A stretch of DNA of 64,000 nucleotides, taken from NCBI GenBank assembly GCA_002633005.1, contig NMRA01000093.1:314567-378566 (forward strand). Direction: 5' to 3'. Source of the DNA: Phoronis australis. Its lineage: Eukaryota > Animalia > Phoronida. Numbering within the stretch: position 1 is the stretch's first letter; every line of letters begins with the position of its first letter. Of this stretch, positions 1 through 64,000 are shown piece by piece. Both the position numbers and the translations under genes were made by a program. Below the pieces are notes generated by a model. The model saw only the letters and a list, made by a program, of their open reading frames with translations. It did not search any database and was not told the origin of the DNA.

Positions 1-749
1 TCTCAAGTAAATTCAGTAGCAATTTTCTACATATTGTCAATTTCAGTGTTCACGTCACGCTCATGATCATCATGAACAGCTAACATGCCTACTCCGACAA
101 AACTTTATATCAACTTTGAATGGAACTTGCGCGCACCCAGCCAGAGAAAATGGGAACTCGAATTTTTGAGAATGTGGGCCTTTTACTAAGATTCACGGGA
201 TACGTTCAAAGCTGTGAATTGTGCATTCACCGAATTTTGTTAGTTCTTGCCTTTTTAGAGTTTTTTTGTCTCCTTTTCTACCTTTTTGGAATTTTTGTTT
301 CTCTGAGGCGGACCTTTTTGTCCACTTCGCCAAATTGGTGCGCCCATGGAACAAGTAACACAGAAAATTAGTAAAATGAACTGAGTACAGGGTGAATATA
401 AAGTATGACATGTTCGACAATACAGTTGGAGTACCGAAAGTGGTACGCAATTTACGCTTTTGCTGCTGATCATGGTTGTGTTGGTAAGGGTCTCAGTACA
501 CTGCTATACCGCACCCGGGGGCCTGCTGAAAAGATATCAATCGCAATTTGGTATGTCAATGGCAGATACCAAAAACTAACATGATTTTTTTGATACAGTA
601 CTATAATTGTCATTGTTCTCTTTCGGTTTCACCAGCATGGTGGTTTTGATCGGTTCGTTGAGCTTCCAGGTTATTCTTGATCGAGCAAGCCAGTGCAACA
701 CGAAGGACTTGAAGTGACGGCGAAAATACGGTTTTCTTTCCACTGCCAC

Positions 750-884
750 CTTACGTAGTTGTGCTTGAGAGTTATGGTGTCGTGCGCCAATCGGACAGTT
801 CCAAATGAAGCAGCAGGTGGTTACGTGAAGTGCAAGCAGCAAACACATCGCCGCAACAAAGCTTCTACTCCGGATGACTTGCAT
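750..884 (-). CDS. Vasopressin/oxytocin-family (conopressin/vasotocin-like) neuropeptide precursor, first coding exon
   Basis: A tttcag acceptor at 891-892 precedes the ATG at 884. Translation MQVIRSRSFVAAMCLLLALHVTTC-CFIWNCPIG-ARHHNSQAQLRK gives a hydrophobic signal peptide followed directly by a C-x4-C-P-x-G nonapeptide (786-812). A phase-0 donor follows LRK (AAG|gtggca), matching the first intron position of VP/OT genes; an alternative donor C|gtaagg lies at 755. Confidence 0.8.
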
Positions 885-1662
885 GACTCCCTGAAACAAT
901 GAAATGCTGGCAATTAAAGGCCCATACGCCTAAAAACTAATCATGTCTCTTGACGCTGTTTTATGTGGTCCTTCTGTACAAAATAAATTTCAGGACGTTG
1001 GCCACCTATAGAAAATTGTCATAGCATTGCTTTTAAAAAAGCGTAAAGTATTTTAAAAAATACTTTACGCATGCGAAGTTTATTTTTCTGGGATACTAAT
1101 TCAGAGTAAACATTACTATGATAACGCATGCTCAGGTACAAAAAGCCATCTGCGAAGGTCATGAGATGTAATACAGAAATGGCGGAGATCCAAGATAGTC
1201 GTCCTGCATCCCACATATTTCTGAAATTGAAGAAGACATCGAAAATCCGACGAAATCCTATGAGACGTAGGCTTGTCGTATTACCGAGGACAAATAGTTC
1301 ACTGCTCCACCCAAAGCAGTGGTTGGTTTCTACCTAATCGTTAAAGCATGACTGGGTTAATAGTAAATATTCACTGACGCTACAAGGTTATAATAAAAGT
1401 AAGTCTTTCTTCCGTTGATTGTAATTTTCTAAGATCCGCATACTCGTCCTGACCACTTATTGAATCTTTGTCATATTTTGAAGAACACTTGGGTCGTCAC
1501 AGTCAGCAGACAACTTATCGTCCTAGTTATACGATTATCGTAAACTACAACTTTTAGCCTGAGCAGATTTTACCGTTTCATATAAGCAGTTACTCAATTT
1601 ACAGTTTACAGTTTAAGTTGGCAGGCTGACAAGCTGACTACAAGTTCGGTATTCATGGCTGA

Positions 1663-1800
1663 GCAGGCCCGTAGCCAGGGGGGGTTCAGTCGAACTGAAC
1701 CCCTCTTGTGGAAAAGGTCCAGCCTATCCGTTAAAGATAGGATCGATGGACATCAACAAACCTGTTGCAACTACTGGTACTAATAACTGCAATGTTTGCT
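1663..1800 (+). repeat. Dispersed MITE-like repeat (second copy about 5799-5950)
   Basis: gtagccagggg...cagcctatccgtta...gttgca.ctactggta is shared between the two sites. Confidence 0.6.
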
Positions 1801-2012
1801 AAGTTAGTAATAACTTTAACTTTGTGTAACTAATGTGTATACCTAATTAAGCCATATAGCAGAGAGAGAGAGCCTAAAAATTATACTGCAGTGTGAATGC
1901 CTTGAAATTGACTAAAGACTTTGGTCAGTGTTCTCTTGTCAATCAGTGCCAGTGGTGCACAGACTCGCAGACATCATACGAGCAACAAATTTCGATTGAT
2001 GGAAAAGTCTTC

Positions 2013-2902
2013 GAACGTTACATGTCACTATTCCGAAGGTTAACAACTCCGAATTTCAACTACTCCGAAGGTTCACAAGTCCGAAGGTTCATTACCTTCG
2101 AAAGTTCACTACTTCGAATGTGCACAATTCCGAAACCACAACTCCGACTGCTCTTTACTCTGATTGTATTCTAATGAGTAGAAACTGCCGTGAATGAAGT
2201 ATCGCTTTTGTGTCCATTTAGTAACCAAGAATTGAATAGTTCTTAAAACATAAATTACATTGTTTACAAATGAGCTCAGTTCCAAACACTGTCAATGGTG
2301 ATTCTTGAATTTAACTAACGACTCGTTCTCAAGCAGGAACAACATCTGGGAAGCGGGTCAGGGCTGCAGGAACCAACGGTGGTTTTAAATTTAAAAAGAC
2401 TGAATGGGACTCTCCGACTTCGTGAAGATTGGCAGGGACAGGGTAGCCTAATAACTACATTTAGTTTTCATTTGGCCGTGCGCATGGTTCCGGTGAGTGA
2501 GGTTGAGGCGCAGTGTTCCTAAACTTTTCAGTCATGCTGTGAACGGATGCTATCTTGATATGGTTTTGATGCGTCGTGGTTGATAATTCATCAATTTTCT
2601 TACTTCATATTCTGTTAAATATGCAATATGTACCAATTTTTTTGTATTTGTAAGACATGCGAGTATTCTCGCGTGCGCCTAAAATCCAAACAAAGTGTTT
2701 TAGTACCCGGGCATTGTTTTCGGTATAGTTACACCTCTCGGTGCATTAATAATCGAGGTATCATTTATTTTTACATATAAAAGTATAAAAATTACACCTA
2801 ATCCGAAATTTTAGATATTTTTGGAGTACTGAACCTTCGAAGGAGTGAACCTTTGGAAAAGTCAACTTTCGGAGTTGTGAACCTTCGGAATAGTGGGCTG
2901 TT
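2013..2902. mobile_element. Non-autonomous DNA transposon with inverted subterminal arrays of a ~15-bp unit
   Basis: The left end (about 2025-2147) repeats ccgaaggttcac.act; the right end (about 2820-2902) carries the reverse complement gtgaaccttcgga. Terminal cactattccgaagg pairs with ccttcggaatagtg. Confidence 0.7.
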
Positions 2903-3504
2903 CACATTTCCAGCGGTGTAAGCAACTTAAAGAAACTCGCAAAAATACAACCAGATAACAAATTTCGTAAAATTCATTCTCGGACTAAATATTTCCGACC
3001 GAGTATGTAATGAGGTGTAATCACTCATTTAATCACGCGTGATTTGAAGGTTTGGTGAGAGGAAACGCGAGAATGTTTTCTAATAACGCAATTTACTTCC
3101 TTAGTACAGAGGTTACGGACTTTTGAACGGTTAAAAGAGTTTGTAAAAATTTTTAATTTTCAAAGCTTGGCTTTCATCTGTTAATACTCTTTTCCACAGG
3201 CCTGTGAATTTGTCTGTTCCTCACCTCTGCTCACACATGTAATACAGTATTTACACAGAAAAGACAAGCGGCTGTATTCTTATCCAAAGGTCTAGTCATC
3301 TTGGATTTATGTTGTTGTCACGTGACTTTGCGCGCACTGTATACGCAATATGAGAAAGACTGGGTCGCCAACCGAAGCGACGTCTTTGGAGAAAATGAGC
3401 TTTCTGGTCGCTGGTGTGGATGGTGCTGCCTCCCAAGGGAGAGAAACTCACCTTAAGACTTGCAAAATCGGGCTCCAATGCTTATGGTAAATTTTCCATG
3501 AAGA

Positions 3505-3720
3505 CGCAGTATGACCTAGTGGGTTGAAACTCTGTGTCTTTTTCACCAGGACTTAGGTTAGAATCCCAGTGGACCCCACTGCAAGACCCTTGATTCAGGT
3601 CTTTAAGTCCTCAGCCCAATCTAAATTTGTGTAACAGCACACGTGTGTTATTTGTGTTTGTTAATACAGGCAAATGGTTTCAGGTAATTGTTGCATTGGG
3701 CCCAGGTGAGCAGCCTGCGA
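3505..3720 (+). repeat. Possible tRNA-derived SINE remnant
   Basis: A-box-like tgacctagtgg and B-box-like ggttagaatccc at tRNA-like spacing. Confidence 0.35.
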
Positions 3721-5199
3721 ACGTCTGATGCAATATGCACTTTTTCAAATTTCTGCAATAGCACTGGCGGACCTCAGATGTTGCATGAAGGGCAATCACA
3801 ATTTTCAAAAGACCAAACTTAATTTTGGTATCTCAAAGAGATATATTGGTTCAGTTTTAATTACGTCTATAAGGGGCACGTGCTCCTCATCTTCCTTAAG
3901 TCCGCCTATGTACGATTTCATTTGACGATTTGATCTCGTTGCCTTGGACTAATACATAAAAGTATGATCGTTAGCAATATGGATGCCTTAGACTGCAATT
4001 TAAACCAAATTTTCTCTTACAAATATCGCCATTGTCATTTTGTACTGATTCAAGGCTTCTCATGTCCACAACTGATTCTCATTTCCTGCATCCAAGTTTT
4101 TGCAAAAACGTTATGCTCGATGATTGTTGACACTTACAGTGTGTAAAAACTCGTCTTTTATCACAAAATTAATTTTTATATTGAGACCACTTGTCGTTAA
4201 TATGAAGTTGGTTTCCTTAATAAATATAGAGAGACGTGAGTTCTGGGCTCGGACACTTGCTTGATACAGACTCTACAGTTTGTCTTGTCTCGTCATGTAG
4301 TCTTATGGGCTCGAGCAACAACGGACAGACAGTTTTGCAAGATCAAAAAATGATTATCATGTGAATACTGAGGAGCACGTGGAGACCAATTTTATATTTT
4401 AGTGGTTTAAAACAAAAGTTAGGTTTCGTTGACAAAATGTGGATTTACAATCACATCAATGTAGCCCTATCATTGCCCCTGAGTATTTGTTACTCGTTGC
4501 TTCCAAAAAGACGTTGCATAAGTGTAAACCACGTTTGAGCTTAATAAGGCAGTACCGTATGTTGTGGCTGCGTATTCAATGTAGGGGTGCTGAGTAACAC
4601 AACCATGTTGCCATGAATTAATTCCATATCTTGAAGCTCTGGGACCTACTAATATAGTATTCTGTAGTGGCAAGCAAATGTTATGAGATGTGTACCAAAA
4701 GAAAATGGCAAAATGTGCATTCGTTACTATGCCCTCTGTCTAACTTCCATCCTATCTTACTTAATAGTTTATATACATGTAATGATACTAGCATTCAGTC
4801 AGTGGAGTTACAACGATTGACACTACCCGAGCAGAATATAACGTTGCTGCTATGTTTCCCTCCCCTGGAGATCACCACTTCCTTTTTCACCCCTGGTTGA
4901 TAGCGGCTTTTATCATTCAGTTACAGTGCGTTTAACTTCACAATTTATTTTTTAATACAAAACCAAGAAATATGGCATTGGGCATCAATTTTTATTACTA
5001 CCGGTCATCCACCAATGTGAACTCTGCCAGCCAAACAGAATATGGAGTACTGTTTCTCCCCTCAAACTACGAACAAGTGCCCCAAACTGAGAAACATAAC
5101 AGAAATCTCGGAGACATTGACGATTTCTGGCATTTAGACTATTTTGTTTTAAGACTCATAAATGAAAGCTATGAAAAGATCGAAATGTCCAACACGTAA

Positions 5200-5527
5200 A
5201 AAACCAGATAAGGCTAAGAATTCATAAAAAACTGGAGACCAAAAACTTTGCTCAACAGTGTTAACTTACAAGTTGGCATCCGAATGTAATGCTAGACGAA
5301 TAAAAAGGCACTTGGATATATAATTTCCTCAGATCAGACGGGATTTATAAAAGGGAGATGTGTGGGTGAACATAATATTGACCTATGATATTATGAATTT
5401 CTGTGAAAAATGGTATAGCGGGGCTGTTATTACAAATAGATTTTGAAAAAGCTTTTGATAGCTTGTCATGGTACTTCATAAATAATATTTTGGATATTTT
5501 TAATTTCAAGGCCTCAATTAAGCTGTG
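5200..5527 (+). mobile_element. Degraded L1/Tx1-clade LINE reverse-transcriptase fragment
   Basis: Frameshifted translation KNWRPKTLLN..YKLAS...IISSDQTGFIKGR...GLLLQIDFEKAFDSLSW. Confidence 0.85.
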
Positions 5528-6129
5528 AGCTTGGACACACTATGATGAATACAATGTCCTCATCCTCAGATAACACACTTATGTAAAGCGCGCTAACGAA
5601 ATCTGTTTTCACAAGAACTTACCTCACGTCTCGTAAAAGAATCTGCGATTGTTACTCAATAACGTGTCCTACAATAATCATTTATATACATGGATACCAC
5701 GAGCGACAGCTCTTGGAGGCATTTAAGTGGGGGTAAAAAGGACTGCCAAGACCACATACATGTGTACGCCTGGAATTATATGTAACATAAATAAATTCAG
5801 TCTAGTAGCCAGGGGAGGTTCGCGGGGTTCGATCGAACTCCCCCGGAAAAAAGTCCACTCCCAGCCTATCCGTTAGAGATGGAATATAGATGGACAACAA
5901 CAAAATTGTTGCAGCTACTGGTAGTATTAACAATAATTATAACTAAGTTAGACGAATTTGTTTCTGATTCATAGCGCTTCGCTTAATCATCGGCCCTACC
6001 CGGCCCCAGGGCCCAACTTCGCTCGAGTGGTGTTTGCGCGGATGACAGGATCGTTCAGACGATTAGAGGAGATTTATGACATTCATTGACATTAAACTTG
6101 CGTGGTTGCCACACCTTTATCGTCGATAT

Positions 6130-6345
6130 TATCGTTGCCAAATGAGTGAACGTTACACCGTTAAATGCCGTGCGTAAGCTAATTCTTGTTAGAGGCGTAA
6201 AGTAATTATTTGCGGCGTAAAGTAAGTATTTATGATGTAAAATAATTATTACATTACGACGCAAAGTAAGTCGGCGCTGAAAGTTACTTTAGACAGCAAA
6301 TAATTACTTTACGCCGCAAATAATTTCTTTATGGCACAAATAATT
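6130..6345. mobile_element. Foldback MITE (same family as 61407-61620)
   Basis: Shared gtgaacgttac...aattcttgttagaggcgtaaagtaa, with internal inverted gcggcgtaaagtaa/ttactttacgccgc. Confidence 0.6.
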
Positions 6346-7595
6346 TATTTATTACTTCGGCGACCTGAAAACTGAATGGGACTCTCTGACTTTGTGAAGA
6401 CTGGCGGGGACAGGGTAACCTTCTAAGTGCATTTAGTTTCGACCACTTCCGTAGAGTGAGGTAATAATTCATCAATATCCCTACTTCGTATTCTTTTAAA
6501 AGGATAGTAAACCTTGTGCTGATTTTCACCAATCCTCGTTCTGTCACATGCTAATGCACCACTGACGTCAATCTTCCAAGCTAAAAGTATACCAAACCCG
6601 GTTTTATTCTGTCAAGGTTGTGTTTTGCATGGGTGGCTCTCAAATCAGCACGATGTTCAGTGTCAATTTCTTGTAACCTAATTTCTTCTCAAAGTGGCAA
6701 CCTAGTTTCTTGAAGAGAAAGAACTAGATGAACTATGATTAGTTACGCTACGACGAGACCTTGACGAGCGTCTGCTTCCGTCTCGCTCTCTGTCTCCAAG
6801 ATGCGAGAAGATAGTCCGCGTAGAAGACCAAGTTGGGTAGATTCTATGTCATACACCTTTTCTAACTGTTTCTCTGACAGACCCTGGTATGAAATTAAAT
6901 TTCAAATGCCTGTTCAAGAATGATAGGAGCTTCTTTCAATAAGACAGTGTTATCAGAATCACCTAGTGCCTTCTTAACATGCAAAGCAAAGTTGAACCAT
7001 TTAGAAGCAGCAATTCTAAAATCTTTGGCTAGTAAACTTTTTAAACACTCTGCATATTGAGGAAAGGGTTTCCGTTCCCTAGTGGCTCTGAGCACGCGGC
7101 CCTCATCAATCCCAAGGCTGCCCAACCCACACACAACGCCGTCAACATCCAAAGGCTCTGAGCTCGGGTTGCCTACTACTTATTTCTCCATTCTTTGAGC
7201 AAAGGCAACTGAATCGCTGAAAGTACTTCAGCAAGCTGATTGATGAAGAATCTTGAGCACCTCCTATGAAGGAAAGCAACACAGTGGTTTCTACGGTAAC
7301 ATGGGAGTGCTACAATGCACACGTTTAACTAATTCCAGTAAATCGGTTGCAATAACAAGTAGGAAAATTATATAATACATTTAATTAACCAAAGAGCAAG
7401 TTGGTTATGCTTGCTATTAGCAGTTCCCACGTTAAAAACCATTCAACAAATAGTACCTTATATGTTATACTTTTCAAAATGACACGGTGTAAAAGGTGGA
7501 GCATCACGATACAAGAGCCGAAACGACAACAGGCAACAGATATGACAATGACTATGATGTTGTGTATCGTTATGGTACTTGAGACGTTACTGTTC

Positions 7596-7751
7596 CAGGG
7601 GCGGATCCAGGATTTTTAGTTGGGGGGCAGGGCAGAGTATTACCCAGGATTTTACCTGTCAGACATTCGCACCCCCGTACTGCCAAATGGAATCTGGGAG
7701 AATTTTAGGGGGGACATGACCCCCCTTGGCTCCCCTCTAAATCCGCCACTG
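7596..7751. mobile_element. GC-rich MITE with 5-bp target-site duplication TGTTC
   Basis: TIRs caggggcggat/atccgccactg; tgttc at 7591-7595 and 7752-7756. Confidence 0.8.
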
Positions 7752-10244
7752 TGTTCAGTGTTCAAAACATGTTGAATTGTGACAACAGTTCTACAGAACT
7801 GCTTGCTGAGGCTGGAATTCCAAAGTTTCAACCAGATCAACCACAGTTTAAGGTGAATAAATTACGGGAATTTACGTTTAGTATTTATTTCAAAAAATAA
7901 ACAAACGTTATTATTGGAGAGCATCTGGCGTTGTACCCGGCTTTGTCAGCTAGTGCAATGCAAAATCTAAGAGAAACGGTTTCGCAACTGCATCCAACTT
8001 GCATCCAAAGTTTCGTTGCTTACTTAAATTTCTGTCTAACAACTTCAAGTGTCACGTTTAGCAGCTCCAGTCCAATTCCTGTGTAAGGCAATGTCTTACA
8101 AACCCTGATATGGGTCATTTTCTTTTCAGTTGAAGGTGGATGTAAGCGGCAGGAACGTTGACATAGCTACGACTAGGGGACATCAGTCACGCTGGCGTGA
8201 TAATGGATGCTAAGCGAGGACAACGTCATCTTCCGACCTGCTTTGCGATGATATCAAGAGAACCAGCTGACGGGTTTCGATAAAACTTGACTCAGTATAC
8301 AGGAGTATACGATGTCAATGCGCCTGCACCATTTCATTTTCGGGTCTATTCGACCTCTGCATCGCCTTCTACTAGCTATTTTGAGGAAGAACACGTGCGG
8401 ATGATATCTTATGAACCGACTGATGAATTTCAAAGAAACTTTGCATAGTTATATATGGTGACCATGTGCCGGCGCAATTTTGATCCTCGACAAGGGTATT
8501 TCAAGAGTTGTTTAAGGGGAGAGCGTTTCTGTATTATAGAGAACCGATATACAATGACTTCAATGAAACTCGACTCAGCAGTATACGATGATTTGATTTT
8601 CGAGCTGATTCGGCTGCTGCAGTATTTCCTAGTGGCCAATAGAAACTATGCGATGCACCATGGGCGCATGTCAGCGCCTCAGCATTTCTCTTTTTAGAAT
8701 GTGGTAGCTTAGTACACTTAACCTACCCGTTGATCTTCTTTATGAGGTCCTCGCAATCATCGCGTTGTTCTCAGAAAATTCACAGTAATCAGATGATAAA
8801 GGGTGCCACAGAAAAAATATGCTCGTGTTTCGTGACAAAACATCCGAACTTAGGTAATATTTCAAGAAAGAAAATGAGGGGAGTGCTTTAATTAAAATTG
8901 CTCAGTTCAGTTTTAGACCAATACTTTTTAAGTATAAGAGCATCATGAATATTTTGCCCAAAATAGACAATTTTTGTTTCAAAGAGGTTTAGCTTGTAAA
9001 GTACTTTTAAAACAGTTTAAAGAACAGGAGATACAAAAACCTGTGTTATGTCTACGTAAACCTTGAACTTCTCTATCAAAAGACAGTCTTCACCAGTTCA
9101 AATTGGTTTTTGTTAACCTCTATTCGAGCCCCAATTTTTTATTCGAGTTTTAATCATTTTTGAGGTGCTTTGGGGGCCATTTTGCAGGGTTCCGGTGATT
9201 CCAAACAACATTTGATTACGAAGATAAGAAATACAAAAATGAAGTTTTTATTTCGTTTCCTAGTAACAGCCGATGGAAAGGACAATCATGCTATCGCGTA
9301 TTTCAGAGTCCTTGACAACGGGCATTCTGCAGCTGCATCTCGTGAACCCAGTAAAGGTGTTTAATTATTTTATGTAAATATGTTTCTATGGTGATGAAAT
9401 TGGTCGACGTCAACATTTAGATGATTTAACCACTGGCCCCCCTGGTGACAGTTTCCATAACTAGATTTCTTTGGTCAAATTCGGCTAAAATATTTCTATC
9501 CAGAAAACGATGGCACATGCATCGTTTCGAATGATTCCAACCTGTGCTGCTCCAGCACGAGCGTTCGCCTGTGGTGACTCAAACGTTCGTGTTCACTTTT
9601 AACCTGTAGCCGAAGCTTTCGATTATCATGTATCATTCTGATTCTCCACCCCACATAGCCTGTTTTTCCGTTCGACTAAAAGAGAAAATATCCGGTGCTT
9701 CAAGGGTTTTCACAAAAAATCGACATAAACAGTCATTTTTGAGCCCACTCTGTATTATGGTTAAAAATGTCATAAATACTCTAATAAATATTAAATAGGT
9801 CTATAATGAGAAAACTTGAAAATAAATAATAAAAGAATTTATGAGAAGAATTGTCACTACAGTCATAATTTTAGCTTTGATGAAACGTACGTGCCATTGT
9901 CCCTTCAACATCAAGTTGATCCTCAGGTTTTCGTTTCTTTGTTTGAGGATTGCAGTGGTGTGTGCACATTTGACCGCCTGTCGGCTTAATTTTGCAGACA
10001 TAACCCATTTTCAAACACAAACAGGAGTTTGAATTGTGGATTTTCTATCAGGCAAATGCATAGAGCAAACACGAAAATGCTTTGACTCTCTCTGCGTGCC
10101 ACTGTTGCCTGATTTTTTCCGTTTTTTGGCACAGCGGGAAGCTTGAATGGTGGTGGACATGCACAGTTGGCGCGACTAACTCCGTGCTCGTTGCAAACCT
10201 TTTCCCAAATATTTGATCAATCTTTAATCCACCCTTCTTCCACC

Positions 10245-10535
10245 CAATTGAAGAACATGTGGTAGATCAGAACAATGAGCTTGCTGAAGACAATTTCTCA
10301 GTAATGTGTCCCCACCCTGACAAGCGGAAAAGACACATTCGGGAAGCCGCAGAAATCCAAGTCAGCAAACTAAGTCTGAACAGAGATCCTGGCTTCGATC
10401 TTCCCGCTGTGTACTCTGACGTACTAGAGGGTTTTGCCAATAAGAGATTCCAATATTGCCGTTTTTAACTGGACCACAAAGGGCGAACATGGTGATGAAA
10501 CAAGTCCGTGAGATATGGACGAAACGGCGTACATG
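10245..10535 (+). mobile_element. Penelope-like element 3' fragment (GIY-YIG C-terminus)
   Basis: IEEHVVDQN...DNFSVM...KRHIREAAEIQVSKLSLNRDPGFDLPAVY; homologous to 13600-13985. Confidence 0.8.
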
Positions 10536-11296
10536 TACATCAGAATACTGTAGGTACGCCGTTATGTGCTCCTAAACGACTGTGACTGTCAATGCTCCTG
10601 CTCATGGGAACATTGCGTTTCGTAATTACTGTGGATAAATGATCAGATTGGTCCGTTCATTCAGCGCCTCCTTGCCGCACACTTCGAACAGCGTTTGTGG
10701 GAAATCATTTTCATTTGAGTATTGCTGGAGTGCAGCTGTGTTCATGAGAGCAAAATGATGCAAGTCAGAACTTTAACTTGACTGAATTGTATAGAATATT
10801 TTGAATATGTTTAAATAATGACGCAACATGTACTATGTAGGTAATGCATGCCTATGGCTGATTCTCCGTGTAATGATTTAATACTTGTGGCCTAGGTTTA
10901 AAATATAACTCCGAACCCTAGTTTGGACGTAGTCCCATTTAGTTTTGTCAACCTGTTGTAACTAGTAACTAGTAAACTGATTTTGTTATTTGCACTGCAG
11001 TTCGCCGTTCTTTGACGTATTGTGAGCGGATGTTTGCTTCTCATTTGCGTTCCCAATAAATGTGTAATAAAGTCAGATCTACGACTTTTTCTTCATCAAC
11101 CGCCGCTACAAGGACTCTAATGGAAGTAGTATACTCACTTGGTAACGTAATAGTAATTGGCTCGTTAAAACAGAAACAAGATTGTACTTTTCTCGTCCTC
11201 CTTTGTCGGTACATGTACTTTAACGTGAAAACTTAAAAAAGACTACATGACAATCCATGAAACGTTCACGTGGCCACAAAATAAACGAGTTCTGCC

Positions 11297-12382
11297 TCCT
11301 AACACCTCTGTGGAGGTTTTTCACGGACAACAAACGAGGAGACATTGTCAATGGCACGATTTAGCAAACTTTGACCTTGTTCCTTTTGTTAAAATAGATG
11401 CGAAAATGAATGCAAAACAATGATGACAATGACGACGACAAGGATCAATGATCATCATGATGGCTATGATGATAAATCGAGAACGAAGAAAAAAATTAAC
11501 AAATATTTCAAATAGTGCCAAATCTATCCACATACGAAATTTCTGAAATGTCTTTTAGGTGACAGTCGACCTACAGTATGGTTACGCACAAGTAGAAAAT
11601 TCCAAAAATAACCTCCACAGCGCCACCAATCCGGTTGTTCTTGTGTGCGCAGACAGCAAATCGATCAGCTTAAATAATGACATAAAATTAAGCCTAGTGC
11701 AGCGCTAATTGGAAACCCGTATATAAAATGGTAGAAAATTAAGCCCCGTGCAGTTCTAATTGGCAACTTGCACCAAAATTTCCGTTCGCGCTGACGTAAC
11801 AACATCTTAATCATGCAAATGAGACTTGTTGTTCATTANTCCTAACACCTCTGTGGAGGTTTTTCACGGACAACAAACTAGGAGACATTGTCAATGGCAC
11901 AATTTAGCAAAACTTTGACCTTGTTCCTTTTGTTAAAATAGATGCGAAAATGAATGCAAAACAATGATGACAATGATGACGACAAGGATCAATGATCATC
12001 ATGATGGCTGTGATGATAAATCGAGAACGAAGCAAAAAATTAACAAATATTTCAAATAGTGCCAAATCTATCCACATACGAAATTTCTGAAATGTCTTTT
12101 AGGTGACAGTCGACCTACAGTATGGTTACGCACAAGTAGAAAATTCCAAAAATAACCTCCACAGCGCCACCAATCCGGTTGTTCTTGTGTGCGCAGACAG
12201 CAAATCGATCAGCTTAAATAATGACATAAAATTAAGCCTAGTGCAGCGCTAATTGGAAACCCGTATATAAAATGGTAGAAAATTAAGCCCCGTGCAGTTC
12301 TAATTGGCAACTTGCACCAAAATTTCCGTTCGCGCTGACGTAACAACATCTTAATCATGCAAATGAGACTTGTTGTTCATTA
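11297..12382. repeat. ~543-bp direct duplication across the N at 11839 (probable allelic overlap)
   Basis: 11297-11838 versus 11840-12382, about six differences. Confidence 0.9.
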
Positions 12383-12509
12383 AGTGCAAGAACAATACAG
12401 TGGCGGATCTATGATATCATAACGGGGGCCCCAACATTTTGTCTAAAAACATTTGCGCAAAGCACGATTAGATGCGCATAGCACCGAATGGGGGGAGGTC
12501 GGGAGGGGC

Positions 12510-12770
12510 ATTTGACTCGAAATCACGACCTTGCAAATAAAGCGCACTTGCTTTACCAATGCACCACCACGACTTCACTCACATTTTGATAGTAAGAGAC
12601 CTACTTGTTTATGGTCCACAGCGTTTGCGCGCGAAACCTACTTCTTTTTGTAATGCTTATTACACTTTTTATATTTTGTGCAATCAGTTTGTAACAAATT
12701 TGTTGTATTTAAAATAGTCTTCAATTGCCCAAAAGACAAAATCCGTTTTTTTGTGTTGGCAATAATTACG
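12510..12770 (-). repeat. Dispersed repeat with a tRNA-like segment (inverted copy about 48125-48350)
   Basis: Reverse complement matches 48125-48345, including gtcgtggtggtg...ggtcgtga.ttcga (A/B-box-like). Confidence 0.7.
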
Positions 12771-12869
12771 CGATTCCCCTCACGTGAATAATGCATACCG
12801 GAGACTTCACGACAGAGTCGCCACAGGGTTAGTTTTGACGGTCTTTATGACGCACGTCAAAAATCCATT

Positions 12870-13535
12870 CTAGATACCCATTACCACCCAGAGCATATTT
12901 AACGTGGTTGACTTCCTGTGCTTTCTCGTTGACATCAGACCATCTGAATTTTCTGAATAGCTGTAAACGGCACTTCCTTTCAAAAATGAATGAGGCAGAT
13001 AAGATAGCTGTTATTGGCCACGAGAAAGAGAAAGTTTTCTTTTCTCTTGGTTACACCGGGCCAAGTAGTATAATATTGAAACGTCAATTATCTCGCCTTA
13101 TTCATTGCATAGACTCTGTTTTCAAACCCTTCCGAAACTTTCCAATATGCCGTGTGTAAGGAATTCTATATAGGACTCACACAGAGACGCCTCTGTGAGA
13201 GGTTGAAAGAACATCACACCTCACAGAAAAGTAACATATATAGGCATTGTATTAGTTACAATCACCAAGCCAACTGTTAGTATCATCTGCAGAGAACCTA
13301 ATAAGGAGTTACTGTACATTAAAGAGTCATTGGCCATTCAGAACCAGCATGCCACTGATTCTCTGAATAACATGCAGAGCTCAATGACCCTGCAACTATG
13401 GTGATGACCAGCTACTGACTATATTCTATGTATCTCTCACTTCACTCTATGGATGTTACCTAAGTTGTATGTTGGCGCTTGTTGTCCTATATGATCCTGA
13501 TGATGTGTAATGAAAAGACGAAACGTTGAATTGAA
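12870..13535 (+). mobile_element. Penelope-like retroelement remnant (linker plus GIY-YIG endonuclease, 3' region with hammerhead-like motif)
   Basis: LGYTGPSS...; FYIGLTQRRLCERLKEH...IYRHC...LLYIKESLAI...SLN, with frameshifts; CTGATGA...GAAACGTT at 13497-13527. Confidence 0.8.
13492..13532 (+). ncRNA. Degenerate minimal hammerhead-ribozyme-like motif
   Basis: CUGAUGA, short stem II (gt...ac), GAAA, palindromic ACGU-U; lies just downstream of a Penelope GIY-YIG ORF. Stems are imperfect. Confidence 0.45.
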
Positions 13536-13599
13536 CATGAACTTTTTTATTTGTGCGGCGATCTTCCGGTTTTCAATCAGACACTAGTTTCTCAACTCT

Positions 13600-13985
13600 G
13601 TTCAGCATAGGTGAGACTAGGCGACAACTTGCTACGAGAGTGAAGGATCACCGCAATCGCAATCTGCGACCTACATGTACCACAGCCATTCAAGAACATG
13701 TGAAAGACCAGAACCATCACCTTTCTGAGGACAATTTCTCACTAATTAGTCCCCACCTTGATAAGTGAAATGGACGTATTCGGGAAGCCATAGAAATCCA
13801 AGTCAACAAACCAAGTCTGAACAGAGATCCAGGCTTCAATCCCTTCCCCCTCCTATGTACTCTGACGTACTAGAAGGGTTTCCCCCCAATAAGGGATTCC
13901 CATGTTACTGTTTTCACAAGACCTCAGAGGGCGCGCCTGGTGGTGAAATAAGTCCGTGAAACATGGATCAAACGGCGTACACCGA
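13600..13985 (+). mobile_element. Penelope-like GIY-YIG fragment, second family
   Basis: IGETRRQLATRVKDH...AIQEHV...IREAIEIQVNKPSLNRDPG. Confidence 0.85.
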
Positions 13986-14230
13986 CATCAGAATAGGTAC
14001 AAAGTTATTTTCTCCAAAAGTAATCTTTTTCAATGTTTGAATGGAGCACAGGAATATTCATAGTATCAGTCACAGTTCTATATCAACATCTTTTGCACCG
14101 ACTTCATTTTCTCACTGCACACATTACAAAAATATCTTCAAACACCTTGAGCTGCTTTACTGACAATATCTCAAGCATCTGTTCGACTTCTGATTTAGAT
14201 AGACTTTTTACAAAGGAGTTCGAGATAATA

Positions 14231-14300
14231 TCACAACAAGATGTTGCAAAGGGGCTCGTCTAGACCTGAAGCGAACGTCCTCAAAACGCCTCCGAGAGTC
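14231..14300 (-). CDS. CERK: CERK-like last coding exon (TLGGVLRTFASGLDEPLCNILL*)
   Basis: ttttag acceptor, phase 2; aligns to CERK LVRLFARGIEE; TGA at 14231-14233. Confidence 0.85.
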
Positions 14301-17300
14301 CTAAAACATGTCAAACAATTAATCGTCGATAATAGTATAACAGAAATAACTGATGTGAAAGACATTCAACTTGAAATGACTTTCATCGTACATGTATGCA
14401 TACTTGTGGACGTTAACAGGGAGGTGCCACGTGATAGGGTTTACTCTAATCAGCGCAATTTTATTCATAGCTGAGCAAATTATGAGTAAGAATCTGTTTA
14501 TAACAAATTATTCATGAATGATAAACACTGGATAAATTTGGCCAAACTCACTTGGTGATCTCTCCTGGGTGAATAAAGAGTCCTTGCTCGAGAAAGTTAG
14601 GCAAAAGTGGAAACATGACAAATGACACACTTTCTTTACATATAATTCGTGAATACTCTTGGATAAAATTATACTGATGCACAACCACGATAGTTCGTTA
14701 AAAAATCAGTCGTCGTTACTTCGAAAGCTGAACTCTGCAAATTTTGGGTACTTTGATTCCGGTGACACAGGAATATTTTGACATTTTCAGTTAAAGCTGA
14801 ATTTTGCCCTGTTTAGACTAAAAACAATTAACAACTACAAGTGCTTGATAGTGGTCAGCCTAGGACACTTTGATTAGGGAGGAGACATTTTTGTTTGCAG
14901 TTCAGATCGGATCGTCTAAACATTCACCATGCATGTACATGCTTCAAACACTCGTCATGCACAAATTATCCAAAGTAAATTGACTAAGATCTTTTTTAAT
15001 TCAAGATGAAAAACAAATACAAAACTATATTTATCCTGGAAAACATCTCAGGCACGACACAATGAAGTTACGTGTTGCACTCTTTTTTCCGTTTTTGTTG
15101 AAGTTGTATTTTACTTGCTATAAATTGTGAAACTGACAGATAGGGGCCTTGATGATAGAATCAATTCCTCCTCGTGTTCTGTGTTTGATCATATATCTTT
15201 TCATATTTAGAAGCCCAGGCCTAGGGGCCGAGTAAAGTAAAACATATTTTCACTTATTCGAAGAAGTTAGATGGTAGAACAATCGATTTTCGTTTCCACA
15301 GAGGATGGTGTCATTTTGCCTGGTTTTCTCAAGCATTCACTTCTAAACAGACTGTCGCTTGCACTGCACGGTGATTTGCAATATAACTGTTATCTTTTTA
15401 CCTGATTTCGAATGAAAGTGGAGTGTCTAGGAAATGATGCTCCCCGTCAATAGGTGCGAAGCTCTGCAACGGATGTGTGTCGCTGTCCAACTTAATCCGC
15501 GCGTGCGTCATGTCTATTAATTCGACGTTTTCTTGTAAGAGCTATAATCACAAAACACAATCAATGCAAGAAAGATCTTCCTAAAGCTGTTTTTCTGTTG
15601 CACTGGAGATATTAAAGAATTGCAAATTGATCAGCTTTGGTTTCCAAATACCACAAAATCCCTGACTAGCAATTTGCAAACTGCTAGTAAAACCATCATT
15701 TCATAACTTCCCTTAATAAACATGAAATACACGTACATCGTGCTGCTATTCTCAACTTACCGCATATTTGCTTCCAGTGCCTAAAGCGATCAGGAATTTA
15801 AGTGTTGCCCATCTGCCATGAGGCTTCAACAGCAGCAATGTGCTAATGCCTGACGTCATTCTCTCGTTGTGACGAACAAAATCCGGCCGCGGATCACTAG
15901 GGTCTCGCGACGCTGTCAATCCATTAGGAAAGTATGACACCCCACAGTATACTCCACTCCTAGTTGTCCAATCTGATTTGTGAATACGCTCGCCAGAGCT
16001 GTAACATACGAAGCTGTATTTTAAACTAACTCGGAATATTCCAGTGATTAAAAATGCACACAGTGCAAAATGTGTCTCTGGATCGCATGGCATGTCCTAT
16101 TTGTTATGTACCGAGTCCAGCAATATTCGGGACTCGTTTTTATTTTTTCTTTGTAACCCAGAATGAATGACCATTGAATATCACTCAGGAAACAACCATT
16201 GGTGCACATGAACCGTTCAATACAGAAATCTGTCTGAATCAGCCTTTGATTTTTAACATAACTTCACACGAGTCGTGTAGATTTGCCATGTAAAACACCA
16301 TTTCGCATGCGCAGCAGGAGGAATTTTAAAATAAAGCTTCCGAGTACACTTCTGTGTGACATTTCCGTACGCGTCTAGTGTTTAGCAATTTCAAAAAACC
16401 CTAAAATGTACTCAGAAAGAAAACGTATGTGAGACTCCAGTGCATCCCTTCACAATCCGAAAGGGTGAACTTGGCAGCTCCATAGCAAACACTGTAAAGG
16501 CTGTTTACAACACCATAGACCGGACTTAATGTCTGTACTCGAAACTCGACTGGAAATTTGACCAATTACGTAGCAATGTTTAAATAAATTTGATATGTAC
16601 TTAAGACAAGGAAGGTGATTTGTTATGTTAGAGCCCGAGTCTGAGCTTGGCGATGAGACCCAGGGCCCAGGAGTCCGTTTCGTGAAAGCGACTTAAGACA
16701 ATTTTATGCTCCCGGTTTCTGAATATTAATCAAATCTCACTAGCTAGAAGTGCAGTGGCTAACAATAAACACGCAACTGGTGGTAATGTTTTCCTGCAGC
16801 TAATTGAGTTAATTTCTATAAATAATAATTTTCTAGAATTTCTATAAATGATAATTTTCTAGATTGCGATGCGCTTACCGGGCTAATTTCTTTCAGCAAT
16901 AGTGAGATGAAATTTCTGTCTCATGCCTCAAGTCAGTTTCATAAAACAGACCTCAGGATTGTTTAATAACCCAATCGCGAAACACAGACTGCTACGATGA
17001 TTCAAAGATTTAAGCCAAACCCCCCCTGTATTTAGACTGCCGTGGCCTTATTTCGTTTGTCATGACGCACCTGTGATCTCTATCAGCCGCCTTATACTCA
17101 ACAAGGACGTGAAACGTTCGGTAGTTCATCAAACTCCTAATCACTGAAACCAAGAAGGAGAACATTTTAAGTATTCATACTATGATTTCTGCTTAAGCAA
17201 AAATTATCACCGATTATTGACCATGATCACGGATTTCCCTAATCACATGAAACAGCACAATACCCATATGAGTTTGGCTGCTGTCCTGTATCATCTTAGG

Positions 17301-20300
17301 CGAAGAAACATAATTCGTTCTCATAATAATATGTTTTTTTGAAACTCGGCTGGATGGTGCGGTGTTTTTAGTAGCTTACTTTTCCGAAAAAGAAACTCTC
17401 CTGAAGAAGAACAAAAAGGATGCCGGTTGTTTATTTTTGTAATGGACTCTATTCAGTTTCCGGTGGGGTAGAGCTGTCAGTAATTGTGCCATTAGTTTTT
17501 TTGATCCCTATAGTCCAGGCGACAGCAAACATGGAAACTGCGTCACCATCAAGCATGTTGTCGTACGGCAATCAAAAATGTTCTATTAATTAGGAAATTA
17601 CGCCACAAATGCGTTACACTCAAAACAGATTTGGAGGAATAGAGTTTCAGAGCTCTGTAGACTTGTCGAGCACTTCCCAGAGCACCATGTAATCAATTCA
17701 TGACCATTCAAACCTTGCTTTCCCTAGCTTAGGTCCGTATGGACAATTTTCCTTAGAACGGACACGTGACTAGACTTCGGCTCAAGTTGATGCGTTTGAA
17801 CCGGCGTCCTTCAATATTTTCTGTTTAGTCAGTCGGCGTAGGTCGTCGAGTCGGGGTACAGACCAGAACCAACTATGCTTTTTTGACCTATGGTGTTTCG
17901 AGCTTTGTGCCCAGTGACTTTCAGAAACAGTTTGAAGAGTCGTTCTACTGTGATGAAATGATAAGAAACACTGTTTTCAAACATACTGATGGCGACGAAT
18001 TGCACAATATGATCAATACCTTAAACTTATTCCTAGAATAGATGTACGAAACGTGTGTATACCATAATAAGGCGTGCAATGCGAAAAAAGCTTGACGTGA
18101 CGACAGAAGAGAGATGTCATGTTTCACTTACTTCCAATAAGGTAGCGCAAAGGCCCAAGTCTCCGTAGCCAGCCCTCTGTCCAGTATAAAAAGTCGGTTA
18201 AACAACCGTAACCGAACATTAGAAAGGTCCATTTGAGAAAGTTGCCTGCTTGAAACGACGAACTTGCGTTGGTGGCAATTTCGTCTCCTGTGGAAACAGA
18301 ACGAAGTTCTCAATGATGTCTGGAATATTTTAACGAGAGAGGGCAGATTCTCCAGTGCTCACTTCCACGACGGCGTTCGTTGAATTCATTTCATTAACAT
18401 GAACGTGTCTACCACCCTTATAATATCCAATTCTTGCCTTGTTTAACTTGTTACTCATCACTGAAGCTTTCTTCAACGGTCACTACAGATGGAAAGCTGT
18501 ACTTGTTGCTCACTTCAGCGACATAATGAATTGTGAGAGGTTGGCCTCGCGATGTCTCACTTGTTCACTTTTGGATTTCTTTTACCTGGTGTGCGTTCCG
18601 TAGAGGCAAAAATATCGCGAAACCGTACGAACACGCAAGTCTACGAGTTATCACCATATATTACAAGCGAAGCGCGAGACTACACTTATGTTTCCTTAGC
18701 GAGATTCTTGCGTCTACGAACTCTACTCTGGTCACACACGGGCGAGGTGAGCTAAGTGTTAAGCCGTTTGCCTTACGTTAACCTTTGGAATCTAATTGGT
18801 CCTTGTACTCCACTAATTTAACTTGAACCGTAAAAGTTCCATAAATGTATCCAGTTTAAACAATGGGTAGCTCTGTAACACATGGGTGGCGCAGCATTGA
18901 AAAAAGTGGGGCTATAGTCCCTCTGTGGGGCATCAATGAAAAACGTGGGGGCTGTACCCCCCAGCCCTGTATGGTGAGCAGCCCATGTAACAGTGGCGTA
19001 ACGCAACTGCGAGCTAGTTCCTCTCCGCCATTGCTAAGCAAATGTTAGCGTTCGACGTCACGAGCTTTCGACCTTATTCATTAAGGAATGGAACACTCCC
19101 ATTTTGTGAGTTGGCACATTACTAGAAAATCTGTTGTAGCTAGCTGGAAAATTAATCTCTCCATTTTGAGCTTGGTGTAACTCCTGCATAACTCCCGTCA
19201 GCTCGGTTTAAAGAACTGCTGTCAACACCAGACACGCAACTCCGTTCGTGTTTACAGACACGCTTGACAAGGTTGTTGGCCTGGGATATTTGGCCTAAAT
19301 TTAGCAAATTAAAACAATTCCTTTGGTAATTTCAAGGTATAAGTGAACCAAAATTCAGTACCAGGTGATAACGAACACAAAACAGTGACTTCAATGATCA
19401 AAGAAGTCGGCAGTGTATGCGAAATGTCTTGGTCCCAACCCCATTTTATTACTGAATGACCTGCCGTCAAGTGGTGTCGTGATTTGAGAAAATGTTTCAA
19501 AAGTTAATCTACTGACATGCCATTTGAAACAAAAGTAGACACCGAGGTTTTATTCTGTCGAAAGCGGAAGCAGACGAAAAAGTCGTGTTTTTGCAAGTGG
19601 TCTCTTCTAATGTCAGATTTCTTTGATTTGGGATTTCGAATTCTTGTGACGGAAACGTAAACAGAACAGAGGGCGATTATATTATAATGCAGGTATCCTT
19701 TGAAACAACCGTAAAGTTGCTAATTCTAAATTTCTTTGAAAATCTCTGTTCTCAAGAACAGCACGACGAGCCCGCACATCTACACGTCAGCAGCACCGGA
19801 TAGAGTTCAGAAAGGCTGGGATCTACGTACATGTAGCCTTGGTACAAAGCTGTATACTAAAAGTGGTAAGATAAAATCTGACGCAAAATTAGTGTCATTA
19901 AAAACTACAGTCTTCCTTGAGTAAACTAAATTATTCAACGGCGTTCTACCGTTATTCTGTTGTGGAGAGGCTTTCGGCGCCATGAAATATTGCGTCACCT
20001 ATTGGCCAGTTTCTTTTTTCGCCGATTCTTCAATCAACTGTTATTCTTTCACGAGGTTGCGTACACATCACAGCAAATTATCTGAACTGATTTCACTTCC
20101 TTATAAGTTTTTAGAATTTTGATACCGAAAAACCGAATTTCAGAAGAAATTTTGCTGCTGCCAAGCTATCATCATCTCCCGAGAGATGTCGCAAAATTTT
20201 AGGAAATGGCGCGTGCGCGTGACACGATCGTACTGTTTTCAAAACGACAACATACTTTTCGTTGTCAGAAAAGGCGGAGAGTAACGCAGGAAAATGACGT

Positions 20301-23300
20301 TTATTACATTGTTTTTCACTTAAACGGCTGTAACGGGCAAGGTGAGTGTCGGTTGGTTCCCAGATTTTGCATGCACCCCGTCAGGTCTTTAGCTTTACAT
20401 GTCGATACAAGTTTCACGGCGAGGTGACGAACAGAACTACCCTGGCTGTGTGCAATTTCGGGGTCTACGGAAGAAATACACACAGTGGTACCTAGCTGCA
20501 TTTTGACGACAGTCTTCACACAGTTAGCTGGCTGGCTAGGATCTACGCTGGGACCTCGCTAAAATCTAGCCAATATCACGTTTCCTCATTTAAAATGCAC
20601 GGCAATGTCTCACATAATCTCGCGAAGTCTTGCTTTTTAGCGAGGTCCTAGCGTTACCGAACTCTACCCTGGCTTGTGAGTAAACAATAAGACCACAAGA
20701 AACTTACCACGGACGATTCTTAACGCTGATGACGTGGGATCACGTGTTCCCGTTGTGATACACGAGTAGCCGTCTCCAGAACCTGAAAGCAATGAGCTGT
20801 GAACTTATTCAAGAATGAGAGTCCACCTTGCAGCCCAGATAGAGTATTTTATATGATTGTTTAAGCATTCCGTTAATATCTTTCCTGACCATATCCATGT
20901 CTTATTTCTATTATGTGGTCAAAATTATTTTAAAAAACATTATCTGGGCCCAGTTGCATAAAAGTTATACGCCGTATAACAACAATGACGTCGCATTATC
21001 ACGTGTCACGTTGTTATTGTTGAACAATGCACCTGACGTCATGCAACAATCAAACTTATCCAACGGATAACTTTTGAAGCTTTATGCAACTCACCCCTGA
21101 TTCATTCTGTTAAAAATCTTAAAGTGTGTATGCAGTGATGATGTTGGTTACTGCAATGCTCATTTTCAGTAAACTCTCCTGAAAGTGGTACGTCCATAAG
21201 TCAGAGCTTCGCTCCACTCGGGTAAGTACATGTACTCTCTGTGGACAAAATGAGCTCTACAGAAAAATCGGATTTTGCCTAACTGGGACAAAATTTCTCT
21301 GTCCTGTTGGATCCGACTTAGATGAGTTTTATATTGTTTCTTCTAACCCGATGTACCTATAACTGCTTTTAAATGTTTATCAATTCAGGGATTAAGTGAG
21401 ACCGCGTGGCCCTTATTTTGGAGATGCACGGTCATCCACAGCTGACGTCACTGATAGACTTTGTGATTGACAAAACGTTCGACTGTTTGAAGGTGAGGAG
21501 TCTGTGCGAGGGGAGGAATTCGAAAAAAGATTTCAAGTATGCCTGCAGACAGGTCAATGACTTCCGGCTTAAAGTAAGTTATATCCGGTTAACTTAACTC
21601 CGTCACTCATTACCCATTAACCAGTTTATATATATTGTAAAACAATTAGGGCACACCATTGTTTCCTTCTGTGAACCCAGCATGCACGGAGCAGGTAAAA
21701 CACCATTTCACGTGAGAAATAAAAAATATCGCGTTTTTGTCATATAGGCACACAATTGTTATAATTGCTACTCTGAAGTACTGTTTTTTGTGTGGTGGAA
21801 ATTTTATTGAGCATTCCATGCCAATTAACTTGTTGTGAATCACGTTTTGCTGTGCATTGCGTTCTTAAGATCGCTTGATGAATGGGAGGATGAGAGAAGT
21901 CAGATTCCTAACCTACATGTATCAAGAGATGAACGGAGTACGTGCTGTTTGAGTAGAGAAATTCCAGAAGGGTGGAGAATTGACCCATAGCCAGGACTTT
22001 GAGTGACGGATTAAATGACCAATCAGAATCCACTCTTGACACACCTTCGCTTTCAAGCCGCCAATTTACCCGACAAACACGTTGCCGAGCAAAACTTATT
22101 GTTTGTTGGTCGACATTTTGCGAGGGGCCGGAGCTTGCGATGGGTCAATTACAGGTAAATGGGTATATTGCTGCAACAGAACAATGGAGCTGAGAATTTT
22201 GAGTTCGTCTGAATTACGCAAAATTAAAATTTATCTGTATGGCGTTGTTAGGGAATAAATCCTAGCAGTTCCACAGAACTTTGTCCTAGTTAAGCGAGTT
22301 CTACTTGACATGTCATGCCTTGCTCTTCATTTAATTTTCTACACTGATCTGTTCAGTTAAAAAAGTCACAAATTAGAACATCATTTTGTATAACAGTTAC
22401 AAGGCAATAACCTCACAACTTGATACCGTTCAGAAGCAAGTTATTCTCAAAATAGAATTCCCTCACGTACAGTTTTCAAGAGTAAAAATGAACTACAAGC
22501 AGATACGAATTTTCAGTGTTTTGCCAGAATTCGGGTTTTTTATTCTTAATGAAACAAAAGAAATTAAGCCATTTTCAAGTTTTTAATCACAATTTCTTGC
22601 AATTTTCAGGAAAGGCGTTTCCAGCATTATGCAAAGAACTGTTGGGAGAACCAGGGGTGCAGCAGATCTTAAGCGAGAGAATTTGCTGCCAAGATAACAT
22701 TGGTCAGCATTTTGCAAAAACATCGGAAAGGGGACAAATTGTGCTCCAACAATTCAACAGTTTACCAATAGTGAACAGTTTTTAAATTGCTGTACTATTT
22801 TAGTATACACCCGGTGAAGGTTAACTGTCGTAGAGGAGCTGGACGGAAGTTAAGTGTACCTGCTGATGATACCCCAATTCCCAGAAGACCGTGATTATCA
22901 CAAGATAAAAACCAATCGTATTGGTACAGTAGTTTGATGGTTTCGGACTCCAAGTGGTCCCGTTTAAGGTCAAGTGGTGACTAGAAGGAATTTAGTCGTC
23001 AGATGGTAGTATCGTATGGCGAGACGGGTAGTCTTTGAGCATTGTTTGAATGTGTTTTTATGTACTGTGGGCCAGGATAATGGTATGTAGCAATACATGT
23101 ATAATTACTAATAGCTTTTCTTATAAACTGCCGACAGTGCTTATCTAAGAACACAATCTCACACTGGATTCTGTCACTAAAGAGTTACGTATCAAATTTT
23201 GATTTTAACAAATTAAACACCGGGTACGTTGTAGTCTGTTCGGCTATGATAGGAAAATGATAATAATGATTCATTCACATCAATTTCAATTAGTGATTGA

Positions 23301-26300
23301 TATAAAATTTAGATACAACAATTTTAAGCAGTGACAGACAATTTATTTACAACAAATTGGAATAGATATCAGTAACCAATGATTTATTTACAGTTCCAAC
23401 TTGTAGTGTTCCCTTCAAAGTCATTCATTTTGGAATTCCTTCCACACACTTTTCTCTCCCTTTCGCTACACTCTTTCAGACTTTGTGTTGTCCATTCTTT
23501 TTTAACACACGAGTAAACGCACTTCCCCAAATGGCGACATACTTTCTGGTAACAACCTTAAACAAAAAGTAACTCGCAGCCTCACTTTCAATTTCCCTTG
23601 CAATGTTGCATCAGCCATGCTGAATTTCTTCTGATGCAAAAATGTTCTCTATAACGGTTTGTTCATCGGAAACTTGACCTTTGCTCATGTTCAGCACTGT
23701 CCAAACAACAGCTTCAACTGTCCTAAAACACATAGACTTCATCATTCACTGTAATGATTCCACCACGGTTGAATCTATCAATCCAGATGGTTGTATACTC
23801 TAAACACGAACTCGCTTTACTATTTTCTGATGACCAACTCTCCAAAACATTTCTACATTCCCTATGAAAAATGTTCTCACTACGCGAAAACCGTTTCGTC
23901 AAACTAAAAGGGATGTACCCTGTCACGTAACATAATCTCATCTCGTCTTCGTTAGTCAAAGGAGTAGGCGCTTATGATTGTTTGCCCTTCTACTGGTACA
24001 TGTTATTTAAACCTGACAATGTTTCTAAACATTTGGCGCACAAGTCTTGAAGTAACAGGCTGTCGTCCAGCTGTACCTTATTCTTCGACATAAGTTCCCT
24101 CTACTTTGATTGGAACACTTTGGAAGTGCGAAACTCAGGAAACATGGTGAACATTTCACTCTTTTAAATACACTTAGTGTTCCACCATAGCAGCACTGTA
24201 CTATTAACCACATTTCTGTTGTAATGAAGTCCGAAAAACTGCAGATGTCACCCTGTTTCAAGGCGGCCGTTGCCTTTCGGACCTCTCGACCACGAGCACT
24301 GGAAAGGTTAATGGGGTCACTTATCATCTTGTCTAAGGCTTTCTGTAGCAAATGCAACGCTGGCAATGAAATGTTTTCTCTTGTGACAGGTTGGTTCTCT
24401 GGAAAAACATGAAATAGAGAACAATTAAAAATTAATATTAACAATACGACACATATGACTAATTATCTACAGAGACTTTGCCAAGTTTTCAGACAACGTA
24501 AAACAAATTTTTTTTACTGGATTCCATACGCTGTGGCTAAATAAATTTTAAATTAATAAATGATAACAATAACACGAGTTGAAATTTGCAGTTTTCGAGA
24601 TTCAGCATAAACCACGAACAAAAACGGACGAAAGTATGCCACAAAACAACCTTACGTCACTTTGCATTTACTACAAGCTGCATCTAATTTCGAGCCAGTC
24701 TACCAATTGAGCTTAGACACAATCGCTGATCGTGATTAACTGTAGCTGCTAACTCGCCATTTACGGCATTACGCCTACTTTACAGACCCACAGCGTGTAA
24801 ATTTTATAGCATCATTATAGTTCATTGAACTGACCTCCTATGCTATTGTCTGTATCTTTGTCGCCAAGAGAGTGTGTAAAATTTATCACGTCATTTTCAC
24901 TTTCAGAGTCCACTTGTTCACCTAATCCAATACAGTACCCGAGTAATTCTCAATTTCAAAATCTTCTCTCTTAACAGCAGCCATTTTCTTCGTTTGTGTA
25001 CAACCGGAAACACCGAGTAACAGGGGACAGTGTACACGTGACTGTCTCGGAGAATTGGCGACCCGTTACTAATGAACTGTGAAAACCATTTGGATATAAT
25101 TGCAGGATTAAACTCGAAGCAATGACGGGACCAAAGACGACCCTGGTAGTTTCTACTCCTCTCCCGGTATACTGAGCTCATTGCTGAAAGATAATCAAGA
25201 AGTGACATATTTCACCCAACGTTTTTTTATTAAGGTTTCGGACATGTGTCCTCAGACGACAAAACGTGTCGAGAAAGTGACAAATGCGCATACAGAATTG
25301 TCCGAAAAATAAACTTTCTGTCAATGCATAGACATGGTTCAAAACGCCCTTTCACGTTATTTATGTGTTTTCCCCATTATTTTTCCACTCCAAGACCAAA
25401 CACTTTGAAACTTGGACAGTATCACCTGTTCTCAGCCTCAATGCATCAGTTTACACAGTCTATGTATAAAGTATTGGAGCTATTCATCACAGGGTAGGCA
25501 GGTTATGTTACTATGTTAGGAAATGTTATTGTCCCACATAACATCCACTCTCAATGCAGGTGGCTCACTTGATCAAGTGAAGGGCGTTGAATTAAGGCAG
25601 GTTGACTCAATAATACTAGCTCGTGTAACAAAGCCATGGACGGTTCAAAATCAATGGTGGTGTGCACATGAAGTTTGCCAATTGATTTGAAAATAACAGC
25701 TTCTTTAAGTGCGAGATCATTTACCAGTGAAACAGGCTGACGTACAATAGTTGAGTGAAGTAGCATGTATCTTTAATGTAAGGCAAGGTTCTTGAGTCAC
25801 TGACACGAAAGCAACCTGAATATTCGTCTAAATGGAGTTACTCAGGAGATACAGGTATGACTGGGCGTGTTGTAACCATGTTTGTGTGGAACTATATTTT
25901 GGTGGAATAGGAATAATGCAGAGAAGCGCAATTTTGATCAAAAATAAAAATTAAAAGACCACTTTTAATATATGGAAAATACGAAACTTGATCATAAAGA
26001 CCGAATCTTAATCACCAAAACTCTCGGTTTGTTGAACATTATACGTGTAGCATCAGCCGTCCGCCTCACCAAAAGAATTTATGAAGTCAGTAAACTTATT
26101 GGAGAATTTATCCGATATATATCACCAAAATAAAACAAACTGTGCCAGTGCTGAAATAAGAAGAGGACGCATGAAAGATTAATGAAAATGAAAGTGGCCA
26201 AGTTAAATTAGCATTCAATTGGTTTTAACATTTCAGTTGCAAAGAACAAGGCAAATTGGAAGAAATGTCCTTTTTTCGGTATTGTCGGCGACCTTATTTC

Positions 26301-29300
26301 AACTGAAAACGTTAAAACACGAACTTATAAGCCTTTTTATAAGACTATTCTAACAAACTGGAACACCCAAAAATCGATTGTCAATTTTCCATAACTCATT
26401 AAAAGTACACGATGCAAAGTCTGCTTACGCAGGTTTTTACATAAGTTTTTTAGTTACGAATTTGACAACACGAGTTACGCAGATTTACAGATTTGCGGAA
26501 AAACTTTCACAAATTTCTAGTTACTCATCATTGTGGGAAAGCAAGGTCATACAGCGCCACCTATAGGTTACTTACATGACCAACACAAAATTTATATTTC
26601 ATCCAGACAAGGTTCTCAATCATAATTTAGTAATTATCAAATAAACCAGTTGAGACACTGTATTCTCCTTAATGNTTCGGGGTCTACGGAAGAAATACAC
26701 ACAGTGGTACCTAGCCGTATTTTGACGACAGTCTTCACACAGTTAGCTGGCTGGCTAGGATCTACGCCGGGACCTCGCTAAAATCTAGCCAATAACACGT
26801 TTCCTCATTTAAAATGCACGGCAATGTCTCACATAATCTCGCGAAGTCTTGCTTTTTAGCGAGGTCCTAGCGTTACCGAACTCTACCCTGGCTTGTGAGT
26901 GAACAATAAGACCACAGGAAACTTACCACGGACGATTCTTAACGCTGATGACGTGGGGTCACGTGTTCCCGTTGTGATACACGAGTAGCCGTCTCCAGAA
27001 CCTGAAAGCAATGAGCTGTGAACTTATTCAGGAATTAGAGTCCACCTTGCAGCCCAGATAGAGTATTTTATATGATTGTTTAAGCATTCGGTAATATCAT
27101 TCCTGACTATCATATCCATGTCTTATTTCTATTATGTGGTCAAAATTATTTTTAAAAAACATTATCTGGGCCCAGTTGCATAAAAGTTATACGCCGTATA
27201 ACAACAATGACGTCGCGTTATCACGTGTCACGTTGTTATTGTTGAACAATGCACCTGACGTCATGCAAAAATCAAACTTATCAAGCGGATAACTTTTGAA
27301 GCTTTATACAACTCACCCCTGATTGATTCTTTTAAAGATCTTAAAGTGTGTATGCAGTAATGATGTTGGTTACTGCAATGCTCATTTTCAGTAAACTCTC
27401 CTGAAAGTGGCACGTCCACAAGTCAGAGCTTCGCTCCACTCGGGTAAGTACATGTACTCTCTGTGGACAAGATGAGCTCTACAGAAAAATCGGATTTTGC
27501 CTAACAGGGACAAAATTTCTCGGTCCTGTTGGATCCGACTTATGTGAGTTTTATATTGTTTTTTCTAACCCAATGTACCTATAATTGCTTTTGAAATGTT
27601 TATCAATTCAGTATCTTCTAGGGTTTAAGTGAGACCGCGTTGCCCTTATTTTTGAGCTGCAAGGTCATCTACAGCTGACGTCATTGATAGACTTTGTCCG
27701 AATGATTGACAAAATTTTCGACTCTTTGAATGTCAGGAGTCTGTGCGAGGGGAGGAATTCGAAGAAAGATTTCAAGTATGCCAGCAGACAAGTCAATGAC
27801 TTCCGGCTTAAAGTAAGTTATATCCGGTTAACTTAACTCCATCACTCATTACCCATTAACCAGTTTATATATATTGTAAGATAATTAGGGCACACCATTG
27901 TTTCCTTCTGTGAACCCAGCATGCACGGAGCAGATAAAAACACGTCCATTTTACGTGAGAAATAAAAAACGGATTTTTGCCAAATAGGCACACAATTGTT
28001 ATAGTTACTAGTTTGAAGTAAGTACTGTTTGTTTGTGTGGTGGAAATTTTATTGAGCATTCCATGACAATTAACTTGTTGTGAATCACGTTTTGCTTTGG
28101 ATTAAGTTCTTACAATCGCTTGATGAATGGGAGGATGGGAGAAGTCAGATTCCTAACCTACATGTATCAAGAGATGAACGGAGTAGGTGCTGTTTGAGTA
28201 GAGAAATTCCAGAAGGGTGGAGAATTGACCTACAGCCAGGAATTTGAGTGACTGGTTAACTGACCAATCAGAATCTAGCACTCTTGGCACACCTTCGCTT
28301 TCAAGCCGCCATTTCACCCGACAAACAACACGTTGCCGAGCAAAACTTATTGTTTGTTGGTCGACTATTTGCGAGGCCGGGGCTTAGCCTGCGATGGGTC
28401 AATTACAGGTAAATGGGTATATTGCTGCAACAGAACTCGCTTAAGTCGGATCCAATGGAGCTGAGAATTTTGATTTCGTCTGAATTACGCGAAATTAAAT
28501 TTCATCTGTATGGCTTTGTTAGGGAATAAATCCTAACACTTCCACAGAACTTTGTCCTAGTTAAGCGAGTTCAACTTGGCATGTCATGCCTTGCTGTTCA
28601 TTTAGTTTTCTACACTGATCTGTTCAGTTAAAAAAGTCACAAATAAGAACATCCTCTTGTATACCATTTACAAGGCAATAACCTCACAACTTGATACCAT
28701 TCAGAAGCAAGTTATTCTCAAAATAGAATTCCCTCAAGTGGAGTTTTCTAGAGTAACAATGAACTACAAGCAGATATGAATTTTCCGTGTTTTGCCTGAA
28801 TTCAGGTTTTTTATTCTTAGTGAAACAAAAGAAATTAAACCATTTTCAAGTTTTTAATCACAATTTCTTGCAATTTTCAGGAAAGGCATTTCCAGCATTG
28901 TGCAAAGAACTGTTGGGAGAAGCAGGGGTGTAGCAGATCTTAAGCGAGAGAATTTGCTGCCAAGATAACGTTGGTCAGCATTTTGCCAAACATCGGAAAG
29001 CGTGTGGGACAAATTGTGCTCCAACAATTCAACAGTTTACCAATAATGAACAGTTTTTAAATTGTTTTACTATTTCAGTATACACCCGGTGAAGGTTAAC
29101 TGTCGTAGATGAGCTGGACGGAAATTAAATGTACCTGCTGATGATACCCCAATTCCCAAAAGACCGTGATTATCACAAGATAAAAACCAATCGTATTGGT
29201 ATAGTAGTTTGATGGTTTCGGACTCCAAGTTGTCCCGTTTAAGGTGACTAGAAGGAATTTATTCGTCAGATGGTAGTAGTGTATGGCGAGACGGGTAGTG

Positions 29301-32300
29301 TTTGAGCATTGTTTGAATCTATTTTTATGTACTGTGGGCCAGGATAATGGTATGTAGCAATACATGTATAATTACTAATAGCTTTTCTTATAAACTGCCG
29401 ACAGTGCTTATCTAAGAACACAATCTCACACTGGATTCTATCACTAAAGAGTTACGTATCAAATTTTGATTTTACAAATTAAACACCGGGTACGTTGTAG
29501 TCTGTTCGGCTATGACAGGAAAATGATAATAATGATTCATTCACATCAATTTCAAGTAGTGATTGATATAAAATTTAGATACAACGATTTTAAGCAGTGA
29601 CAGACAATTTATTTACAACAAATTGGAATAGATATCAGTAACCAATGATTTATTTACAGTTTCAACTTGTAGTGTTCCCTTCAAAGTCATTCATTTTGGA
29701 ACTCCTTCCACAAACTTTTCTTTCCCTTTCGCTACACTCTTTCAGACTTGGTGTTGTCCATTCTTTTTAACACACGAGTAAACGCACTTCCCCAAATGGC
29801 GACATACTTTCTGGTAACAACCTTAAACAAAAAGTAACTCACAGCCTCACTTTCAATTTCCCTTGCAATGTTGCATCAGCCATGCTGAATTTCTTCTGAT
29901 GCAAAAATGTTCTCTATAACGGTTTGTTCATCGGGAACTTGACCTTTGCTCATGTTCAGCACTGTCCAAACAACAGCTTCAACTGTCCTAAAACACATAG
30001 TCTTCATCATTCACTGTAATGATTCCACCACGGTTGAATCTATCAATCCAGATGGTTGTATACTCTAAAAACGAACTCGCTTTACTATTTTCTGATGACC
30101 AACTCTCCAAAACATTTCTACATTCCCTATGAAAAATGTTCTCACTACGCGAAAACCGTTTCGTCAAACTAAAAGGGATGTACCCTGTCACGTAACATAA
30201 CCTCATCTCGTCTTCGTTAGTCAAAGGAGTAGGCGCTTCTGATTGTTTGCCCTTCTACTGGTACTTTACACCTGACAATGTTTCTAAACATTGGCGCACA
30301 AGTCTTGAAGCAACAGGCTGTCGTCCAGCTGCACTTTATTCTTCGACATAAGCTCCCTCTACTTTGCTTGGAACATTTTGGAAGTGCGAAACTCAGGGAA
30401 CTTGGTGAACATTTCACTCTTTTAAATACACTTAGTGTTCCACCATAGCAGCACTGTACTGTTAACCACATTTCTGTTGTAATGAAGTCCGAAAAACTGC
30501 AGATGTCACCCTGTTTCAAGCCGGCCGTTGCCTTTCGGACCTCTCGACCACGAGCACTGGAAAGGTTCATGGTGTCACTTATCATCTTGTCTAAGGCTTT
30601 CTGTAGCAAATGCAACGCTGGCAATGAAATGTTTTCTCTTGTGACAGGTTGGTTCTCTGGAAAAACATGAAATAGAGAACAATTAAAAATCAATATTAAC
30701 AGTATGACACATATGACTAATTAACTACAGACACTTTGCCTAGATTTCAGACAACGTAAAACAATTTTTTTTACTGGATTCCATACGCTGTGGCTAAATA
30801 AATTTTAAATTAATAAATGATAACAATAACACGAGTTGAAATTTGCAGTTTTCGAGATTCAGCATAAACCACGAACAAAAACGGACGAAAGTATGCCACA
30901 AAACAACCTTACGTCACTTTGCATTTACTACAAGCTGCATCTAATTTCGAGCCAGTCTACCAATTGAGCTTAGACACAATCGCTGATCGTGATTAACTGT
31001 AGCTGCTAACTCGCCATTTACGGCATTACGCCTACTTTACAGACCCACAGCGTGTAAATTTTATAGCATCATTATAGTTCATTGAACTGACCTCCTATGC
31101 TATTGTCTGTATCTTTGTCGCCAAGAGAGTGTGTAAAATTTATCACGTCATTTTCACTTTCAGAGTCCACTTGTTCACCTAATCCAATACAGTACCCGAG
31201 TAATTCTCAATTTCAAAATCTTCTCTCTTAACAGCAGCCATTTTCTTCGTTTGTGTACAACCGGAAACACCGAGTAACAGGGGACAGTGTACACGTGACT
31301 GTCTCGGAGAATTGGCGACCCGTTACTAATGAACTGTGAAAACCATTTGGATATAATTGCAGGATTAAACTCGAAGCAATGACGGGACCAAAGACGACCC
31401 TGGTAGTTTCTACTCCTCTCCCGGTATACTGAGCTCATTGCTGAAAGATAATCAAGAAGTGACATATTTCACCCAACGTTTTTTTATTAAGGTTTCGGAC
31501 ATGTGTCCTCAGACGACAAAACGTGTCGAGAAAGTGACAAATGCGCATACAGAATTGTCCGAAAAATAAACTTTCTGTCAATGCATAGACATGGTTCAAA
31601 ACGCCCTTTCACGTTATTTATGTGTTTTCCCCATTATTTTTCCACTCCAAGACCAAACACTTTGAAACTTGGACAGTATCACCTGTTCTCAGCCTCAATG
31701 CATCAGTTTACACAGTCTATGTATAAAGTATTGGAGCTATTCATCACAGGGTAGGCAGGTTATGTTACTATGTTAGGAAATGTTATTGTCCCACATAACA
31801 TCCACTCTCAATGCAGGTGGCTCACTTGATCAAGTGAAGGGCGTTGAATTAAGGCAGGTTGACTCAATAATACTAGCTCGTGTAACAAAGCCATGGACGG
31901 TTCAAAATCAATGGTGGTGTGCACATGAAGTTTGCCAATTGATTTGAAAATAACAGCTTCTTTAAGTGCGAGATCATTTACCAGTGAAACAGGCTGACGT
32001 ACAATAGTTGAGTGAAGTAGCATGTATCTTTAATGTAAGGCAAGGTTCTTGAGTCACTGACACGAAAGCAACCTGAATATTCGTCTAAATGGAGTTACTC
32101 AGGAGATACAGGTATGACTGGGCGTGTTGTAACCATGTTTGTGTGGAACTATATTTTGGTGGAATAGGAATAATGCAGAGAAGCGCAATTTTGATCAAAA
32201 ATAAAAATTAAAAGACCACTTTTAATATATGGAAAATACGAAACTTGATCATAAAGACCGAATCTTAATCACCAAAACTCTCGGTTTGTTGAACATTATA

Positions 32301-35300
32301 CGTGTAGCATCAGCCGTCTGCCTCACCAAAAGAATTTATGAAGTCAGTAAACTTATTGGATAATTTATCCGATATATATCACCAAAGTAAAACAAACTGT
32401 GCCAGTGCTGAAATAAGAAGAGGACGCATGAAAGATTAATGAAAATGAAAGTGGCCAAGTTAAATTAGCATTCAATTGGTTTTAACATTTCAGTTGCAAA
32501 GAACAAGGCAAATTGGAAGAAATGTCCTTTTTTTCGGTATTGTCGGCGACCTTATTTCAACTGAAAACGTTAAAACACGAACTTATAAGCCTTTTTATAA
32601 GACTGTTCTAACAAACTGGAACACCCAAAAATAGATTGTCAATTTTCCATAACTCATTAAAAGTACACGATGCAAAGTCTGCTTTCGCAGGTTTTTAACA
32701 TAAATTTCTTAGTTACGAATTTGACAACACTCGTTACGCAAATTTACAGATTTGTGGAAAAACTTTCACAAATTTCTAGCTACGCATCATTGTGGGAAAG
32801 CAAGATCATACAGCGCCACCTATAGGATACTTACATGCCCAAAACAAAATTTATATTTCATCGAGACAAGGTTCTCAATCATAATTTAGTAATTATCAAA
32901 TAAACCAGTTGAGACACTGTATACTCCTTAATGTTTTGTACAAAATGTCAGAGCAGCAGATATTTATGCAGATATTTACGCAGAACGTACATGAACAACA
33001 TTTTTTTCATTTTAAAGATAAACGTAGGTTTTGTGCTGAGAAACGATTAATAAGTAAGTTACGATTAATATACACTTCATGTAGATAAATCGATCTAAAC
33101 TAAAACTTACCTTGTAGTTAACATACAATTCGAGAGAGGGTGCTTTTGACTGACGGTGTGGACATCTTTTTCCTTCTCGTTTCTTCAAGCCCCTTTTCCA
33201 CGTTATTTCACGGTCAAAACTCTATCCAGTTTCTTTCAAAATATGAGTGTTTTCTGTTTGTACGCTTTATATTGTTATTTGTACCACAATATCAGCTTCA
33301 AATGGTCAATACAACCGTTTAATAACCCATTTAGTTATCTAACGGCGTCAAATAACATTTTGGCGGGAAACCGAGGCCGGTTTCGAACCCGGTTCGCCAG
33401 AGTTACTGGCTGTCGACTTACCACTGCACCACTCAACTGCGGACGATACCGAACGTGAAAATAGAATACTTAAAGGAGAATGCCACCCGATTTAATTAGC
33501 CTTTTTTACCGTTTTAATCGGTCTATATCTACGGTCGATCGATCTTACCTCGCCGAGAGGTGTCGCGTTAACCTGTGAGCAAGGTGAGAAGCGACGTAGC
33601 GACGTCAGTAGTTCTTCGGCAGAGTTAGTACCGCTATGGCGTGGTGTACCGTTCCTGCTTGTGCGAATTATGAAGCTGCGAAGAAAGCGGGTATATCGTT
33701 TTTTGGATTTCCTCGAGAGCCCGTAATGATTCGGAAGTGGCTCGCGGTAGTGAAGAATGAAAAGTACGCCGTTAATACCAAGTATGAGGCCGTGAAACTT
33801 CTCCAAGTGTCTGTCATTGTCCTGCACTTCGTCGGATCGGTTATTGATCACTTTTTGATTATGGAGAATTGTAGTTGGCCATGAAAGCATAAACAAAAAG
33901 TGATCAATAACCGATTCAAACGGTTTTAGGAACTATTCGTATGTTCCGTTGTCTGTGCACGCTCACGGAGCCTCTCTATTATTTCTTGATCAGCTAGTAC
34001 TGAGTAAATTTGAAATTTTGCGGTTAATTTACCAAAATAGTCAGCGTGCACATTTTTTCATTGGCTCACTAGTATAGTCTTTTCGTAACTGCAAGACAGT
34101 TTAGTTTCCAACTTTGGCTGGTTTATGTTAGTCATGTCTGCAGTCCTGCCGCGATGGGCCTGAACGGGTTTCGAGCCACTGGCCGGAATAGCAAGCGTTT
34201 TTTGTGTTTAGAATTGAAACAATCGCAAATCTAAAATTTCAACACGCAACTATGTTCTCCTGTCTGTATTTNACACCCAAAAATCGATTGTCAATTTTCC
34301 ATAACTCATTAAAAGTACACGATGCAAAGTCTGCTTACGCAGGTTTTTACATAAGTTTTTTAGTTACGAATTTGACAACACGAGTTACGCAGATTTACAG
34401 ATTTGCGGAAAAACTTTCACAAATTTCTAGTTACTCATCATTGTGGGAAAGCAAGGTCATACAGCGCCACCTATAGGTTACTTACATGACCAACACAAAA
34501 TTTATATTTCATCCAGACAAGGTTCTCAATCATAATTTAGTAATTATCAAATAAACCAGTTGAGACACTGTATTCTCCTTAATGTTTTGTACAAATTGTC
34601 AGAGCAGCATGAACAACATTTTTTCATTTTAAAGATAACGTAGGTTTTGTGCTGAGAAACGATTAATAAGTAAGTTACAATATATACTTCATGTAGATAA
34701 ATCGATCTAAACTAAAACTTACCTTGTAGTTAACATACAATTCGAGAGAGGGTGCTTTTGACTGACGGTGTGGACATCTTTTTCCTTCTCATTTCTTCAA
34801 GCCCTTTTTCACGTTATTTCACGGTCAAAACTCTATCCAGTTTCTTTCAAAATATGAGTGTTTTCTGTTTGTACGCTTTATATTGTTATTTGTACCACAA
34901 TATCAGCCTCAAATGGTCAATACAACCGTTAAATTAATAACCCATTTAGTTATCTAACGGCGTCAAATAACATTTTGGCGGGAAACCGAGGCCGGTTTCG
35001 AACCCGGTTCGCCAGAGTTACTAGCTGTCGACTTACCACAGCACCACTCAACTGCGGACGATACCGAACGTGAAAATAGAATACTTAAAGGAGAATGCCA
35101 CCCGATTTAATTAGCCTTTTTTACCGTTTTAATCGGTCTATATCTGCGGTCGATCGATCTTACCTCGCCAAGAGGTGTCGCGTTAACCTGTGAGCAAGGT
35201 GAGAAGCGACGTAGCGACGTCAGTAGTTCTTCGGCAGAGTTAGTACCGCTATGGCGTGGTGTACTGTTCCTGCTTGTGCGAACTATGAAGCTGCGAAGAA

Positions 35301-38300
35301 AGCGGGTATATCGTTTTTTGGATTTCCTCGAGAGCCCGTAATGATTCGGAAGTGGCTCGCGGTAGTGAAGAATGAAAAGTACGCCGTTAATACCAAGTAT
35401 GAGGCCGTGAAACTTCTCCAAGTGTCTGTCATTGGCCTGCACTTCGTCGGATCGGTTATTGATCACTTTTTGATTATGGAGAATTGTAGTTGGCCATGAA
35501 AGCATAAACAAAAAGTGATCAATAACCGATTCAAACGGTTTTAGGAACTATTCGTATGTTCCGTTGTCTGTGCACGCTCACGGAGCCTCTCTATTATTTC
35601 TTGATCAGCTAGTACTGAGTAAATTTGAAATTTTGCGGTTAATTTACCAAAAAAGTCAGCGTGCACATTTTTTCATTGGCTCACTAGTATAGTCTTTTCG
35701 TAACTGGAAGTTTAGTTTCCAACTTTGGCTGGTTTATGTTAGTCATGTCTGCAGTCCTGCCGCGATGGGCCTGAACGGGTTTCGAGCCACTGGCCGGAAT
35801 AGCAAGCGTTTTTTGTGTTTAGAATTGAAACAATCGCAAATCTAAAATTTCAACACGCAACTATGTTCTCTTGTCTGTATTTCAGGGAATAATAATTTGA
35901 ATTTTTCACCAAGCAGGCCTCAAACTCCCGCGACCGACCTTGCGGTAAATTGGCCTTAGGCCTACCGAACTTTGTAGGCTCTGGTATGTTCAAATACCTA
36001 AAATCCGTAACAGCAAAATAAAATAACACGTTTGTTTAATAACTTGATGTATTTTAAAGGATTTTTCTATCGGATTTTGATGATTTGTTGGTGTAAAACG
36101 ATGAATTCAAGCGATAAGCTGACACCAGCAGGCGTGTTGTGAACTGCTGAACAGACTGCATTCGAACCACTAACGTCATTGGTTAATTTCAACAACTCCG
36201 TCTGCCGTCAGGTGTCAGGTAAAAGAGCTGTACTTGCTGTTATCGAGTGGAACTACTCGATCTAAATTGATACAAAATATGTTGTTTTTTGAGTGACATT
36301 CTCCTTTAAATGAGCACGCGCAACAATCGCGTGTTAACAAACGGCATTGTACCGACATTTATACGCTATGAAAAATTAGACGAAAATTTTCAATAAAAAC
36401 GACATCTTTGATTCAGTAAAATTTTCTCTCACTATTAAATCATCGATCTCCAGTTTGAATGCGACTAACGTGTGGTCGGGATGCTTTAACTTGGACATTA
36501 AACTCAGTAATCAGAGGTAACCTACTTTAGCAGACGATATTTTCACTGTGGAAGCTTAGCATAAGTTGTTTTATAAGCTAGAGTAGTTGCTTAAAATAAA
36601 AATTGACCTATCGCCAGGATTTTGAGTGACGGCTTAATTGACAATTTAGAACGGAGCATTATTGACACACCTTCTTTTACCAGCCCCCATTTTACCCGAC
36701 AAACAAGAGGTTGCAGGGTAAAACTTATTGTTCGGTAGTACATTACACAAGGGGGCGGAGCTTGCTGTAGGTCAATTATTTTACAGATTCACTTTAGTTC
36801 TAATTTGGTTCAATTTTTATTTGATTTTCAGTAAAACATCATTTTAACAAGAAAAAATCGGTGTTTCTTGAAAGGTAACGACCTTCGACCTCAGGCCTCT
36901 GACGTAGAAAGTAGTTGCAAAAGCCGAGGCGAGTTGAGAAAGGTAGATCGATTCATTGCAATGTTTCTCGCTCAGTATGTTGTACAAATAGCTTGTATCC
37001 CTGCCTGTTACTATAACAAATGCAATCATTTTGATGCACGTAGGGACAAGAAGAAGCTTTCAGCTGAAATGCATAACTCCTTTTTCTCCGTCGAAGAATT
37101 TATTAAAATCATGAGCTTACCCGCTGGAATTACGCCTAGGCGAACTGAAGTTGGTGGGAAATAGCTCAAATCTTCCGTCGGAGAAATTTCGTTTTCTTTC
37201 GCAGTGCGGTCCAGCAGACCATTGATGACGTCAGCGACAGTTCCGTCACCCCCCACGGCAATTACTCTGAAATGAAAACCCATTGGAATGTGGATAATAT
37301 TGAGAAAAGGATTTGGCATATTTGAATCTCCAAATGATAATTCCGTGTTTTTACAACTTACCCATCAATTCTAGACAAGTCATACTTCTGCAGCATCTCT
37401 GTCGATTGTCTACCTCTCTCAGTAACTAAAATAAATGAACATTTTGATAACATCTGTCAGTTTTTTTCTTCTTCATCAAATCATTCCCTACGCACAACTT
37501 GCGTTTCAAGCATGAAAGTCCCAAGCAGCGCCATATTTGGAAACCATTGATTTGATTCGTGTTTCAAGTGAAGCTCTTTGGGTTTTTTTATTGTTTTAAG
37601 TAAAACACCTAGCGTTCCTCACGGCACACGATAAAACCACGGTCCCAATGGAGCTCAAGTGCTTCAACGGGAAGTTTGTTTGATGTCCTACATGCGAACC
37701 CGGATGTAATGACTCGGTTTGCACACTGATTCATTGGCGTTTGACTAATTATTTTGGGACTAACCAACCAACAACACAACAAACGGGAGCACCTTACTTC
37801 AATTTGATTTATGCTATTCGTAATTTCGGCTTGATCTACAGCGCTGTATGGGTCTCCCTAGGTGTAACAGCATAGCGTTACCGCAAAACACCTTTTCTCT
37901 GTTCCTCTTTGCAAACGCTGTCGCTAAGGAGTACTTCACTACACTTACAACGACAGGTCTCGTCGGTATACTGCTACATGGCACTTAAAACGACATGTCT
38001 ATTAGGATATATTTCAAGTATACAATGTGCTTACGTCGACGGTTCTTTTGTGTTATACTTCCACTACACTTACAACGACAGGATGCGTATGTCATACTTC
38101 CTCTACACTTCCAACTGAATGCCTCTTATGGTAGACTCCTACTATTCTTAAAACTACAGGTCTCTTAGCTACTCTTTTGTCTAAATCGAAGCAAGTGGAG
38201 TAAATTTGTCACAAATCATAATACAGGGCAAGCCGGGGAGCGTCCTGCTTGTATAGCGAAATATTTGCGAAATTCCCCCGAGTATGAACGTGAGTTTTGT

Positions 38301-41300
38301 TTTATATTTGGTGCAGACAAAAACTTGGTGGATTTTTGAGCTCGCCTGGTCAACAACTAAGCTACAGCAGATGTCCCGGCACACAAGAAGGCCAGACCCG
38401 GCCTTGCAATGGCAGTTTCCCACAACAACGTTAATGTAAAACAGACAATTGTATCTATGAAAAGTAAAGTCCCAGGCGTACACCTTCTTTAAATGTGCTC
38501 CAGATTTCAGTGTACCTAGACCTCCGGCTTCTGTTAGTAGGTGGAGTCTATTAGGGACCCAACTTCTATTGAAAACTTTACGGTACATGAATATTGACGG
38601 ACAGTTTGTACTCTTTTGCTGCACTGGACTATTGAGGTCTTGTTGGTTGGGCCATTTTAATCATTTAGCCAACAAGAAAAAATGCTTTCTATCTTATTGG
38701 TACTAATAGGAATTGTTTATACTGGTGAAACAACATGTATCGCAATAGACCTTTTAATGCGCATGCCTGGAATGACGACTGATAGGAAATACGGACTGGT
38801 CTCGCGTTGACTTTTGTACATATAGTAGTATACAGCCAAACGGCAAATGTGCTGTAGTATGATAGTCGTCTGTTCCCAACAGATTGAAAGATCCTGGCAG
38901 TGCACCAGTGAGTACGTTTCCAGCCACAAGGTGGCGAGGATGAAGGACACTCCACAAATATTTATTCGAGCACGCGCATGCATCAGATGTTGATGCACGC
39001 TATTGGTAAAAACGCCGAGCTGTATTTTGTTAATATATCTAGCAAACCGTCATTCTAGACATGTGTAATATAAGAGCAAGCTCACGTAAAAAGGAACATG
39101 TTAACAGACCTACGACGTGAGTGGCAATCCCGGCAAGTTTGAAATATGGAGCGCACTTCTCGTTGTAAAGTTTTAACCCCTTATTACTGCCGCTGTCGGG
39201 GTTGACGAAAACTAAAAGTGATTTCGGACGTCCTTTTGAAGACTCTGAAAAATAATTACATAATAATTTTATTAAGTTGTGTAAAAACAAATGAAATATC
39301 AATACCGCCGAGTCAGAATATTCAACCACTACTGAAAGTTGACAAACTATGTGTATTGATTAAATAGTGGCACATAACGCGAAAAACAAACTAAATTGCA
39401 TTAGTGAAAGAGGTTCTATGCCACTTAAACGGAAATTAAAATGTTCACCATGTATTTTTGCGGTTTGTATGTAAAAATTTTTGAATATCTGTTGATGTCA
39501 AAGCTTTTTTCCTTTAGTTTAAAATTTCAAAACAACGTCACCTTATTTGGTATGATAAGGCGTAGACGTGGCACGTTTCCCATAATACATGAAAAATGTG
39601 TCATTCGAACTTTCATGTAAACAAACCAGTAGCGGTTACGAACATGGGGAATGTTTGTGGTAATTCTTTGAGCGCGTGCGCGCACATATTTAATAGGGCC
39701 GAGAATATGGAAACTGTCCCGGGATGAAAGAGTGAATCTGACTCTTTAAATGATCAATTTGTTAACGTTGATGTTCGTATAGTTAAAGTGGCCTAAAACG
39801 TGAAAAGCATACTACACTGCGTTATTCAAAGTGGTTCTCTGCCACTGAAACAGAAGTCAAACTCTTCACCGAGTATTTTTTCGGTTTGTTCGTAATCACT
39901 CGGGATTTCTGTTGAGGTCAAAGCGTTTTTCCTTTAGTTTCAAATTTCGAAAAACGATCTGTCAATTGCTTGTCACTTCGTTGACTTTTCTCCCACACGG
40001 CAAAGCACCACTCCTTATTTCGTATGGCAAGGCATAGATGTAGCACATTTCTTTTATACGGCAAATTTGACCTTTGACTTTTGATGTGAACAATGGAGAT
40101 TTCAAGCAGCAGCCAATGCAACGTCTTTGAGCGCATGAGCGCTTATATATTATTAGGAGTGGAGAATTTGAGAGCTGTATTGGGACCAAAGAATTTTATC
40201 GTCTGTGTTTCAAAAATCACGAAATTGAGTTTGTCTTGACATTCTTGCAATATTCAAATTGAATAACTCTAACGTTAGTATCCCCAAGAAGTAGATTTGC
40301 CACACTCTGAAATTTTTACGTTTGTTGCGTTCCAAGCAGTGGGTGTACAACATACAGCAACATGTTGCACTTATTATTCAAAATACGAAATAAAACACTA
40401 AATCAAAAATAGGTCTTTTTATAATTTTGATAAAAAACTCAAAAGTTTCATCAAACGAAAAACAATTGATAATTTAAAGTCTGCCACAGTTTTAATGAGA
40501 TTTCCTCGTGAAATTTATATCAAACAAAATGTTTCTTGTTGCATTTCTTCTTGTTAAATCTTAGTATAGTAGTGGTTCACCAACAAGATGGTCGCCAGTT
40601 GCACGACATTGAACTGAACTCAGTTCACGTCCTATGATCCTAGAAAAAAGAACATAAACAATGAAATTCTCCCAGGCTTTAGTTAATTAAATGTTTTTTG
40701 TAGTGTTGTTCTTCCATTGACGAGACTAATTCTGTTGAAAACCGGTGAGAATAAAGGAAGGAAACAAGAAGTTATATCTCCGGCATGCAGGCAAAGACCA
40801 TTCCTATAAGAATGTAAGAGGTTAGTGCACGTCCCTTTTGCTTCTATCAACCAAAAAGAAACGGTTGCAATTCTGTAAATTATCAGCTTAAAATGTAATT
40901 TATGTGAACTCAGACCTGACAGGCGAACTTCAATCTCTTTTAGCCAACGTCCTATCTCTTGCTCATCCGGGAATTTCAGTTTCAGTGCACGTGGTTCCAA
41001 CAACATGTGCTTTTTCCTTATACTATAATGAAGACTGAGAGTGGCAGCGTCATCCTCGGATCTCAAACAAGCAATGACGTCCTTCAGGTCTATGGTATCT
41101 AAAATACATTTTCTGGGTAACTACCTTGGCAATAAATGAAACAATGCTCAGCCAAAACGTATCAGCCAAGACAACGGTATAGGTCTGTTTGGGGAATTTG
41201 ATGCAACGTAGCGTTCTCACCAGGCAATTTAAGTGTAGTGGGCCACCACGCTTAAATTTCTAATCTCCACAATCAAATTGGATGACCATGCTCATATTGC

Positions 41301-43853
41301 GAGCCCTCATGGTCAGTTTTTGCTTGAAGATCATGCCAGCTGCGTTTTAGTGGCCTAAACATGTAAAATGTCGTGTCAACCTTGTAACATTTTCAGTCTA
41401 GTGCTCACTGCAGTCTAGATTGTTACTAATGTTGTAGAAATTATCACCCAACTATGATCTTAGTATTCACAAAGAGTTTAACCAACAACTTGACGCAAAA
41501 CACCGCTGGTCTTTAATCGCCGTTCCGACATTCCTACCGCGTTCAACGTCCTTGTGAGAATACTAAGTCGGGTGCTCTCTTAGAGATTTCAAAACTGAAG
41601 GAAGCCAGTCCGTAGTTGCAACGGGCTTGCAGTTTCGAGACGTTATTCGAAATTTAGAGACTTTATTCGAGTTTGTAACTCAAACCTAGGAATCACCAAG
41701 CACAAACTTGGACAAAACACTCATCTATGTAAATCATAACCATTGGGCTCGTATTCGAGTAAAACATAAAGCGTCAAAAATGATTTGAACTTCGAGCTTC
41801 AGTTCGGAGAGTAGACCACGGACCCAGGGGTCCGTGTCATCAAAAGTGACTTAAGGCAGAAATTGGGTCTTACGCTCTTACTTCGATCGTTTTTGCTGTT
41901 AGGGCATCACAGTCAAAATAATTATTGGAATTATCTCAGTAACTATGATCAGTTATATATATTTTCCACTTTTGCTCAAGCGAGTTATTTTTTGAAAACA
42001 GTTGTGTGGATCGGAAGACCAAATTTCTATCTTAAGTCTCAGGTCACTTTTCATGAAACACACCCCTGGTGTTGAAAGCGACTTTTTCATTGGTGTGCTT
42101 GCTCGAGTCCTCAGCAACTTTATGGTGTTCTCATTGTTTGCTTGGTAATAAAACACCTGGAGCTCCCGGAGAATCACACTGCTTTTTGGCGACTGAAACT
42201 AACTCGCTGCTACACTATAACATACTTCATGAGCCTGTTCTAAAACAATAACGAATTGCTCAATTCTTCTCAAACCTGGTACTCAAAGCTGAGAGGCCTC
42301 TTAAAGAGACCTTATCGTTTTTACGGTCAAAAACNGTATTCACAAAGAGTTTAACCAACAACTTGACGCAAAACACCGCTGGTCTTTAATCGCCGTTCCG
42401 ACATTCCCACCGCGTTCAACATTAATCCTGGTGAGAATACTAAGTCGGGTGCTCTCTTAGAGATTTCAAAACTGAAGGAAGCCAGTCCATAGTTGCAACG
42501 GGCTTGCAGTTTCGAGACGTTATTCGAAATTTAGAGATTTTATTCGAGTTTGTAACTCAAACCTAGGAATCACCAAGCACAAGCTTGGACAAAACACTCA
42601 TCTATGTAAACCATAACCACTGGGTTCGTATTCGAGTAAAACATAAAACGTCAAAAATGATTTCAACTTCGAGCTTCAGTTCGAAAAGTAGACCACGGAC
42701 CCAGGGGTCCGTTTCATTAAAAGTGACTTAAGGCAGAAATTTGGTCTTACGCTCCCACTTCATTTTTGCTGTTAGGGCATCACAGTCAAAATAATTATTG
42801 GAATTATCTCAGTAACTATGATCAGTTATATATATTTTCCACTTTTGCTCAAGCGAGTTATTTTTTGAAAACAGTTGTGTGGATCGGAAGACCAAATTTC
42901 TATCTTAAGTCTCAGGTCACTTTTCATGAAACACACCCCTGGTGTTGAAAGCGACTTTTTCATTGGTGTGCTTGCTCGAGTCCTCAGCAACTTTATGGTG
43001 TTCTCATTGTTTGCTTGGTAATAAAACACCTGGAGCTCCCGGAGAATCACACTGCTTTTTGGCGACTGAAACTAACTCGCTGCTACACTATAACATACTT
43101 CATGAACCTGTTCTAAAACAATAACGAATTGCTCAATTCTTCTCAAACCTGGTACTCAAAGCTGAGAGGCCTCTTAAAGAGACCTTATCGTTTTTACGGT
43201 CAAAAACGCAGTTTGGGATTACTGTTGATTTGGATATACTTCTTGAAGTTAATAACTGTGAACACTATAAATCGACAATTCTCGCCGTTGTGTGCTAGAT
43301 ATTCCTTGAAGCCAAGTGACCTTACAACTTTTAAGTTGCAAGGTCACTTGGCAAGCGTATTAAAATACGCTTAATTGGAATGACGTATGAACTTGCAGGG
43401 TTCCAGCTCTTCTCGCCTAGCGTTAGACTGCGCTACAGCGGGGATTGAAGGGATCTCAGGGAATCATTTTCTCGCCAATGATGCCCAAGTGTGTTTTGAC
43501 CGAAAACACGGATGCACTGCCCTTTCAAGTATTAATATCGTTTTATTGGTCACAATTCATGGTAATTGAAGTGGAAGTTTGCTAATTGCCGGGTCCCATG
43601 TAGTGCCATATTTGAAAACCGTCGCTTTGTCCATGAGGGCTTGGGGTGAACCCCGATTTGTCTAGGTTAGACCTACTTTGTACAACGAGTTAGCGTTGCC
43701 TTGTTTGCACTAAGTGGAATTTTAATGTTTAAACACATATGGTAAAATCTGACCTGTTGTACTTTCGTGGGAGTCCTCGACAACGATATTACCCTCTGAA
43801 CTAATTGAGACCCACGACGGTTGATCCTTGATTTCAACTTGAGTTTTGTCCAT
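14231..43853 (-). CDS. CERK: Ceramide kinase-like lipid kinase (PH-like N-terminus plus DAGK-type catalytic domain), 11 coding exons, 459 aa
   Basis: Exons 43853-43754, 41098-40916, 39244-39110, 37425-37362, 37266-37121, 20782-20708 (duplicate 27001-26927), 18287-18132, 17143-17071, 15998-15761, 15541-15402, 14300-14231. All are GT-AG and phase-consistent, totalling 1380 nt. Motifs RPKSLLVFVNPDSG, VIAVGGDG, LGVIPAGS, FGYG, RY and DGE occur in CERK order. Orthology versus paralogy is uncertain. Confidence 0.88.
15402..15541 (-). CDS. CERK: CERK-like exon 10 (ENVELID...PIDGEH...FEIR)
   Basis: 140 nt, conserved DGE motif. Confidence 0.87.
15761..15998 (-). CDS. CERK: CERK-like exon 9 (DWTTRSGVYCGV...GISTLLLLKPHGRWATLKFLI)
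   Basis: 238 nt, ttacag acceptor and gtaagt donor; aligns loosely to CERK WQVVCG...DLILIRKCSRFNFLRFL. Confidence 0.82.
16671..16953. mobile_element. PIF/Harbinger-like MITE with CAG target duplication (related copies 41828-42065 and about 42704-42938)
   Basis: Imperfect TIRs g.gtccgtttc.tgaaa..gactt/aagtca.tttcat.aaac; CWG trinucleotide flanks. Confidence 0.6.
17071..17143 (-). CDS. CERK: CERK-like exon 8 (MIRSLMNYRTFHVLVEYKAADRDHS)
   Basis: 73 nt; phase 1 to phase 2 links exons 7 and 9. Confidence 0.8.
18132..18287 (-). CDS. CERK: CERK-like exon 7 (DEIATNASS...MFGYGCLTDFLYWTEGWLRRLGPLRYLIG)
   Basis: 156 nt, GT-AG; aligns to CERK LGYGFYGD...RWLGLARY. Confidence 0.88.
18881..18987. mobile_element. 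CATGGG...CCCATG MITE with 5-bp target duplication TAACA
   Basis: TIRs present; taaca at 18876-18880 and 18988-18992; same family as 52529-52668. Confidence 0.8.
20708..20782 (-). CDS. CERK: CERK-like exon 6 (GSGDGYSCITTGTRDPTSSALRIVRG)
   Basis: 75 nt, tttcag acceptor and gtaagt donor; aligns to CERK GSTD...TSALHIVVG. Confidence 0.88.
21978..22150. mobile_element. ~175-bp MITE (copies about 28222-28404 and 36601-36777)
   Basis: TIRs aattgaccc.tagc/gc.atgggtcaatt with shared internal sequence. Confidence 0.7.
22610..22894 (+). mobile_element. P-element/THAP9-type transposase C-terminal exon, degraded (copy about 28881-29170)
   Basis: Acceptor tttcag, then ELLGEPGVQQILSERICCQDN.GQHFAKHRK.CGTN.APTIQQF...DDTPIPRR, resembling the P-type SERFxQDxLExxFxxxR..G..NP motif. 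Confidence 0.7.
23421..24984 (-). pseudogene. Spliced, decayed transposon-associated ORF convergent on the P-like transposase (copy about 29688-31241)
   Basis: Two exons (ATG 24984 with donor near 24835; acceptor near 24400) with frameshifts. The motif LCYVTGYIPFSL...WIDRFNRGG resembles the YxxGY...W...RGGL region of P-element proteins. Confidence 0.55.
26927..27001 (-). CDS. CERK: CERK-like exon 6, second copy within the probable alternate-haplotype segment
   Basis: Same peptide as 20708-20782 with one synonymous change (GAC/GAT); splice sites intact. Confidence 0.6.
33367..33437 (-). repeat. tRNA-derived sequence (pseudo-tRNA or SINE head; copy about 34982-35052)
   Basis: A-box tggtgcagtgg and B-box ggttcgaaacc; weak acceptor stem and 5-nt anticodon loop, so not a functional tRNA. 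Confidence 0.6.
33636..33884 (+). pseudogene. Truncated THAP zinc-finger ORF (duplicate of 35251-35499)
   Basis: Same peptide with one substitution. Confidence 0.7.
35089..36305 (+). mobile_element. Kolobok-like deletion-derivative DNA transposon (allelic partial copy 33474-34271)
   Basis: TTAA at 35085-35088 and 36306-36309; TIRs AGGAGAATGCCAC/GTGACATTCTCCT; internal THAP ORF. Confidence 0.8.
35251..35499 (+). pseudogene. Truncated THAP zinc-finger ORF inside the Kolobok-like element
   Basis: MAWCTVPAC...SFFGFP...RKWL...LHF; the third Cys is lost, apparently through a small indel. Confidence 0.75.
37121..37266 (-). CDS. CERK: CERK-like exon 5 (VIAVGGDGTVADVINGL...RLGVIPAG)
   Basis: GGDG catalytic motif; 146 nt, GT-AG. 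Confidence 0.93.
37362..37425 (-). CDS. CERK: CERK-like exon 4 (VTERGRQSTEMLQKYDLSRIDG)
   Basis: 64 nt, donor gtaagt; matches the TE...DG segment of CERK/SPHK. Confidence 0.88.
37930..38175 (+). repeat. Degenerate ~39-bp tandem repeat
   Basis: Recurring tactt(c)cactacacttacaacgacagg unit. Confidence 0.6.
39110..39244 (-). CDS. CERK: CERK-like exon 3 (RPKSLLVFVNPDSGSNKG...APYFKLAGI)
   Basis: DAGK-family NPxSG motif; 135 nt, GT-AG. Confidence 0.92.
40916..41098 (-). CDS. CERK: CERK-like exon 2 (PH-like: TIDLKDVIAC...EIGRWLKEIEVRLS)
   Basis: AG at 41099-41100, donor gtctga, 183 nt; C-terminal PH-type helix with Trp. Confidence 0.8.
41463..43207. repeat. ~872-bp direct duplication across the N at 42335 (probable allelic overlap)
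   Basis: 41463-42334 versus 42336-43207, with scattered SNPs and indels. Confidence 0.9.
43754..43853 (-). CDS. CERK: CERK-like exon 1 (MDKTQVEIKDQPSWVSISSEGNIVVEDSHESTT)
   Basis: ATG at 43853, donor G|gtcaga; phase 1 matches exon 2. Support is phase and position rather than strong motif similarity. Confidence 0.6.
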
Positions 43854-44092
43854 GGTCTATGCACCACCTTTAACTAGAAGATCAGACCGGCACTCGTAGA
43901 TTTTGTTCTGTACGCACTGCAATTATCGAGGTCACGATAAAGTTTGTACTTTGAACATCGCCGGCAGTTCAGTTTTCAAATCTATGTAAACAGATATCAG
44001 TTACCAGCATGACGGCCTTCCCACGTTCAGTGATTTTACCAGACGCAGAGGGTCGTGAGCGTGTGATAACATCTAGCTCCTTTGTCAACTGT

Positions 44093-44175
44093 AATGGTCT
44101 GATATAACGTGCCCGAATTTTGAGAAACAGGCATTAATTGGTTCTCTAAATACGGGCACGTTATATCAGACTATT
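44093..44175. repeat. 83-bp hairpin or miniature MITE
   Basis: gtctgatataacgtgcccg pairs perfectly with cgggcacgttatatcagac; inner gagaa/ttctc also pairs. Confidence 0.85.
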
Positions 44176-44312
44176 GTCTTTGTTAATTGCCAACCACAGA
44201 ATTTTTGTCTGGTTTGACAGCAGGCAGGCCAATTATCTACCGGGCTTATTGCAGTTCAGGTGTGAACACATTCAAACCAAAGCGAATTATATCAAATAAA
44301 CACAGCAAAATC

Positions 44313-44738
44313 GGGAGCCCCAACTGGGAATTGAACCACAGGTCTCTAAATTGCCGGTCCAGTGCCCTTACCAGTGAGCTACTGAGGACCCGATATCTGT
44401 ATAATTACTGTTTAAAGTCAACTGTTATGTCATACATCCCGTGAGCGGCGTTTCGCCCTTTTCACACGAGATTTGGACAAATATAATTATACAAGCAGCA
44501 ATTTACCAGTATGTGTTAATTAGTTATAGTAAATATATAGGCGTTGAGGTTGGCCAGTAGAGAAATATATAAAATAAACATAAAAAAATCAGGAGCCCCA
44601 CTCTGGGACTCGAGCTCCAGGTATGACACAACAGTTGGCTTTAAACAGTATAATTACGTAAATAGTCGGGTCCTCAGGAGCTCAGTGGAAAGAGCGCTAG
44701 ACCGGCAATCTAGACACCTGTGGTTCGATTGGGGCTCC
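44313..44738. repeat. Inverted pair of tRNA-derived repeats (~120-bp arms)
   Basis: 44313-44435 is an imperfect reverse complement of 44621-44738; A-box agctcagtgg, B-box ggttcga. Confidence 0.75.
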
Positions 44739-47700
44739 TGCCAACCCTTACCAAAGCGAATTAGTAAGCTACGTTAGAAAAGAATAGATTGTCGTTACTT
44801 CGGTTGTAGGTGGGCGATTTTGTCGATTCAAAAACTAAACATGATCATCATTTGGCGAGAAATTCAGAAATGATTTTGGTTTATGTTCAAATATGTTATA
44901 ACTTAACTTTATTTTTAACAGCACAGCCCATTCAAGCTAGATATGATCTTGTTGGAGATTACAGCAATTATCAGAGCCAGAATGGAGTTAATCAGTCGAG
45001 TAAGATATTGGCTACAGGGGTGTTCTTCCCAACTTGTTGTTGGGCTATAATCGAACAAGTTAGGATCAAGGGAAAACGCCGTAATGAGGGTCACGTTAGC
45101 CAGCGTTCACCTCGCGCAATATAGGTGTTGTGGGAGGTAATAAAAATTTTGACGCTTCCGAAAAAATGCTCCGGGACTTCTTTCGGAAATGTGCCCGGAA
45201 CATCTAGAAATGGAAGTCACATTGCCATCAGTTAAGAAACAAAACAGTATAATACATATCTATATAACGAAACATTGTATGGTAGTGCTAGTATTTATCT
45301 ATCTTGTTGGAATTAGTAGTGTAAATATACTGCTTTGGAGGAATGTGTTTAAATGGCCAAATGTAGATGTCAATCACTCAAAACCGATATCATTAAAAAT
45401 GCACTCTTCCTTGAGTATACTGAATAAGTTACCGATGTTAAATGGTGGAGCGATAATATGCGTCGGCTTTCTGCTCCAAGAAATACATCGTCACCTTATA
45501 CGTCAATTTCTTGCCAATCCTTCAGTTTATTGTTCTTCTTACGCAAGTTTGCTTACATTTCACATCAAATTACCGGACTTTGTTTGAATTCATCCTATTA
45601 GTATTTATAACCAGCAAACCTAGTGTCTGAGCTAATTTTGCTCTAACGAGGTGTTCACTGACCATCTGACCCGAAAGATGTCGCAAAAAATAGCAAATGG
45701 AGCGTGCGCGTCTCACGACCGTAATTTTCAAGTCGACGACAGATGTTTAATACGGAGGAAGGTGGACCTTTTTGCGCGCAAAGGCTCAAAACAAACAGCC
45801 ACCCCTATTCCAACGCTGCCTTTTCCTCACCAGTGTTGAGACACGGCCAGCAATCATCCGCCAGAGATATTGAAGGAACGCTGTACAATAACAAAGGCGG
45901 GTCCAACTTTTTATGAAAAAGAAAATCCACATGAAACTACTGGCTCCAGAGGAGAATTCTAGTTCGCAAACTGGTAATGAAATTTAGTTTCGTCATCTAT
46001 GGAATTCGAAATGACAAAAAAGAAATCGTCTGTTCTTCCCGCTTTGGCTAAAAAAGCGTTCCAGATCCCCTGGACCCCTCCCCTTCACTCCGCTGGGTCC
46101 GCTTGCGTTATTCTGATAATCATGATAGGATTTTACTGTTCTTACAAAAAAGAACATCGAAACCATCGGCGACTCAAAATACGCTTCAGGGTTTATTGTG
46201 TTTGACCAACTCTAAAACTGAAAATACTGACACATGCCCGGATTCGGGCAAACATAAGGGAGATTCGGACAACACAAGAAAAAATCGGGCAGTGGTGGAG
46301 CATTCAGTGGGAAAATCTATGTCATAAATTATGAATAAGGATAAACATAGTTCAAGTGATCGGAAAATCAACGTGGGGGCCCCTGGTGGACGACAGAAGA
46401 AACAGCAAGCGTCAATGTCTCGCGTAGGGTAGTGTATTTTGCAATACCCAGCGAATGGTTGAATAATTACGTGAGAAATGGAAGAGGTACGCGTTAAATA
46501 ATTGTGACAAAAGCACGACGTTTGACGAGTCGATGTTCAGCTCTATCCCGCGCTCAACTTGTCAGCGATCATATTGTTTGTAACTGTGTGTCCAATAGCT
46601 GTTCAGTTCACGCAAACATTGGATTGAGCGAAGAAAATATCTCTGATTATGTTACGCACTGACAATACGCATACGAGCGTTTTCGATGATTGCCTATCAA
46701 AAAAGCGAAACGAGAATGTTTATCTAAGTATGCGTAATCACCTTGTCACTTGCGATCGCAATCTCTTTGCAAAGCGAGTAACTATTTCTGCTGCCCCTCT
46801 AAGCTTGTTGCAGCCAGTGGCTTGAATGAAGAAAACAAGGGTGAAATTTCGAATGAATAAATGATCAAAAGTACAATTTTTTGTCACTTAGCAATACTTT
46901 TCTATCTCAGTAATCACTCAGAGGGCGCTGCGAAGCAATGTAAAGGAATTAATCACAAAATCCATCGGTCGAGCCTGTGTACTCCAACTAAAATCCGGAA
47001 ATGGACAGCCGCACAAGCTCAAACCAAAAATATGGAAATTGTGACAGCTGAACATGCCTCAATCTCAAGCAATTTTCCAAGGATAGTGATATGGGTCGCG
47101 TGAAAATTGGTGCCTATTTTTCCGGCTGAAACGGGCAAGGTGAATGTCGGATGACTCAGATTTTGCGCCCGTCCTATATGTCGAAATAAGTTTCACGAGA
47201 AGGTGACAAGCAGAACTATCCAGGCAATGTGAAATTTTGAGGCTTACATGAATGTGAAGATAATACAGAGCGATTCCTAGCTGTATTTCGTGAAATTAGT
47301 CAAACTGGCTGGCTGGCTGGCTAATCTTAGAGGAATTATTAATTCCCTCAAATCCCACGAGGATACGCGAGCGGGAAATGACTGTAGAGGGCACGTGATG
47401 ATCGACTTCCGCACACCATACTGGACACTACATGTATAAACAGAATACACTTATTCCGATAATTTTGAGACCGTTCTGTAAATACAATGTTAGTAGGAAC
47501 GAAATGTGCTGAGGTTTTTATCTCCAATGAAAAGGGTTATTATTTAATTTATGCCTAAGCCCTCTGCACGTGAACATATGCGAGCTTGTGCACTACTAAA
47601 CATCCAGACTGAGCTCTGAAGTTTGCTTTTATGAACAACCCTGTGGTTTCATAGGCGGATTTAGGGGGGGCCACGGCCCCCCCCTTGGCTGCCGCAAAAA

Positions 47701-49327
47701 ATTAAGCAGAGCGTAGGGAAATGTTGAGTTTATTAATTAACCCCGGTAATCAAAATTATACGGATGAAAAAAAGATTTAAATATGAACAGTTTTAGTGTT
47801 GGGGGGGGCTCAAATCCAATTTCAAGTGTCAAATTCTGAACACGGCGCATTCGTAACGGAGCTGTGGCTAAGTATAGGCTCTCCCGCAATATCCCAGGCG
47901 ACCGGCAGTGGCGCTGCGCACTACGACTCCGTTTCCGTCGTCTGCTCCACTGTGCAATGAAGAAAATTTACTTCATTTTTTTACGAAAATGGAACCTGAG
48001 TGACGATGAAAAAAACAGAAGCTGCTGGTAACATGTGAATTTTAATCGAAGCCTTAGTAAATCACTCAGAAACTCGCAATACTCTCTTTGTCAAACCTTA
48101 TCTTAAGACGATTTCCAAAGCAATTCCGTCATTATTGCCAACACGAAAAACGGATTTGGTCTTTTGGGCATTTGAAGACTATTTTAAATACGACAAATTT
48201 GTTAAGAAGTGATGGCACAAAATATAAAACGTGTAATAAGCATTACAAAAAGAAGTAGGTTTCGTCTCTTAATAAGACGTTAAGTCGTGGTGGTGTAGAG
48301 GTTATGTAAGCGCGCTCAAATCGTCAGGTCGTGAGTTCGAATCTTTGATACGTGCACTTTTTCCTGTTTGACATGTTCTCCGTTTTTTTGCCTTTTTTTT
48401 TCTTGGATAATACTTCAGGAATCAAGGAAAATGCTTGATTTTTAGAGGTAAAAACAGAAAATTTCCTGGACGGGAGGGGGGTTTGCCCCTCCCCCCATTC
48501 GGTGCTATGCGCATCTACAACAGAGGCGGATCTACGGGGGGGGNCTGTGTTGCTAGTCTTGTTAGTTGGTACATCTACTCTACAGAGTGTAGGTGAAGAT
48601 CGACCTGTCTTCACACGTTACGATCTTTCCTTTGTTTTCGACTACGCCTTGTTATCGAGTGCCTTGAACTGAAGTAGACGTATTGGTAGCAACCCACGTT
48701 ATGATGCAGTGACATTTCAGTACGACCTGCTTGAAATGTTATTACTGATTCGAATGTTATGGCGAACAGGTTGACAAATGCCCACGAACCACGGCGGGCC
48801 TGTCCAACGTATTACGAGCTCCTGTCACGTGACAACAGACATGATGTAGACGTGTTCGAAAAGACTATCGCCATTAGCCACAGCTAATGTGGAAATGCAT
48901 GGCGATAAGATATCCCACATCAAATGGTGATAAAAAATGTCCATTAACAGCAGACTTTCCCAACAACGGTTCTGTTCCAATCAGGTTAGTCTTTTATGAA
49001 TATAGTTGCAGGGTAATAGTTAGGCAATTACATCGCCCTGGATGCCGCAGACATACAGGGGCGATAGTACATTCCCACAAAAAGTTACAAATTTCAAAAT
49101 ACAGGAAATAAAATCAAATGAAACATGCATATATGCACAAGGAGTTATAAACAACTCAAACCATAAGACTGGAGACGAATCAGTCAAAATAATTTGAACA
49201 TATCTATGAAAATCTGTCGCGGTTTGCTCGAGTTTCTCTTACCGGTGCCATTTTGAGGAAGTTACGTGAAATCACGTAAGTTGACGAATAAAAAGTTCAA
49301 GGACACAAATCTTACAAATTTAACCTG

Positions 49328-50657
49328 GGCCCGGTCTCCAATCTCCGTACTCAGACTCATACTCATACTCGAGATTTCCTACTCAAAATCGTGCTCACTG
49401 GAGTCGTACTCAAAAAGCGTATCTAATGTCGTATTTCGAGAAGTCTCCAAACGTACTCAAATCTGACACTCATACTCGAGTTGCTATGGAACTCTTTATG
49501 ATGTGAAATGCAAAATCACGCAAAGCCGCGCTGATTCCTCACTCCCTATTGGAAAAGACCACCCCAGGAACTAGGCCTACATTATCGTCTGCTGTCGCTA
49601 CAACTACAAGAGTATGTCTATAGCGTGGAATTCTGAGTGTTCTGTAACTGTTATTCATTTTTTAGTTTCAATAAATATTCTTATGCCATTTCTTTGATAC
49701 ATTTGGCAATTATTAATCTTTACTTCTTGAGTTCCTCACCCAGTCCCGAAAATGTCTGAAGAAATTTGTACCAGCTTATCACATCACATCTCTGTTGCTA
49801 ATTTAGTCTTGAAATAAAACCCATTGCTGTGTAGGCCTACGCTGATGTCAAACTTTGATACTGTATCTTTGTATTTTACCGGGATGTATCAAGTGAGTTG
49901 ACATTTGGCACGTGAGTTAAAAAACGGGACGAGACGTCTACTTAGAAATCGGCAAACAAAATCTGGAATTCCATTTGGGGATTGAGGAATTATAGATGAC
50001 TAAGTTATGATGAGAAATGTACCTGACTTTTTTAACTTCCCTCCCCTCTTCGTCTTTTGGAAACCCTACAAAACGTAGGCACACATACCGAAATAAGGGC
50101 AGCACAAACTTCTCACACGACTTTTCCCACAACTGCTTTCGACGCTTGTTATGACTCACCGACAAGGGATTACAATGCGCCTGTTGCCAGGAATTGTAGA
50201 GGTAGAATGGCGGCCACAACATACAGTGATACGGCGGGTTAATAAGGTGAAGAATTTGAAGATTTAAGATGAAAACTATTATCTCTGAACTGAAATTGAA
50301 GTGCTGAGATACGGTAAGAGGACTTATTTTTTAGATTTGCTGTGTTTCTTGGTTCCCTTTCGATGTTGTGTTCTCTGGCTCGTATTTATTTTCGAGTACG
50401 ATTTTAAGCACACTGCCATACCAAACTTGAAATTTGAGCATAGACTCCGAATTTTTACTCAAAATCGTACTCGAAATATAGATGAGATACACTTCAGTTC
50501 GAGTACACTCGAAAACTGAGTACGTGCTCGAAATTTCGAGTACAGATTTTTCGAGTATGACATTGAATACACCAAAGCTGAGTCTGTACTCGAGTTGAGT
50601 ATGAAGTGTGAGTTTGAGCATGATTCGAGTCTGAGTACGGAGATTGGAGACCGGGCC
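49328..50657. mobile_element. PIF/Harbinger-like non-autonomous element, 1330 bp, CTG target duplication
   Basis: Perfect TIR GGCCCGGTCTCCAATCTCCGTACTCAGACTC at both ends; ctg at 49325-49327 and 50658-50660; subterminal gtactc/gagtac repeats. Confidence 0.88.
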
Positions 50658-51529
50658 CTGATACCTTCTCATGCTATTTTGCAAGTGTCACGCGCAGGCG
50701 TCACGCGCTTCGCTCAGTCTCGCGCTAGCCTTTGCCTAACTCACGTGACTCAGTTGACATACTTAGTGGTTATCGTGTGCGTGGTGAAAAAAGTTAACGG
50801 CAACCAAAAAAGCGGAGTTGAAATTCTTGGCCAAAGTCACCTTAATTCTCACAACTAAGCTTCTCCAAAGATACATTTATGTATAGAAGTAGAAAAGACC
50901 AATGAAGAAAGTAAGCGCTTTTTCAAGTGATAGTTTTAAGTGTGGAATGCATTTTGACGACGTGGAAACTCAAAATCGGTGGCTGGATTTGGCCTACCGC
51001 CCGTGTTGCCTAGGTAGCCTAATAGTAGCCTACCGTGGCGTTCTGCCCCTTGTTCCCTAAAGGCTTTTTCAACCATAGGCCTACTTCGCAGACGATCAGA
51101 GACCACGCAGCACTCCATTTGGGTTGCAATTCAACTTTTGTCACGTGGCATCACGTGCTGTTGACGATATGTTCGGCTAGAACTGCGCTCCTATAAGCTG
51201 TAAAGTTCAGAGTAAGAGAATAGTGAATTAGTTTTTGACGAAATAAATGTTTGACAAACTAAGGTTGATGTTTCAGTCACTGCGACTAAATGAATTGTCA
51301 ACGTCAGGTTCAAGTGCGGCTGTATTTACTCGCCGCGCCCGGCGCCGCTCCCCGTTGCCGTCTGCGGAAAAAATGGCTCACAATGACAAGAATCAAAGGT
51401 AAGTGGACAAACTTATTTATTACTACTCAACAAACAATGACCACAAATGAAACACGCAAGTTGTACAAATAGCGGCTGGTCTACACTGGAAAAATGCGTC
51501 ATTTTTGCTTCGCTAGTTTGGCCATCTTT

Positions 51530-52985
51530 TTAAGCGACCCATCGCCACTTGGCTAAACCAAGCGATGTGGACTTTTCGAGCACTGCATATGGCCTGGTGG
51601 TTGTCTTGAGTTGGGAACCCTGTCTGATGTCGCCGATCTTGAACAAGGTATTGCCATCGAACCTCGAACCGACAGCACCGTCAGTTTCCCAGCTGTGGCC
51701 ACAGCCCGCCATTTTGCACTGACTGAATACCAAACTCTTTTGTTTAACAATACTGATGAAGCACGATTTTGCAAAGATGACAGGCCCAGCTCCCCCCGCG
51801 ATAGCTATCAAGTGCAACTCACCAACCCAGTCTTCCTTGGATCGACAATATTGTGCATTGTTGCAGATCGAGACATGTTCCACGCCTGGCATTGTGAGTT
51901 CGAGATCACGTATACCCTGGTTAGGACGGCAGTTGTTAAGTGGGTCATATACACGCCCCCNCCCCCCCCCCCCGTACTCGAAATCCAACTCGATATTAGT
52001 TTTTGTCGGTTTTCTGTTTTACTTTTCTATGAAGAACTCAAGCATCAATCAATCTATGCCCGAGTACACGAAAGCTTACACGGATAACTTTCTAATTGTA
52101 ATTTGCACCTGATGACCCAGCATTGAGACTAAAAGTTTGAATCTGAACACGAAATTCCGAGTTTTCACTGGAATTCGAGAGTTTTACTCGATGCACAAAC
52201 ATAGGGGTCAACAAGTGCAAACTTGGACTCTAGAAAATTATATCCATAAACCATGACTGTATTCGAGCACAGAATAACCACGCACGAGTAGAAAGATTAG
52301 ACCCAAGGCCCTGAAACAAACATTCAAAGGGCTGGAGCTGATAGGAGTATTTCTCCGTCTTGAAGATGTTGCCTGTGATACTGCAGTAGGAAATTTCAGC
52401 CTTGCGTTTCTAGTCAAGAAACCTCAAGGACGTTTTCGGCCGGTACGCAAAGCCCAGTCATCTTTCATTGCTGAAGTAGAATCTGTGCTTCGGAAGTTTA
52501 TCGTCAAGACTAGTCATGAGTGTTAATACATGGGCGGCGCAACAATGAAAAAGTGGGGGGCTAAAGCCCCCCATCCCCCTTATGATGCACCACCCATAGA
52601 CCATGGGCGGTACAGCCCTGAAAAAGTGGGAGCTATAGCCCCCCGCCCCCTATGGTGCGACGCCCATGTAATAATCTTGTCAAATTCCATTGTCACGAGA
52701 TCCCATGAAATATTGTGGCGTATCCACGCCATTCCGAGGTATCCTTGCCTATGGTAGCGCGTTGCACTATGGTCATGCCCGGCTCGGAACGTCTTCGAAG
52801 AGCTGATGCGTCGTGTATTGGCGATCTCTTGGAAGAAGGAAACGTCACAAAGCTTGCCGACGACCTCTATTGTGATGGTCCGACTATCATATATCCTAGA
52901 GTTGATTGACTGGAAAAGGTCCTGTCTGCATTGTCGAATACCATAATAGTGCATTTCCAGATGGTATGATATCGCAGTAATGTTC
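51530..52985 (-). pseudogene. Unidentified protein-coding sequence disrupted by two MITE insertions and stop codons
   Basis: Long open segments 52985-52669, 52523-52310 (two stops) and 51957-51530. They join after removing 52529-52668 (one frameshift remains) and about 51960-52310 (in frame: ...CLFQ/GRVYDP...). Confidence 0.55.
52529..52668. mobile_element. CATGGG...CCCATG MITE dimer with 5-bp target duplication TAATA
   Basis: Two tandem units; taata at 52524-52528 and 52669-52673. Confidence 0.8.
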
Positions 52986-54705
52986 CTGTGTACGTAGGAT
53001 TCTCTATATGTATCTATTCCATACATATGAACTTATTTTCATCATTGCAATATCTTGTTGCCATGTAGGCCTGACGTCATACATAGCCAAGCCCACATGC
53101 ACGGATAAGCGTCAAGATTTTCTGCGATGTTGAATACCTAGTTTTATTTCATAATGAAGTTATTTGAATATTCTGTTTGTGAAATAAACAAGTTAAAACA
53201 ACCAACCATTCAATAATATTAAAAGTTTGTCGGAAACAATCCATCCTGGAATGTAACAATTAGGTCGTTAAACTGAATAATTGTGTAGCACTGTGTCGTT
53301 TAAGCTTGAATGAATGTTTTCTCGGACCATTTTCGTTTTTAGCTTCTGGAATGAAAATAGTAACAAAAATATTTCCTCCGTGTTGATCACAGCACCTTAA
53401 AATAGCGGTGGAAACTATTCTGGTTCGCGTAACTTGAGGGTAAGGACTTTCGCGAAACACTACCGCAGCGAGGGAGAGTCGAGGAACACTGCGAGCACGC
53501 GATTGTTTCAGTTGTGACGGGCGCGCCATACATGTACCTTCGTGAATTATAGAGTTACAGTTTCGCGTCACTTTCTTAGTTGACTCTAGTTATAGGGTCG
53601 TCACCCGTGTTTTAGACTCGTCCTCACGTGCATTCTTTTGGTCTATAAAAAGCCGCGCACTTGTAGTTTTGGCAAGCTGTCTGGGGTTTGAAACCCGCTC
53701 CACCCTCAAGATCGCTGTCACAATGAGTGACGTATTGTAAGTTCCCTGGTTTTTCCGAAGAGTCTATAAGTTGTTCAATAGTTTCCTATAAATTCTTTTC
53801 CGTCATCACTGGTTGTAATTTAAGACGACAATAATTAATTCGAATGTATTTTTAATATGTTCAACTCTCTTTTTTCGCCCGATCCAGGGTTTTCTGTTTC
53901 AATACTCGAGCTTCAAAACAAAACAACGACAACGGCGGCCATTCACAACACCTACAAACACAACAATCCATATAACATCCCTACACAGTAAAAAAACACG
54001 TGCTCGACATTAGGTCGCAGTTTCCTATAAATATCTTGGTTCTTAAAATAGATATACTGCTGCATCAATAACGAAACGTTTTCGTTTGATTTGAAATAGA
54101 TTTTGGCTGATTCTATTGGGGACGTTATTCAGGCTCTTGACCTGTTTATGGTGAGCCAGGTTAAAACTAGCGAAGCCTAAACATAAGCGCCTGATCACCG
54201 TGCGTCTAATGTTCTTAGTAAAAACTTTGCTGAAAGCTTACAGTTTTGGAGCAGTAAACTGCTTTTTCAGGAACAACGCCTTTTGTCATAGGTAGCCCTA
54301 ATGAACGAGCCCAATTGAATTAGCCGTCGAATACGCGAATTTACTCCATTGTACAAGAGCCATGAAAAACTGCCACTGTCACTGAATACTGATTTGCTCT
54401 ACTTTCCCGTATTTAACAGTGTATCTCTCGGCGCATTCCGTGGACGTGTTCACACACACAACGGATAAGACGCAATAGTTTTCGCCTGAATTTAGTCACG
54501 CAGCTGTTATTTATTGAGTTTGTTAAAGTGTTCATAATCCACGTTCACGTTTCTAGCGGCACCGTGGAATGGCGACTTTTGCTGAACTGAAAGATATATT
54601 CAACCAGCTAGATTTAACTAGGATACATTTGTTGCCACAATTCTACGAAAAGCAGCTTTTTACAATTTTTGTGATCGTGCTTAAACTATAAAGAGTATTC
54701 TATTT

Positions 54706-54742
54706 ATTTGTTTGTTTGTTTGTTTGTTTGTTTGTTTATTTG
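54706..54742 (+). repeat. (TTTG)n microsatellite
   Basis: Direct reading. Confidence 0.9.
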
Positions 54743-56784
54743 GGTGGATGCCGCAGAGATATTTTTAGACTCAACTATAAGTCACGTGACCAACATACAT
54801 GTATGACGTGTATGAAGACTAATAACTCTTTCTTATTATATTATTCCAGTGTGAAATATCCATTCAAGTGAACTCAATTGAGCGTCTCCACGGTGAGCAG
54901 GAGGTCCCGGGTTCGAGTCCAAGTTGGGGTAGAAATCTTCAGACTGATATTCATTAGGTCACGTGATGTGACCACAGGTGGCATGTGACCACAGGTGACA
55001 TGTTGCCCGTTATAAACTTGATTTTAAGTTGGTCCTTACCCAGATTCCAACCGAAATAAATATCAAAAAACAACGTCAACTTTGTGGAATGTTTGTGTAC
55101 AACAAACGACAGACGAAACGTCCAAACAAGATTTGGTTGCAACATTAGATATATTTTCTAACAATATGTCTATAACATGCGGCGCCAAAGTATTTAGTCA
55201 TGGAACCACTACATTTGTACATAAGCGCACTTATTTGCGACTGTCAACGACTACACAACAAAAATAACTCGCTGTAACAAAGAATGTTTAGGCCACTTTA
55301 ACAACACGCATCTGAAACAGCATTTAAATCAATTACCATTGCTCCGGACGCATGCAAAAATTCTCCAAATCTTTATCTTACAAATTTCCGGAAGTAAAGA
55401 AATAGCGACTGCGAACCTATGGGTTTGTAGGTTCTAGTGTAGTGATCCGTTATATTATATTGTAGAGGTTGGTGCCTTTATTATCTTCTCGAACTTAAGA
55501 GGAATACATCGATTTAGTCTGTTGTTTTTGTAGCATAAACACGATTCATCATAGTTTAACAGCACTGCTCCTTGTAGCAATACTGTTCCACGTCATCATT
55601 TCTTTGTCATGCAGCACATGTAAATCATCTCAAGGGACTACTTTCACCAGAAGAAAACATGTATTATCTCGTCACAACTCGGATAAAATGTTATGTTGGT
55701 GAAGCGGGGGTTACTCGACTGTTTCTCTTGATGTGTGTATGGTTGGAATTAGGGCTCCCAACCTCATGCAGAATGGAAACGAAATTGGAATCTATTTGCA
55801 GAGATTGTCCGTGAAGAATTATCTTACAGCCATGTTCCGTAATCGTCATCGTTTTGTTTCTTCAATTACCGAAGTCGTGCTTAAGAGTTAAGTATAACAC
55901 ATTCGCAGGAATTCAATCGGTAAAGGCACTCTGCAGTCCTAAGTGACACAACGCTTGCATTGTGCCAATTCGGGTGATCCTGTCCAAATTGTCACACCAA
56001 TTTTGCGTGTGTCAGTTTGGGTCTGCATTATTTTCGCTCACTTGAAGTTGTGCCAGTGTGCGCCGATGGGTCAGGTTGAGCCTAACAGACCACTCACTGA
56101 CAATATTAGGTCCACTGTGTAACCAACTAGCCCTCAACAACTGGATGACTGAGAATAATGTCTCCGGAAGGGAGCCAATATATAAAAAGTTCCTTAAGAA
56201 TATATAGTTCAAATAATCACTCTCACGTCAATGAAATAACACGAGGTACAGAGTTAATCGAAGAAAGCCAAAAGACCGTAGTGGGTTCGTTCTGTACACT
56301 GCTAACCGACTAAAAACCACCCCCGCCCAATTTCTGGTGTTTTGTTTTTTGACTGAAGATCTGCACAAAGACAGGTTAGCAAGCGGAAGTAGGGTTGGAA
56401 TCGACAGAATTTGCTAAATGGTGAGTAAAAAATAAATACCGCATTATTTTTGCTCGTTCCAGGTTGATTAACTTAAAAAATGAGCAACGAACAAAAATAC
56501 CACCACCGACTCGATGTTCAAGACCAGAACTTAATGCTTGTTGCTTAAGCTTCAGCTAATAGATATTTGTGAGACTGGTTCCTTCACCTGCGCAAAAGAA
56601 GTCAAGATTCTCATTTGCAAGGCTCACGATCACACAAAACATAAGTTCAAGTGTATTGGAAACCTATGGTGTGTTGGCAGCCTACCGCTGTTTGAAAATC
56701 AAAACTGCATTGTAAGCATTGAGGAAAGCCACTCTGGTATAACAGGCAAACCGAATTGCTGGGCAGAAAATGTATGTTCCGTCT

Positions 56785-56895
56785 TTAGTCGTCGTATTGT
56801 TCATCAACCATGGCTTCGCAATCATCCTCGTCGACCTTACCATTTTGCTTATAGGTGACATATTGCACGGGACACTGCTCGTTCATGATCAGAGA
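56785..56895 (-). CDS. Vmat: VMAT last coding exon ([36 protein letters not shown])
   Basis: tttcag acceptor, phase 0; completes the EEKLSLI dileucine-type motif and the acidic tail; TAA at 56785-56787. Confidence 0.9.
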   Translation of the reverse strand, partial: SLIMNEQCPVQYVTYKQNGKVDEDDCEAMVDEQYDD

Positions 56896-59800
56896 CTGAA
56901 ATGAGAAGCCAAAGTTCACGGTGAAATTAAAGTTCTTGTTACACAGAACTCGTTATAAGAACGGCTAAAATTTTAGTTTACAAACGTAAACGTCCAGTTT
57001 ATTCGACACCGTCCACGATGTTGTAACTCAGGTTGTAAGAAATGTTTTTAAGGTCACTTCCCACTCAGTTTTAACCTTTTGTGTCAAAACCCTTAACAGC
57101 GTAGTGAGAACATCTTTGGTGTGACATGACCTTAATGTTATGTGTGACCTTATCGACAAGTCGGTGTATTCAACCAAATATCAATAACACTTTATGTTTT
57201 AACTCAGTTAATGTACATGCTCTTTTAATGTGGAAAACCTGTAGAATTTAATATTGGACTTTTTACTAATGTGTCATTAATTGGTTCACGTGACCATACA
57301 TTTTTGTTAAATTTTCGCTAAAAACGAAACCTACATTCACAACAATATCCATAACATGACCAAATTTCATTTTATAAATTCTCAAGATGAAATCTCAAAC
57401 ACGCTGTAACAATTTTCTAAATTATTGCTCCATTTTCGTGTTACGCAGCATTTAATTTTTTTAAGGTAATAACAAAAGTCCTAATTTTAGACAGAGCAAA
57501 AGTATTTACTTCTAGCTACGCATCGCTTTTATTTTCAAAAGTAGGGTGGTGGATTGCAATTCCTAAGGCAATGAACGCAACTCCCGATTACAAGGACTCG
57601 AAAAAATGCCAGAAAATGAAGACTAAAAATGCGTTTACATATTCTTACACTGATGCCTGGCACGAGATCAGTCTGCTTTCCAATTAAAGCGTGTACCTAT
57701 TAAAGCTATTACAAACTAATGGTACCTGGTGCTCAACAAAACTTATACATATGTATACATAATAATATATTCATATATGCATAGAAAATGGTTTACCAGT
57801 TTTTCTTCTTTCGTTGGCGGATTCCTCAGGAAGTATAACAGCGGCGCGTAGAGGATATTCACTATTGCTATTCCATACAACATCCTAAAACAAAGAAATC
57901 CCGCAGATTTCGAAACCCGTTTTACACAAGTGAATTTTATAGGAATACGTGGTGCAACTGATAGGAATTGAAACCACGGCCTAACGATTGTGCACTCGTA
58001 GTGGTTTTAAAGAACTTAAAATCATCAATTATACATAAAAACACCAAAAAACAACGCAACCTATCGATCAACTGTCAAATTAGAAAACCCACAAACATTA
58101 TGTGACGATATGTTAATTATGTCGTATCCAGTTACGAGAATTCATTGGTAGAAAGATACTACATAAAACCGGGACAACCAATTACAGCACTAGCTATCCC
58201 CATTTTCTTTAGGGTGAAAAGTCGTCAGATATTGTTGCTCATTTTCGCGTGGTTAATAAGGAACAGCGATGCTTTGCCTTAGTGGTAGATCTGACAACGT
58301 AGTATAAGACCACGCCGTGGCTCTTTTCACTTTCCCGCGGATATGGCACAAAGTTGTATAAGAAATTCACGTGTTTGTGGATATGACACAATAGCCCTGG
58401 GTACTTTCATACGTCACACTCATATCTGTGGAGCTACGTGCGTTTGGCATTATTTACGATTGTGATATTCATTGCGTAATCATGCTGACCATGAAGTCAC
58501 TAGTCAAAACGAGACTTTAAGCACTTTAAGAGTCACTAGATTTAAAATTACTTTTCACGTTTCGCGTTATTTTAAAACATGGTGAAATTTTAAAGTCGTA
58601 GTACTGGACCCGATCACACCAGAGCAAGATTTTTCTTCCAATTGTCTCTGTTATTTCTAGTGCTTAGACATTCGTAGACACTTACCAGTTAAAGCCAACT
58701 GCCTTTACTAAACTACCACTTAGCGCCGGACCTGTAATAACCAGTTCACAAAATGCAGTGGTAATTGCGTTCAGTTTTCATACATGCCTCTATTCGGATC
58801 ACCTGTAATTAGGCATAAGTTCATCTGTCTGTCCATGGTTACTTGGTTACACTGTCCACTAAAATTTTGGAATCAACTGGTCCCTTACTCATATGATAAG
58901 TGAATTTTTGGATCGCAATAAAACTGACTGCTCGGCTCATGAAATGCCAAACCAACTTATAGAGCATGTTCTCAGGTACTAAAGTATGCCTCTTGTTACG
59001 AACCATAAAATTCCCTAAAGGTAGACTTAAGTACAGTTTGAGAGCAATGGATACTGTAGTTCCGGCATGTCCGAATGGAAATCGAGGACTTGTCGGGAAC
59101 AGATGGTGGGGGAAATGCTTGCGGATATAGAAGCATGTGATAGAGACCTCACAACCAACTTAAAATAAGCTCGGAAATAAGTTCATACAAGTACCGCATT
59201 ATTTCAGGTAACGATATCTTTTCAATGAAATGTAAAACACTTGAATTTTGAAAATCTAGTGCCGACAAACAATACTGAGTTTTGAGACATGCACATGTAA
59301 TCAGGTCTATGGTGAGCGAAGCTGCCAGAGGAAAGCCCTGTGAAATAGATGATACACGGATTTGTTAAATTTCTAACACCTTTGGTTTAGTGTATAAACT
59401 TAAATATTGTAATGTGAGACGGAGGCCTCTTCACACAAATAAAATTACATGGACAAATCAAAAAGAAACTGTTGTTGTTGTAGCAGGATATTTCCGCCAC
59501 ATTTGCTCTGCTCTTTGAGACTTCGTAACAGCAACTACGGTGGACGTGATCAAACTGTGTTTCTCGGAACAATCCATTTCCGTTCGATTCGGTGATGAGG
59601 CTGATTTGGAAAATTGCTTTTCTTACCGATAACACCTTTAAGCAAGTAGTGATATCTAGAACTGACTCACCTACGGCAAAACCTAAACAAAACGCAATAT
59701 CCGCGATGGCGTAAACACTGCCATAGACTGACGCGTGACGTATGTCTACTAGGTAGCCCATCAGAGGCATCATTGCAGCATCCACCATGCCTACAAAATG

Positions 59801-62800
59801 GTGCACACGTATGAATAAATAAAAACATGTTTTATACAGTTATACTGCTTTGAAAGGAAGGCAAAAAACACTCGTCAGTCATGGCGTTGATAACCTTAGA
59901 ATCAAAATCGGTCACCTCCAGTGCCCGACTATCCAACATGTAACTAAGCAACTGCTTGTCCGCCAGGTCCGTTCTTCTACAAATTGTGCAAAAGTCATGG
60001 AGACAGGGAATGAAAATTGTGGCGACCTGGAGCAGTGAAACAATGTGGCGACCACAAGAAGCCCAAATAACTAAGGTCCCGGAATTTAGCTTGTTCTAAG
60101 AAACCATAATCCGTCACCCGTTATGTTCCATTTTCTTGTTTTCAGGAAACATCAAATTCACGGTTTGATATGCTGTGCTTTTATCGTGGTTACATGTCAG
60201 AACAATTTAACAGGTGTCCATTAACAAAATGTAGAAATATGTGAAAGGTTATGGCAACAACAACTGGACACGAGGTCCTATTTAAAAAGAAAACAAATTT
60301 TCGAAAAACCGAAATTTCAAATGTTATGTTCTTTTCCACTCTGAATAGCGAAGTCGTCTTAGTTGTTCCACATTTGACACACATTTGTCGATGAGAATAT
60401 TTTCTGTGAAGAAGCTCATCGAGGCTTGTTGACATATCTTACCTATTGCTAATCCCAACCCGCCATTGGGGGCAATTAGATGGTTTAAGTTTTTGGCAAA
60501 GGGGACCTGAAAGAGAAACAAAAGCTTTTGAGCTATCCCAAGAATGCAGTAAAATGAGAGTTTGGGAATTTTACATTCAGATATCGACAGGATCACCAAC
60601 ATAATAATGATAATAATAGTACAAGTACTGCAATTGAAAACTCACCGCTATTAGGCAGCCTCCAACAACCACCATTCCAATGGCGGCGCTGAGCCATCTG
60701 CCTATTTTGTGAGCCAGGGGCCCGAAGATATTGGTTCCAATCAAATACGATATACTGGCCGGAAGAAAAGCTGCCCCCTGCTCCCACTTCTGAGAATGCA
60801 TTGTGTCCATCATCCAGACCGGAAGTGACGGTTCCAACATGGCAATGCCCATGTTTGCGAAAGTAATAGATCCTAGACAATATAAATTGGTAAAATGAAG
60901 TGTTGCTTAAACATAAAACAGAGTTTAAGCAAAAGATTAATTAATACGTTACCATAGAATATCTTTACATGTACTTGCATGCTGCAGGGATATTTTAGGG
61001 CTGCGCCCCGTGTCATTGGCGCAAAAAAATTTCATTGGCGCACTCACTATTTTTTCACACATTTTTCTAAAATGAATCATAATTTTGGTTACTTTTGAAT
61101 CATAACATGGGACGGTACGTTTTAGATTACATCACTTCAAATATCCTTCATGTAGACTAAACAAAACAGGGGCCTGTTCCAAGGAAGGCGAATCTGAAAT
61201 TCAAGTCAATTTTAAGATAAAAATTCAATTTTTCTGAAGTTTGTTCCGAGGAAGTGATCTTAAGTTTGACGTAAGTTTTGAGTTAAGTTTTGTTTGAAGT
61301 TTGACTAACCTACCAGATGTAGAAGCTTCAAACTTTGGAAGTTGGAATGAGCCTCAATACTTTAGTGATTACCGTAAATGCTCAAGACTTGGTAAACGGG
61401 CATTTCTATCGTTTGCCAAATCGGTGAACGTTACGCACGTAAATTACGTGTGTAAGTTAATTCTTGGTAGAGGCGTAAAGTAAATACTTGAGGCGTAAAG
61501 TGATAAATTTAAGCCGCAAACAATTACTTTATGCCGCACATTATTACTTTACGCCTCTAACACGAATTAACATACGCACGTAATTTACGTGCGTAACGTT
61601 CACCTATATGGCCAACCATACATTTCCATACGCTGTCTGGTAAGTTGGCACTGACCTTTATGTTACAAAAACGGTTAATTCTGAAGTCATACCATCGAAA
61701 TATGACTGTCACAGTTTTCTATAGAAGATAAAAATATCAGAAGAGGTCAAGTTTTATCTGCAGATATTCATTTTGCCAGTATTCCTCATAACTGAAACTG
61801 TGTGGAGGAAACTGTTGTATTAGACTAAATCCTTTTGTAATGGAAACATTAACTTTCAGTTTTGGTTTAGAGCATGTGCATTTGCACAAACGAACTGGAC
61901 TTTTTTAGAATTTCTGATACAGGACATACCAGCGGCAATCACGATGTAAGGATCCTTCAAGAGTTGTATTAACGATGTCCCCACCACGCTTTCTGGTTTT
62001 ATTTTTGGTTGCAGAGCACACAGTTGTAAACCTGAAAAGAAAATGTGTCGAATGTATTCCAAGCGATTTATAGTTTTACCATTTTAACCAAGCACGATTG
62101 CGAAAACTAAATGCTTGTGTTTTGGGGTATTGCTGTTTTGTTCGCAGCTTTTTGAGACGGCGTTGGTGTAACGTTCAGTGTGTCAATTTGTTTGAAGGGA
62201 AATAGAGTCGGCCCTGTGAAACGAATTTCAATTTTTTTGAGTCTAGGGAGTGTATTAGAATGACAACAAATGACTACTAGTACCCGCACACAGAGCCGAG
62301 TCTTGCTTTGGGGTTCCCAAAGCACTTTATTATGGGGCCAAATTCTTAAAAGATTTGCTAACACGAACTTGAAGTCGGGCACTTTACCAGACTTCCAAAA
62401 GAAAAATTGATATGCAGATTTCTAGAGCAAGTTTCCAGAATCACAAGATCAAAAGGGCAGTCTTAAAGCTTGCAAAGCTGTGGATTTTATACGTATTTTG
62501 TTAATAAGACTATAAACTTCTATAAACTTGTTAATAAGACTATAAACTGAGGGAGGGCTCTGTTAAGAGAATTTCCTGTGGAGAGGGCAGCAATCAGAAA
62601 ACCGTTAAATTCTTTGGTTTTGTATTTTGAAACGATAAATCTTTTCATATTATTTTTGGGTTCTAAAACAGAGTACATTAGGAAGTGGACGTTTTGGGTT
62701 CTAAATTAGAGCACATTGGGGAATTCAAAATGGCTACAACTGAACATGAACAGTTGCACCAGCATGTTAAACTATGGAAGTATAAGAGGCGACCAGCATT

Positions 62801-63014
62801 GTGAGACCTAAATATTAGGAGTAATTTCTAATTCAGCAGAAAAAAATAATGCTTGTCGCGAGTGTACCATGCGTGATGTGTAATATTGAACACTATTTCG
62901 CCAAATACTCTGGAAAATACTTACACCCGTCAATAAGAGCGAGAGACGCCAGTATCAAGAAGGGAGCCTCTTTCCCGACAAACTCGTACATTACACCACC
63001 AAATGGCGGCCCCA
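56785..63014 (-). CDS. Vmat: Vesicular monoamine transporter (SLC18A1/2 family), 3' eight coding exons; 5' part lies beyond the window
   Basis: Exons 63014-62925, 62031-61930, 60872-60646, 60506-60443, 59790-59671, 58731-58686, 57884-57797, 56895-56785, all phase-consistent. Hallmark VMAT peptides [52 protein letters not shown] and PPTKEEK. Confidence 0.96.
57797..57884 (-). CDS. Vmat: VMAT exon ([29 protein letters not shown])
   Basis: 88 nt, TM12, GT-AG. Confidence 0.92.
58686..58731 (-). CDS. Vmat: VMAT exon ([15 protein letters not shown])
   Basis: 46 nt, ttacag acceptor and gtaagt donor. Confidence 0.9.
59671..59790 (-). CDS. Vmat: VMAT exon ([40 protein letters not shown])
   Basis: 120 nt, GT-AG. 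Confidence 0.95.
60443..60506 (-). CDS. Vmat: VMAT exon ([22 protein letters not shown])
   Basis: 64 nt, GT-AG. Confidence 0.93.
60646..60872 (-). CDS. Vmat: VMAT exon ([14 protein letters not shown]...GGCLIA)
   Basis: 227 nt, GT-AG. Confidence 0.95.
61407..61620. mobile_element. Foldback MITE in a VMAT intron
   Basis: ggtgaacgttacgcacgtaaattacgtg pairs with cacgtaatttacgtgcgtaacgttcacc, plus further nested inverted repeats. Confidence 0.85.
61930..62031 (-). CDS. Vmat: VMAT exon (LQLCALQP...[12 protein letters not shown])
   Basis: 102 nt, GT-AG. Confidence 0.93.
62925..63014 (-). CDS. Vmat: VMAT exon ([30 protein letters not shown])
   Basis: 90 nt, tttcag acceptor and gtaagt donor. Confidence 0.93.
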
Positions 63015-64000
63015 CTGAAAACAAAATTGCCAAATTTGGAGTAATCCAAGTACATTTAATAATAACCCTATTGATTTGAATTTGCTTACACAGAATTAGT
63101 ATTCACTGATTATCTAGCACATTTAAAATCATTGCAAGCATTTTTGCCAGTCCTACTGTATCGTAGTTACTTCATAATGTTTTCATTATATTCAATAACG
63201 GGAGTATTAGATTTTTTTCTCGCGGATTTCATAATCTGTGGCGTCACCGGGTTTTTACAGCCCAAAAGTCGCCCACCAACGTATATGAAAAACGATACCA
63301 GCGTCGCTAAGACAGAGAGATTGGTAGTAGGCGAAATCCGTTGAATTCCTGGTCATCTTCTGCGGACGACTATTGACGTTTACATTCTTACCAAACGTTT
63401 TCTTTTTACTTTGTTAAGACCTCACGATAACGTGTCTACTAATCTGTGCTCAGGACATACTATGTTTTACATGGATGACTGTGTAATCATATTTTGCATT
63501 CAACGAACCCAGTATTAAAGCCATTTCTCGAATTTTACCTCGAATCTAGGGGTCATCAATTGCGAATTTGGACAACACAGGGGTTTGCGTAATGTATACT
63601 ATATTTAAGCACAGAACAATAGGGGATTGTTTTAATTTTGTATTGAAGGAGAGTGGTAAATGACAGATATGTTTTTGAGTTCGATTTCGAGTGAAAAGAA
63701 TAGATTCCACCGAGGCCTTGGTCAGCTCAACACACGAGATGCGGTACTTTCAAACGAAAAAACCACGACGTCGTCTTGTATGATCGGGTATCAAAAGCAA
63801 TGACAAGCGATCATTTCTGCGTTTGCTAACTGGCATTCATTTCTGCTGTCTGTTTCTTGTTCTTGCGAATTGTCCCTTTACCGAATTGTTTTGAGCGAAA
63901 TGTCGATTTCCCCGACATTGTTTGAACAGTATATGTGAACCGACTCGTGAACGAGACAGTCTCGCCCTCTAGTGACTCACTGCACATTTGCTTGACATCA

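What the first reader, a model, noticed from the sequence alone, without database searches (positions are those of the whole stretch)
470..892. Atypical oxytocin/vasopressin-family precursor: CFIWNCPIG without GKR, and no neurophysin in view
Seen: a signal peptide is followed directly by CFIWNCPIG (786-812), then ARHHNSQAQLRK and a splice donor. Known: VP/OT-family precursors are signal + C-x4-C-P-x-G + GKR + Cys-rich neurophysin (e.g. conopressin CFIRNCPKG, cephalotocin CYFRNCPIG). This one has Trp at position 4, and GKR is replaced by A-R, predicting a non-amidated or C-terminally extended peptide. The Ala codon GCA is one base from Gly. No neurophysin exon is visible in 1-750. The nearest good acceptor (526-527) gives only QAPGCGIAVY* (donor at 750) or PGPRVRYSSVLRPLPTQP* (donor at 755), and unspliced read-through also lacks neurophysin. 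Inference: a divergent paralog that may have lost neurophysin and amidation and could signal through its own receptor.
Basis: partly seen in the sequence, partly recalled or inferred. Interest (0 to 1): 0.85.

Follow-up and report, generated by a model that had tools for sequence, protein, structure and literature searches.

The report
Oxytocin-family gene missing its amidation site
This animal DNA holds the first coding exon of an oxytocin/vasopressin-family hormone gene whose usual cut-and-amidate signal Gly-Lys-Arg reads Ala-Arg-His, so it is predicted to give an unamidated, extended peptide, while its carrier domain (neurophysin) likely lies beyond the edge of the sequence rather than being lost.

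Summary
In detail: signal peptide, then CFIWNCPIG (812-786, minus strand), no GKR, and no neurophysin in the window; this is far beyond chance (0 of 300 simulated windows). Trp4 is not new: all four phoronid vasotocin 'paralog 2' peptides of Thiel et al. 2021 carry it, and Phoronis australis shares CFIWNCPI. The exon has canonical register (9+3+9 residues ending QLRK at a phase-0 GT), so Ala-Arg-His stands where Gly-Lys/Arg-Arg belongs; one base error cannot restore it. Neurophysin loss is not shown: only 749 bases remain downstream, 6 of 8 neighbouring introns are longer, and the acceptor at 526 is no more frequent than chance. Against that, the 526 exon starts with a neurophysin-like Cys-Gly (p about 0.004, post hoc) and is followed by a Cys-rich frame, though with no Pfam or PDB neurophysin match. 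No read covers the exon in 35 million RNA reads, where a neural control gene is only weakly covered. Best reading (0.5): a divergent, non-amidated vasotocin paralog with neurophysin outside the window; pseudogene 0.22; working neurophysin-less precursor 0.2. Non-amidation has precedents (Ciona, heteronemerteans, a remipede). Taxon not determined.

The parts
891..892 (-). Splice acceptor AG (TTTCAG) 6 bases before the ATG; implies an upstream, probably non-coding exon (inferred)
   Evidence: sequence
813..884 (-). Predicted signal peptide, 24 aa, ending Thr-Thr-Cys; the -1 Cys codon is one base from Gly or Ser
786..812 (-). Nonapeptide CFIWNCPIG (Cys1, Cys6, Pro7, Gly9; Trp4)
777..785 (-). Ala-Arg-His (GCA CGA CAC) in the place of the amidation/cleavage triplet; two single-base differences from Gly-Arg-Arg
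750..776 (-). Nine-residue linker HNSQAQLRK; ends 21 residues after Cys1, the register seen before the first neurophysin Cys in known precursors
744..757 (-). Two overlapping donor candidates: TAC|GTAAGG (after 755, phase 1, 85th percentile) and AAG|GTGGCA (after 750, phase 0, 42nd percentile)
576..749 (-). Read-through frame open 57 more codons (3% of background positions), GC 0.43-0.50 down to about 630, with donor candidates after 633 (phase 0, 97th percentile) and 581 (phase 1, 95th); a longer exon 1 is possible
493..527 (-). Acceptor AG 527-526 (NAGNAG) and ten codons QAPGCGIAVY then stop; candidate short exon 2 or decayed start of a neurophysin exon; unproven
255..500 (-). Cys-rich open frame after CAG 503-501 (7 Cys in the first 50 codons, no Gly there, no Cys-Cys pair); its last third lies in a repeat; no neurophysin match

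Best explanation
This is the first coding exon of a vasopressin/oxytocin-family precursor gene whose amidation and cleavage triplet reads Ala-Arg-His; it is likely a divergent second paralog that splices to a neurophysin exon beyond the left edge of the window, and it is predicted to yield a non-amidated, C-terminally extended ring peptide. Shown: leader, nonapeptide, Ala-Arg-His, a nine-residue linker ending QLRK at a GT. Inferred: signal peptidase cuts between Cys24 and Cys25, Cys1-Cys6 form the ring, neurophysin carries the precursor into granules as in other family members; with no Gly before a basic site the amidating enzyme has no substrate, so release would need the single Arg11 (giving the free acid CFIWNCPIGA) or Arg20-Lys21 (a 19-mer), and is probably inefficient. 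The peptide would most likely act, more weakly, on the ordinary vasotocin-type receptor, as the non-amidated Ciona peptide acts on its family receptor.
For: Family identity beyond chance. Eight-residue identity CFIWNCPI with P. australis paralog 2; Trp4 in 4 of 4 phoronid paralog-2 peptides and 0 of the 34 other aligned precursors. Register 9+3+9 to the phase-0 GT equals the distance from Cys1 to the first neurophysin Cys in Novocrania paralog 2; QLRK is the very sequence before that Cys in Novocrania paralog 1; 17 of 33 printed precursors have [RK][RKQ] there (counted by eye; window values). Intron positions are reported conserved from vertebrates to amphioxus and insects (passages). All 38 aligned precursors keep neurophysin, including 8 nemertean ones that lost GKR and the ring cysteines; Ciona and Speleonectes lost GKR and are described with family-type precursors. 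6 of 8 introns of the neighbouring VMAT and ceramide-kinase-like genes exceed 750 bases (2 read-confirmed, 6 estimated). No AATAAA/ATTAAA in 1-749 (weak, about one expected).
Against: No read or contig covers 403-938 in runs X1-X4, while VMAT has spliced reads in X1 and X3 and low exon depth in all three raw-read runs. The phase-0 donor scores poorly (42nd percentile; model from only 9 donors) and the RK could be a by-product of the stronger GTAAG donor five bases earlier. The 526 acceptor is the only one of 482 acceptor-like sites in the window with Cys-Gly at codon 4 or 5 in phase 0 (simulated 0.0022 per site), its ten codons score in the top 0.6% of a coding null (1 of 6 segments tested), and the next frame has 7 Cys in 50 codons against a mean of 1.67: this is what a decayed exon 2 inside the window might look like. 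Exon 1 itself did not score above the same weak coding null (33% of null higher). No neurophysin exon was seen; the taxon is not established.
Confidence: 0.5

Rival explanations
1. A young non-functional duplicate: a copy of a vasotocin paralog that has begun to decay, losing the amidation Gly and the second basic residue, gaining a Cys at the signal cleavage site and a weak donor, and no longer transcribed.
For: Three conserved positions are each one base from the expected residue; weak phase-0 donor; 0 depth in 35,106,444 reads of X1-X3 and the X4 contigs; multi-copy vasopressin loci with at least one broken copy are described in Locusta (passages).
Against: The 45-codon frame, start, leader hydrophobicity and all four defining ring/tail residues are intact. 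The RNA test is weak: only 18-19% of each run was read, the neural control has depth 0-5, and the exon is at the 5' end.
Confidence: 0.22
2. One reading: a working precursor that has shed neurophysin. Exon 1 splices over a 224-base intron to 525, adds ten residues (the ruin of the neurophysin start) and stops; the disulfide ring alone sorts it to granules and a long non-amidated peptide is released at Arg-Lys.
For: Cys-Gly at the expected codon after the 526 acceptor (about 0.004 for two sites, post hoc), coding-like score, GC rise to 0.5 and a Cys-rich following frame; by eye Q-x-x-x-C-G-I is in register with the P. australis paralog-2 neurophysin start. Neurophysin was lost repeatedly in the sister NPS/NG-peptide/CCAP branch (passages); the vasopressin ring can sort a reporter to granules (abstract); Veenstra speculated on such loss in Locusta (passage).
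Against: No reads at 403-536 either; no Pfam or PDB neurophysin match for any frame or for the frameshift read-through; the Cys-rich frame has no Gly in its first 50 codons, no Cys-Cys pair and no Glu-Asn, and scores as non-coding (87% of null higher); no polyadenylation hexamer; 38 of 38 aligned relatives keep neurophysin; acceptor density is at chance level.
Confidence: 0.2
3. An assembly or allele error hides an ordinary amidated hormone: GCA is really GGA, giving Gly-Gly-Arg and an amidated nonapeptide cut at a single Arg.
For: The assembly is a draft with allelic copies joined head to tail at single Ns; single-Arg Gly-Arg sites occur in hoplonemertean paralog-2 precursors.
Against: One correction gives G-R-H, not GKR or GRR; a canonical site needs at least two changes. 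No DNA reads were available to test it.
Confidence: 0.05
4. A chance open frame that mimics a hormone exon.
For: No database homolog was recovered and no transcript.
Against: 0 of 300 simulations and 0 of 104 empirical chance matches combine nonapeptide and signal peptide; upstream acceptor, register and QLRK fit; the searches have no power on a 9-residue core.
Confidence: 0.02

Closest known systems
Phoronid vasotocin-related paralog 2 (P. australis, P. psammophila, P. ijimai, Phoronopsis harmeri; Thiel et al. 2021, PMC8557429, supplement)
   Same: Trp at position 4; CFIWNCPI identical in P. australis, CFIWNCP in P. psammophila; peptide directly after the signal peptide; P. ijimai also has Ala-Arg at positions 10-11.
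   Different: All four keep GKR and a neurophysin, and have 9-11-residue peptides without Gly9; leader and linker do not resemble the window's, so this is not one of those four sequences. Orthology versus convergence was not tested.
Brachiopod vasotocin-related paralogs (Lingula, Glottidia, Novocrania; same source)
   Same: C-P-[IL]-G tail and leader ending H-x-T-[TS]-x in Lingula/Glottidia paralog 2; 21 residues from Cys1 to the neurophysin in Novocrania paralog 2; QLRK before the first neurophysin Cys in Novocrania paralog 1.
   Different: Arg or Lys at position 4, intact GKR, neurophysin present.
Ciona vasopressin (Ci-VP) and other non-amidated members (heteronemertean paralog 2; Speleonectes inotocin-like precursor)
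   Same: No amidation signal; Ci-VP is C-terminally extended and has a known family receptor (passages); Speleonectes lacks the dibasic site altogether.
   Different: Ci-VP has lost Pro7 and Gly9; heteronemertean peptides lost the cysteines but keep a Lys-Lys site; the window keeps a textbook nonapeptide and loses only the processing triplet.
CCAP / NPS / holothurian NG-peptide precursors
   Same: Descendants of a VP/OT-like precursor that lost neurophysin (passages): the model for the neurophysin-loss rival.
   Different: A separate paralogous branch with other peptide motifs; the window's peptide is VP/OT-type.

Membership tests
Vasopressin/oxytocin (vasotocin-neurophysin) precursors | Signal peptide followed directly by one peptide copy | tested here: met
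   Met + 24-aa hydrophobic leader, hydropathy test passed; no dedicated signal-peptide predictor was available
Vasopressin/oxytocin (vasotocin-neurophysin) precursors | C-x4-C-P-x-G nonapeptide | tested here: met
   CFIWNCPIG at 812-786; consensus as in PMC5153645. Pfam gave no hit for the 45-aa exon
Vasopressin/oxytocin (vasotocin-neurophysin) precursors | Gly + dibasic amidation/cleavage site after the peptide | tested here: not met
   Ala-Arg-His. Usual, not universal: 109 of 110 arthropod and 30 of 38 spiralian precursors have it
Vasopressin/oxytocin (vasotocin-neurophysin) precursors | C-terminal Cys-rich neurophysin | tested here: inconclusive
   None in the window; sequence left of the window not held; no reads to show exon 2
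Vasopressin/oxytocin (vasotocin-neurophysin) precursors | First intron just before the neurophysin core | tested here: inconclusive
   A phase-0 GT sits 21 residues after Cys1 but scores weakly, and three other donors compete; the phase of the canonical intron is recalled, its conservation is from passages
Vasopressin/oxytocin (vasotocin-neurophysin) precursors | Mature peptide activates a VP/OT-type GPCR | not testable with these tools
   needs a receptor assay
Lophophorate vasotocin paralog 2 | Trp4 (phoronid) peptide signature | tested here: met
   compared by eye
Lophophorate vasotocin paralog 2 | Neurophysin groups with paralog 2 in a tree; host is a phoronid or brachiopod | not testable with these tools
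   no neurophysin sequence; VMAT exon homologs at most 72% identical over most of the exon and mostly unnamed; ceramide-kinase exon search gave nothing
CCAP / NPS / NG peptides | PFCNAF-type or Asn-Gly peptide motif | tested here: not met
   neither motif is in the exon (motifs as given)

The most novel reading that the evidence does not exclude
A working oxytocin/vasopressin-type gene that has discarded both amidation and neurophysin, with the ruin of its neurophysin exon still visible 224 bases downstream: a VP/OT-branch precursor caught repeating the step that produced CCAP and NPS, its ring sorting itself into granules and released as a long free-acid peptide.
Probability: 0.2. Interest if true: 0.72.

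Novelty: new variant of a known kind. Interest (0 to 1): 0.42.

Why it matters
If expressed, it is a natural test of whether the C-terminal amide and the GKR cut, kept in almost all members for over 500 million years, are needed when the ring and tail are intact, and it adds a Trp4 ligand for structure-activity work on VP/OT receptors. If neurophysin is truly gone, it would be a VP/OT-type precursor working without its carrier, something I did not find described (searches found none for this branch; subscription journals are mostly not covered) and that bears on the open question of what neurophysin is for. If neurophysin lies outside the window, it is one more divergent paralog of a kind already catalogued.

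Tried and rejected
Homolog searches with the 45-aa exon found nothing real: 3 candidates, none at E<=10; 2 hits among 1.84 billion representatives, both repeat-driven artefacts; none in the PDB; exact sequences not in the collection. The ESM Atlas gave no answer. No own genome is held, so a second canonical gene and receptors could not be sought. The run search listed no RNA holder; no DNA run was laid, so GCA is unverified. A metagenome pattern scan gave 104 stretches, all judged chance, no relative. Earlier scan findings: none near, in the genome or by sequence; one unrelated by words. Taxon: VMAT and ceramide-kinase exon searches and an Rfam/tRNA scan were uninformative. Full-text searches for CFIWNCPIG (0 papers) and six shorter variants (1 unrelated paper); supplement searches in PMC6425005 (only the P. 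psammophila precursor; one file cut when stored) and PMC10508912 (none). Bugula, xenacoelomorph (table), hemichordate and amphioxus peptides do not match. Folding of 440-560 is unremarkable (z 0.17). No other signal-plus-GKR neuropeptide exon in the window. A frameshift-aware alignment of 525-350 with the phoronid paralog-2 neurophysins was not run; by eye only short pieces match (C-G-I, C-H-x-L-x3-C), which I judge within chance for a Cys-rich query.

Full report
OBSERVATION. On the minus strand an ATG at 884 opens a 24-residue hydrophobic leader, then CFIWNCPIG (812-786), then ARHHNSQAQLRK ending at 750. An acceptor TTTCAG ends six bases before the ATG. No neurophysin motif occurs in any frame of the 64 kb, and 14 minus-strand frames between 30 and 884 gave no neurophysin or hormone family in Pfam at E<=10. 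The feature is not chance: 300 Markov simulations of the window gave 0 strict nonapeptide matches and 12 loose ones, none behind a signal peptide; among 104 chance matches to the first seven residues in metagenomes, 9 had Gly9, 1 passed the signal test, none both.

CONTEXT. The window is animal DNA of about 40% GC from a draft assembly in which near-identical copies lie head to tail at single Ns. The other genes found are a vesicular monoamine transporter (VMAT, about 63.0-56.8 kb) and the first exons of a ceramide-kinase-like gene (41.0-37.1 kb), both on the minus strand. The taxon could not be fixed; the peptide points to a lophophorate, which is an inference from eight residues.

WHAT IT RESEMBLES. 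The supplement of Thiel et al. 2021 (PMC8557429; I read the abstract, passages, section 12, and supplement parts 28 and 215 plus search hits) lists two vasotocin paralogs in phoronids, brachiopods and nemerteans. All four phoronid paralog-2 peptides have Trp4; P. australis begins CFIWNCPI and P. psammophila CFIWNCP. In their alignment Trp4 occurs in 4 of 38 rows, GKR in 30 of 38, neurophysin in 38 of 38 (counted by eye). So Trp4 is not new. The window's leader and linker match none of the 33 precursors printed in part 28 (the list runs on into a part I did not read), and CFIWNCPIG itself was in no searched paper or searched supplement.

THE PROCESSING SITE. From Cys1 to the GT after 750 there are exactly 21 codons: 9 + 3 + 9. 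That equals the distance from Cys1 to the first neurophysin Cys in Novocrania paralog 2, and QLRK is the sequence before that Cys in Novocrania paralog 1; 17 of 33 printed precursors have [RK][RKQ] there. In this register Ala-Arg-His (GCA CGA CAC) occupies the GKR slot; it is two single-base differences from Gly-Arg-Arg, a variant reported for elephant-shark vasotocin (passage). One sequencing error therefore cannot make it canonical. Loss of amidation has precedents: Ciona VP (passages), heteronemertean paralog 2, and 1 of 110 arthropod precursors with no dibasic site at all (passages of PMC5153645). By the usual rules for single-Arg sites (recalled) Arg11 lacks a helper basic residue upstream, so release is predicted to be poor.

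IS NEUROPHYSIN LOST? For retention outside the window: only 749 bases follow the exon; the two read-confirmed VMAT introns are 1057 and 893 bases and six estimated introns are about 125, 640, 890, 1655, 1790 and 1830, so 6 of 8 are longer; acceptor-like sites occur at 3.8 per kb and 2 lie in the 749 bases; there is no polyadenylation hexamer there (weak); even relatives that lost the ring cysteines keep neurophysin. For loss: the 526 acceptor is the only one of 482 such sites in the window with Cys-Gly at codon 4 or 5 in phase 0, the place of the second neurophysin Cys (0.0022 per site in simulation); its ten codons score in the top 0.6% of a coding null, one of six segments tested with a model trained on ten exons, under which exon 1 itself was not distinguishable from the null; and a frame starting at 500 has 7 Cys in 50 codons (background mean 1.67; 0 of 332 overlapping windows). 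These tests were made after seeing the sequence. That frame has no Gly in those 50 codons, no Cys-Cys pair, scores as non-coding, and neither it nor a read-through across a one-base shift matches neurophysin in Pfam or the PDB. The donor is also open: with a matrix from 9 donors of this window (2 confirmed), the sites after 633, 581, 755 and 750 rank at the 97th, 95th, 85th and 42nd percentile, and the frame stays open and GC-rich to about 630, so exon 1 may carry a longer basic linker.

EXPRESSION. Three raw RNA runs with the same species label (35,106,444 records, 18-19% of each run) and one contig set gave zero depth over 403-938 at 90% likeness. The control shows the right organism and some neural RNA: VMAT has strand-consistent reads, 12 of them spliced at two introns, at depths of 0-5. 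Absence is thus real but weak evidence: it supports no splice model and leaves a rare or stage-specific transcript possible.

MECHANISM AND RIVALS. Most likely (0.5) an expressed-somewhere divergent paralog with neurophysin beyond the window and a free-acid, extended peptide acting on the ordinary vasotocin receptor; Thiel et al. found no receptor duplication matching the phoronid and brachiopod paralog pairs, which argues against a private receptor if the host is a lophophorate. Rivals: a decaying copy (0.22); a working neurophysin-less precursor (0.2), for which the sister CCAP/NPS/NG branch gives precedent (PMC4422128, passages), the vasopressin ring is reported to sort cargo by itself (PMC8807871, abstract), and Locusta shows conserved first exons with poorly conserved later ones (PMC4237046, passages); an assembly error (0.05); chance (0.02). 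Two full-text searches for neurophysin loss found nothing for the VP/OT branch; most subscription journals are not covered, and bioRxiv supplements could not be seen.

PAPERS SEEN. Passages only: PMC4990251, bioRxiv 10.1101/265579, PMC5153645, PMC3308954, PMC3316597, PMC10508912 (plus supplement search), PMC3969558, PMC4237046, PMC4422128. Passages and one section: PMC7181382 (section 4), PMC2656470 (section 10). Abstract and outline: PMC8807871. Supplement search only: PMC6425005.

VERDICT. A real VP/OT-family exon with a truly degenerate processing site: a new variant of a known kind. The headline claim of neurophysin loss is unproven and more likely an edge-of-window effect, but not excluded. 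Interest 0.42; 0.72 if the neurophysin-less reading is confirmed.

Noticed in passing
window 864-881 (-): The leader begins M-QVIRSR; QVIRSR is also the start of the predicted mature paralog-2 peptide of the hoplonemertean Paranemertes peregrina. Different place in the precursor; probably coincidence.
   Followed up: no
window 56790-63010 (-): VMAT (SLC18) gene, transcribed and spliced in the RNA runs (introns 1057 and 893 bases), 3' untranslated region reaching at least 55300.
   Followed up: partly
window 37116-41050 (-): Three exons of a ceramide-kinase-like gene (Pfam DAGK_cat); motif scans found no later exons in the window, so the gene is cut by the assembly or truncated.
   Followed up: partly
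window 11297-12382, 20457-32936, 32621-35882, 41463-43207: Head-to-tail copies 95-99% identical, each joined at a single N: most likely uncollapsed alleles, a sign of a draft assembly of a heterozygous animal.
   Followed up: no
window 33612-33884 and 35227-35499 (+): THAP-domain frame (Pfam E 6.8e-08 for the first copy), present twice through one of the duplications; probably a transposon remnant.
   Followed up: no
window 44316-44388 (-): tRNA-like stretch (Rfam 36 bits) not called by ARAGORN, inside an inverted repeat pair 44329-44730; possibly a tRNA-derived repeat.
   Followed up: no
window 135-350: Dispersed repeat that attracts over a thousand partly matching RNA reads per run at mostly 90-95% identity; not evidence of expression of this locus.
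   Followed up: partly
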